Source: Octopus sinensis (lineage: Eukaryota). Taken from it: a DNA stretch of 64,000 bases. The notes below the pieces were generated by a model. It did not search any database. It saw nothing but the letters and a program-made list of their open reading frames with translations, and had not been told where the DNA came from. Below are positions 1 to 64,000 of this stretch, piece by piece. Positions within the stretch are counted from its first letter, which is position 1. Every line of letters begins with the position of its first letter. A program made the position numbers and the translations under genes. The stretch spans positions 94,426,001-94,490,000 of the forward strand of contig NC_043000.1 of NCBI RefSeq assembly GCF_006345805.1. The letters are read 5' to 3'.

Positions 1-528
1 TTTGCCTGGTGGTTGTGGCGAAAGAGGTTGTTTGGTGGATAAGGCTGAAATGCATGAGGACAGACACATTACTCTTTGGTAGAGCTCTCACTGAGTTTTT
101 CAAGTTTCACTTGAAAAAGAAATTGAGAGTGGTGAGGGAAGCGCTGTCCTCAAGTGAGTTTATTGAAAGGTGGGTGAAAGTTGTGAAAATGGCAAGAGTG
201 GATGGTACCGCTCTAAGTGTAGACTTGTGAGTCGGAGAGAAGAAATTGGAGAGGGCACTTGCTCTTGGGGTTTCAGGAAATCTCGAAGAGTGGAGTTCCT
301 CGATTATCCCTAGAAGCGTCCCTGTATCAGGAGGGCCACATCTCTATCATCTTCCTCTCCCTTTTTTTTTTACTTTTGTCTGCTATGCATATGTCTCTTC
401 TTTTCCAGTGTATACCGTGTATACTTCATTTTTCAAATATCATTTCATTAAATGTAACCCCCCTCCTCACACTTGTCTTTCACTGTATTCTCTCCCCTCA
501 TCCTTTGCTTTTGTGGCAGATAAATGAA

Positions 529-567
<39 letters not shown>

Positions 568-570
568 TTT
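1..570 (+). mobile_element. 3' end of an L1/Tx1-like LINE (ORF2 C-terminus, 3' UTR, (TTA)n tail)
   Basis: ORF 9-230 (AKEVVWWIRLK...FFKFHLKKKLR...FIERW) resembles L1/Tx1 ORF2 C-termini. It is followed by a pyrimidine-rich UTR and a (TTA)n tail at ~526-570. Confidence 0.6.
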
Positions 571-606
571 TTTTTTTTATTATAATTGTTGTTGTTGTTT
601 TTATTG

Positions 607-820
607 AGATCGTGAGCTGGCAGAATCGGTAGTACTACGAGCAAAGTGCTTAGCAGCATTTCGCCCGTCTTTACGTTCTGGATTCAAATTCCGCCGAGGT
701 CGATTTTGCCATTCATTCTTTTGGGGTCGATAAAATACGTATGCGTTGAACACTGGGGTCGATGTAATCGCCTTAATCCTCCCCCAAAATTTCTGCCGTT
801 GAGGAAAAATTTGACACCAT
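607..820 (+). mobile_element. tRNA-derived SINE, family B (Nin/Deu-like core)
   Basis: gagctggcagaa head, ttcaaattccgccgaggtcga and ggggtcgataaa core, shared with many copies in the window. Confidence 0.8.
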
Positions 821-925
821 TATTACTATTATTATCATCACGATCATCATCATCATCATCATCATCATCAGTAGTAGTAGTAGTAGTAGTGTAGTAGTAG
901 TAGTAGTAGTAGTAGTAGTTCTAGA
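820..925. repeat. (CAT)n/(TAG)n microsatellite
   Basis: Direct reading. Confidence 0.95.
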
Positions 926-1412
926 ATAAGTCGAAAGGTAAGCTACTATAAATCGGCATGAACTTTCCGGACAACCCAATATATAAGATTATGGAATCAT
1001 AAACACCCGACATACTGTTGGTCATTATTTCCAAAACTGAGCGTTTCCACAAAGCACTGAATATTTGTATTTTTAAACGAAACGTGATAAATAAAAGTAT
1101 TCAGAAACAAGTACTGAAATTGATAGGACACTTTGAAATTTCGTGCGTCATTATTTTCTATGATATGCACCCGAAAAGGTAAGCAGCCAGTCGGTGGTGT
1201 AAAGGAGCGCAAACTTTGATTGCTATATGCTCTGAAAAGACAGAACAAAAGCGTGAAAGTATCGTATATAATGCAACAATGAATACCTGAATGCTACCTG
1301 TACATCTCTAGTTACTTGTAGGAGGTCGAATCACGCTACTTGCACAAGATCTAATTACACTGCTTGTATAAGATCTAGTTTACTTTAATTTATATTGGAT
1401 TTTGTGAACTAA

Positions 1413-1791
1413 TCTATATGTATAAAGCTGAAGTTGTCTGTGTGTGGCAGGTTTGGTAGCCTTCAAGTAACACTATCTCCTCCAAGACCCTCTGGCGCAA
1501 GTTGACCAAAATTGAGAGTATGATAGAAGAAGACTTGTTCTTCAATCCGTAGAAGATAAAATTCAAATCGGGCCATGTTAACACCAAAAATTATTTACAT
1601 CAAAAAGGTGCTTTTTTCTATGAAAATCTCTATTTTTTACGATTTTTTGACTGCTGTGTCGCCATTTATCGGTGTATTTCAACCAGAAAAATGTTCACCT
1701 AAAGAGAATAACAAGCTACATTTACTTTTCAAAATTCCAATTCTAAAGGGTTCGAAACAAACCCGAGCAACGCCGGGCGATATACTGCTAG
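1413..1791 (+). mobile_element. Non-autonomous Helitron
   Basis: A|TCTATATGTATAAAG 5' end, subterminal hairpin cccgagcaacgccggg, CTAG|T 3' end. Inserted between A and T with no TSD. Confidence 0.8.
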
Positions 1792-2185
1792 TAATATATA
1801 TTTTCAAACTTAGCATTTTATTAATGCTGTATAAACCCTTTAAGTAATTGGCCTTCCCACAGAAAACAACCAAAAGCTTAAAAACTAGAAATATAGCACA
1901 AATATGTTTTTCACACTTGTATGATTATACAAGCAATGTAATATGGAACAATACTGGATAACAAAAATTTCCAAAATTTCCAATTGGTCTTTAGATTAAG
2001 TAAATATATTTCGTATGCTATACTTTATCTTAGTAATACTAAAACGCTAAAGATGTTTGTGTGTACCCGGAATATCTCAGAAACTTGTTATTGAATTTTT
2101 CCGTTGAACGATAAAGAACAAAGACTTAGGGAGATGTTCACTTTTTCTTTTCTGTATTTATCTTTATTTTTATACATAATCATTT

Positions 2186-2573
2186 ACTCTTTTACTCTGT
2201 TACTTGTTTCAGTCATTTGACTGTGGCCATGCTGGAGCAACGCCTTTAGTCGAGCAAATCGACCCCAGGACTTATTCTTTGTAAGCCTAGTACTTATTCT
2301 ATTGGTCTCTTTTGCCGAACCACTAAGTGACGGCGACGTAAACACACCACCAAGTGATATTGGGAGGGGACAAACACAGACACGCAAACACACACACACA
2401 CACATACATATATATATACATATATACGACGGGCTTCTTTCAGTTTCCATCTACCAAATCCACTCACAAGGCTTTGGTCAGCCCGCGGCTATAGCAGAAA
2501 ACACTTGCCCAAGGTGCCACGCAGTGGGACTGAACCCGGAACCATGTGGTTCGTAAGCAATCTACTTACCATT
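2186..2573 (-). mobile_element. tRNA-derived SINE, family A
   Basis: On the - strand: tRNA-like head with B box ggttcagtccc, ccttgggcaagtgt central segment, internal CA/TA tract and (GAGTAAAA)n-like tail. Confidence 0.85.
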
Positions 2574-3100
2574 CCTACGCCTTTTATAATGCATCATATT
2601 TACGTATATTCATAGTTCCAAAATACTATATTATATACTACCAATTCTACCTCCCTAATACTCGAAGGTTACATTTTCTAAATAGTAATCAAATAACATC
2701 AGGAACGATTAACTCCTAGTGAGATATCTACGGACCAGCTAAACTTTACACCTACCTATATTCTTTTGTGAACATTAATGCAAGAGATAAACAAATTTCT
2801 CTGCTAACAACACCATGATCTAAAGCTGACACACCTAAATGAACGCACATAATCCCAGACTTACACCCTTGGCTGATAACATCCACCTTCTGAAAAAAAA
2901 CAAGTGAAATCTAAATAACACCAACGATAAGTAGAAAAAAATGCTGACCAGCCTTTCACCTACATTCTTTCTTTTATGAATCCTTAAAATCTCCATGACC
3001 TAAAAGCTGATACACCTAAATAAACGCACAAAGGTTTAAATGCAGGATTAAAGTTTGGACTATAGTCTTTACATTTTCAAAACAAAACATTTAATTTCCA

Positions 3101-3979
3101 ATTCATATACGGGTCATATACTTTATAAGACTTCATTAATTCTATAACCCCTTTAATCCTTTAATTCTTTAATCATGGAATTACATAATACCGCACGTTA
3201 TAAAATCAGCAACAGCTAAATGTAATGGCACAACCGCTGAAAAGACTAACCTTTCCATCTTCATAGATTTTTGTGAACCCTAAAGAACAACCCCAAGACC
3301 TGAAGCTGAAACACCTAAATACAGACATGTGATTACAAAGTTTTACTTACATGAATGAATTCTTTCAATAACACAACTCCAAATTTAATTAATAAAAATG
3401 TTTCAGGGTACCTTTCCATCACAAGCTACCCTAAAACCTAATTATCATTCAATAGAACTTCACCTATCCCAGAAAGTTTTGACTTAAGAGAGACTATATA
3501 TAACCAAGAAGAGCCCAAATGTGTCGTATTCTGACGAGGCTTAATAGGCCGAAACTTCAAAATCACTGTTAAAACCATTTTTGTTTGTGTGCGTGTGTGT
3601 ATATATGTGTGTATGTGTGTGTGTGTATAAGACTTGCAAAGCATTTGGTGCTATTCGAGGATATTTATTTCATAGTAAAGAGTACAAATACAGTATAAAG
3701 CATAGAACAGTTATGGTAGATAAACAGAGACTCTAACATTTGTTTCTGGAATACTTGAGCAAGTAAATCATGTTAATGTATGACGAAATGATGTAATAAA
3801 AAAACTCGTCATCAGAGAGATCGCGGTAAAGCGGTCTAGAAAAACAGATACTTAACTAAAGATATCAGTAATCATAAATTACTATGAGAGGTATTATGTA
3901 ATTCCGTGATTAAAAATTAAGGATTAAAGAAGTTATAGAATTAATGAAGTCTTATAAAATATATGACCCGTATATGAAT
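3101..3979. repeat. Inverted repeat pair (arms 3101-3192 and 3890-3979)
   Basis: attcatatacgggtcatata...ttacataatacc matches the reverse complement of the 3890-3979 arm. Confidence 0.85.
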
Positions 3980-4202
3980 GTTTTATGTCACCAGTTAAGT
4001 TGTTCAGCAGATAAAAAGTTGAGAACGATCGACAGCAGCAATATATATGTTAAGAGATCCATTCTAAGATCAATAAAAGTTTGCGTTGAAAACTATATTT
4101 CAGTGTGAGGTAAAGACCAAGAAGAGTCCTTGCCGAGTTAAGAAATATACAGCAATGTGAGGAAAATACAGAGTAAAATCGGTGTGTAATTAGGAATGGT
4201 AA

Positions 4203-4533
4203 AGACCCCTTTCAGTTATGATTGATAATGGAATTGCACCTAGAAATTCCCCCTCCGAGGTACAAGTCTGGGCAAGGTTGTTTATGGAAGACCAACAGTC
4301 GCACATGCGTGCCAACCTCCCCTCTCCACGCCACCGATGTTACCCAAAGGAAAAGCAAAGGCCGATACAGCTTGGCACCAGTGACATCGCAACTCATTTA
4401 TACAGCTGAGTTAACTGGAGCAACGAGAAATAAAGTGTCTTGCTCAAGAAGAAAACACGCAGTCTGGTCCGGGAATCGAACTCACTACTTCATGATTGTG
4501 AGCCCGACGCTCTAACTACTGAGTCTTGCGCCG
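4203..4533 (-). mobile_element. tRNA-derived SINE, family C
   Basis: - strand head ggcgcaagactcagtagttagagcg...gagttcgattcccgg, then ttgagcaagacacttt core. The 3' half is homologous to 21960-22150. Confidence 0.8.
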
Positions 4534-4926
4534 ATTAGATATATACCAATCAATAGAGATGTGTACGTTCATATATATATATATGTGTGTGTGTCTCCGA
4601 GTGCGTGCGTGTGTGCGTGTGTGTGTGTGTGTGTACACACGCTTGTATATTCTCTGTTTATAGCGCTTTACTGCGATCACCTTGATGACGAGTTACTTGG
4701 CTATCGTGAATTCGTTATACATCAACATGATTCACTTGGTCAAGTATTCCAGTAACAGCTGTATGAGACTCTAATAATCTACCACAACAAATCAGTTATC
4801 TACACTAAGGGCCATCAGATTGTTGTTGTCATTGTTATCAATTTCATCGTCTTTTTGTCTCCCGAATGTTGACGAAATTTGGTACCAGTGACAATATAAT
4901 GACTGACCACTCTGAGAATATTTAGT

Positions 4927-5335
4927 ATGTATGTATGTATGTCTCTTCTATTTTTTTATTGTTATTATTATAAATCATCCGTTGAGGAGAGCCGGTTTCC
5001 AACAAAGAAACAAGGCTCCATCTTTCGTAAGTGGTTAGCTCACACAAATTCACATTTGGAACTTGAGAAAAGTCTTGCATATTTTTACTGTTCCACTCAC
5101 AAATTGCACTTGCAATGTACAAATTAGCCGGTCGATTTCTCTTTCTGAAAATCCCGATTTATCCTTTATGCATTTACTAAGAAAGCCTAGTGCTCCAATT
5201 ATTATTGATACGAATATGAATTCATAGTCTGGATATAGAAACTGGAAGTTTCGAAGCAGTTGTCCACAGATAACCTCTTTTTCTTTGATTTTCAAAGAGA
5301 TGTTTATATCTGCAGGGCAGCTGACTTCTATGACG
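4927..5335 (-). mobile_element. 5'-truncated RLE-type (R4/Dong-like) LINE inserted in (CATA)n
   Basis: Translates IEVSCPADINISLKIKEKE...YPDYEFIFVSIIIGALG...VKICKTFLKF, a restriction-like endonuclease C-terminus. (TATG)n lies on both flanks. Confidence 0.8.
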
Positions 5336-5622
5336 GTATGCATGTATGTAAGTATGCATGTATGTATGTATGTATGTATGTATGTATGTATGTATGTATG
5401 TATGTATGTATGTATGTATGTATGCATGCATGCGCGTATATGTATGCATGGTGTGTGATTGAATGTGTATGTACTTATATATATACATGTATCAATATCT
5501 GTGTAAACGTGTGCATATATATATATTAATATATATATATATATATAATATATATATATATAAACAGATGACAGATAGATAGAGAGAGAGAGAGATTGAT
5601 TGATAGATAGATAGATAGATAG

Positions 5623-5700
<78 letters not shown>

Positions 5701-5701
5701 T

Positions 5702-5763
<62 letters not shown>
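5336..5763. repeat. (TATG)n, (TA)n and (GATA)n microsatellites
   Basis: Direct reading. Source of the YIHT and LSIY ORFs. Confidence 0.95.
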
Positions 5764-5764
<1 letters not shown>

Positions 5765-5835
5765 TGTTTCTTTATTAGCCACACAGGGCTGCACACAGAT
5801 AGAACAAATTACAAGGTAGAGCTTTTTTTTGAAGG

Positions 5836-5870
<35 letters not shown>

Positions 5871-6095
5871 AAGGGGGAGGTTCGATCAAAAGGGATCGTA
5901 AAAGGAGAGAAAGAGGACAAAATAAGGGTGGTTAAAAAAAAAAAAAAAAAAAAAAAGGGGGGGAGGAAAAAAAAAGATCAATAGGGATCGGTATCACAGA
6001 AATGTCATATGAATGTAAAGGGGAGGACAGGTGAGGTTTACCCGTGGAAAGAAAAGCCTGCGGAAAAGACCACGGTAACCTCGGTCAATGAAGTC
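5763..6095 (-). mobile_element. LINE 3' UTR fragment ending in a (TATC)n tail (Tx1-like)
   Basis: - strand ends gcagccctgtgtggctaataaagaaaca followed by (TATC)n, with a pyrimidine-rich UTR like that at 230-525. Confidence 0.5.
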
Positions 6096-6459
6096 ACATT
6101 TTATATTCTTTTTTTTTTTTTTTTTTTTGCAAATAAGCAACTCTCTGTTTTCGATTTCTGGGTTCATAGGACTATGCTCAAGGTGGCTTCGTCATTCATA
6201 GTGCCATTCTTGCTACATTCACCCATCTTTTTTTAAAACATTCGCTAAGATGGCTACAAACACACACATGCACTCGCGTGCAAAATGTTCTTAAAACATG
6301 TCTTCATATTGAATTTCTGTCTACTACAAAAGGCATTTTTACACCAGGAGAGAAGACAAGTAACTGAGAGCCAATTAATAGAAATTTTTGCCAGCAGTAT
6401 AATACAATGCATGAACACAGTTTTCGGTAATGGAGTAATATTAAATATACACATACATA

Positions 6460-6963
<504 letters not shown>

Positions 6964-7279
6964 TCTTATCAAATACAGTAATTGTTTGGATGCATGCAGG
7001 AGAATTAACAATTTCAATTACCAAAGACTAGTTGACTTCAATTTCGTTAAATGTTGTCCGTAATTATTTGAGCCCTAATTTCTTGCCTGAGGGAGATGAA
7101 AATGGAATGAGATTCTTGTAATTACCATCTTGTTTAAATATAAATTCCCTTTGGCTAGGTCCTAGTTTACTGCTGTTATTATTGTTATTTGAAATTAATT
7201 ATCATAATCACCATATCGGTGTACAAATACTCGGCGCAGAGAAGAGAGTGCATGTGACACTTGTAACAGATGCTGCTTG

Positions 7280-7293
7280 CCTCTATATATGTA

Positions 7294-7337
<44 letters not shown>

Positions 7338-7384
7338 TACAAAGTAAAAAATATATATATACATACATACACACTAAACATATA

Positions 7385-7455
<71 letters not shown>

Positions 7456-7538
7456 GTCGTCAAAAATAATTATACACACGCATTCGCGCACACACACAGG
7501 TATACATACGCACACACGCACACACACACACACACACA

Positions 7539-7595
<57 letters not shown>

Positions 7596-7700
7596 CACTT
7601 ACGTGTGTCTATATATATGTATATATATATACATATATATATATGTATATATATATATATGTGTGTGTGTGTGTTACGTATGTATACATGTGTGTGTGCG
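7280..7700. repeat. Compound (TA)n/(CA)n/(TG)n microsatellite
   Basis: Direct reading. Confidence 0.95.
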
Positions 7701-7877
7701 CGAATGCGTGTGTATAATTTTTGACGACAATTCCTTAAGTGGAAACCATCTTGCGTTCAACACAATCTGGATTGGTGGTGTATGCCTTCCTATAATATGC
7801 AGGCTAATTATATAAAAGAAAAGCGATATATATATATATATATATATATAGTATATATATATATATATATATATATT

Positions 7878-8395
7878 TCCTCTAGTTTCAGCTCGTAGGA
7901 TAAGTTCCTGGATCCTAAGAACCTTCCGGTCCAGAGAACAAGGTCTCATCATACCACGTTTCTCCTCCTTTGTACGATGTGGAGAATATACCGCCAACTT
8001 TCCCCAAACGACCTGAACATTAGCTTCAAGGTTCATCCAAGACTGGGACCACGAGCCATACTTTCCCTGCCCAATTCAGGATCACAGCATATATGTACAC
8101 AGCAACATAATTTCTTTTCCTCAACAAGCCCTGCTCTATTTAACATTGTCCCGAAAGAGATCAAAGAGGAAAAGGATCTCATCAACTTTAAACGGAGTCT
8201 GGATAGATTCCTTCAAAGAATACCAGATAAGCCACCCATAATTGGATACAACTCACCTAACAAAAACTCACTACTTGAATGGACCACAAACAAAACTTGA
8301 CTTAAACAGGATTTAGACAATCATATCAGGTGGTGCTATTAAGTTGGACCAATCTTTAGTCGAAACATATCTAAGTTTTATCCAAGTTTTATATA
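7878..8395 (+). mobile_element. 3' end of a CR1-group LINE
   Basis: ORF 7977-8300 ends LFNIVPKEIK...FKRSLDRFLQRIPDKPPIIGY...NSLLEW, typical of CR1/L2-group ORF2 C-termini. Confidence 0.7.
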
Positions 8396-8991
8396 TTAAA
8401 ATATCTAAATATATCGCACCAGGACAAAGTTGTGTTTGAGCAAACATGCTGCCTTGGTAGATGCACAGTTCAATAACACGCAAATTTTCTCATCTCCAGT
8501 TAATATATAATTTTAAAATTTCGATAAATCATAAGATTTCCAGTTGATTAACATTTTCATGGGATTTCTATGAAGGATGTGTGCCAGAAATGTATATATA
8601 TATACACACATAGTAAATATATAATATAGTAAATAGTCAAGACTATTGAAGAGGTTGCAAGACGCAACGAAAATTTTAGGAAAATAAAAATAAGAAGAAA
8701 AAAGGGAAAATTTTACCAGTGAGTGTATTATATTATAAGGCACAAAAAGAAAATGACTCTCCCCAGACACAATAGAATATGCTTCAACACACGAACTCAT
8801 ATAAAGAATCTTGTAAACCAAATCCAAAAACGAAATATATAACATATATATAAAAATATATATATGTATACGAACATATGTAAAATACTAACATATATAT
8901 ATATATATAGATATGTATATATATATATATATATATATACATACACACACACACACACCCACTCACCCATACATACATAATACATACATAT

Positions 8992-9059
<68 letters not shown>

Positions 9060-9082
9060 ATATAATATATAATACATAAATA

Positions 9083-9565
9083 CGAGGTCTCATCAATAAG
9101 TATCCGGACTATTGCCATAGTAACGAAACCAAAACACGCGGAGTGATGCACACTAAGATTTAACGTTCTGGCTCATTTCTGTTGTTTATACAGCAGTGCT
9201 TGGAAGGAAGGTGTGTAGCGTGTGATCGTTCACCATGGCAGAGAAAGTTGTCATGGCGATACCTGATCAGAGGCTGACGTAATGTTGCAGAAACAGTATG
9301 GAGAGGTATGTATGAGTCGCATACAAGTGTACAAGTGGTTCGGACGTTTCCGAGGTGGCAGAAAAATATTGATATTGACGAATGTTCTGGGAGACCGGCA
9401 ACCAGCAGAACTGAGAAAAACCTCGCAGACGTGCGTGCAATTGTGAGGGGGAATCGTCGAATCACCATCCGTGAGTTATCAGAAAACGTGCAGATTAGTT
9501 ACGGTTCAGTTTAGTCCATTATCACTGAAGATTTAAGTATGAGACGTGTGTCAGGCAATTTCGTT
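9083..9565 (+). mobile_element. Degenerate mariner-like element, 5' part
   Basis: TA|CGAGGTCTCATCAATAAGTATCCGGACT TIR-like start. Transposase HTH remnant SGRPATS...VRGNRRITIRELSE.VQISYGSV. Confidence 0.8.
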
Positions 9566-9765
9566 CCACTGCCTAACTTTCTCTGTGATGATCAATGCGA
9601 CGATCACATGCTACAACCTTCTTTCCAAGCACGGAAGTGAGCTAGAGCCGTAAAACTTACTGCGTATGCACAAAAGAGCTCAAGGTCAGTCTGTAATTAG
9701 CGGGATTTAGTCTGCATGCTTTAGCTTCATTACTATGGCAACAGCCTGCATACCTATTGATCAGA

Positions 9766-9817
<52 letters not shown>

Positions 9818-9882
9818 TATATATGTAGCATGTATGTATGTTTACTTGTATATATATATGTGGGGGGGGGGGTATATATGTA

Positions 9883-10385
9883 TAGGCGCAGCCGTTGCTG
9901 TGTAGTAAGAAGCTTGCTTCCCAACCACATGGTTCGAGGTTCAGTCCCACTCCGTGGCACCTTCGGCGAGCGTATTTTACTATAGCCTCGAACCTATTTA
10001 AGCCTTGTGAATGGATTTGGTAGACGGAAACTGAAAGAAGGCGGCGAGCTAGCAGAAACTTTAGCACACCGGGCGAAACACTTAGCGGTATTTCCTCTGT
10101 CTTTACGTTCTGAGTTCAAATTCCGCCGAGGTCGACTTTGCCCTTCATCCTTTCGGGGTCGATAAATTAAGAAACCAGTTACGCACTGGGGTCGATGCAA
10201 TCGACTTAATCCGTTTGTCTGTCCTTGTTTGTCCCCTCTATGTTTAGCAATAAAGAAATAGGAAACTGAAAGAAGCTTGATGCATATCTATATTTATATA
10301 TCTGTCCGTGTGAGTCTTTGTGAATGTGTTTGTCCTCCCATCATTGCTTGACAACCGGTGTTGGTGTGTTTACGCCCCTGTAACA
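9883..10385 (+). mobile_element. SINE family A interrupted by a family B SINE
   Basis: Family A head at 9883-10040 resumes at 10261. GGAAACTGAAAGAAG is duplicated at 10026-10040 and 10261-10275. Confidence 0.8.
10041..10260 (+). mobile_element. SINE family B (nested)
   Basis: gcggcgagctagcagaa...cctttcggggtcgataaattaag...aataaagaaata, bounded by the 15-bp TSD. Confidence 0.85.
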
Positions 10386-10588
10386 TATATATATATATAA
10401 ATGGATGAATGATTTATCCTTTTCACTGACAAAAATCCGTGCTGCATCCTTTGTTTACCGTTAACATGGAAAATTCAATAAAGAGTTACCAGGGTAGCAA
10501 AATTCACTCAAGTAATACTGATGAAGCGACCTATTCATAGGTAGAAACTCCAGGTTAATGTGTAGTAATTTATGTAGTATAAGTAAAC

Positions 10589-10716
10589 AAATGGAGTTGA
10601 ACGAAGATGTTATTAAAATTCTTTTACTTTCGACATATGTTTCGAAGACAACATTGTCTTCGAAACATATGTCGAAAGTAAAAGAATTTAATAACATCTT
10701 CGTTCAAAATCCATTT
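10589..10716. repeat. Near-perfect palindrome/hairpin
   Basis: ttgaacgaagatg...gaagacaa-ca-ttgtcttc...catcttcgttcaa, a ~55-bp stem with one bulge. Confidence 0.95.
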
Positions 10717-10753
10717 ATTTACCTATATATATATGTATATGTATATGTATATC

Positions 10754-10794
<41 letters not shown>

Positions 10795-10819
10795 TATACA
10801 TATATATATACATATATAT

Positions 10820-10857
<38 letters not shown>

Positions 10858-10862
10858 ATATA

Positions 10863-10895
<33 letters not shown>

Positions 10896-10901
<6 letters not shown>

Positions 10902-11108
10902 TAATCCAAGCAAGACAGCATAAAAAAAACACAGCAACGCGAGGACGTGGAACAAATATAGTATTATTGGACGGTCAGGAAAGAAGGAAAGAAGGATGGT
11001 TTAACGTTTCGAGCGGAGCTCTTCGTCGGAAACATAGGAGAAGGAAAGATCCAGAGAAGGGAAGACAGAGGAAAAAAATTCGCCAACGGTACACACGAGG
11101 TCACATTT
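10896..11108 (-). mobile_element. ~200-bp TA-flanked repeat carrying a hammerhead-like motif (10999-11033)
   Basis: - strand gttt CCGACGA A GAGC tcc GCTC GAAACGT T aaac. Homologous to the copies at 22895 and 30612. Confidence 0.65.
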
Positions 11109-11112
11109 TATC

Positions 11113-11197
<85 letters not shown>

Positions 11198-12093
11198 ATA
11201 TAAAATCATAATTTCATTAGAGTACCTAACACTCGTGTTTATCCTATCTATCTCACCCACAGATATATGTCTATCAGACAAACCTGGAATCTGGAAATCG
11301 TTTGTTCTACCAAACAATTATTTGAAAATCCATACGTATCCTTAGCGATTTTATAATGATTAATAAGAAGAATGGAGTGAGCAAGACATTTTAATACTTC
11401 AATTTACAACTGTTTCATCTTAATTCAATACAATCAATCTTACAAAATGATGTAATAATTCATTCAATTATTATTGATTGCTTTCAATGTGCAATTTGGG
11501 ATATTCTTAAAAACACATGCAGAATAAAATTCTTCGGAACTGCGTATAAAATAAGATACTGAATTAACTCAATGAACAGAGATTATATACATTCTGAGTT
11601 AGGCGTGTCCACATGAACACACATAACACAAATAAACCATTACCGTGGACTGTTTCTGTTGCAGAAAATGCTTTGTTCAGACGAGATAATTAATTACATT
11701 ATCAGTTGGTTGTCAAGTCTGATATTGGTAACAAGATTTTATAGCCGTTTCTCTTATTAAATAGATGTTAAGGTTTTATGACCCTAACTATTCGACTAAA
11801 TGCCTCTTATAGCGGCATTTAGCTGAATAGTTAGGTAGACACATGTCTGGACATTAGGCATACATTTTATCTATAGCATTCAACCATTCACAAACGCAGA
11901 CACACACACACAAGCACACACACATACACACACGCACGCACACACACGCACACACACGCATACATACAAATATGCATATATATATATATGTGTGTTTGTG
12001 TGTGTGTGCGTGTGTGTATACACACACACAAACATATATATATAAGCAAATCAGTTTATATATATATATATATACAATATACATTGTGTGTGT

Positions 12094-12135
<42 letters not shown>

Positions 12136-12809
12136 CAAATCAAAAATAAAAACACGGAGAAAACAACAAATGTCAATTAGACATACACAGTGAATATACT
12201 AGATCGACGGTCAGCAAAAGTCTTAAATGACAAAATATGGATGGAAGTGACGTTTCGAAAATGACACTTTGTCGGTTGGAGGGAAAAGTCCTGAAATGAA
12301 GGAGCGGATAGTCTGAGAATAGCACATTTCTTTACGTACCCGAAAAATAAATGACATGATTTTGGAGAGAGATAGAGAATGTGGTTTCTGAAGAGAGGAG
12401 AGTGTGAAAATGGCCACTGTGTGCGTTAGTTTGTGGGAGATACTTCTGAGTGCAGAGTGTATGTAAATATATATATATATATATGTATGTGTATGTGTGT
12501 GTATAAGTATGCTCTTATGTGTATTGTGTATTTGCTTATGTATATTGGCTCTTATCTCAAGGACTTCTACCTCTTTCTTTACAGCAACACTAACATATGG
12601 TTATACATGTTTGCATGTCAAAAATGATTTAATTAAACGTTGGACAATGATTGCCTTGAATCGGCTAATGTAATCGAAATGTATACAGTATTTAAAAAAA
12701 AATATTTTGATATTATTAAACATTATGCTCAAAAGTTATAGGTAAAAAAATAAGAAGAAAAACATGCATGTGTTTGTGTAATCGTGCCTGCATATTTGTA
12801 TGCTGACTC

Positions 12810-12848
<39 letters not shown>

Positions 12849-12891
12849 TACAGACATACAAACAGACAGACAGTCAGACAGACAGACAGAC

Positions 12892-12927
<36 letters not shown>

Positions 12928-13114
12928 TAAAAATAAAAAGTCCTTGGTACAATATTATATGTTTGAACACATGAACAGAAACGGTTTTTCTGATAATTTT
13001 TCCCAAATGATTTATTAATATGTAATTACTAAAGCGTAAGAAGTTATCAGAAAAAACATTCCTATTTACATTTTCACACACACACACACAAGTTAAATAA
13101 TCTTTCCTACTCTA

Positions 13115-13303
13115 GTCACAACGACCGAAATTTTGAGGGAGGAGGACTACTCGATTAGATCGATCCTAGTACACAACTAGTACTTAATTTATCGACCCCG
13201 AAATGATGAAAGCAAAGTAGACCTCGACGGGATTTGAACTCAGAAACTAAAAAACGGTAAGAATTACGCCCGGCGTGCTAACGTTTCTGCCAGCTTGCCG
13301 CCG
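13115..13303 (-). mobile_element. SINE family B
   Basis: Reverse-complement core tacttaatttatcgaccccgaaa...tttgaactcagaa...ctgccagcttgccgcc. Confidence 0.8.
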
Positions 13304-14164
13304 TAACAGAATAAAGGAAAATGACATATAGCAAAAATTTATGAGGATGGAAGCAAAACAAGGAATTATGGAAGTCAACTGTTACTTTGGATCACTTGTA
13401 TAGAAAAAGGTTTTAGCATGTACACTCTTGAGTTTTGCGGCTAAAAGGATTTTTTTTTTGTACTATAAGGAAGAAGTCATTTATACACACACGGGCACAC
13501 ACAGAGTCAGTCAGCCAGACAGATACACACGCATGAATCTATATTTACACATATATTTTTGTATGCCTATGTGTAATACATGCACTATGAATAACTATTG
13601 CAGAAAATATTCGGATTTAAGAAAGTTAGAGAAATCAAACACAGATTTAAACCGTCATACACAAAAGTTCCATTTGCTCACGCAATAAAATATAACATCA
13701 AGGGAGTAAACTCTTTCAAAAGTTATCTCCCTTGCAACAGTTTACTAGACTGCATGCGAAATTCAAGTTATTATTGAACCAAAGTAAATTATTGATTATA
13801 CAACCAAATGAGCTTCTAAATGGGTTGGCGATCTCATAGAAATAGCAGCTAAACATGCTTCAAATGACCTCTAAGTTTTTTAAGGACATATTCCTGGATT
13901 TCTTAAATATATGAAAATTTCATGAGACGCAGCGTGTGAGTCAACAAGAGATTCAGTATAGTCGATCGATCTGTTAGAAATAGCGACTAAACTTCCTAAA
14001 GATAACATGTTAGCATCTTTTAAATTATGTACAAATTGGACTGCATAGCCTCACACTTACAAGAATACAATCAATAAAGGGAACAAGCAAGTGGTGACTG
14101 TATATGTTAGAAACTCATTTAAATGTCTTAATATCAAAATATTTCATATATGGAATAAGGTACT

Positions 14165-14325
14165 GGAATGAAGTGCCGTTAGAAATCTCTCTTTGCAACG
14201 ATATGGTTCAAGGTTCATTCCCACTGCGCGGCACCTTGAACAAGAGTTTTGTCTTATAACTCAAGGCTTATCAATACCTTGTGAGTGAATGTTGTAGACA
14301 GAAACTGTGTGGAGGTCCGTTGTAT
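14165..14325 (+). mobile_element. Degenerate SINE family A head
   Basis: atggttcaaggttcattcccactgcgcggcaccttgaacaag...ccttgtgagtgaat. Confidence 0.6.
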
Positions 14326-14424
14326 ATACATACACTGGTAACACATACATACATACACAGACTCTACAGCAACAGACTGACTCGGCCCAAATAATGTGTG
14401 TGTGTGTGTGTGTTCTTATATATT

Positions 14425-14630
14425 TATCCTTTTCTTTGTTTCAGTCATTTGACTGCAACCATGCTGGAGCACCGCCTTGAGGGGTATTAGCCGATCAAAT
14501 CGACCCCAGGACTTCTGTTCTTAAGCTAAGAACTTATTCTATCGGTTTCTTTGGCCGAACCGCTAACTTACGTAAGAGACCAACACCGGTTGTCAAGCGA
14601 TGATGGGGGATAATACGCAGACACAATGAC
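14425..14630 (-). mobile_element. SINE family A, 3' half
   Basis: gtttcagtcatttgactgc...atgctggagcaccgcc...gaaccgctaa. Confidence 0.8.
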
Positions 14631-14699
14631 ACACACAAACACAGATATATATATATACATGTATGTATATGTGTGTGCATACACACACACATGCATATA

Positions 14700-14749
<50 letters not shown>

Positions 14750-14752
<3 letters not shown>

Positions 14753-15378
14753 CCTTTTCCATACTGAGACACTACTTAGTGAAATTTGTTGATTTTATTA
14801 AATTAATTATATTTCACCCTTTATCTGTATTGATTATTATACTCCCCTACGACAGAACTACGAATTTATTTTCGGCAGTATTATTTGTGACTCACGTGGA
14901 AAGAATTCCGGAGGGAAATACGAATTCACTCGTCTAATATAAATGTGGATATGCTGATTAGCTTGTTTGCCCCGATGTCGCCTGGTCGGTAAGATTTCCT
15001 AGCATTTCTAGATTTATTTACCGAAATATTATGTTGATAAAGGAAATGAATCTTTCATTCTAATCCAGAAACATGCGCCCATAATTGACCGTGGACTGTT
15101 TGATTTCGTTATTTTTCTTCTTTTTTTGCCACATAATGAGTTACAAATATTGTTGTCTGTGGAGACATATTTTTGTAGTAAAAGGAAATAGCAGTCCTCT
15201 GGCTGCTATTTCTAATACTTTCGGTATGTGGTCTAGCAACTTGTTGCTAAGACCTTCATTATTATAATTATATTAACTCTTACCGAATATGGTCCTTTTC
15301 CATACCGAAATACTACTTGGTGAAATTTGTTGATTTTATTAAATTAATTATATTTCACCCTTTATCTGTATTGATTAT
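14750..15378. repeat. ~85-bp direct repeat pair (14750-14838 and 15290-15378)
   Basis: gtccttttccatac...gtgaaatttgttgattttattaaattaattatatttcaccctttatctgtattgattat occurs twice. Confidence 0.85.
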
Positions 15379-15464
15379 ATATATATATATATATATATAA
15401 ATGCATGTATGTGTATATCCATAGATTGAGGATATAATCATTAAAGTGATTATATTTCAATTTT

Positions 15465-15765
15465 GTTTCAGTCATTTGACAGCGGCCATGCTGGAGCACC
15501 ACGTTTAGTCGAACAAATCGGTCCCAGAAGTTATTCTTTGTAAGTCTAGTACTTATTCTATCGGTCTCTTTCGCCGAATCGCTAATTTGCGGGGACGTAA
15601 ACACACCAGCATCGATGGTAAAAATATGGTTGGGTGGGGAGACAAACGCAGACACACAAACATATAGAAATATATACGACGGGCTTCTTTCAGTTTCCGT
15701 CTACCAAATCCACTCACAAGATTTTGGTCGACCCAAGGCTTGAGTAGAAGACACATTCCCAAGGT
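15465..15765 (-). mobile_element. SINE family A (head truncated)
   Basis: Same consensus as 2186-2573. Confidence 0.8.
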
Positions 15766-15799
15766 AAAACATAGTGGGAGGAGGCCCAGTCCATTACTT

Positions 15800-15930
15800 A
15801 ATTTATCGACCCCGAAAGGATGAAAGGCAAAGCCGACCTCAGCGGAATTTGAACTCAGAAGGTAAAAACAGATGAAATACCGCTAAGCATTTCGCCCGGC
15901 ATGCTAACGATTCTGCCAGCTCGCCGCCTT
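15800..15930 (-). mobile_element. SINE family B
   Basis: atttatcgaccccgaaaggatgaaaggc...ctgccagctcgccgcc. Confidence 0.8.
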
Positions 15931-16424
15931 TAATAATATTTGATAATAAAAATATAGTGGAACTTTTTAAAGCATCAAATGGCTACGAGGGTCCAGGAAA
16001 TAAAGGGATCAAATAGATGAATAAAATTGCTTGATAACCACTGGGTTAACCCGTACATGTTGGTGCCCCAGCATGGCCGCAGTTCAAAGACTGAATCAAG
16101 TAAAATAGTAAAAGAGAGATGGGCATTTAATGATAATTATGTTCCTTTCCTACACGTTTCTTCTTGTTTGTTTATCTTCTTTTATTTTATTTTATTTTAT
16201 TTTATTTTATTTTATCAGTTGATGTTTGTTTTATTTTCCCTTCATTATGTCTGTTCCGTTTGACAGTTAAATGTTCCCCTTACTTCTTGAGTATAATAAG
16301 AAACTGTGATGTCAAATCAATAAAAGAGGTCGAAAGTGTGTGAACTTCGGTTAGAAACAGAGCTGTAATTAACTGTTCACTTAAGTTCCCGGAATTATTA
16401 TTAATGTCATTATTAAGCAAGTCA

Positions 16425-16442
16425 TCATCATCATCATCATCA

Positions 16443-16479
<37 letters not shown>

Positions 16480-16855
16480 ACAGCAACATCATCATCGGCA
16501 TCAGCATCATCATCATCATCATCATCATAGTCATGATCGTCGTCGTCGGCGTCGTCGTTGTTTTGGTTATATCGTTTGGTCAGTGACGTACGTGTAAGGC
16601 CGGACGTAGCAGGTTTTATTGTGCAAAGCTGGACAACTGACCTAGCTCTCTTGTTTATACATCAATAAAACTTTCTAGATTTTCCAGTTTTGACTGAAGA
16701 CCAAGCAATGCTGACGCCATCTTCATCATCATTAACACCGCCACCGTCGTCATCCTACTCCTCAGCTTCATATGATGACGATAATGATAATGATGACGAT
16801 GATGATGATGATGTTGATCATCATCATCATCATCATTATAATCATCATCATCATC

Positions 16856-16892
<37 letters not shown>

Positions 16893-16990
16893 CCACCACA
16901 ACAACATTCATCAACATCGTCGTCATCGTCATCGTCGTCGCCATCATTGTTGTCATCATCATCATCGCCTTCACCACATTATCCTTATAG
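16425..16990. repeat. (CAT)n/(GAT)n low-complexity tracts
   Basis: Direct reading. Source of the poly-His/Asp/Met ORFs. Confidence 0.9.
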
Positions 16991-17002
16991 TTGTTGCCAT
17001 CA

Positions 17003-17370
17003 TTAAGGCGGCGAGCTGGCAGAAACGTTAGCACGCCGGGCGAAATGCTTAGCCGTATTTCGTCTGCCGTTACGTTCTGAGTTCAAATTCCGCCGAGGTC
17101 GACTTTGCCTTTCATCCTTTTCGGGGTCGATTAAATAAGTACCAGTTACGCACTGGGGCCGATATAATCAACTTAATCAGTTTGTCTGTCCTTGTTTGTC
17201 CTCTTTGTGTTTAGCTCCTTATGGGTAGTAAAGAAATAGGTATTTCGTCGGACTTTACGTTCTGAGTTCAAATTCCGCCCAGGTCGACTTTGCTTTTCAT
17301 CCTTTCGGTGTCGATAAATTAAGTACCAGTTGCGTGCTGGGGTCGATATTATCGACTGACCCCCTACAGT
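17003..17370 (+). mobile_element. SINE family B, dimeric form
   Basis: Full monomer ending gtagtaaagaaatagg, followed by a second tatttcgtc...ggggtcgat unit. Same structure as 60117-60520. Confidence 0.85.
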
Positions 17371-17799
17371 AGAAAAGTTGTTGCCATCATCATCATCATC
17401 TTCTTCTTCTTCTTCACAATCAACATCTTCTTCATCATCACCACGATAGCTTTATAGTCAACGCCATCCTTACCTTCATCAACGTCGTTGTAGTAGTCGT
17501 CGTCGTCGTGTTCGCTGTCGTCGCCGCCGTCGTAGTCCTCGTATCACGACCATCACCATCATCATCATGATCGTCACCACTAACACATGACCATTATACT
17601 CCTAATCATAACCACTACCACCACCAGCTTCCTTACAGCCGTTATGGTCATCACAATCATTATCTCTATGTTCACCCCTGCGACTGACTTTTAATTGTCA
17701 CCAACAATGGAGACACTGACTGAATTTCCCATCGCCTTAGAAATAAATGACGAAGAAATCTTTATGAACTTCCAAACCAAATTATATAACATATATATA

Positions 17800-18230
17800 A
17801 GAGCGATGACCACTAAGTGGACATCCATTATGCTAGATGTAGACCCCATATGGTCTGACCACCAAGAAAAGATAGTTCTCAAGACAATTCAGCGCCAAAA
17901 CGAAGACTTTTGAAATGTAACCCCAAATGTAATTGGTAGAACTATATGCATGTTCAATCTCATGCGGACGTCTCGTGTATAGTTCTGCAGATTATATTTT
18001 GCTATGATGATCACACTGATGAATTGCGGACATTTACGTAAATATTACGTAAGTGGCAACAATGAAACCGGGTTTATGATTAATCTTTATACTTTGTATT
18101 TTTTCATTTGTCTTGCTCGCTTACGTTCCGGCGTTTGCTGAATTTCTTTGAGAACAATCTTTTCTTAGTGGCCAGACCATATGGGGTCTACATCTAGCAT
18201 AATGGATGTCCACTTAGTGATCATCCCTCG
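17800..18230. mobile_element. MITE-like element with ~93-bp inverted arms and mariner-like ends
   Basis: Arms 17800-17892 and 18137-18230. The right end reads TA|CGAGGGATGATCACTAAG on the - strand, with TA flanks. Confidence 0.65.
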
Positions 18231-18429
18231 TATATATATGTAATATAATTTTTCTGAATCTTCAGATTTTTCAATATGCTAGGCCACTGGTTTTAAATTG
18301 ATGTTAATCAAATTAATATTCAATCTTTAACCCTTATCATTTATATATATGTATATATATACACACATATATATATATATATATATGGTGAATACGTTGA
18401 TTAATTAATAAATTAATTTGTATTAATTA

Positions 18430-19085
18430 GATTCTACCCCCACCCCACTTCATCGTCACTCTTCCCTCGTAATGCCTAACCCAACCCTACACATTCCACC
18501 CCACCTTCACTATCCTTCCCCATCCCACTGCACCCCATCCTTATACCCACTTCCACATACCCCACCTCTACCCCAACCCCCTGCCTACCCACATACCCCA
18601 CTCTCAGTCTAACCCACACCCCACCCTTGCTTTCCCCACTCTAACCTCCCCCACCTCCCAACACCATCACACCACATCACACACCACAACACCTTACAAC
18701 ACCATACCACACAGCACATCACATCACAACACACCAACACGCATACATCTTCACTGACCATTTCCCAGACCCACAGTTTCACACCTACACACACACACAC
18801 GCACACGTCAAGATCACCAGCCCTCTTCCACACGCACATACAAACTCTCTTATACCCACGCACGTAAACCTTCGTTTTGAGATCACCACTACTTTATTAT
18901 CTCCCCTTCTCCCTAGCTCTCCTGTGTGACCCTTCTGTCCAACATTCGCCATGATAGATCACTAGCCACTACACATTCTTTATTTGCTCTCCTTGTTTCT
19001 TTCTGTGGAAGAGCGTAGGCTCGAAACTAATACATCTGTTTGTTGACTACACCACCTGTCTTCGTCTTTTGCTGTTTTTTGGGAA
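18430..19085 (+). mobile_element. Penelope-like element 3' tail (paralog of 57330-57965)
   Basis: C/A-rich tract, ccttcgtttt..gatcac..tactttattatctcccc, ctgtggaagagcgtaggctcgaaac and cacctgtcttcgtctttt are shared with the GIY-YIG-bearing copy. Confidence 0.65.
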
Positions 19086-19098
19086 TTCTGCCGATATA

Positions 19099-19601
19099 TC
19101 TATATATATAAAACTCTAGTTGTGTGAGTGTCTGTCCCCTTCGATTTAGATTCCTAACTCCTCCCACATTTTGCGGTGCAGTTTAACCAAATTCGGGTAT
19201 CTTATAGTCGTGATTCATATCGAGCCCGTCTGATTATTAGCGCGCGTCAACAATGAGTCTACGATTTAAAAAATAATTTAACATCATTTTTTATTCCATT
19301 TTAATGCATAAATGCATCGTGTGTCGATGGCGGCGGAGTTGGCGTCCACGCTCACAGCTGCACCTGTTGCTTCTCCCCCTTCCCTCCCTCGTGAAGCTGT
19401 GGGGAAGGGATTGTAAAGAAATCAACGTCGTAAGCGTTGTGAAGGAGACCAGCGTTCTTTTAGAACAACGACTTCATGGCTTGAAGACACCAAAACAGAA
19501 ATGGCTACGAAAGCCCGAATTTATAAGGGAAGTAACTCTCTAAAAATGTTTATATAGTTATTTCCCTTACAAACCCGAGCAACGCCGGGCGATACTGCTA
19601 G
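19099..19601 (+). mobile_element. Non-autonomous Helitron
   Basis: A|TCTATATATATAAAA 5' end and cccgagcaacgccgggcgatactgCTAG|T 3' end. Confidence 0.85.
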
Positions 19602-19604
19602 TAT

Positions 19605-20935
19605 TCAATAAAATAGTGGCCCACAATGTGTTTGCAGTGCCAGTACTTATACCAACATTTGGGCTGCTTGATTGGACGCTTGATGAGATCTGAGCCATTG
19701 ATGTGAAAACTCGGAAAATACTAACAAGCGCACATAAAATCCACAGAAACAGTGACGTAGACCGCTTTTACCCAAAACGAAAACAGGCGACAGACGCTTA
19801 ACATCGATCTAAAATGCCTTTGAATGTCGTATCATATCCCTTCGGCAACATCTTTTAACGATCAAGTGTCGAAGTGTATCCCTCGACCAAGTTTGCATAC
19901 ATGCGGCTGATAACATCATAAAACTTGGAAGGCAACTCCTTGAGTAACAGTCTTTGTATGATAACTTCAAATACAGGCCCAAAGAAGTCACACGATTCTA
20001 TCGCAACGAATCATCAGATGAAGGAATGAGCATATGTGAGCAGAAGACTATGCATGGAAATATTAGTAGAAAGCTCCGAGATGATAGTAACATTGATCAT
20101 CATAGCAGTTTATCATGAACCAATAACCGGATTACCATTTCCCACTTTGAAAGGTATGCATTTGCAATCCAGGAACAGGAAGCATCAACAAAATACCTGA
20201 TGCTCAAAAGGGATAGAGATGCAGGAAAAGCAGTAAAATGTGACAACCGATGCAGAATTCGTGGAGTTAACACCGAAGATATAACCCAAATCAAAAGCAG
20301 TTGTCCAAAAATGCCATCACGGTATTATCTCCCTATGAGACATGATGTAGCTAGGACACTCTATAATGAAATCCACCAGAAGGATAATCCCGAGGACAAA
20401 GAAATAAGAATCCACAGTATGGAAGAAACCAATGCCACTCATAATAAAAAGGAGTACTGGAGAAATGTCCCAGTTAAGACCGTGTTAAAATGTAAGCACA
20501 ACCGACCTGATATAAGGATTTGAGATAGAGAAGAGAAACTGCGTACAGTTGTGGAAATTAACTACCCAGCAGATGTTAACATGAAGTTGAAAATCATTGA
20601 AAAAGAGAATACCTATGCTGAACTGTTGAGATTCCAAATGCAGCTTTATACATGTAACTATCGGGGCCCTGGGATATGTAACATTGTCTAAATACCAATC
20701 TTGAGAAATTAGGCTTCTCAGAACTAGAAGAGAGAAAGCTAGTTTGAAGAATATAGATCCAATCCATCACTGGATGTGTAAAAGTCTGTAAAACTTTCCA
20801 GAAGTTTAGCATTTAAATATATATGAGCATGTCTAGATATGCAACTATATGCATGAGAACACATACATAAAACAAAATATATAAATCTGCACATATACAA
20901 ACAAACAAAAAATCATACATACATACATACATACA

Positions 20936-20967
<32 letters not shown>

Positions 20968-21090
20968 CATATACATACATACCCTATTGTTGATGTTGAA
21001 ATTCCAATGCAGGAGCCTTCGATCTCGGTTAAAAACCGTTTCTTTCTCTGATGGAAAGAAATCTTGAAATAAACCTGAATAATGACGTAC
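19605..21090 (+). mobile_element. Decayed RLE-type (R4/Dong-like) LINE, (CATA)n-associated family
   Basis: Disrupted ORF2 remnants: HRNSDVDR, EGYAFAIQEQE, CDNRCRI...RHDVA, CKHNRPDIRI, PADVN, GALG. The 3' UTR contains and ends in (ATAC)n. Confidence 0.8.
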
Positions 21091-21659
21091 ATACATGCGT
21101 ACACATACACACACGCTTACATACACATACACACACATATACATATATAAGAATTCAATGTTTACGTCTGAGCTTGTTAAGAAAGTAATTTACACACATC
21201 ATTTAAATAGCCGTGCTGTTACTGTTTAGTCTCAAGACAGGGCTAATCGAGCGGAACCTGTGACCAAAGACCTTCCAGTCGCAATCATTATATGTGGGAT
21301 GAGCGAGTAAAGAGAGATTTAGCTGTTATTTCTAGCATCTGGAGAGACCACTTTAAAGCTCTCTCTCTCTCTCTCTCTCTTTTTCTCTCTTTCTCGTTGC
21401 CACGTAAATGAAAGCGGCGAAATAAATAGGAGACTATAGTTAATAGGCAATTGTAATGCGGAGTGATCATTAAATCTTGTCTCTGTGGAAAAGTCATCGT
21501 AGCCCTCCTACAGCCTTTCTGTTTCGTAAGATGCCACTATATTGTTATTAGGCTATTTCGAACACTGGATTGTCATTATTGATCTTTCATTTAGTATTTT
21601 TACTTTTTTAATGTCTTTTGTTTTATCTATGTGCTTATTTAGTCCTTGTATTACTCGTT

Positions 21660-22150
21660 GGTGGAGGCGCAATGGCCCAGTGGTTAGGGCAGCGGACTCG
21701 CGGTCGTAGGATCGCGGTTTCGATACATAGACCGGGCATTGTGAGTGTTTATTGAGCGAAAAAACCTAAAGCTCCACGAGGCATCGGCAGGGGGTGGGGG
21801 TGAAACCTGCTGTACTCTTTTACCACAACTTTCTCTCACTCTTTTTTCCTGTTTCTGTTGTACCTGTATTTCAAAGGGCCAGCCTTGTCACACTCTGTTT
21901 CACGCTGAATGAAGGGTACACTGTCTGTGGAGTGCTTAGCTACTTGTACGTTAATAAATGAACTGCGACATCACTGGTGCCAAGCTGTATTGGCCTTTGC
22001 CTTTCCCTTGGATAACATCGGTGGCGTGGAGAGAGGAGGCTTGTATGCGTGGGTGACTGCTGGTCTTACATAAACAACCTTGCCCAGACTTGTGCCTGGA
22101 GGGTAACTTTCTAGGTGCAATCCCATGGTCATTCATGACCGAAGCGGGGT
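21660..22150 (+). mobile_element. tRNA-derived SINE, family C-like
   Basis: ggcgcaatggcccagtggttagggcagcggactc...cggtttcgat tRNA-like head. The 3' half is homologous to 4203-4390. Confidence 0.8.
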
Positions 22151-22441
22151 CACAATATATATTACTCGTTGACGAGCAATTTTCGACTGTTCTACGCACT
22201 TATCCATCTCTACCTCTCTTCCTCTTTCGACCACATTCTCGTCCTACTCTATTTATCTGTATATTTCCTCTTTCCTCTCTTTCTTTCCCTCCCTTATTTT
22301 ACTCTCTCTTTCTTTCTCGCTCTTTGTTTTTAGCCAAAAAAAAAAGCGCAGCAACATGGCCGATGGAGAACCCCACGCTCTTTCTCCCACACATCAATAT
22401 AAACAAGGCTACCAGCTCGTGTTAGATTCATTGGTAGACTT

Positions 22442-22478
22442 CTGACTACGAGACACAGCGTGTCGAAACACTAGTGTC
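22442..22478 (+). ncRNA. Degenerate minimal hammerhead-like motif
   Basis: CTGAC(TAC)GA GACAC agc GTGTC GAAA CACTAGTGT C: perfect stem II, palindromic stem III and GUC triplet, but a 3-nt core insertion and no clear stem I. Confidence 0.3.
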
Positions 22479-22894
22479 TTTGAAACCCCTGTATTAATGA
22501 ATTTGGTATGTTATGAACATATTGCTGGTATTAAAGGGGATGTTTTCGCGTGTCGAATACAACAGTGATTCGCAGATTTGTGGTCGAATCTGCCGAAATG
22601 CATGAAGAATAAATAAGCAAGTTACGGATTCGAATATCCTTGTTCACTGTACAAATGACGATTTATATATAAAATATTTATCCGATAGAATGGCACATAT
22701 TATAGGCGGTTGGAAAATGTTCATCAGCTGATATCTTCGAAGGAACTAATAAAAATAAAACACTTGTAAAGTGCTGAAAATCTAGAAACAACACACAAGG
22801 GAGATAACCCCAATAAGCCCAGTTAATCGAAATATAAACAATACAGGTTGTCGTGGTTCTGGTCTTTTAATAAAAGCAGTATATATATATATAT

Positions 22895-23095
22895 ACACCG
22901 TTATACCGTTGGCGACTTTTTTCCTCTGTCTTCCCTTCTCTGGATCTTTCCTTCTCCTATGTTTCCGACGAAGAGCTGCGCTCGAAACGTTAAACCCTCC
23001 TTCTTTCCTTCTTTCCTCAGCGTCCGATAATACTATATTTGCTCCACGTCCTCGCGTTGTTGTGTTTTTTGTGCTTTCTTGTTTGGATTAACTAT
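22895..23095 (+). mobile_element. ~200-bp TA-flanked repeat carrying a hammerhead-like motif (22961-22995)
   Basis: gttt CCGACGA A GAGC tgc GCTC GAAACGT T aaac, with (TA)n on both sides. Confidence 0.65.
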
Positions 23096-26000
23096 ATATA
23101 TATATATATATATTATTTGTGTCGAATCAGTCTCTTTTTACTGTAGGTAGTCAAGTAGGTTCATGCTTGAACTGCTTTAGCTCTTAAACTGAAAATAGTG
23201 TCGGACCTTTTTGAAAAGACAAGTGCTTTCAATAGGAAGAGCTTAAAACCGACTGGTAGAAGAAATTTACGATGTCAAAACGTGTGAACTTGTTCGACAT
23301 TTTTGTTCTTCATGTCGTTGAACCATCGCTAGCAGATGTGTTGTTGTTCCATTGTAATAGTTTTGTCACATGTCTAATTTTGAAGTTGATGTTTACTAAG
23401 ATTTATTTGCTTATTACGCCTTTCTACAATGCAGCCCTAAAAGCATCTACGTTCAAAGAAATATTAGAATAAATACTTACAACACACAAATGTACTCTCA
23501 AATGCATTTTAAAAAATATTACATGCATCAATGAATTGATCTATCATTCAGTTTAAATGTAGCTATAAATGTTAAAAAAAGAAATAAACTTCCGAAAACT
23601 ATTCAACAAATGTTACTAATGCAAAAATAGATACCACAAGTCATTGAATAGGAACAATATAAAAGCTAGTTATAGGTTCGTAAGAAACGAAATGCGTATA
23701 TTCCAAGCTGTAAACAACATAAATAACTACACATCTTAGAAATCCACAGCCCACAACCGAAAATAAATGAACCCGTAACGGATCCAGGCTATATCTGTAC
23801 AGAATTCTACATGTATTTTCAATTAACGGGTATATATTTAGAAAGGAATAAACCAACAAAAACTATATCAGAATAAGAAGTGGAGCAATCACAGTCATAT
23901 AAATATAACACATATACTGATTTGGCAATATTGATGGAAGAAATACAATGTTCCTACTGAAGCACTCCTGGGCTTTTAAAGAAAAAAATAAAATAGCATA
24001 AAACATCTCGAGAATATAGACTGAACCATTCTTTACATATTTGGATACAATATATTCCTTTGTGTACGTCCGAAATATATGATCATAATCACGCAACAAA
24101 CGTGTTTATTCAACAAGCACGTTTGTTGTGAGATTACGTTACTGGGAGAAAAAGTTATTTTAAGACTGGTGCAAACTGCAACGCAACAGCAGTTAAATAG
24201 CAGTGGAGATACAATACTAAGACCAATGGAACAACAAAATTTAGTGACAATTTCTGAAGACAACTAAAAAAAAAACAGACTGACAAACGGACATATGAAG
24301 AACATATTCAGTGACTTTGTTTATAAAGTAACAACTGACTGAATAGAACGAATACTTCAGTAAAGCGGGATATACATGATGTAATCAGTAGATAGATACA
24401 GGATAACCACTGAAACATAGAAAGAAAAAGAAGATTCAGCATAGAAAATCACGATGAGGTTTCTCAATTGACAAGCAGAGATGAAGTTGTCCATGGGAAA
24501 GGAAAACAAAAAAAAGAAATATTTTACAAAACAAAAGACAGGTTATAAGAATTATATGCAAATAAACAAATGAGAAAGCGGACAAACTAAAAATATTTAT
24601 TAGAAACATTAATGTATATTAATGTTTCCAATATATATATTGCAAACATTAATAACTTCAGCAGCTAGAAGTAAATCTTTGACAAAAAAATTACATAAAT
24701 GAGTTAAATACGAGGAAGAGCAACGGAAACATAGAACAACCAGTGAATATATAACACAAATTGTAAAAGAGATAAAATGAATGTGACAACTATAATAAAA
24801 CAGGAAATATAAGTGACATAATTAACCAACGGAAACCATTGAACCAACCGATGACTAGGCAACAAACAAATAAACAACACTAGCAAAAATTATACACACA
24901 CAGGATAGCATGGCACACCAAACAAACAATAACAACGCCACTGTAAGGTTGATTTTTTTAAATATATGTGGCAAAATTTTCAAATATTGGAGACAGGTGT
25001 TGAGGTGATGGAGTGAGAAAAGACTTGCAACGTCAGGGAAAACGTTTGCAAGTATTTGTTCCAACTATTGATATTCAGACATTAAATCCAACTGAGGTTT
25101 GTTTTGCCTTTTATCCTTAACACGATTGATATTGAGTACACTACGATCAAATCACACACTAATAACTTGAGTTATGGTACTTTGAATAGCTGCGGATATT
25201 TTGGAAAATTATAAAGAATCACAGAATCATAAGTTGTTTTGATGTATTTTTTCTGAAGCTTTTGAGTCTTCAAATGGTGTGACTTCTACATAAGAAGTAC
25301 TGAAGGGGTAGTTTTAGAGGATATCCTCCTTGATAACAATATTTTTTGTTATACGCTTGTCCCCGCATCAATTTTTAGAGTTATTAAAATACTCCATATG
25401 CAGCTCCATACAACAGATTATGGAGAAATATTAGTTTACAAATATCTGAAGCAACATCCGTCAATATTTCTTTTCTTGAGACTTATTTATTGCTATTCAA
25501 AATGCTAAACGTATTGGGCACTGATTTCTCTTAAAAGATAATAGTAAATTGGTGTCACTCTGGCACAGTATGAGCCATGAAAGCGAAACCTTTTAACCTG
25601 ATCGTTAATCGTTTTTCTGTACCAGTACGACAATATGCTGGTGCAATATGCTTTAATAAATATTAATATGCCAGTCTTCACTCTTATTTTCATATTAGAG
25701 GAATGAGCATATGTCTGCACTTAAGCCCGAGGTGTACTTTAAGATATTTATGTATTACTTATAATTACTTACGAATAATGTAAATAATATAATATTGTGT
25801 CTATAATAAATTATCTTCGATTTAATTTCTACAGCTTATCAATCAATTATCTTACGAATAATTTTCCGGGTACGAAAGATTATGTTTCTGATTTCATTCT
25901 ATAAATAAGATATTATTTATATTATTCGTTTAAAGACAGTAGCAGTAATATAAATATTACATTAATAAATAAATTCTGTCTCTGATTGTATTCCATAGTT

Positions 26001-26133
26001 TATTGAATGAATACTGTATTGTTAATAGATTATTCTTAGGTTTTGTTTCATAGATTATTAGTCTAATGACGTACGAATGATATATACATGTGCGTGTGTG
26101 TGTGCGTGGATACATACATATACACACACACAT

Positions 26134-26174
<41 letters not shown>

Positions 26175-26394
26175 ACAATATATATACATATATGCATTTA
26201 TGCATGCACATACATTTGTACATATATGTATCAATAAGCAACAGATGAATCTAGCCTACCCTGGATGCATATGTAGAGAGAAATCTAAATGTCCTATATG
26301 ACAGAAGTGCAATATATCTTCCGTTGTTTATGAAACACAGATTTCAGCAAGCTACAACAATAGTCGTACAGAGATGAAACGTCGTTATAACGGA

Positions 26395-26700
26395 GCAGTG
26401 GAAATAAAATCTGAATCCAAGCATAACAACCATCTTTCGAATTTTAGACACCGATAAGAGACATTCAACGCTTTCGGTTTTAATCTGGAAACATAAAGAC
26501 AAAGAGACCAGTTTTGGCATTAAATGTAAAATCCTCTCCAAAACCGGACCCTATATTAACGGTTTCAAAAAATGTTCAGTACTTACTCTCGAAAATTTTT
26601 ATCTGTTAAAGAACATGAGAAACTCCAACGAATACATAAATTCCAAGAACAAGATTTTTGTGTGTGTGTATTTTCTCATTTCAAGAAATACATATTGTAG
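26395..26700 (+). mobile_element. Penelope-like GIY-YIG C-terminal remnant
   Basis: Frameshifted translation STLSVLIWKHKDKETSFGIKCKILSKTGPYINGFKKC resembles the PLE endonuclease tail (ELSKYIW.LK...I.W.I...Y...KC). Confidence 0.55.
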
Positions 26701-27131
26701 GAATTTAAACGTGGATAACCGGACACTTAGTAAACCATTAGCATTTTTGATTACGTCTGTTCGGTATCTTAATATTGAAGGATTGATTAACTCCCTTGTG
26801 TTTTTCTTCTTGGCTTCTTCCTTTCTCACGTCTCTTGTTTATCTGCTCAAAAGGCAACTGAATAGCGGTCTTGTTCTCAGCGTGAAAAAAATTAGTGAAA
26901 TTTATTGTTATTTCAACCAGAAAAACCTGGGTACCTGTATTAAACGAGATTCGTGGGTTTTGTTATAACATCACATGCGCGCGGGCACAGCTACTTTTAT
27001 AAATTCTATTGTTTGATTCAAGTTGCGGCTTCCTATTAAACAGTTATTTACTTCACACATGCACACACAAATATAAAACAACAACAACAACAACAACAAT
27101 AATAATAATAATAATGATGATGATGATGATA

Positions 27132-27162
<31 letters not shown>

Positions 27163-27180
27163 TTATAATGATAATAATAT

Positions 27181-27657
27181 CATTATAAAAGATCAGACAA
27201 AAAGGATGTGTTTATTAATTGACATGAGTATTCCCTGTCATCACAATATAGCGGCGATAGAATTTGACAAGATTAGAAAATATAAAGACCTGCTAATGGA
27301 AATTGAAAAAATGTGGCATCTCAAGACGACTACAGTACCAGTGATTGTAGGTTCTCTAGGAATGATGGAAAAAAAAAGGTACTGAAACCTATTTGAAAAT
27401 GATTCCAGGCTTACCATCCCAACAGGAAGTGCAAAATATCGTATTAACTGGAACGGCTCATGTACTGACAAGAGCACTATCGTTGTGAAAATAAGATCCA
27501 TCCATGAATTTATTTATTTATTAATTTTTAAATACATATTTTATCTGTGAATTTGCGCGGGTAATCTGGGAATGCATACAGTGCCCTTCTCTGCCCTAGG
27601 TGTATGGAAAACACTCGGCGAGAAACGGAAGAAAATTTGAAGAAAGAAGGAAAAAAC

Positions 27658-27660
<3 letters not shown>
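27181..27660 (+). mobile_element. 5'-truncated R4/Dong-like LINE within (TAA)n
   Basis: KGCVLIDMSIPC...IRKYKDLLMEIEKMWHLKTTTVPVIVGSLG. (AAT)n lies on both sides, and a short second 3' end follows at ~27690-27805. Confidence 0.8.
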
Positions 27661-27692
<32 letters not shown>

Positions 27693-27818
27693 TATTGAGT
27701 TTGGTTTAATGGCCTACCAATGTATACTATGAGTTTCTTTGCCCTAGGAGTTGGGAAGACACTCGGCAAGAAATGGAAGCAAATTTGAAAAAAGAAAAAA
27801 AAAGTAATAATAATAATA

Positions 27819-27849
<31 letters not shown>

Positions 27850-27853
<4 letters not shown>

Positions 27854-28290
27854 GCCCTGATGCAATACCAGGCAGTGGCTCTCGTGGCTTCTGATCTTAA
27901 CTGATTGGAAGTGTTATCATGTACATTGTTTTGTCTTGGTATAAAAGATGGGCCACAGTAAATATTCTGCTCAATACAGCATTTTGCTTGTCAGTTGTTT
28001 GACCTTAACCAGTTGAGCATGCCCCTTAGTGACGGACGATATGTGCATCTCTGATCACGAGCAGAAGTAGTGGGGGAGCATCATAGCCATGTGTTGAGAG
28101 GGATTCTTTAGGGTTTGAATAATTCACCTCTGGAAACTTGGGTGTTTCGTTCAACATCCTTAAACAACTCTTATTCAGGGACCTTTTGAGCGGGATGGGT
28201 TACTCAACCAGAAGAAAATTCTAACCGGGCCCCACCTGCAAGATCATGTGCTGTTTATCTTGATATGAGATCACCATGTCACGCGCATAT
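27850..28290 (-). mobile_element. Interspersed repeat with (ATT)n tail (SINE or LINE 3' UTR)
   Basis: Homologous copies at 38335-38740 and 46470-46640. No coding capacity seen. Confidence 0.65.
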
Positions 28291-28294
28291 GTAT

Positions 28295-28512
28295 TTCTTT
28301 ACTGCCCACAAGGGGCTAAACATAGAGGGGACAAACAAGGACAGACAAACGGTTTAAGTCGATTACATCGACTCCAGTGGGAAACTGGTACTTTATTTAT
28401 CGACCCCGAAAGGATGAAAGGCAAAGTCGACCTCGGCGGAATTTGAACTCAGAACTTAACGACAGACGAAATACGGCTACGCATTTCGCCCGGCGTGCTA
28501 ACGTTTCTGCCA
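28295..28512 (-). mobile_element. SINE family B
   Basis: Reverse complement of a full monomer including the 3' tail. Confidence 0.85.
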
Positions 28513-28699
28513 TATAAGAGATTCTTATACACACTGAAGTCTTCAGTGATCATACGACTTCCAAGAAATAGCAACCAAATCTCTTTCAAATTACTATACC
28601 ATTTCAACAAAAACAAATTCAAAAGTAGAATATATCCAAAATTGAATAGAAACACTTTGGACTCATTGATCACGGCTGATTCGATGCTAAATATCATCA

Positions 28700-29098
28700 T
28701 CTATACTCTTTACTCTTTTACTCTTTAACTTGTTTCAGTCATTTGACTGCGGCCATGCTGGAGCATCGCCTTTAATCGAGCAAATCGACCCCAGGGCTTA
28801 TTGTTTGTAAGCCTAGTACTTATTATATCGGTCTCTTTTGCCAAACCGCTAAGTTACGGGGACATCGGTTGTCAAGCGATGTTGGCGGGGGGACAAACGC
28901 AGACACACAAACATATACAAATATATAAATATACATATATACGACGGGCTTCTTTCAGTTTCCGACTACCAAATTCACTCACAAGGATTTGGTCGGCCCG
29001 AGGCTATAGTAAAAGACACTTGCCCAAGGTGCCATGCAGTGGAACTGAACCCGGAACCATGTGGTTCGTAAGCAAGCTACTTATCACACAGCCACTCC
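28700..29098 (-). mobile_element. SINE family A
   Basis: Full consensus with the (TACTCTTT)n tail on the + strand. Confidence 0.85.
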
Positions 29099-30611
29099 TG
29101 TTTATTTTTTTTTTTCAACCAAGCACAAACACGAACGGTTAAAAAGGCTGAAATTTATATCTGTGTTAAAGACATTAAATGTGTAGGTGGAGCGACATGG
29201 TTCCAGTTGGGAATTGAAACAGCAACACGATTTCAAGTTACCGGGAACTTGCTCCTAGGTACGGCACTGACTGACCATAAAACAAATGCTAGTTTTTTCG
29301 TTGCTTTTTTTTCACATTATATATCCAATATATCTTTAAATTCATAAGATGGGAGGGTCTTATTTGAACAAGATTTAGCTGCTTTTTCCAGCAGCTTTCT
29401 TATTGGCTCGACGTATTATGTTTAAAGGAGAGGGGGAATATAATAATGACTCTTCCAAAAGCATTAGTAGAGAAAATAAAATAAAATAGTTTGAATAGTC
29501 CTAGCAGGAAATTGAAACTGCATCGCTGTCTTCGTTACACCGAAGGCTTAAATCGTGCTTTTCGACTATCACCATTTTGAAGTTAAACGATTTCTAACGT
29601 GACCAGAACTGATGATAGATGGCATAAGCTACTATATCAACAACACCTGTATTGACTTATCACGGTTGTCATCGACTCCAGCAAAATTTGGAATCAATAT
29701 ACAACTAAATAATGCAAAGAATCTAATTCTTGACTTTATCCAATCTGTCATCAACCGCCTACTGAACTTAGCAAATAAAAAGAAAATTAATAAATAACCA
29801 AATAAAATATAAAGTTATTTCCGCATAGCATTGTTTTGCTATTCGATGATATTTCTGAAAGGGGAATCGTTGGTTTAAAGACTGTCTCCAGAGTTACTTT
29901 GTAACTATGACTCGGTCAGTTTCCATTGTAACAGTTCAATTGCACCGTAAATGATTTTGTTGCATCTTGAGATGGTCATTACGCCAATAAGTACACATGC
30001 TGGTTCAGTTTCACTTCTTTATTATCATTCGTCAGTTGTTTAGTTATTGGATCTTTTCCCTTTATACACCGCCTGAAGTTGTTGTTGACAAACAATAGCA
30101 GTAATTTTATTCAGTTGAATACACGTCATTGATTGGTTGAAATTACTGAAATACGACAAATTTAACACGAAATAACTTCATAAATATAAACTTTTCTCAA
30201 AAACGCTAAGAGGAAAAGATGTTTTATATGACACATTCTACCAGTGACCGAAGTTTGAAAGTGTTTAGTTACAGAAAATTAATTTTTCGATCTGCTGTCA
30301 AAGGGTAAAGATCCTGGTTATTTAACCAGCTACCTAATTGGCAGTTTGTGTAATGTGTGATTCAACACTAACACCTGCATCGACACAAGGACCAAGTTGT
30401 ATCGGTTTTGCTTTTACGTTAGACAAAATGGGTGACATAGAAACCAAGATTTGCATATATGGACAAGGAATACAACTATTAAAAAAAAACAAAAACAAAA
30501 ACAAAACAGAAAATGGAAGAGTGCACCTCGTAGACGAACATTCTAGGTTCATATTCACATATTCATTATCTAATGAGACGTACGTCAACCTCGGATATAT
30601 GTATGTATATA

Positions 30612-30795
30612 TAGTTGTTAATCCAAATAAGAAAGCACAAAAATACACAACAACGCGAGGACGTGGAACAAATATAATATTATTGGAAGCTCAGGAAAGG
30701 AGGAAAGAAGGAGGGTTTAACGTTTCGAGCGGAGCTCTTCGTCGGAAACATAGGAGAAGGAAAGATCCAGAGAAGGGAAGACAGAGGAAAAAAAG
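30612..30795 (-). mobile_element. ~200-bp repeat carrying a hammerhead-like motif (30715-30749)
   Basis: Near-identical to 10896-11108. Confidence 0.65.
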
Positions 30796-31249
30796 CACAC
30801 ACATATGTATATATCGAAATGAATACAGCTATATATAATACGTTAAAAACATCTTAAGCTGAAAAAGATGGGAAGGCTACTAGCTGGACTCGAAACACAC
30901 ATAACGATGACAAGATGCGCTAATCAGTTGCTCTAAATAATTTTCACTCATACTGACATCAAATTAAACACTTTATTCTCACAAACGAGGAAATGAGTCT
31001 GTTTAAATTTAGAAAATATATATAGAAGTATCGAGAAACATGAAAAAGAAGAAATTTACAGCTGTAACTCGAGGTTAGGTCACAGAAAATGCACACTTCA
31101 AGTCTTCATCTCTTTAGTATTCAAGGGAGTTTTGACCAAGAATATTACAATTGCAGCGCGGAAGGTGTGTCAAAATATTTTCGTCACTTTGAGACCGCGA
31201 CCTGTTCACTGACAAAATTCCGTGCTGCATCTCATCTCTCTCTCTCTCT

Positions 31250-31527
31250 CTTTTACTCTTTTACTTGTTTCAGTCATTTGAGTGTGGCCATGCTGGAGCA
31301 CCACCTTTAGTCAACCAAATCTCCCCCAGGTCTTATTCTTTGTAAGCCTAGTACTTATTCTATCGGTCTCTTTTGCCGAACCGCTAAGTTACAGGGACGG
31401 TTATCAAGCGATGTTGGGGGACAAACAGAGACACACAAACATATACACATACATACATACATAATACATACATACATACATGCATACATACATACATACA
31501 TACATACATACATACATACATACATAG

Positions 31528-31561
<34 letters not shown>

Positions 31562-31568
31562 GTGTGTG

Positions 31569-31599
<31 letters not shown>

Positions 31600-31753
31600 G
31601 ACGGGTTTCTTTCAGTTCCGTCTACCAAATCTACTCACAAGGCTTTTGTTGGCACGAGGCTATAGTAGAAGACACATGCCGAAGATGCCACGCAATGGGA
31701 CTGAACCCGGAATCATGTGGTTCGTTAGAAAGCTACTTACTACACAGCCACTC

Positions 31754-31755
<2 letters not shown>
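31250..31755 (-). mobile_element. SINE family A with expanded internal (TACA)n/(TA)n
   Basis: Family A consensus. Confidence 0.85.
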
Positions 31756-31807
<52 letters not shown>

Positions 31808-31831
31808 CATATACATACATACATACATACA

Positions 31832-31867
<36 letters not shown>

Positions 31868-32256
31868 TACACACATACATACATACATACGTGAATTCAT
31901 TCATACGTATGTATTTATGTAAACACACACACAGACATGTGGACATAAAAATCACATACATTTTGTTTGCTTATTACGAAATTTCAAAAATTTCTAATCT
32001 GTGGTAAACATGTGTAGCACTATTTAGTGTTTTTAGAAATCGTCAGCATAACATAACCTGAGATTTATTAATTAACCATTTTACGAAGGGACACGTTTCT
32101 TATAGATAGAAAATAATTATACTCTGGAAGAAATTCATGGAACGTACTTTCTTCGTCAGGGCATTAGTAAATTAGCAATCTAGACGAAAGTGTAAGCTAT
32201 TAATGTGCAGACAAACACACACACACAAACACACACACACATACACAAACACACAA

Positions 32257-32295
<39 letters not shown>

Positions 32296-32399
32296 GGTGT
32301 GCCAAAAGTCACGAAAAGTTATGAAGTTTTAATGAAAATTTAAAAATTATTAAAAAAAAATTTAGACGTGACTTTTCCAACGTAGCTTACATTTCTTTT

Positions 32400-32632
<233 letters not shown>

Positions 32633-33599
32633 ATAAAATTATAATTAAGTGTATCTAAAAGATACCATCATGCTAGATATAGTAGTCAAAACTTAACTTT
32701 AAAACCACATCAAATATTCATACACCACCAAAAGAGAAGGCAAAGAGATAAAATAAACTGGCAGAAAACTATTGGATAATTCCAGATCCCGGATTTCTTA
32801 TTTATCGTTATGTATATAAATTTTATATATATATATATATATATATATGATACTGGTGCATTGTAAATTTAAACCAAAATATTATGAACTTATTAGATAT
32901 TGAAACACTTTCTTGATTTTTGAACGCGTGAGTGTGTGTGTGTGTGTCCGTTCGTGCATTTGTGTGTGTGCATGTATGTTTATAGTATATTCGTGTCTAT
33001 TTGCGTATATACATACTTGTATATATGTATATAATTACCCCTACTCACATACACACACACACACACATATACTGACATATTCATATGTACATACACACAC
33101 ATGCAGACACGCATGCACACATACACATACGCAAACACACACACACACACACGTATGTGCGCTTATAGAGAACCGGTGATTGACAGAGTTCTCCATACCT
33201 ATATACCTAAATACCAACGAAAAGAAAAAAAATCTATCACCCTGACATTCACGTAAGATGACTAAGAGTTATATTTATGGTAGGCGAAAAGTGCTTAAAT
33301 GCGTTCCTCGTCGCGTGAGTCTGGTTTCTAAAAAGTACTTTACCATTAACAGCTCCAACTGAAGACACTCTTGGACAAGTTGATGATTATTACTGTTACA
33401 AAATAGATTCTGTTTAATAGCCGAAACATTTTATCGACTTCATTCATTCAGCATTTCATTTACTAGTTCTTGCTGTTGCCGGTAGATGGCATTATTCTCA
33501 TTTGCTGATAGATAATATTACTTGCTCTGAAGTTATGGTGTTGTTGGTGGTGTTGGTGTTGTTGTTCTCGTTGGCGTTGTCTTCGTCTTCGTTGTTGTT

Positions 33600-33871
33600 G
33601 GCTTAATTGCCATTTTCAGATGTTGTTGTTATTGTTGTTGATGATGATGATGTTTTTGATGATGTTGTTGTTCTTGATGATGATGATGATGGTGATCATC
33701 ATCATCATGGTGATGTTGCTGGTGCTGGTGATGATGATTGTGATGATGATGATGATGACGACGATGATGATGATGAATACAACGACTGCGACAAAGAAGA
33801 CGACGACGATGGTGATGATAACGATGATGATGAGGAGGAGGATTATGGTGGTGATGATGGTGGTGATGATA

Positions 33872-33903
<32 letters not shown>

Positions 33904-34005
33904 AATGATTGTGCTGGTGGTGCTGGTGGTCATGATGGTGGTGGTGATGGTGGTGATGGTGGTGGTGGTGATTGTGATGATGATGACGACGATGATGACG
34001 ATCAT
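33600..34005. repeat. (GAT)n/(GGT)n low-complexity tract
   Basis: Direct reading. Confidence 0.9.
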
Positions 34006-34346
34006 ATAAGTTTATCGACACGCTGGGTAGACGGTTGCTTTCACTTGAGTGTTGTTCATAGTAACAACTGTCAACAGATGTAACACGAATTGCATGAAAT
34101 GAAGCAAGTGCATTCACACATCACTAATACCAGAACCTACGTACGTCGGCTGTTGATGCGTGTGCATGGATGCGTGTGAGTGCATGTGAGTGCATGTGCG
34201 TTACGCGAAAGTGGTAGACAGTTCTGTTTCTATTTGCAAGTTCTTGCATTCCGAGAATGGAATATTGAATTATATTGATTAAACTTTTGAAGATGTAATA
34301 CAGTGAACACGTGTTCGTGTGTGTGTTTGTTTGTGTGTGTGTGTGT

Positions 34347-34384
<38 letters not shown>

Positions 34385-34995
34385 ACACATTTGTATGTAT
34401 ATTACATATATTCCTGCATAGGTTCATGTTTATATATAGACGTTTATATGCATATATGTATATGAGCACACATACACATATATATGTATGTATGACTATA
34501 TGTACGTATGTATATGTATGTATGTATTATGTAAATGTATGTAAGGATGTATGTATATATGTGCGTGTAAGATGTACGCATATATGTGTATATATATAGG
34601 GCGAAAGAGAGAGAGAGAGACAGGCAGACAGTCAGACAGACACACTGGCTGACTGACTGACTGACAGACGGACAGTCAGACAAAGACAGAATGAGACAGA
34701 CAGACAGACAGACAGACAGATATATAGAGAGACACGTACGCGCACAGACATACACACAGATAAAATATTTTATTTTTTCCTTCGCGAGTTTCATGCCACA
34801 ATGATTATCTGGGAAACTGCTTTGTATTTTATTTGATTTTCTAGTATTTCAGTTTGGAATTCATTATTCTCTATATGGCTATAAGTTTTCTTGGCTGGTT
34901 CATTAAATGTTCTTTTATTCATTCATTAAGTTATTGTTTTATGGTTGTTATTGATTCCTTCGCTAATTCGGCAGTTGTTTTATTTTTACTGTATA

Positions 34996-35548
34996 CTAGC
35001 TTAAAAGCCGCACTCTGTGCGAAATTTTAAGCTAGCTCATGCGGAGGGCTAATTAGGCCTACAGTCCAAAACTACAGAGAGCTAAATGGCATGACTGTAA
35101 TACGTCTATAATGATTATATGTCCCGGTGCTGATTGTGTTTGATCAGCTGTTAAGGATGGATGAAAATTAATTTTGTAATGTAATCATTCTACTGTTTCA
35201 GTAACAATTTGAATTCCAGTTGTTGGCCAATTTGTCACAAAGTACGCATCTCGACGTAAAAGTAGCGAAGCGACCGTCATTCAGCTCCCCCTTGATATCT
35301 GTCGTCATCTGACAAACGCGAACCAAGATGGCGTGAATCAACCAAGCTTTTCCTGCAAGAAGTAGTAACCCAAATTCTTTTAAATCAGGTCCCAGTGCTG
35401 GATGTTTAAGAACCAAATGAAGGGAAGATTTTCGATTCCGGTATCATTTTGATTCCAAGAAGGCATAATACGTCTTTGTAGAGCAACAGTAAACTGAGAT
35501 AATGGGGTCCCGGACGGACAGACAGAATTTCTCTTTTATTAATATAGA
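34996..35548 (-). mobile_element. Non-autonomous Helitron
   Basis: - strand A|TCTATATTAATAAAAGAG 5' end and gcacagagtgc hairpin followed by ttttaagCTAG|T. Confidence 0.75.
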
Positions 35549-35956
35549 TTGTCGACTACACAACTATGCTCAAACCAAATATTGTTTTCTTATCTGTTAC
35601 CTGTTTCCGTCATTTTTACTGTAGCTAGATCTATTTTTATTTCATTCTTTACTTTGAAGGGTTACAAAGGGGTATTTCTAACAAAGATTCTTCATATTTT
35701 CCTGGTAGCTGGCGTAAGATTTTTGCGAATATGCAATTATTATTACATGGATATGGTGTGTTATGAGAATTGATGGAAAGGTATCCCATAGAAACTCAAG
35801 AAATACGTTAAAAATGGAGAAGAGATGTTAAAATATAAAATTAAAATTCTTTTTATATTTCAACAACTACCTTTTTTAACATACTTGTTGAGTTCCTATG
35901 GGATGCTTTTCATGAATTCTCATAACATACCATATATATATATATAGTGTATATAT

Positions 35957-36015
<59 letters not shown>

Positions 36016-36036
36016 TATATATGCATATATATATAT

Positions 36037-36069
<33 letters not shown>

Positions 36070-36079
36070 GTATATGATG

Positions 36080-36138
<59 letters not shown>

Positions 36139-36479
36139 ATGTGTGTGTGTTTGCATACTATATATGTGTATATATGTGTGTATGTGTGTTTATATATACA
36201 TCACACATGCGCCTATATTACACATATGTATGCATAATAATTTCAATAATTGAATTTCATGTCACCATTCTTGAAACACGATGACATTAGAAAACCGTAA
36301 TGCTGAAATGTGCAGCTTATCTCAGTTAAACATGATGACATGAAAAGCCCATAAATGTTGCATCTACTTCCGGTTGTTTACTACGAATGAGAAGCCATCC
36401 AATATGAAATCTCAGGCTAAAGAGTTTTCATATCGGATTTCGTATTTCCTCCATCTCACTACTTCTTAACACAGCGAGT

Positions 36480-36586
36480 ATAGAAAAACAACCACAGCAA
36501 CAGCAAGCAGCAATGACAAAAGCAACAACAACGAAAACAACAACTACAGCAACAATAACTACAACAACGACAATAACAACAACACC

Positions 36587-36650
<64 letters not shown>

Positions 36651-36688
36651 GATGATGATAATAACAACAATAATAATAATAATAAAAC

Positions 36689-36770
<82 letters not shown>

Positions 36771-36826
36771 ATAATAATAATAAATAATAATAATAATAAT
36801 AATAATGATAATAATAATAATAATAG
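36480..36826. repeat. (AAC/AAT/AGT)n compound microsatellite
   Basis: Direct reading. Confidence 0.95.
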
Positions 36827-37093
36827 GTAGCTGATTGCTACCTAACTCAGATACCAGGAAACCCCGAAATGGCAGAAATTTAAAAGATAGTGCTCATGGG
36901 AACTGCTCATATCCTACGCAAAATACTTTCTATGTAATCTCAAGGTTTAAAACAAACATTTTTTTTAGACATCCACTAGTACAACACAAAAACCAACCAA
37001 ATATATGGCACACTAGGCATAACAACAACGTGAACTTCCAACCTATTGTCTCTTGAGGTCTCCGGGTGAGACTTGGAGCCAACTCGTACATAT
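36826..37093 (+). mobile_element. Short 3' fragment of an R4/Dong-like LINE in (TAA)n
   Basis: Highly similar to 37600-37892, with (AAT)n on both sides. Confidence 0.85.
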
Positions 37094-37111
37094 ATAAAGC
37101 AAAAATCAAAC

Positions 37112-37192
<81 letters not shown>

Positions 37193-37200
37193 TAATAATA

Positions 37201-37891
37201 ATAAAACAGAGTATCTCAACAGGCATGATAGAGCTGCACAATATATTCACTGGGTAATATGCAAAAACCTGAATTTGTCCAATGAAAAAAACTGGTGGGA
37301 ACACAAACCACCTCCAGTACTTGAAAATGATCACATCTCACTCCTCTGAAACTTCACCATTCAAACTGACAGAAAGATAGATGCAAATAGGCCATACATC
37401 ATATTGAAAGTCTTCAGACAAAGAACATGCCTCCTCATTGATATCACTGTCCCAATCGATATAAACTTATCTGTCAAGACCTACCAAAAACTGAGCAAAT
37501 ATAAAGATCTTGAATTAGAAATCAGAAAAATGTGGAAGCTGAAGACTAAAACAATACCTGTTGTCATAGGTGCCCTGGGAATGATAGCAAAAGGGGCTGA
37601 TTGCTACCTAACTCAGATACCAGGAAACCCCAAAATGGCAGAAATTAAAAAATAGTGCTCATGGGAACTGCTCATATCCTGCGCAAAATACTTTCTATGT
37701 AATCTCAAGTTTTAAAACAAACATAATTTTCATATGGTTTTTTAAACATTCACTAGTACAACACAAAAAACAACCAAATATATGGCGCACTAGGCATAAC
37801 AACAATATGAACTTCCAGCCTGTTGTCTCGTGAGGTCTCTAGGTGAGACTTGGAGCCAAATTGTACAAATGTAAAACAAAAGTCAAACATA

Positions 37892-37892
<1 letters not shown>
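37201..37892 (+). mobile_element. 5'-truncated R4/Dong-like LINE in (TAA)n
   Basis: NRPYII...CLLIDITVPIDINLSVKTYQKLSKYKDLELEIRKMWKLKTKTIPVVIGALG (RLE PD..D...K motif), flanked by (AAT)n. Confidence 0.9.
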
Positions 37893-37960
<68 letters not shown>

Positions 37961-37994
37961 TAATAATAATAATAATAATCCTTTCTATTCTATG

Positions 37995-38190
37995 TACATA
38001 GCGAGAGATTTTAGAGAAGGGTAAGTCGATTACATCGACCCCTATACCCGAGTGGTACTTCTTTTATCGATTTCGAAAGGATGAATAGAAAAGTCGACCT
38101 CAGTGAATTTGAACTCGGAACGTAAAGACAGACGAAATGCCGCAAAGCATTTAACCCGGAGTACTTACGATTCTTCCGCTACACCGCCTT
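37995..38190 (-). mobile_element. SINE family B (diverged)
   Basis: ttttatcgatttcgaaaggatgaa...tttgaactcggaacgtaaagac. Confidence 0.75.
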
Positions 38191-38221
38191 AATAACAACA
38201 ACAACAACAATAACAACAACA

Positions 38222-38276
<55 letters not shown>

Positions 38277-38334
38277 CGACGATGATGATAATGATGATGA
38301 TGATGACGACAACGACGATGATGATAATGATAAT

Positions 38335-38740
38335 AAATGCCCTGATACTGGCTCTCGTGGCTTCTGATCTTAACTGATTGGAAGTATATACATTGTTTTG
38401 TCTTGGTATAAAAGATGGACCACTGAAAATATTCTGCTCAATACCACAGATTTGCTTGTCAGTTGTTTGACCTTAACCAGTTGACCATGTTCCTTGATGG
38501 CTGATGATATGTGCATCTCTGATCAGTAGCAGAAGTAGTGGGGGAGCCTTATAGCCAATGTGTTGAGAGAAATTCTTAGGGGTTTGAATAATTCACCTCT
38601 GGAAACATGGTGTTTCATTCATCCCCCTTAAACAAAACTCATTCAGGGACCTTTTGAATGAGATGAGTTACTTGACCTGAAGAAAGTTCTGTGCCCCATC
38701 TGCACGGTCATGCGTTGTTTATCTTGATATGAGATCACCA
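38335..38740 (-). mobile_element. Interspersed repeat, paralog of 27850-28290
   Basis: aaatgccctgat...tggctctcgtggcttctgatcttaactgattggaag is shared. Confidence 0.7.
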
Positions 38741-38843
38741 TATTCCTGGAGTACCCTTATCAGACGGGTAGTCATGATGGGTATATTGGGATCCAGTGTC
38801 CTTTTGATGGCATGCACTACTCTCTCACTCAATGATGATGATG

Positions 38844-38904
<61 letters not shown>

Positions 38905-38919
38905 TAATAATAATTTCGA

Positions 38920-39062
38920 AATTTGGCACACAGTCAACAGGCTCGGAGGAGTGGTAAATCGATTACATCGACACCAGAGCTCAACTGATACTTATTTTAC
39001 GGATATCAAAATAGTAAAAGTCAAAGTCAACTTCGGAAGAATTTCAACTCTGTAGGTAAAGA
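38920..39062 (-). mobile_element. SINE family B (diverged fragment)
   Basis: aatcgattacatcgac...aaagtcaacttcggaagaattt. Confidence 0.55.
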
Positions 39063-39099
39063 CGGATGATTCCGAGAACTAATGCTATAGCGTACTGTC

Positions 39100-39720
39100 T
39101 ATAGCAGTAGGCATTAAAATGAACCACAGGGCAACAAAAATACATGCGGTACGAAAATATAACAGAAAATGTAGCAGAAATAGTGTTGGAGAGTGATGAG
39201 ATCGAGTAGGTAATGGAATACGTCTGCGAGGGGTACACACTGAATTTGCCCCAACGCATGAATGTAGAAATCTCGAAGAGAATAAAGGCAGGACAGATGG
39301 TGTCTACCTAAAAAAGGATTGTACTCAAAGCAAAGCTAGGCAAGGCCACATGCGCCAGTCTGTTCAATAACACCGTCCTATATTGCTTTTATACGCAAGT
39401 GAGACGTTGGTTACGACGCAAAGGGCCATGCAATGCAAAGATCGCTGCTATGAATTTCATTACGAGGACAAATTCAAAACGAGATCATCTGAGAACGGAG
39501 CGAAGTGAACGATGTGATTGTAGAATACCGAAAGCACAAGTTCCGCTCGGCTACACATGTCACAAAAAAGAAAGTTCTCAGAGAATAGGCAGACCTATGA
39601 AGTAAAGAAATTGATAAAGAGACACTGGGAAGGCTTCCATGACAATGGGAAAACGATTTAGTTAAGCGATTTGGGACAGAATGCATAAGAAACAGCGATC
39701 AAGAAAGAATTGAAAGCGCA
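39100..39720 (+). mobile_element. Decayed RTE-clade LINE ORF remnant
   Basis: Fragments EISKRIKAG, SLFNNTVL, LLYASET, VTTQRAM and RDHLRTE match the RTE RT C-terminal region. Confidence 0.65.
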
Positions 39721-40029
39721 TTATAACCAGCGATGCATAACAACGTCTAATGATCTGGTTGATACTATTTAAATAAAATACAATCATTATGTATGTGACA
39801 TCAATAAAGTTAATAACATATATTTATCTGTCTAGTAATATATAGTGTGATCGAGATATTCTCATGGAATGTGATCAAATGAGGTTCATTTTACAACAGA
39901 GTCACCCTTGCTGTCTACATCAGTGTTGCATCGGTATTGGCATTCCATTGGGTGCCAAGTTTTGTTGATTTTCAGAAAGTCGCTACTAGTAAATTTTGAA
40001 GTCTATATATATATATACGCACATATGTA

Positions 40030-40228
40030 CAAGGTTAAGTCAAAAATTATCCGCACTTTCGCCATAACATATCTTTGTTATTGTCACACTGCCTTCTGCG
40101 CATGCGTGCTTATAGTTGGTACTATTGTGGTCATGTGATCGAAGTTTGAGCCTGATTGCGAATTTTTCTTTCTGGCTTTTCAGTGTAAGCATGGCCGCTC
40201 CACTAGCAATGTGCACTAAAGAAGAATA
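40030..40228 (+). mobile_element. Mariner-like 5' fragment
   Basis: TA|CAAGGTTAAGTCAAAAATTATCCGCACT TIR-like start. ATG at 40191 gives MAAPLAMCTKEE, a typical mariner transposase start. Confidence 0.7.
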
Positions 40229-42891
40229 TTGAAATGATGAAGGTTTATCATATCCATTTCTGGGTGTAATATGTTATATATTACTCAACTGTACGTTATT
40301 TGTTGATCATTAGATACTTTTAGCGGGACCACTCCAGTGTAAGCTTTCCAGTTGGGTATCAAAGGCCGCAGAAGAACTGCCACAATCAAATGCTTGTCTC
40401 ATGTTGTTGAAAAGATCTCAATGTGGATATTGACAAAGAGAAATGGTCAATGAACCTAGTTATGGATTCCATTGGATATTTCCAGGAAATGTAAGGAAGA
40501 AGAGAACTTGTTCTTTCGGCGGTCATAGTTGCCTAGCGGGCATTGAAACACAGACCTGAGAACATAAGTTCACAAGGACGACCCAGGTACAAAACCCGCT
40601 GGAGACAGGATTTTGGAAAGCAGCAGGATACCTAGGAGTCATGACTTGGGTGGGCCTGGCTCCCGTAGAGTGTCAGGTATAAGGTCCGAAACACTTGTTG
40701 GATTGGAGTTCTTCCTCTGAAAATAACTCCTGTTGTGCGCTCGCAATTCAACGAGTTTCTGTTATTTTTGCTAGAAAAAGACGAATAGATCCCGCAGAAA
40801 TGACACCAAAACCAATGTTATAAAAAAAGACCGGGTGGTCACGGCTAGATCGTTTTTAACTATAATTATTCTTGATCTGTGTTTATCTAGGGCTAAACAA
40901 AAAAACAACTCGTGCGTTGCAGATTTTTTTTTCTTTTTGACCTATTTCTTATCTAGTGTCGAAAACCATAAGAAAAGTATCCATGGGTTTCGACCTGTTT
41001 TTTCCTATTAAGTAAAAAAAAACGAAATGATCGAGATCCTTTATTTAACACACTGACACGTTCTGCTATATTTATAAGCTGATATTGGTATATTTACTTC
41101 GATTTGTAAACACTTTGGTGTTTTAATTTTTGCTCTACTTTTGGTAATCCTAAACTATAAAGTATGAAGTGTTTTATTTTGATTCGAAGTTGATACTTTA
41201 ATATTTCTTGCCTTGTTCAATAATATACATATTTATTCTTAAGATGTTTCATCTGATTTGAATGTGAACATGTTACTTGTGGTTATATTTCTCCTTCGAA
41301 TGATGACTTCTCTCTTTCGACGATATGTGCTAACACACACATCTCAGTGACATAATGGACTCTCAAACACCAGCGTTTCAGCGTTATTGTATCTAATTAG
41401 TCAAAGTTGTCCCCGGATCTCTAAATCTAAACAAGATTGGTAGTTCTTGTTTATAGAATCTACCTGACCATAGGAATTTAATACTGACTTGGCAAACAAC
41501 AGCATGCATCAGCAAATGTCTTTTACTGAATTCCTTGTCGAAAACTGGTGCCTCCCAGTCTTCTACGTCATTTAAACGAGTATCTTATCAGCACACAATG
41601 GGAAGGAAGAAGTGGTTTTCCAAAGTTTAAATACAGCTGTATTAGCACATCCACGTTCAAATCTGACAGAACGAGTTAAGAATAAGCATGCAGATCTGTG
41701 TTTTGATACTCGCTGTCTCGAGTACTTGTAGAAATTTGATATTGTCTTTTCTTATCATTCTCTGCAGAATATTGTCTTTAGATTTTTATGGATATCCACA
41801 ATGGAAAATATTTGAAATACATCTACTTATATATTTTGACAATCAATGAAGTAATTTAATAGAATTGCGGCAGAGGTATACCAAGTTTTATGAAATGCTA
41901 CCATTCATGACAGACAGTATTGCAAAGTAGCATGTGTATTATGAATACCATACGAATTACTAGCCGTAAGTATGACAAAGAAGAGTTATCTTTCCTTGTG
42001 TCCACTGTGAGAAATAAAGCATGGTTTTCTCCGGTAGTTGTAATTTAAGCTAGAATAAGATGTGTTGTGAAGCCGTGACGGATTATTAACAGTAATTGTT
42101 AACATAAACCAGTTCTGCCTCTCTTTATTTTCACTGTACGCACTGTTACACTTGTTCAACTACTGATAGTACGGAATGTGTTGTTGGTGTTATAGTTAAA
42201 TTGATAGAGCAGTTAGACACAAACGCAAAAGACAAGGAGAGGATATACTGATAAAATGTATTTCTAGTAGATTTCGTTAGTCGAAAAATGGTTAAACGGG
42301 AATATTGTAAAGTATGTTTTTGAGAATAGTAATACTCTGAGTAATATTGAATAAAAATAATAAAAGTAACAATCGAAATTTGCTAAAAGGAAAGACCAGG
42401 TGTTAGAGTTCCTTTGTGATATGTAAATATTATCAAAAGTTTAATAAACAATCCCCAGAAATATTAATGGCCTACAGTTAAGAAAAAAAATTATCGTAAA
42501 TAGTTAAAGTACTTTATGAGAATAAGACCAGATTTGAACAGCTGATAATTCTTCACACACAAATACATTAAACAGCAAATCAAAATACCGTTTATTATTT
42601 ATTTTTACTTAAAACTGTGCACTTTTATCTTCCTCATTGAAATAAATAATCAATTGACGGAGGAGAAGGAAGAAGGAAGACAAGAAAGAGCGAGACTGTT
42701 TGAAAAATTGTATTTAAGGGTAAAATTAAAGTGACGTAGCTGAGAAAGCTCGAAGGAATAGATTGCAAGAAGATTCCAAAATCATTCTTTGAACATAGGT
42801 GATATGAATTTCTTACATAGATTTCTGATTCCACTGCTGGGTTGCCTGTTATTTGAAGCTAAAAATGCCGGTAAGTACGTGTTACTAATTA

Positions 42892-43302
42892 CACAGGGGA
42901 GCAATTGTGAACATAATTTCTGCCGAGTTTGAATTTTTCATCTGATTTAGACTAAAATTGGCATGCTGATTTCAAAACTGCAATCAGTTTTCTTCTATCA
43001 CGTCAAGATTTTTCTACAGTTTACTCTCTGAATAAGCACAATTGCATTATTTGTCTGTAAGCAGTAGAGATGATCAGCTGCTTTTATTATTTTATTGATA
43101 ACACTGGGGAACATTTTCGGAAAATTTTTTTAGTTGTCTTCCCTTTTATAATTAGTCCCGCCGAATATGATGGTGCTGTATTCAGAAATGCCTTGGGAAA
43201 TTTTCTGTCACATCAATTTTCTTTGTTAAACAGAAATTGATTTTTTTAACAAAAAATATCAATTTTGCCATTAAAATGCAATACTAAAATAACAATAACA
43301 AC

Positions 43303-43356
<54 letters not shown>

Positions 43357-44810
43357 CTAGCACAAACTAAATAGTACGTTTTACTGTTTATACAAAATGC
43401 TTAATTACACATATTAGGATAGATATTTCTGTCAAACTGGAGTTTCAGTAACTCAACGATTAAGCTTTCTCTTTGCTGCTTTGCGTGAATAAGTTGATCG
43501 ACAGTTTCTTTGCAGAGACTAACAGTATTCAGCCATCATGTTAATCTACTACCTGTCTTGATACCTCGTCTCTATCGTTTCGATGTCTTGGTGGAATCTT
43601 TCTCTTTGCTCATCATTTATTGCACCATGATTTTCAGGGAAGAAGTTCAGATGACTATGCAGGAAATGCACTTTACACTTGTGTTGCAGTCCAATGCTCT
43701 ACAGTTTCTTAACAGGTTCTACACAAGTTCTTCATAATTTGATGGTTTCCTGTTTCCCAGGAAATCAGACACAACTGCAGCAAAAGTATTCCACGCTTCT
43801 TTTCCAACGCTAGGAATGCTTTCCAAAAACTGATCGTCCTGCTATCTGTAGCCCGTCAAACACATCAACCATATTTTTATCACAATAAAAAGATAGAAAA
43901 TTTATGCTTAAGCATTTAAAACAGTCACTGTCTCAGTGTTTCATCACATATTTAACACACTATATGGAGTGCTCAAGCTTTGTCTTGATTACCCAGAAAG
44001 TAAGGTAAGCTTTTTTCACAAAATCTGGCTTTGTTTCGCTGGCAAGATAAAGTGTAACATTCGCAAACATAGCAGAAGACAATAGGGCTGTTTTTGCATT
44101 TTCTTCTCTTACAACTGTCCATATTTCTGAAATTCAAAACTTATATGCAGGCCAATTGTAACCTGCGAAAAGTATTTTCCCAATTGTCAACAGTTAAGGC
44201 AAAGTTCCTCAAAGAACATACATGCCATGAAGATTTTTCTACAATTCTTTGGTCATACTTGATTAAGTGACTTTCATCCATTTGACTTCACAAAACATCA
44301 ATTTTGTTAGAGATAGTTAAAGGTTCAACAAAACATATCTCACTTGCTTTACAAAAGCACAACGTGGACATATCTGCGGACAAATTCCACAAATATGAGA
44401 CATGTATGAAGGACTGTCTCATTGTATAAGGACTTTTGTGTTATCATCATGACATTTAAAATTGGTTAGATTGAAAATAAGGAAAGTTACTCATGTCTAA
44501 AGCTTTTTGTTTACACAAGATACTTAAATCCTGACTTTTTTTTTCACTTTTGTAGTTACATTTACATTAGATAATATTGAAAAACTTTTTTTAAAAATAC
44601 GTCAAGCTTCATACATGGATTTGTATTTGATAAAGCTAAGTCTATCCTTAGAAATGGTGACAATGCTGGAAATGTTGAAAACTGGACATTTGAATTTGTG
44701 AAAAATTTTGACATGATTGAGCAAAATGGATTTCACTTTTGAAACCAGCACTCAGAATTACTAGGAAACAAATCTGCAACATCAGACAACGTAAAACATA
44801 TTCGCCAGTG
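42892..44810 (-). mobile_element. Internally deleted Chapaev3-like (CMC superfamily) DNA transposon
   Basis: CAC(T/A)G termini with TTA on both sides (42889-42891 and 44811-44813). - strand remnants MDSCKRRKCKNSPIVFCYVCECYT...FVKKAY...GNQDKA and FLGNRKPSNY...HFLHSHLNFFPENHGAINDEQRERFHQDI...RYQ. Confidence 0.75.
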
Positions 44811-45514
44811 TTATATATCATTAGTAATATTGTGCATCGGTATAATGTTAGCTACCATCATTACTTGGTTTGGTTCTCACAGCTTTGGATTAAGGTTTGT
44901 AAATGCGCGGTTTGATTCGCACAGGTTTTAGATTAGGCTTAGTAAAAATTTATGCTTTTAGTAAAACCATTTCCAAGCAACAAGTATCTCGCGTATTTTA
45001 TAGGATTTTCTTTTCTTTTTTCGTTCTTTTAGAGTTTCGTTGAAGTATGGCCTTGTGTACTTTATTCGATTGCATTTGCTTTAACCATGAAACTAGACTT
45101 ATCTTGAATTTCATTTCTTTTGCATTTAATGTATTTGGTGCTACATTCATCGAAATGCATAATCTTACCAGTTTGAAATTTTGTTCCTTTCAAATTAATG
45201 TAACCTTTGAGTGGTTTATTCTGGCAAAATGAATACCAGAGGAACAAATATATTAGATGAGAGAAGACTCGTTTCCATAGATACGTCCATTTATATGGGG
45301 CACCAAGGTGTTAACCCGCACCTAAGAATCTGATATTACAAGATAAACGTAGATGGCTTTTGTCGATACGTTCTTTTGTATTGAGTTACATGTTGGTAAG
45401 CCATACATAAGAATCCGTTATCATTACAATATTAACGTTACCGAGAAGGATTATTTTAGCTTTGCACTAGAAACTGTGGACTTACTCAGAAAGCGATCTG
45501 GCAGTATACGTATA

Positions 45515-45741
45515 CTCTCTTTACTCTTTTACTTGTTTCAGTCATTTGACTGCGGCCATGCTGGAGCACCGCCTTTAGTCGGGCAAATCGACCCCGGGAC
45601 TTATTCTTTGTAAGCCTAGTACTTATTCTATCGGTCTCTCTTTTGCCGAACCGCTGAGTGACGGGGACGTAAACACACCAGCATCGGTTGTCAAGCAATG
45701 CTAGGGAGACAAACACAGACACACAAACACACACACACATA

Positions 45742-45782
<41 letters not shown>

Positions 45783-45948
45783 TACGACAGGCTTCTTTCA
45801 GTTTCCGTCTACCAAATCCACTCACAAGGCATTGGTCGGCCCGGGGCTATAGTAGAAGACACTTGCCCAAGGTGCCACGCAGTGGGACTGAACCCGGAAC
45901 GATGTGGTTGGTTAGCAAGCTACTTACCACACAGCCACTCCTGCGCCT
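45515..45948 (-). mobile_element. SINE family A (near-consensus)
   Basis: Complete head to tail. Confidence 0.9.
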
Positions 45949-46469
45949 ATGTACTTACATATATATATTCATGTGGGAATCTGCAATATTAATGGACAAT
46001 CTTTTGTCAAAGTATGACATTAAGAATACGGTGATAATGACATCTTAAGTAACTAGCACGGATATGCCAAATATTCCTAAGGGCAGATTTGACAAATTTA
46101 TGCGATAATTGATAATGGCTCACAATTTTGACGTTAGAGCTGATAAATAACGACTATCCCAGAAGGATTACGTTACTTGGAAGATTAAAACGTTCATTGT
46201 AAGATTAAATAGGGTTAAGAATGAGCTCTATTATTATAAGAGACGATATGCGCTGAACACTGTGTGACAAAAAGTTTTGTAATTATATTTATTTTTTTTG
46301 CTTGGTCAGTAAGTCTTACTTATTATTTGTTTCTATCTAGAAATCAAAGGAAATGATTGCTGTTACCTTAAAACTTTGCTTTTGTGACCTGGACAGCAAT
46401 GTTTTGAAACTGACCTATTTTCCATTACATTTCAAACAGATTCAGCACTGAGTTGCTGAAGCAGAAATA

Positions 46470-46640
46470 GCAAATATTCTGTTCAATACCAAAGATTTGC
46501 TTGTCAGTTATTTCACTCTAACCACTTAAACATGTCCCTTAGTGGCTGACAATATATGCACCTCTGGTCATGAGCAGGAGTAGTGGGGAACATCATAGCC
46601 ATGTGTTGAGAAGGATTCTTTGGGGTTTGAATAAGTGTAA
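46470..46640 (-). mobile_element. Fragment of the 27850-type repeat
   Basis: aatattctgttcaatacc...catcatagccatgtgttgag...ggggtttgaataa. Confidence 0.7.
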
Positions 46641-46954
46641 CAAGCGCGAAGTTTCAACGAAATATTGACCATTCTTCATACTTTCTATGAGTAAACAAAT
46701 AGAAATAACAGTTGCTGCTCAAGGATAGAAATCGTGTTACAGTGTATTTTCTCACATATAATAGTACTAATTTACTAATATCCTCACTGCATGTGCCGCT
46801 GAAAACCATTTTATGCGGATATTTATTAATGCCTACAGCCTGTATGATTACTCTAGTATTTTAATTGGGCTAAAGGAATATCAAGTGACCCTATTAACAA
46901 TCTTCTGCAATAGTCACCATCTGTTTTTGTTGGACAACTATTGCAAGTGTGAAT

Positions 46955-47190
46955 GCGTGTGGCCTAGTGATTAGGTTCTTGTACTCAAGGTCACTAGATC
47001 GTGCGTTTGATTCTCGGATAGCGCGTTCTTGAACAAAATACTTCGTTTACCATCGCTCTAGTCCCTCTTTCGATCAGACAAGAACGTTGGCTTGCTCGCC
47101 TTGCCAGCAGTGTGGCGTCTTTCAAAGGCTAAAACGAAGCAAAGAGCATTGTGACCTGCGATGTGTAACAACGTCTGATCACGTCACTGT
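46955..47190 (+). mobile_element. Diverged tRNA-derived SINE
   Basis: gtggcctagtgattagg A box, degenerate B box tttgattctc, ttgaacaaaatactt core. Confidence 0.55.
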
Positions 47191-47674
47191 ATAACAAAAA
47201 AATTGTGTGAAGTGTTAGAATATATGTCTACGTGCTGGCTGTGATGTTACATGCAACAACTGTCTTACTCTTTTAATTAAATACAAATAAATTAAAGATA
47301 CGTTGTTATCCCATATGGGAGGAAGATACTGGAGGCTGGTTATGTATCCTCGACGAGGATACAATAATACAATTTTGCCTTTGATTGCGTCAAGTTAGAG
47401 CACATCAATACGATAAGAGAGCAAGGCTGCATAGTACACTGAAGTACTTAGCTTCTTAATGTAATAACCTGTATGGAAATGCGAGCGTTTATGTGCACGC
47501 GTACATATAAGCACACACACATGCACACACACATGCACACACACATACATGTATGTATACATATACGTATGTATGTGTGTATGTATATGCGTTTATGTAT
47601 GTGTACATAAATGTGTCCCTATGCAAGCATACCTATTGTTATTATACATCAGTAAAAAAGAAAAGGTAGCGATC

Positions 47675-47860
47675 TGGCAGAATTGTTATAGCGTATAAGA
47701 AAAGACATTTGAAGCTTTTTTTTTTTACGGCTACGTTCTGAGTTCAAACGCCTTTGAGGTCAAGTTTTACACTTCATCTTTATGGGAACATAAAAATAAA
47801 GTTCCACTCAAGTATTTTAGAAGGTATCAACTACATCTCCTCCCCTGAAAATTGCTAGCT
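47675..47860 (+). mobile_element. Diverged SINE family B
   Basis: gatctggcagaattgtta...tacgttctgagttcaaa...gaggtcaa. Confidence 0.6.
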
Positions 47861-47946
47861 AAAGTAAGAATTATTATAATCGTATTTTTTTAATTTGCAA
47901 TTGTTACTTGTATTAATGCTAATGCTATCGTTTCTTTGCATTTCAG

Positions 47947-48103
47947 CGTCCACCAATGCGACAGAAGGTCAGACTGACTTCTACGCTAAAACATGCCAGT
48001 TCCCTCACATGGCACTTTTGAGAATATTTACGGGTAATAAAAGCCACATTTGTGGAGGAGCCCTTGTCGATGATATTCACATAATCACAGCAGCTCACTG
48101 CTT
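47947..48103 (+). CDS. Trypsin-fold (S1) serine protease homolog, His57 exon
   Basis: Acceptor tttctttgcatttcag and donor gtaagt at 48104, phase 1 to 2. Translates STNATEGQTDFYAKTCQFPHMALLRIFTGNKSHICGGALVDDIHIITAAHC, with the CGGAL and TAAHC motifs. Confidence 0.92.
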
Positions 48104-48379
48104 GTAAGTAATTATGAGTCGGTATATGTAATTAGATTTATTCACTTAAAAACTTTGATGTAAATAAAAGTCCAAAATTTATAAAGAGTGGGTTTATAAA
48201 GGGGGAATATAGGTTATATATGTTTCTTCACTAACTGGAGTTCATTATGTTAGTCATACGCAACGAACTCTCTACACAGTAGCTAGTCACACTGACGAGT
48301 GTTCGTTGCGTCAGAAATATTAGTCTATGTTTCACGTATTCCAATCCTTATAAATTCCCCACACGCTCACACACTCTGC

Positions 48380-48464
<85 letters not shown>

Positions 48465-48610
48465 TACGCACACACACACAGAGTTTAATGTACATATTAG
48501 CTAGTTATGGGCTATTAAACAATATCTCTCACCGGATGGTGTACTTTCATTGTTGATCTTTACCTTAACGAAAAAGTAAACTATACAAACACACACACAC
48601 AAACACACAC

Positions 48611-48694
<84 letters not shown>

Positions 48695-49044
48695 ATGTTT
48701 ATATGCCATCAAATGTAGCAATCCAATAAAGGACGATGTTACTCTTTTTTTGATTCCAGAAAAACATGTTTTCCAGCTGGCAATCCTCACACAGTTTGTG
48801 TCCGTATAGCATTTGTAAGGGAGGTCATCGCTCCCATCTCTAGCCTTACGTGATACTTACTGACCTAGGTTTCTGGATGTTATCCGTCCTCAGTCTCAGA
48901 CAACCAGTAGCTAGTAATGAAAGCTCTCTCCACTTGCAAATCCTATAAATTTTTTAAGCGACACAGTCTCTGATCGCGTACAGAGAAAAACAACTTGTTT
49001 TAAATATCTGAGCGAGAGATATACAGTAACAGTACCAGATAGTA

Positions 49045-49170
49045 ATGTTTATATGCCAACAGAATGTGACAGTCCCATAAAGGACGATGTTACTGTTGTA
49101 TGTAGTATTTGTAAAACAACAGTAACATCGTCCTGTATAGGACTGCCACATTCTGTTGGCATACAAACAT
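49045..49170. repeat. 55-bp-stem hairpin in intron
   Basis: Arms 49045-49099 and 49116-49170, 4 mismatches, 16-nt loop. A diverged partial arm copy lies at ~48692-48745. Confidence 0.95.
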
Positions 49171-49494
49171 AAATATCCGGTACTTAATTTGAAAACTTAA
49201 TATGATACATTAAAATAGCATTCAACATTTGGGCCCATAGAAATTTCATTGCAATACACAAGGAGTAACTACAATTTTGATAACGAACTTCTTTAAAGTT
49301 TAAACATACCACTAAGATGTTAACCTATTTAATAATGACCGCTTAAAAGTCTATTCCTTTGTGAAGTGTGATTGCTTGGGACCCTGACAGCTTTGAAAGT
49401 GAAGCGCAAGCTCCTGGTAAGGTTCCGATGCTGGACAGATCAAAGGATAGATGCCAGATTAATACTGGTTTCAAATATTGGCAAAAAGGCCAAC

Positions 49495-49680
49495 AATTTC
49501 AACTATAAGCACTCGGCCAGAAATTCTGGGGGAGAGGGCCAGTCAATAACATCGACTCCTGTGCTCAATTGGTACTTATTTTATCGACCCAGAGAGAGGA
49601 AAGGCAAAGTCAAAATCGGCGGAACTTGAGCTCAACGTAAAGACGGGCGAAATGCCGCTAAGTATATCTCCCACGGCGTT
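49495..49680 (-). mobile_element. SINE family B (diverged)
   Basis: ggtacttattttatcgaccc...aaggcaaagtc...acgtaaagacgggcgaaatgccgctaag. Confidence 0.7.
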
Positions 49681-50469
49681 AATGATGTAGTAGTTAATGA
49701 TGTAGTAGATTTCTTTAAGCAATAACTATTGTACTGTGATTAGCTGTCTTAGGAAAGGTTGTTTTAAGCAAGAAGGTTCGCTGTTTAAGCCTAACTTAGG
49801 CCTGATCGAGCAGACTTGTGACCAAAAGTATTCAACGGCTGGTGTCTCGTATTTTTTTGTATATATAGGACTACCCACCAAAATGAGAGATGAGTAACTC
49901 TAATTTTGATACGGCCGGATGTGATTTAAGAAGCACTGGAATACTGTTGTTAGCCGGGCTAACAGCCACGTTGTAGAAACTTACAAATCCTGTCACTCAC
50001 ATATACATCCAGAACATTCTTAAAAGAAAATTTTACGCACGTACACTCACACACATTTTTGAAAAGGGCACGTCAAAAGATATTGAACTGGCGTTTTAGT
50101 GTGCAGATCAGATTGAATACCTAAAATCCTTCGTTAATTGCGTGATAGGAAATGCAACCCAGGTAAATCGGTTATAGGAAATGCAGCAGTTATTGAAAAT
50201 AAAGAAGTCAGGCAATGATTGCAATATCAAAGTTTAAAATAACAGGTGTATCACTAATTGTAAACATCACCAAAAATGTAATACCGTGAAATCATAAACA
50301 AATTTAAGAGTAGAAAACAATTATAGATATATATGTAGAAATCCTTCCCCCTTGACGCTAATGATTTTATTTCTGATATCTTCGCTCTTTCTGATTTGCT
50401 TGCTACCCCTTCTGGCATTTTTAATTGTTCTTCTGCTATTATCTAAAATAATCCTTTCTACTGCAGGCA

Positions 50470-50658
50470 CCAGGCCTCAAATATGGTGGGAGGGAAATAG
50501 TCGATTACAGTGTTTTAGTGGCACTTAATTTATCGACCCCGAAAGGATGAAAAGCAAAGTCGACCTCGTCGAAATTTGAACTCAGAACGTAGCAACGGAC
50601 GAAAAGCCGCTAAGTATTTTACCCGGCGTATTAACGACTCTACCAGCTCGCGACCCTA
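50470..50658 (-). mobile_element. SINE family B
   Basis: acttaatttatcgaccccgaaaggatga...ccagctcgcgacc. Confidence 0.8.
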
Positions 50659-51659
50659 ATGGATTGGAGAAACGTGACTATTATCTAAAAAATAATTGGA
50701 ACCATATTAGCGAAAATAATACTAGTGATAGTAATATGCGTAGCAATCTTTTTGGGTGTTCTAATTATTACAACGAAAATATGGATATTAGTACCCGCCA
50801 TCCTTTTAAATTGTAATGTCTCATATTCACGTTAGTAATAATGGTAGTTTCAGAAGTCATAACATGAATAGCAGCATATTGAGTGGTGAGATATTTGTTC
50901 GCTCAATGTAAATACTAGTCAAACTATCTATACGAACATAAGAATAGGACTAACGTTAATTGTCATTTAATACAGGCTAAGAAACGAAACCCTAGAATAC
51001 CTATTAGGTGCCTGTTGCATGGTTATTGCTTATGGTATAACGTATTCTTTTAACGCAATGCACTTAGCAGACAATAAAATTCAGCTAAAATATGTATAGA
51101 GTCTTCCGTCGACTGTAAGAGTCGGTCATTATTTCGCATTAGCTCATTTTCTTCTACTAAGCACAAAACGTCTACTTCATTAGCTAATTATAAACACTGT
51201 TTTGCGAACAATAATAGCTTTAATATTACACGGACCATTTTTTAAAACGGCAAGGTCGTATTAACATAGTTGGCTTCCATGCGATCTTTATAGGAAAGAG
51301 TCCATCGGGATTTTTGATATAGAAGAGCCACCGTCTTCTGAATCTTCAGCGAGAAGCTGTCATTTCTTGCAGGAATCTGATTTGTAAAATATTTGTTTTC
51401 AACATAGATCGATATGTTCCACCTGGTTCAGCTAAATTATGGTTACATATACACCTGCAAAACGTATCTATAAATGTTTTGATACCACTGGCAACCACCA
51501 ATGTTTTGAGAAACAGAAAGAAGTGTTGCAAACATTGATTTGAATAAGGTGACGAAATGGTTATACTGCGTACAACAACAAATCTAAAAACTATATCACA
51601 ATTATAGAAATATTAATATTTCTAAGTCTCTCTAAAAGAGACAACGGCAGCGGTACTGG

Positions 51660-51985
51660 ATATTAATAGTTATCGCCAAGTTAATATGGAAGTCCAGAAA
51701 TATAGGACGAAGGCTGCCGTTGATTACCTCCAAGAGGCCATCGCCTCTAGCTAGCTATGTGACACACGAACCTGTGTCCATTATAAAGGGCAAATACCAT
51801 GAAACTAGTCTGCAGGTGCCTGACCAAGAGGAAGCGGCTGACTTCCCCTGTTCGAAGGTTATAATGGACACAGATTCGTGTGTCACATAGCTAGCTAGAG
51901 CCGATGGCCTCTTGGAGTTAATCAACGGCCGCATTCGTCCTATATTTCTGGACTGCCATATTAGCTTGGCGATAACTATTAATAT
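51660..51985. mobile_element. MITE-like inverted repeat (127-bp arms)
   Basis: Arms 51660-51786 and 51859-51985, 7 mismatches, AT-rich ends. Confidence 0.8.
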
Positions 51986-52189
51986 ATATCACAATTGTTT
52001 TAAATATTACTATTTTGACCATAAAAATTCACTATCAAGAAGAGAGAAATATGTATTAATAAGAAAGTAGGAACAAACTTTGATTTTATCTTCTCCTGTT
52101 AAACTGCATGTCCAATTCCATCAATCCTTTGTTTTCTTTCTCCTACTAAATCTTTCCTTCTAAAAATCCAGCCTAATTTTGGTTTCAAA

Positions 52190-52345
52190 TTTTGGCACAC
52201 GGCCAACAATTTTGGTGGGGGTGCATACGTCGATAACACCAACTCCAGTGCTCAACTGGTACTTACTTTGTCGACCCTGAAAGGACGAAAGATAAAATCA
52301 ACATCGGCGGCATTTAAACACTGAACGTACAGACGGACTAAATGC
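52190..52345 (-). mobile_element. SINE family B (diverged)
   Basis: tggtacttactttgtcgaccctgaaaggacgaaag...aacgtacagacgg. Confidence 0.65.
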
Positions 52346-52486
52346 AGAACGTACAGAAGACTCTGCAAACTCACAGCCTTACAATCCAAACTAAAAGAAA
52401 TTTCTTGCCACTTCGGACTCTTTCTCCAATGTTACTCCTACTACTCCTTCCCCACTTTCTCTCTCTATCTATCTATCTATCTCTCC

Positions 52487-52549
<63 letters not shown>

Positions 52550-53120
52550 GCTTTCTTTTGTCAATTACCCAACTAAAACCAAAAGCTTATATTTACTTAA
52601 GGAACGAATATATTAAATTTCCACCACAAGAAATAGAACCGCCCACATCGTTCTCAAAACAAACAATCCGAAGGAAAAACCCACACGTCAAGGTGTTACA
52701 TCAAGCAGGACAATTCTAGGTCGACGAGGTTAATGACCGGCAGACCTTCGTAGTAACAAATAATATAAATATAAAATTTTGAACAAGAAAAGCAAGGAAA
52801 TCGTTTATTGCTTCAGATTATCTCAAATTCTCATTTCACTACATCAAAAATTCATCTCGTATATTATATAATATAACTTCTATTGTCCTCTGCTTATATG
52901 TGTGTATGCGTGTACGAATGTATATATATATATATATATATACATGAGTGTGTGTGTGTATTATGCGCATACATACGTACACGCAGTTAAATAAGCAGAC
53001 ACGCACATATAACTACATGTACACACACACGCACGTAAATATAGTTTAAAGATCCAGTAGAGGTACAATCCACCAAAAAGTATTCCATCCAGTGAGAGAT
53101 AAATATCAATTTAAATGCAC

Positions 53121-53203
53121 AACCGAAAGAGCTACTAGTAGTTTCATGCTTGTATGGTACATGAACAGGCATGAAAGCATGAAACTACTAGTAGCTCTTT
53201 CGG

Positions 53204-53205
<2 letters not shown>
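53121..53205. repeat. Perfect 31-bp-stem hairpin
   Basis: aaccgaaagagctactagtagtttcatgctt / aagcatgaaactactagtagctctttcggtt with a 23-nt loop. Confidence 0.95.
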
Positions 53206-53253
<48 letters not shown>

Positions 53254-53492
53254 GTATATGTATATGTATATATATATATATGTATATGTATATATATATA
53301 TGTATATGTATTATATATATATGTATGTATATATATATATGTATATATATATGTATATGTATATATATATATGTATATGTATATATATATATTATATATA
53401 TATATATATGTATATATATACTATATGTATATATTATATACATATATGTATATGTATATATATATATATATGTATATATATATGTATATATA
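53206..53492. repeat. (TA)n/(TATG)n microsatellite
   Basis: Direct reading. Confidence 0.95.
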
Positions 53493-53590
53493 TAAACAAG
53501 AGGGTAGTAATATTATTTACTACCAGGTGCCCAGCACAAAAGACGAATTAGTCATAAGACAAAAATATTATTCATATAGAAAAATATATT

Positions 53591-54157
53591 CATGTAGTTA
53601 TACAATTAAGGGCTCCTAAATAAAGATGCCGAGTGCTGGGAACACAAAAGGGGATGAATTAATCGAGAGTGAAAATCAAAAACGTTTACCGATAACTTTA
53701 ACAATCGTACCGCGGTTTCTGCTTCTTTCTAGCAAAACACAGAATATGTTTGCTAAGGCCAGCTTCATCAGTGAGTTGCCTGAATTTATCGAGGTCTGCA
53801 GCGATGTGGGCTATACGTTAAACCCGACTACTAGCAGATCTTAACTTTTCAAATCTCTGCGCAGACGCAAAATTTACGCGGGCATGCCGGGAAGAATTTT
53901 ACGAATAAATTCATCATGTAGTATGCGAATATAAACAAGAAGGGTAGTAATATTTCGCTGCAGACCTCGATTAAATTCAGGCAACCACTGATGAAGCTGG
54001 CCTTAGCAAACATATTCTGTGTTTTGCTAGAAAGAAGCAGAACCGCGGTACGAGTTGTTAAAGTTATCGGTAACGTTTTGATTTTCATCTCGATTAATTC
54101 ATCCCCTTTTGTGTTCCCAGCACTCGGCATCTTTATTAGGAGCCTTAATTGTATAAC

Positions 54158-54163
<6 letters not shown>
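53591..54163. mobile_element. MITE-like fold-back element with ~210-bp arms
   Basis: Arms 53591-53804 and 53955-54163, a 150-bp spacer and TA-rich flanks. Explains the mirrored MPSAGNTKG ORFs. Confidence 0.8.
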
Positions 54164-54224
<61 letters not shown>

Positions 54225-54532
54225 GTATATGTATATATATGTATATGTATAGATATATATAGATATATATATGTATATGTATATATATGTGTATATATAT
54301 GTATATATATATGTATATGTATATATATATTATATGTATATGTATATATATGTATATGTATATATATATATATGTATATATATATATGTATATATATATA
54401 TATGTATATGTATATGTATATATATATATGTATATATATATGTATATGTATATATATGCATATATATATATAGTGTGTGTGTGTATGTATAATATATATA
54501 TGTATCTATATATATATACATATATGTCTATA

Positions 54533-54587
<55 letters not shown>

Positions 54588-54600
54588 TATATATATATGC
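54164..54600. repeat. (TA)n/(TATG)n microsatellite
   Basis: Direct reading. Confidence 0.95.
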
Positions 54601-54619
54601 ACACGCAGACAGACAACAA

Positions 54620-54980
54620 ACAGCCATGCTGGGGCATCGCCCTGAAGAATTTCTGGCCTGGAAAATCGACCCCAGGCTTAATTTTTTAAGACTAGCACTT
54701 ATTCTATTTTTTAAGACTAGTACTTGTTCCATTTTAAGACTAGTACTTATTCTATCGGTTACGCAAACATAAACGCAGCAACACCGGTTATCCAGCGGTG
54801 TTTGGGGACAAACACAGACACGCAGAAACGCATACATAGATACATACGTATATATACGACGATCTTCTTTGGGCGGCCTGAGGTTATAAATGGACGACAC
54901 TTGCGCAAAGTGCCACGTAGTGGGACTGAACCCAGAACTATGTTGTTAGGAAGCAAGCTTCTTATCACACAGCCACGCTA
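54620..54980 (-). mobile_element. SINE family A (diverged)
   Basis: gccatgctggggcatcgcc...gtgccacgtagtgggactgaaccc. Confidence 0.8.
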
Positions 54981-55068
54981 CATAAACACTCTCACACACT
55001 CACACATGTATGCAGATGTATGTATATATAGATATATCCTAAACGAATTTTCCGATTCTCTTTTCCAG

Positions 55069-55208
55069 TCCGAAAGGTTGGACATTCGTAGACGTCTCTC
55101 TCGGAGGAACTAATTCAAGTGTTGCAAAAGCTACTTTTCAAATTAACACGACTAAGGTGCATTTACATAAAGCCTTTAAAACGCTGAATTCCAGTTTCTT
55201 GTTATATG
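55069..55208 (+). CDS. Serine protease homolog, exon following His57
   Basis: Acceptor ttctcttttccag and donor gtaagc, phase 2 to 1. Translates (F)PKGWTFVDVSLGGTNSSVAKATFQINTTKVHLHKAFKTLNSSFLLY, matching the V.V.LG and HP.F-like segments, and joins its neighbours in frame. Confidence 0.85.
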
Positions 55209-55377
55209 GTAAGCCAGTATCCACTTTGTTTCCTGTTTAGTACTTGTTTAATACTTCCTGTTTGGTACTTCCTGTTTAGTACTTGTCTTAAATTGTATAG
55301 AACAGCTCGGTTAGTTTTATTTCTTTAAGGTTAATTTCAAACAGCAAAAAAACAAAAACCCAGAAAAATTATCAGAT

Positions 55378-55590
55378 ACTCTTTTACTTGTTTCAGTCAT
55401 TTGACTGCGGCCATGCTGGAGCACCGCCTTTAGTCGAGCAAATCAATCCCAGGACTTATTCTTTGTAAGCCTAGTACTTATTGTATCGGTCACTTTTTGC
55501 TGAACCGATAGGTTACGGGGACGTAAACACAGAAGCATCGGTTGTCAAGCAATGCTGGAGGGACAAACACCGACACATAAACATACACAC

Positions 55591-55655
<65 letters not shown>

Positions 55656-55850
55656 TATATATATATATATATAGAGATAGATAGATAGATATATATACAT
55701 ATACATATATACGATGGGCTTCTTTAACTTTTCGTCTACCAAATCCTCCACTCACAAGGCGTTGGTCAGCCCGAGGCTATATAGAAAACACTTGCCCAAG
55801 GTGCCTCGCAGTGGGACTGAACCCCGAACCACACAGCCACTCCTGCACCT
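55378..55850 (-). mobile_element. SINE family A
   Basis: Family A consensus filling most of the 698-bp intron. Confidence 0.85.
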
Positions 55851-55906
55851 ATGATGATTATAAGAACTACATCGTGGCTGATTTTTAAAAAACTTTCTCT
55901 TTTCAG

Positions 55907-56038
55907 AAAATGACGCTGCCTTTTTAGTTCTTCCACGACCTATTAATGCTAGTAAGTGCATCCGACCAATTACCATGGCAAAACACAACGATACATTTTA
56001 CTCATCATGTTTTATGGTCGGCTGGGAAATTAATTCCA
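55907..56038 (+). CDS. Serine protease homolog, Asp102 exon
   Basis: Acceptor ctttctcttttcag and donor gtaagt, phase 1 to 1. Translates (E)NDAAFLVLPRPINASKCIRPITMAKHNDTFYSSCFMVGWEINS, equivalent to NDIALL.L..P...IRPI and C..GW. Confidence 0.9.
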
Positions 56039-56598
56039 GTAAGTATCTTATTGTAACTTTTACTATCATGGACTAATATTAACCGACACGTCTCTTTATT
56101 CATTCAGCTCCAATGGCTACGGATCCGGTCAGAGTTACTATACAGAAAGGCATTATTCCATCAGTTCCTGAATGTGGTGTCAGTGAAAGCTGTACTAGTT
56201 TCCCAAATGAGATTGACCAAGAGGTAATAGGAGCGAGAGCAGGAAGAAAAATCAATAGCGATTTCATTTATTTCGCATAAAACATTGGATAAAATATTTT
56301 GCTGTGTAGCATTTGGAAAAAGAATATTGGCGAATTTAACGAAGGGAAGCCTTTATGTGGTTTCTTAATCTGCTAGAAATATCAGCAATGCATACTTTGG
56401 ATAACGTAGTCCTGATAAGCTATGTCCGAGTGAAGGAAGGAGATGTCATGACTGGAACGACTTTGGTCTGTTCAGTGAAGGGTGACCCGGATCAAGATAA
56501 AACAACAATGGCAACAACAATAACGACAACAACATAATCAGCAACAATAGCAATTGCAGACATTCTTGAAGAATGTTTTCAAACGTGACTTCGAATTG

Positions 56599-56830
56599 AA
56601 GGCACATAGCTTAGTGGTCAGTGTTGTACTCACGATTAAGAAATCGTGGGTTCGATTCCCAGGCCGGACGTTGCGTTGTGTTCATGAGCAAAACACTTCA
56701 TTTCACGTTGCCCTGCGAGCATTTCTCCATCTGACATGTGGCACACAGTACACCTGTACAGGTAATTTAGATTTGATGGAGTGAGTGAGCTTATGTGTAC
56801 AAAGCATTTGATCGCTATAAATAAATCATC
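56599..56830 (+). mobile_element. tRNA-derived SINE (additional family)
   Basis: ggcacatagcttagtgg A box, gggttcgattccc B box, ttcatgagcaaaacactt core. Confidence 0.7.
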
Positions 56831-56949
56831 AGTATGGTTGTTGGATAACCGGGAAACTGAATTTCCCAGCTACGGAGTTTTGTTTCGAGGGTCGTTTCTT
56901 TTCCAGATTATTTCCAGGTTATACTTTCAATTAATGTGACACCGAAATC

Positions 56950-57965
56950 ACGCGTAAACGGCTCCCACCCCCCACCCCCGAAAAGGAAATTGCCCTTACT
57001 TCTCCAACACCACCATCCTCACAGGCACCCATCATCGTCCCTATCATATCACTGACTCCTTCACTTGCACTTCTAGCAACGTCATTTACTGCATCTCCTG
57101 CTCTTTCTTCCCTTCTCTGTACATCGGTCAAACGGCACGCCGCATAGCTGACCGATTCGCGGAGTACCTCCGAGACGTTAGACTTGGCAATGATACCCTG
57201 GTCTCGTGCCATTTCCACTCTACAGATCATTCATTACAACACCTTTCTGTGTTCGGATTGTCTTTGCACAGAGGCAATCCGGACTCCTACCTTCGCCTTG
57301 AACGGGAATTAATCTTCTCCGCTCCTTTGTGCCGCATAAGCTCAACTCCCACCTCTTCATCCGACATCTACTCCCTCTCTTCACTCCTACCCACCTTCTT
57401 TCATCGATATCCCCTCCATCCACATCCCACCTCCACACATCCCACTCCCACAAAAACCTTCCCTGCCCTCACATACTCACCCCAAACCCAAACCCCACCC
57501 TCACATCCCCACATCCCAACACCGCCACCCTACCACACACAACCTCACACCATAACACACCATCCTGCCCCGATTACTTCCCAGCACCCACACCATCATC
57601 CACATACCCACACACTACAAACGCGCACACACACGCACACATCCACATGTCAAAGTCACCCACCCCTATCCACACGCACTCTTACACACTCACATACACA
57701 CGCACGCACACCTTCGTTTTCGGATCACTAATACTTTATTATCTCCCCTTCTTTCAAGCTCTTCTATTTAACTACTTTTGTCCAGCCAGTCACCATGATT
57801 GATCGCTAACTCCAAAAGTTTTTTGTTCTCTCCGTTTATTTCTTCGTGTTCCTTTCTGTTGAAGAGCTTAGGCTCGAAACGTAAAAGATTTCCTCACCTC
57901 CCGAACATCACATTAAAACACCTGCTTGTTGTTTATACACCTGTCTTCGTCTTTTCTGTACATTT
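56950..57965 (+). mobile_element. Penelope-like element 3' fragment (GIY-YIG endonuclease and hammerhead-like tail)
   Basis: Open frame from ~56991: CPYF...SFTCTSSNVIYCISC...LYIGQTARRIADRFAEY...CHF...LERELIF. The tail has cttt CTGTTGA A GAGC ttag GCTC GAAACGT A aaag at ~57853-57886. Confidence 0.85.
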
Positions 57966-57987
57966 CAGTTATATATACACACACACA

Positions 57988-58070
<83 letters not shown>

Positions 58071-58319
58071 TCATATATATATGTACATATATATACACAT
58101 ATATACACACACACGTATATATATATATATATATGTATATATATAACATTGTGGTTGAACTAATCCACATTCTCTCTCTCCCTCCTCCTCTCTTGCTCTT
58201 TATCTTATGTAGCTAACATTTTAAGCGTATAGCATACTAATGTACATAGGTAAAGTAATATAGACTTGTGTTTATAATTATAAATTTGAGAGGATGATTT
58301 GATTTTCCATACATCACAC

Positions 58320-58840
58320 TGTGACGTATCTGGCATATCATCAGTGATTTCTAGGGTTGTTGTGAAGGGGATCTTTCAACAATCAGACGTCCTCGCCCAG
58401 GTGGCCCAACTAGAGTTGATCAAGCCGTAGCTTCTGTCTAGTTAGTACTAATCCGAGTAGTTCTAGCCTGCTGATCTGCAGCCATCTTGACGCAACCTCT
58501 GCTATCTCCATACCTAACTCAATAGCCTCCTGCTAATGACTTTGTTGGTTGTACTCTCTCTAGGACTGGCCTACAATTTCTTGGCAAATCATTTGAATGG
58601 GATCACACCTTGCTCTGGCATAACTCCAGCAGTTCAGCATATTTCATACTCTTCTTCTCATTTACTTCTCAACGCAGGCCTTCCAGAGTACAAATAATTC
58701 TGACAAAACCATCAGACCAGATGTTTCTGGGATTAGTTTTAACTATGATGACGGGCAGCCGTTTCGGGGAACTGCCTCTTCAGACAGTTTATCAGCTCCC
58801 AAACGTGTCCTGTCTCCTTGTACATCACCATTGCTTATTA
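58320..58840 (-). mobile_element. Decayed RLE-type LINE 3' end (NeSL/HERO-like)
   Basis: - strand remnant VEEVNEKKSMKYAELLELCQSK-like, then a 3' UTR gggccacctgggcgaggacgtctgattgttgaaaga. Confidence 0.5.
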
Positions 58841-58901
58841 CTTAAGTAGTTAAAACTTCTTCCTCGTTGTCCATTAGCATTCTGCTACTTCAATGTTCTA
58901 G

Positions 58902-59047
58902 GTAAAGGAAACAATACTGCAGTACTGAAATGGGAGAATGTTAACGTACTTCCAGAAGCATCTTGTGGAGTTATTGCAACAAAATTCAGAAACAGACGTA
59001 TCTGCGCAAGTGATCTACATTTACATGGTGGAAAGCAAACGTGTCAG
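58902..59047 (+). CDS. Serine protease homolog, C168/C182/C191 exon
   Basis: Acceptor ttcaatgttctag and donor gttggt, phase 1 to 0. Translates (S)KGNNTAVLKWENVNVLPEASCGVIATKFRNRRICASDLHLHGGKQTCQ. The intron after CQ is at the classic trypsin-gene position. Confidence 0.9.
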
Positions 59048-59862
59048 GTTGGTGTCAGTTTTTTTTTATCTTCCTCTCCCCTTCAGAGGTTAATTCACTC
59101 TTCCTAGAAAACGATTTTAAAATGTTACAGATGTTTAAAGGATCATAATTTTACCCAATCAGAAGATAAAATTTGGAAGTTGTTATTTTGTGCATGATTG
59201 CATGTGTTGTCAACTGTAAACAAATGAAATACTGGCGGAATTCTGCTTTACACACGACATATAACCCCTCATAATTTTTCTTTTACTTTCTGGAATTTTT
59301 AGAAAATCTTTGCGAATTTCTATTCTACACACATTCATACGATTATGCAAAAATAAGAAAATTAAAAATTGGCTTGTTACTATAGAAACAGGCACCTATA
59401 TGTCTGGTTTTCGATTGGCTAAAATTTCCACAAATTTACAAAAAACCTATTAACTCTTTATTTATTGATTTATGGCGAAAAGGAATTTTATGGCAATAAT
59501 TACCATACAAAACTACACCAATACACCAGATATGAAATCAATTAGCACAAAAATTGAAGTAATTGAAAAGTGGCAGCCAAGCAGTAAAGACCCCAAAAAG
59601 AGTCTGATACCTAAATACTAGACTTAAAAATAATTACTTGGATCGGTTAGATCGACTGAGTAACTCATAGTCACGTGACGGAAACAAATGAAAGACTCCG
59701 CCCCAAAATATAAGAATAACGGGTTTCAGATAACGATATAGACACTCTACATCAAAACTGTAACCGCAATCAAATACATCGTTGAAACCTTTTTAATCTT
59801 CACCCAACTGCTTTATTAATCCAATTCAGTAATTACACATGTTCTTCATTTCATATCAACAG

Positions 59863-60000
59863 GGTGGCGAAGGAGGATCTTTGGTGTGTTTTAAAAAAGA
59901 TAAGAGAGCAGTTTTGGCTGGATTTACCTCTTCTGAAGCTGTCTGTCAACATGGCATATCAGTATGTAACAGAGTGGCGTATTTTTTCACAGAGAATTAA
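59863..60000 (+). CDS. Serine protease homolog, terminal exon (Ser195 replaced by Glu)
   Basis: Acceptor ttcatttcatatcaacag, phase 0. Translates GGEGGSLVCFKKDKRAVLAGFTSSEAVCQHGISVCNRVAYFFTEN*. GGEGGSLVC aligns to GDSGGPLVC. Confidence 0.88.
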   Translation, partial: GGEGGSLVCFKKDKRAVLAGFTSSEAVCQHGISVCNRVAYFFTEN

Positions 60001-60036
60001 ACAGCGTTTTAATCGATCTATGTATAGTTCATTATG

Positions 60037-60042
60037 AATAAA
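60037..60042 (+). promoter_or_regulatory. Candidate polyadenylation signal of the protease-homolog gene
   Basis: AATAAA 37 nt downstream of the stop codon at 59998-60000. Confidence 0.45.
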
Positions 60043-60116
60043 TCGCTACCAAATTTCGTTATGCGTTTGTTTGTCTGTCTGACTCTGTTGTGCACGAAAT
60101 TCTCAAACGCCTTTTA

Positions 60117-60520
60117 AAGGCGGCGAGCTGGGAGAAACGTTAGCCCGCTGGGCGAAATGCTTAACAGTATTTCGTCTGCCGCTACGTTCTGAGTTCAAAT
60201 TCCGCCGAGGTCGACTTTGCCTTTGATCCTTTCGGGGTCGATTAAATAAGTACCAGTTACGCACTGGGATCGATATAATCGACTTAAATCGTTTGTCTGT
60301 CCTTGTTTGTCCTCTCTGTGTTTAGCCCCTTGTGTGTAGTAAAGAAATAGGTATTTCGTCTGCCGTTACGTTCTGAGTTCAAATTCCGCCGAGGTCGAAT
60401 TTGCCTTTCATACTTTCGGGGCCGATAAATTAAGTATCAATTGCGTACTGGGGTCGATCTAATCAACTGGCCCCCTCCCCAAAAATTTCGGGCCTTGTAC
60501 CTAAAGTAGAAAATATTTCT
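60117..60520 (+). mobile_element. SINE family B, dimeric form
   Basis: Same two-unit structure as 17003-17370. Confidence 0.85.
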
Positions 60521-61129
60521 CGCCCTTTCAATCATTTTGTTGCTTCTGCTAAATATTGATAAAATGCTGGTGTGTGTATGTGTGTGTGTGTATACATACG
60601 CACATACACGTACACACGTGCGCGCACACACGTACTCAAACTTATACAGATATACACGCACACACACACTTACACACATGCACACACATATACGCGTGCG
60701 CACTCACGCTTATAAACTTATATATTTACAGGCCTTATTCATGCCATATCCCAACACACTGACGCCGCTAGAGTCCTGTCCAACCACGCGATCAGAGAAA
60801 TTCTCTTTTCTGACGGAACTTGTGTCGCTTACGAAGCGACATTATCCAGCGTAACACCATGTGACCCTCCTTGAACAATAGCAGCCCATCTTCCGATAGC
60901 CTTCTTGGACCTCTTGGGCCTCTTCATTCATTCGACTATTCAAGAAGCCTGAAGGAGACGCGCTCCGTTAGAGGCCTATGAAATTGAAGTAGCACGGAAA
61001 CCGAACCAAGCTGCTTTAAATAATACATGTAACTCCCAGGTTTCCTTCTCTTGTTTATATACAGTATATACACATTCAAATCCCATATATATATATATAT
61101 ATATATATATACAAATATACATATGTAGT

Positions 61130-62036
61130 GACAGAGTGTTTGGGCTAAATGTGATGATTTTTATGTCTCCATTATTCAGCCGCAGCTTGATGTATCGGTA
61201 AACAGTCAAAGGCTTGGGAGAGTATAATGATTAAAGTTGTAGTTGCGAAAAAGTTAGCTGATATGGAGGAATGGAAAACATCGGAATATTGGAAAAGAGT
61301 TGCAAGCGTCATGATGATTCAAGTCGGGTATCTATGTGTTAACATTATGACTGCTATTCGATGCTCTGTGAGCACTGTAAAGACTGTTATACGTGACATG
61401 GACAGCTGCAACGGAGACTACGAAGCCGTTATGTGCAGGAAAGATTATATTTGGGTGTGTCTCCAGTGAGGTTGGAGTGTTGCCACTCCATATCTTTGAA
61501 CACATCTTAAGGTTTAGTTCAGACAGCTATGTGAAGCTGTTGTACGCTGTGGTCAAGCTCTGGTTGGAGAAGATTGCTGCTCGAAGCCCATATATGTAGA
61601 CGCAGGATTCAGCTCGTTGCCATGCCTCTGAAAAGAATCAGAATTGGCTGTCGGTGAGTTTTACTACTTCGCCAGGCTCAATTTCTTGCCTCCTAATTCC
61701 CCCAATGATAATCTCACGGATTACTGTGTGTGGAGCGCGGTTGAGAGACACACCAGCCTGTTTTCTTGCAAGACCAAGGCCAAGACGGTGACTAAGATCA
61801 AAGGTTTGTTCGAAGATCCTCCAAGAGATACAGTAAGAAAGGTAATGCGGCAGGTCCTGGAGCAGTCTTGATGCTGTGGTGGAAACTGAGGGCAGTTACT
61901 TTACGTCAACTGTATTTCCCAGCCATAATCTAATTGACATTTTTATATTTTTAAAGAAATTTTCTTTTATAGATGGGATATTCTGCTTTGTTCTTCCTTT
62001 CATGCAAACGGACAAATTTAGCCAGAACAACCTGTA
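61130..62036 (+). mobile_element. Degenerate Tc1/mariner-superfamily transposon
   Basis: Transposase remnants QDSARCH and LPPNSPNDNLTDYCVWSAVER (WPPNSPDLNPLDY motif). Imperfect TIRs cagagtgtttgggctaaatg and the reverse complement caggttgttctggctaaattt. Confidence 0.75.
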
Positions 62037-62085
62037 CATACATACATGCATACATACATATATACATACATACATACATAATACA

Positions 62086-62116
<31 letters not shown>

Positions 62117-62399
62117 GTATACAATTATGTGCTTTAACTAAAATGTCAGAGGATTTTAACTCTTATTTCTAAAAATGTAGGTTTTTCTAACACCCTAGTT
62201 ATATTTATTGACGATTATAGTTTTTCTTTTTTGTAAAACATTGCATACTGCTGTCTATATTAATTTTAAATGTGTGTGTGTGTGTGTGTGTGTGGAGATG
62301 TGTACGTATATGTATGTATGTATGTATGTATGATGTATGTATGTATGTATGTATGTATGTATGTATGTATGTATGTATGTATGTATGTATGTATGTATG

Positions 62400-62810
62400 C
62401 ATGTATGTTATTCTGTTTTATTTGAACATCTCTTGCTAATAGAGAAAGAGTCACCATCTAACCTAGTTTCAAGACCCCTTCATTCGAATTTCCACATCAA
62501 CAGGGTATTTGTGCATGTATGTATGTATGTATGTATGTATGTATGTATGTATGTATGTATGTATGTACATGTGCAGTATTTGGAGTCATTGCTTTGGAAA
62601 ATTTGTATATTTTCTTTTATGCATGTTTCTCATGCATATAGTTTCATGTCCCGAATTGCGCATATATACTTAAATGATAAGCTTCTGGAAATACTAAACT
62701 TGTGCTTCGGAAGTTTGTTACACGTCTCAGTGCCCCAATAATTACAGGTATAAACCTGAACTTGTAATCCTGGTAGAGTAAATTATAAATTAAGCTGTGT
62801 GTGTGTGTGA
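62400..62810 (-). mobile_element. RLE-type LINE 3' fragment, (CATA)n-associated family
   Basis: YQDYKFRFIPVIIGAL remnant. The 3' UTR segment 62405-62512 is homologous to 20985-21085 and sits in (TATG)n. Confidence 0.7.
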
Positions 62811-63067
62811 GTATTATGTATATGTACATATTCTCTATTAATAATATCTACTAATCTGTTGTAAATAAAGAATTAAGCGTCGTAAGAAATAGCCGCGAAC
62901 TGAAGACGAACCGGTTTTAAGCAACGTCCAAACCATTCAACATCTTGCATAACTCTTTGTACGCTCAACTCTTTGTACGCTCCGATTCTATTCTATTTTC
63001 CATATAATTTTTAGGCTTTCTTAAAATTGTATGCTTTAATATTCTTTGTATCTTGTTTCAATAACTA

Positions 63068-63309
63068 TTTACTCTTTTACTTGTTTCAGTCATTTGACTG
63101 TGGCCATGCTGGAGCACCACCTTTAGTCGAAGAAATCGACCCCATAACTTAATCTTTGTAAGCCTAGTGCTTATTCTATCGGTTTCTTTCACCGAACCCC
63201 TAAGTTACGGGGACGTAAACACACCAGCATCGGTTGTCAAGCGATGTTGGGGGACACAGAAACACAAACATACACACACACACATACATATGTACAGACA
63301 CACACACAC

Positions 63310-63348
<39 letters not shown>

Positions 63349-63490
63349 CGACGGGCTTCTTTCAGTTTCCGTCTACCAAATCCATCCGAGGCTTTAGTAG
63401 AAGACATTTGACTACGGTGCTACGCAGTGGGAATGAAACCGGAACCATGTGGTTGGTAAGAAAGCTACTTACCACACAGCCACTCCTACA
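63068..63490 (-). mobile_element. SINE family A
   Basis: Family A consensus. Confidence 0.85.
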
Positions 63491-64000
63491 CCTATTTTAT
63501 TTTTTTTTATCATATCCTTCAATGAATGAATTTTTTGTCAAGCAAAACCAAATTTTCACCCTCGCACAGATATCGATGACACAGTCTGGCTCTGCGCAGA
63601 ACTGATCTGCAACATTAGAGTTGACAGCGCCAGCTGGCAACAAATTTGTATTTCATGTCGTCCTAGTTACCTTGGACAACTGTATTCTGGGGGACAGCAA
63701 GGTTTTCAGCTACTCAATCGGCTACATCTGACTACAGTTGCTGGGTCCGGTGCCCCATTAAAATAACCCTCTTCAGATATGAAGGATGCAAATCTTGGAC
63801 GCGACGTGCTACGACACGTTCTCCGACTCCAGCCTTCTCACATCAGCTGCTAACCCAGGTATCGACGCCCCTAATTCAAAAGAGAAATTAAAACAAATAT
63901 AGAGGTCCGACCGGCTGCTTTCATTTTGTGCCAGTCACCGTCGAGACCTCAGATGTCTCCAGACTCCGCACTGTTGAGATCTCCGGAAACCCGAGCTAAG

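Follow-up and report, generated by a model that had tools for sequence, protein, structure and literature searches.

Several non-catalytic homologs of S1 proteases are well known. The serine-protease homologs of arthropods take part in protease cascades as cofactors or competitors. In these proteins Ser195 alone is usually replaced, as a rule by Gly, while His and Asp remain; a clip domain and a need for proteolytic cleavage are also usual. Azurocidin (HBP), haptoglobin, the HGF beta-chain and protein Z are glycosylated, secreted binders with a trypsin fold. Azurocidin and haptoglobin have lost His57, and have kept the Ile16-type N-terminus and Asp194. Vn50, a venom protein of Cotesia rubecula that is likewise a non-catalytic S1 cofactor or competitor, blocks host melanisation (PMC3091792). 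The inactivated protease paralogs of the scabies mite (SMIPP-S) are secreted S1-fold proteins with mutated triads, which are retained in the genome and have a binding role, some of them inhibiting host complement (PMC4930577). In cephalopods, a clade of S1 peptidases specific to this group dominates expression in the posterior salivary gland and is functionally unassayed (Whitelaw et al. 2020, PMC7656900).

In this work we focused on a gene of Octopus sinensis lying on the plus strand of a 64-kb stretch of genomic DNA (the window, to which all coordinates refer). Its product is probably a secreted, single-domain member of family S1 that has turned into a non-catalytic protease homolog and is maintained by selection. 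We compared the gene with its orthologs in three other octopod genomes and with catalytically intact paralogs.

Gene structure and annotation

A sequence-only reading of this region had proposed a hidden gene of five exons and 236-247 aa, starting at the ATG at 47916. Its five exons were found where it had placed them, with canonical, phase-compatible splice sites. The true start is in a signal-peptide exon (42804-42870) spliced to the acceptor at 47946/47947, which places the ATG at 47916 within intron 1, before this acceptor. The gene at 42804-60000 (+) is a real gene with six coding exons and a product of 259 aa. This product is identical, letter for letter, to RefSeq XP_029635811.1, "coagulation factor IX [Octopus sinensis]", so the gene is not hidden, but annotated under a misleading name. 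Its features are the following.

42674..42803 (+): 5' UTR and proximal upstream sequence; a TATA-like TATTTAAG lies near 42711
42804..42870 (+): coding exon 1, start codon and signal peptide MNFLHRFLIPLLGCLLFEAKNA plus g; phase 1; donor G/GTAAGT
47947..48103 (+): coding exon 2, degenerate 'activation' N-terminus GQTD (vs I-V-x-G), C-Q-F-P motif, His57 motif TAAHC (48087-48101; His codon 48096-48098); acceptor cag/CG at 47944-47946/47947
55069..55208 (+): coding exon 3, three sequons (NSS, NTT, NSS)
55907..56038 (+): coding exon 4, Asp102 motif NDAAF (55909-55923; Asp codon 55912-55914); GWE replaces GWG
58902..59047 (+): coding exon 5, fast-evolving surface loop PEASCGVIATKFRNRR; position 189 is Gln
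59863..60000 (+): coding exon 6, GGEGGS (59863-59880; codon 59869-59871 gives Glu in place of Ser195), Ser215/Glu216, Cys at 228, truncated C-terminal helix YFFTEN, TAA stop (59998-60000)
60037..60042 (+): AATAAA, putative polyadenylation signal, 37 nt past the stop codon

The junctions of exons 2 to 6 are in phase and bounded by canonical AG/GT. The N-terminus encoded by exon 1 matches that of the O. bimaculoides ortholog at 22/22 positions (tblastn). The signal peptide was called by eye from an n-region with H/R, a hydrophobic core and an AKNA c-region, with a predicted cleavage; this exon, overlooked in the earlier note, supports the secretion which that note had assumed. The 130 bp upstream of the start codon show no differences between O. 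sinensis and O. vulgaris and differ at 5 positions from O. bimaculoides (~96% identity, vs ~92% in introns). This region is a putative promoter. The AATAAA is kept in all three Octopus species. The gene is a dispersed singleton: no further S1 gene was found in the 64-kb window, nor within 10 kb of the locus in the three other genomes.

Relatives, fold and catalytic residues

Relatives were searched by an exhaustive phmmer run over 1.84 billion representatives. The best single-domain non-orthologs with a source name came from Octopus, Argonauta and Sepia and showed at most 37% identity. Near relatives, some of them from posterior-salivary-gland libraries, include 'S1 type peptidase' sequences of Octopus kaurna and Sepia latimanus as well as 'chymotrypsin-1-like' and 'TMPRSS12-like' genes of O. 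sinensis, O. vulgaris and O. bimaculoides. In a neighbour-joining tree the orthogroup is recovered with 100% bootstrap and stands beside three cephalopod paralogs (60%), the node joining all cephalopod sequences having negligible support. In the phmmer search, the closest relatives of the pseudo-protease are catalytically intact S1 peptidases specific to cephalopods. It resembles the salivary members in being single-domain, secreted and of similar size (~255-275 aa), and in its framework of cysteines, among them those of the family-typical C-[EQ]-F-P and C-I-x-P motifs; the one paralog checked also has six coding exons. Unlike these peptidases, the orthogroup lacks GDSGG, GWG, I-V-x-G and the full C-terminal helix. 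Among the aligned paralogs, Asp194 and GWG are present in all, GDSGG in nearly all (one has GDPGG at the Ser195 column), and I-V-x-G and the full helix in most.

The trypsin fold claimed earlier was borne out by Pfam, in which Trypsin (PF00089) was the only domain detected (E = 8.8e-30; 104.6 bits, cut-off 20.6; residues 26-243 of the five-exon model). For the O. bimaculoides ortholog, which is 89.6% identical, AlphaFold2 gave a model with a pLDDT of 84 and a pTM of 0.81; its sole internal low-confidence stretch is residues 201-220 (pLDDT 66-71), which include the former active-site loop. The top Foldseek matches of this model in the PDB were elastase, plasma kallikrein and uPA (E ~1e-14, TM ~0.7), and the PDB sequence matches were S1 proteases. 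Cysteines C58/C74, C156/C223, C187/C200 and C213/C242 correspond to the S1 disulfides 42-58, 136-201, 168-182 and 191-220; they fall in invariant columns of the paralog alignment and are predicted to pair. The model and the domain match place the protein in peptidase family S1, with a chymotrypsin fold.

A match to coagulation factor IX was rejected as an identity: the protein has no Gla or EGF domains, is 259 aa long, has Trypsin as its single domain and lacks the catalytic Ser. The factor IXa heavy chains of the PDB are ordinary sequence matches (E ~1e-16), no closer than kallikrein or trypsin. The RefSeq names "coagulation factor IX" and trypsin-2 are best read as labels of similarity, not of orthology.

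The motifs TAAHC, NDAAF and GGEGGS were located in the joined protein where the sequence-only reading had put them, and alignment with active paralogs confirmed its S1-pocket residues Gln189, Glu216 and Ser226, as well as the lost N-terminus. The Ser195 column, within an ungapped C-x-G-x-x-G-G-x-L-x-C frame, holds Glu in the three Octopus species and Asp in Argonauta. Asp194, which all paralogs keep (100%), is replaced by Gly, and I-V-x-G (at least 73-93% conserved) reads G/S-Q-T-D in Octopus and R-P-S-R in Argonauta. Further replacements (chymotrypsin numbering) put Ser at positions 198 (for Pro) and 215 (for Trp) and Glu at 142 and 216 (both for Gly; Argonauta has Asp and Pro there, respectively), and the C-terminal helix is shortened. 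Position 189 is variable (Gln, Glu, Lys), whereas none of the four species departs from His57 or Asp102, and Gly193 is kept. Departures specific to the orthogroup, scored at columns at least 70% conserved among 15 active paralogs, lie almost all at 16, 17, 19, 142, 194, 195, 198 and 216 and at the C-terminal W-I. The His57-Asp102-Ser195 triad is incomplete, Ser195 being missing, and the Ile16 N-terminus/Asp194 activation apparatus is absent. The residues point to a selective dismantling of the catalytic and activation machinery with retention of the fold, the paired cysteines, His57 and Asp102. We infer from them that canonical peptidase activity is lost; the protein would be unable to undergo zymogen activation or to form an acyl-enzyme.

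The nine N-X-S/T sequons reported before were counted in the O. sinensis protein, with 2.5 expected from its composition (Poisson P = 0.001). The Argonauta ortholog has three, none at a position shared with Octopus, and sequons are gained and lost between species. At the sequence level, the Octopus lineage has accumulated about nine N-glycosylation sequons and the enrichment is specific to the genus; heavy glycosylation is predicted.

Orthologs and selection

Intact six-exon orthologs, with an open frame throughout, were found in O. vulgaris, O. bimaculoides and Argonauta hians. The four gene models are not assembly or annotation copies of each other, because their sequence differences exclude copying. 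None of the four species has Ser195, Asp194 or the I-V-x-G activation N-terminus; these losses and the further replacements listed above precede the Octopus-Argonauta split, the gene having stayed intact since. Between Octopus and Argonauta dN is ~0.37 and dS is saturated (at least 1.5), and omega is therefore about 0.1-0.25.

The coding sequences of O. sinensis and O. bimaculoides differ at 38/777 positions (4.9%), with no indels, whereas in their introns 7.6% of sites mismatch and gaps open 7.4 times per kb. At intron rates the probability of 38 or fewer differences is 0.0016 and that of no indels, with 5.75 expected, is 0.003. Under neutral substitution, open frame and splice dinucleotides would both stay intact with a probability of 0.023, and the joint neutral probability of the pattern in this species pair is ~1e-4 or less. 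Starts, stops and 10 splice dinucleotides are all intact in the three Octopus species, and the frame and splice dinucleotides in all four genomes. Replacements within Octopus are rarer at family-conserved columns (Mann-Whitney p = 9e-5). The identity between the O. sinensis and O. bimaculoides proteins lies within the range of catalytically intact paralogs (84-93%). These comparisons indicate purifying selection on the structural core since the Octopus-Argonauta split and approximately neutral evolution of the surface loops.

Within Octopus, pairwise dN/dS is 0.75-1.1 when O. bimaculoides is compared with O. sinensis or O. vulgaris. The O. sinensis/O. vulgaris pair, with 6 differences only, gives 1.4-1.7; omega is ~0.33-0.48 in an active-paralog control pair. 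By pairwise dN/dS alone, recent evolution in Octopus looks neutral. A value near 1 had been named in the earlier note as a sign of neutral decay; such a value is found within the genus, but the other tests speak against neutral decay.

These values speak for a relaxed relic, a pseudo-protease that was functional in the octopod ancestor and now drifts towards pseudogenisation in Octopus under little or no selection. Of the differences that separate the O. sinensis and O. bimaculoides coding sequences, 29 are non-synonymous and 9 synonymous, which matches the neutral expectation, and O. sinensis and O. vulgaris differ by 5 amino acids, vs one in each of two active paralogs. Sequon turnover points the same way, as does the lack of RNA-seq-derived sequences: the protein collection held no Logan (RNA-seq assembly) members of the orthogroup, though active paralogs have them, and a literature search for the accessions gave no citing paper. 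Neither literature nor transcript or proteomic evidence was found for expression of the gene or for the venom, immune or binding role suggested in the earlier note. We nevertheless consider such a relic unlikely, given coding divergence significantly below that of introns, the absence of indels, the intact starts, stops and splice dinucleotides in three species, the avoidance of conserved columns, and the conservation of the polyadenylation signal and the proximal upstream region. Moreover, dN is 0.05 for the pseudo-protease, half that of the active paralog pair (0.10). The same lack of expression evidence, the within-genus dN/dS and the lost serine could also suit an unprocessed pseudogene or annotation artefact, the exons being remnants of a dead S1 gene that are open by chance. 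This reading is effectively refuted and its residual probability is minimal, since frame and splice sites are intact in Argonauta (dS at least 1.5) and in three Octopus genomes and the neutral expectation is rejected.

It could also be argued that the protein is still an enzyme, His57, Asp102 and the acidic 195 forming a retooled catalytic or metal-binding site of a non-canonical hydrolase. The invariance of His57 and Asp102, the retained Gly193 and the conservative Glu/Asp exchange at an always acidic position 195 are in its favour. However, Asp194 and the inserted N-terminus, both needed for the oxyanion-hole/S1 architecture, are gone; the replacements at 215 and 216 remove the substrate-docking strand; position 189 varies freely; and the active-site loop is the lowest-confidence internal segment of the model. 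Many known inactive S1 homologs also retain His and Asp. An enzyme of this kind is very improbable. The four octopod genomes, the deep dN/dS, the coding vs intron divergence and the placement of the replacements uphold the earlier proposal of a maintained non-catalytic S1 homolog as opposed to a decaying pseudogene.

Comparison with known homologs and possible role

For this maintained homolog, extracellular binding would be the most likely role, be it in the salivary or venom gland, the blood or another tissue. It may serve as a glycan-decorated scaffold, decoy or cofactor that targets a protease, an inhibitor of proteases or some other ligand. Arthropod serine-protease homologs, SMIPP-S and Vn50 work in this way and provide the analogy. 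Unlike the arthropod homologs, the octopus protein has the Trypsin domain only, no cleavage/activation site and an acidic 195; Pfam detected no N-terminal clip domain, and only ~12 residues separate the signal peptide from the protease-like domain. The SMIPP-S multigene family is large, has expanded recently and carries varied triad mutations, whereas the octopus protein forms a single-copy orthogroup with one fixed pattern, and kinship between the two is no closer than family S1. The analogy with haptoglobin and azurocidin drawn earlier holds loosely: the octopus protein reverses their pattern, keeping His57 and Asp102 and losing Asp194, the N-terminus and Ser195.

As a maintained binder, the octopod gene would be one more case among the well-known non-catalytic protease homologs. 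A bolder reading, which we regard as rather improbable, is that the acidic 195 beside His57 and Asp102 makes a new centre, either for binding of a metal or other ligand or for non-canonical catalysis, in an activation-free protein that became progressively cloaked in N-glycans in the Octopus lineage, possibly a decoy in saliva or haemolymph that would capture protease inhibitors of prey or pathogen. If true, this centre would be an octopod-specific functional innovation on a venom-type S1 scaffold.

Structure of the gene and its surroundings

S1-protease motifs lie in stop-free segments of the + strand (TAAHC at 48087, NDAAF at 55909 and GGEGG at 59863). The sequence-only reading had connected them through five exons, for which the following boundaries were read.

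Exons of the five-exon reading
47916/47947-48103, + strand, first exon
55069-55208, + strand, second exon
55907-56038, + strand, third exon
58902-59047, + strand, fourth exon
59863-60000, + strand, fifth exon

The AG acceptors and GT donors are canonical (GTAAGT in most), the phases are compatible, and the joined frame of 744 nt (247 aa) encodes a protein matching Pfam Trypsin PF00089 with E=8.8e-30. The nine N-X-S/T sequons claimed are also present, against 2.5 expected (P=0.001). Given the splice-consistent exons, the PF00089 match and the sequons, the observation is genuine and far above chance level.

The 5' end of that reading had to be revised. The nearest database protein, "trypsin-2 [Octopus bimaculoides]" (259 aa), has a longer and different N-terminus. 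Its residues 1-22, MNFLHRFLIPLLGCLLFEAKNA, are encoded at 42804-42869 with 22/22 identity, directly followed by a G/GTAAGT donor, and a strong acceptor, tttctttgcatttcag, at 47946/47947 allows an in-frame splice from position 42870. The proposed start, ATG 47916, is therefore intronic and was rejected in favor of a sixth exon at 42804-42870. The complete coding sequence comprises six exons and 780 nt encoding 259 aa, and by eye the first exon is predicted to provide a conventional signal peptide. An exact-sequence look-up identified this product as XP_029635811.1, "coagulation factor IX [Octopus sinensis]", the RefSeq model being identical; the gene is thus not hidden, as had been proposed. 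The 130 bp 5' of the ATG are approximately 96% identical between O. sinensis and O. bimaculoides, and an AATAAA located 37 nt past the stop codon is kept in 3/3 Octopus genomes. A tblastn search of the window for further S1 genes found none, and the gene lies outside any tandem cluster here.

The deposited O. vulgaris protein CAI9721239.1 begins in an alternative upstream exon (MCIMNTIRITS), of which a 100% identical copy is present at 41932-41964 (+), about 870 bp 5' of the signal-peptide exon. It leaves the last exon via an internal donor, TCA/GTATGT (59961/59962), and joins an exon approximately 12 kb downstream, beyond the window. If real, this isoform would be without the signal peptide and the final beta-strands; alternatively, it may be an annotation artefact.

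Other repeats and frames noticed in the window are as follows.

Other features of the window
56958-57728 (+), intron 4: 257-aa stop-free frame, GIY-YIG nuclease-like in its N-terminal part (C..C...YIGQTARRIADRFAEY), followed by a Pro/Thr/His-rich low-complexity tract; GC 0.44 vs ~0.35 elsewhere
20119-20520, 27077-27382, 37350-37652 (all +): frames resembling C-terminal parts of non-LTR retrotransposon ORF2 (example ...LIDI..P.D.N...KY.DLE.E..KMW..K...IPVVIGALG...)
49440-49700, 50501-50617, 60149-60284, 649-795, 10071-10206, 17033-17163, 28357-28496, 38018-38150: examples of a SINE-like repeat of ~130-150 bp (11 copies on both strands, 72-78% identity), several copies lying in introns of the S1 gene and shortly 3' of it
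2185-2571, 15463-15779, 28711-29100, 31246-31777, 45353-46045, 55377-55829, 63065-63495: second repeat family of ~400-450 bp (14 copies or fragments, 74-88% identity), with copies in introns 1 and 3
53190-53500, 54150-54640, 48350-48680: long TA/CA-type and CT/GA-type microsatellites of intron 2, the source of many mechanically listed 'ORFs' of the YIYIYI, CVCVCV and SLSLSL kinds

The GIY-YIG resemblance of the intron 4 frame points to a remnant of a Penelope-like element or another transposon, and the three ORF2-like frames, for which there was no Pfam match, are probably degraded LINE fragments. A Pfam search of ten other long frames of the window, including the intronic GIY-YIG-like one, gave no credible match, and positions 1-42000 showed no further credible host gene.

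Orthologs and the catalytic apparatus

The 90% cluster also contains O. bimaculoides XP_014791103.1 and O. vulgaris CAI9721239.1, and a "coagulation factor IX-like" protein of Argonauta hians is 51% identical. Coding sequences of these orthologs were rebuilt from the three fetched loci. Exon lengths in O. bimaculoides (67, 157, 140, 132, 146 and 138) are the same as in O. sinensis, the six-exon layout is likewise found in Argonauta (70, 157, 158, 135, 131 and 138), and in the O. vulgaris genome the six exons are intact with their splice sites, although the deposited model has alternative 5' and distant 3' exons. In a profile search of 5.8 billion proteins, orthologs were found only in the Octopus cluster and Argonauta, with a score falling from 471 bits to 111 bits at the first non-ortholog; none was found in squid, cuttlefish or other octopods, an absence that may reflect the deposited proteomes.

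Structure prediction and an exhaustive phmmer search were carried out with the O. bimaculoides ortholog (P0001), so that the model is that of the ortholog. The AlphaFold2 model (44-sequence alignment) reached pLDDT 84 and pTM 0.81, with low confidence in the signal peptide and N-terminal extension and an internal minimum (66-71) at residues 201-220, the loop of the former active site. Its Foldseek neighbours are elastase, kallikrein and uPA (TM ~0.7), in agreement with the trypsin fold initially proposed, and PDB sequence matches are ordinary S1 proteases (kallikrein, trypsin, factor IXa). Over 1.84 billion representatives, phmmer relatives outside the orthogroup were all at most 37% identical. 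The best source-named single-domain relatives are cephalopod, namely the "S1 type peptidase" of O. kaurna and Sepia latimanus, together with chymotrypsin-1-like and TMPRSS12-like genes of Octopus and Argonauta. The deep nodes of a neighbour-joining tree were without support.

Among 15 aligned active paralogs, Asp194 and GWG are present in all, GDSGG in 14 (GDPGG in the other), and I-V-x-G and the C-terminal ...DWI helix in most. At columns with at least 70% conservation among these paralogs, the orthogroup departs almost exclusively within the catalytic and activation apparatus.

Residues in active paralogs and in the orthogroup (chymotrypsin numbering)
Positions 16, 17, 19: paralogs I, V, G; orthogroup G/S/R, Q/P, D/R
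Position 142: paralogs G; orthogroup E/D
Position 194: paralogs D; orthogroup G
Position 195: paralogs S; orthogroup E/D
Position 198: paralogs P; orthogroup S
Position 216: paralogs G; orthogroup E/P
C-terminal W-I: in paralogs; absent from the orthogroup

Trp215 is also replaced by Ser. No variation occurs at His57, Asp102, Gly193 or the disulfide cysteines, and the active-site motif reads C-Q-G-G-E-G-G-S in every Octopus species and C-Y-G-G-D-A-G-S in Argonauta. The Gln189, Glu216 and Ser226 first read for O. sinensis proved correct in the paralog alignment; position 189 varies by species among Gln, Glu and Lys, so S1 specificity is not being preserved. These comparisons show a product whose conservation reaches back beyond the split of Octopodidae and Argonautidae; the changes that would abolish catalysis predate the Octopus/Argonauta divergence, the gene being retained afterwards.

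Residue 249 (position 228; codon 59965-59967, TGT) is an orthogroup-specific cysteine at a site occupied by a buried Tyr/Phe in the active paralogs. It is the eleventh cysteine of the mature protein, is conserved in Argonauta, and has no homology-predicted partner. With this odd count, Cys249 might be buried as a free thiol or serve as a covalent-pairing site.

Seven sequons are common to the three Octopus species, O. vulgaris being without two and O. bimaculoides having one extra, and the 15 paralogs carry 0-7 each, most of them 0-4. Argonauta has three, none at positions shared with Octopus. The enrichment in predicted glycosylation sites is therefore derived in the Octopus lineage and not orthogroup-wide.

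Maintenance or decay

The gene had been proposed to be maintained rather than decaying, and dN/dS alone gave a divided answer. Between Octopus and Argonauta, dN is approximately 0.37 and dS is saturated, making NG86 and YN00 dS unusable; with ML and LWL85, dS is 1.5-3.2 and omega, here an upper-bound-type estimate, is 0.11-0.25. A six-exon frame still open after such synonymous change rules out a pseudogene. Within Octopus, omega is close to 1. O. sinensis and O. bimaculoides differ at 38 sites, with amino-acid changes in 27 codons (dN 0.050, dS 0.046-0.059, omega 0.75-1.1), the low dS being imprecise because it is based on about 9 changes; five of the six differences between O. sinensis and O. 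vulgaris are non-synonymous. Classical dN/dS is thus uninformative or neutral-looking within the genus.

Neutrality within Octopus is nevertheless rejected by three further tests, based on introns, the placement of replacements and paralogs, and together with the deep omega they uphold maintenance. The introns of the gene (7,864 aligned sites) show 7.6% mismatches and 7.4 gap openings per kb, whereas the coding sequence shows 4.9% differences and no indels between O. sinensis and O. bimaculoides (P(<=38 differences)=0.0016; P(no indel)=0.003). Simulated neutral substitution left the frame, both start and stop codons and all ten splice dinucleotides intact in only 2.3% of cases. The 27 variable domain residues fall at poorly conserved paralog positions (mean conservation 0.31 vs 0.50; Mann-Whitney p=9e-5, Fisher p 3e-4 to 8e-3). 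The protein identity of 89.6% between these two species lies inside the 83.9-93.4% range of three catalytically intact paralogs, and dN amounts to half the value for one active pair, P0170 and P0172 (omega 0.33-0.48). The dS of this control pair (0.21-0.28) is above the intron divergence at the S1 locus; as the two are possibly not strict 1:1 orthologs, the pair is a rough yardstick only. The structural core is constrained, and surface loops drift near the neutral rate (residues 184-196, 211-212 and 225-230, surrounding the former substrate cleft).

Likely mode of action and significance

By profile and fold the product belongs to family S1, but it fails as a catalytically competent peptidase. 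In the alignment, this single-domain S1-fold protein of secretory type has neither the nucleophile nor Asp194, and both the activation N-terminus and the docking residue Gly216 are missing; it would hence be incapable of serine protease function or zymogen activation. Azurocidin and haptoglobin, cited initially as examples of the same pattern, have lost His57 and kept the N-terminus and Asp194. The octopus protein differs from both in keeping His and Asp, carrying an acidic residue at 195 and having lost Asp194 and the N-terminus. It is not factor IX, since Gla and EGF domains are absent, nor is it a member of the clip-domain serine-protease homologs. Because non-catalytic S1 homologs are common among animals, such a pseudo-protease is unsurprising in kind.

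The most likely mode of action, by analogy, would be binding. Arthropod serine-protease homologs are a precedent for such a role. The inactivated protease paralogs of the scabies mite (SMIPP-S) include complement inhibitors (PMC4930577), and Vn50, a parasitoid venom homolog, blocks melanisation (PMC3091792); the octopus protein may act through binding in a comparable manner. A venom role was also suggested at the outset. The gene probably belongs to the cephalopod-specific S1 clade, which dominates posterior-salivary-gland expression and whose functions are unassayed (PMC7656900). The orthogroup has no sequence in Logan (RNA-seq assemblies), in which active paralogs do have members, and the six accessions of the four orthologs are cited by no paper in our literature search, which also found nothing specific on inactive or pseudo serine proteases in cephalopods. 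A role in venom may therefore exist but is not supported by these results; a low-abundance or seldom-sampled expression site is equally likely.

The gene model was already public; what is new is the recognition of a conserved pseudo-protease, probably inside the cephalopod venom-type clade. Misleading names are in use in RefSeq ("coagulation factor IX", "trypsin-2", "S1 type peptidase"), and counts of "serine proteases" in octopus venoms and genomes may therefore include non-enzymes. The gene offers a clean case in which to ask what remains as the job of a trypsin fold without its activation and catalytic machinery. Cephalopod salivary-gland S1 peptidases form a large lineage-specific family (PMC7656900), and a single-copy member that appears disabled yet is kept would show that part of this family works without proteolysis.
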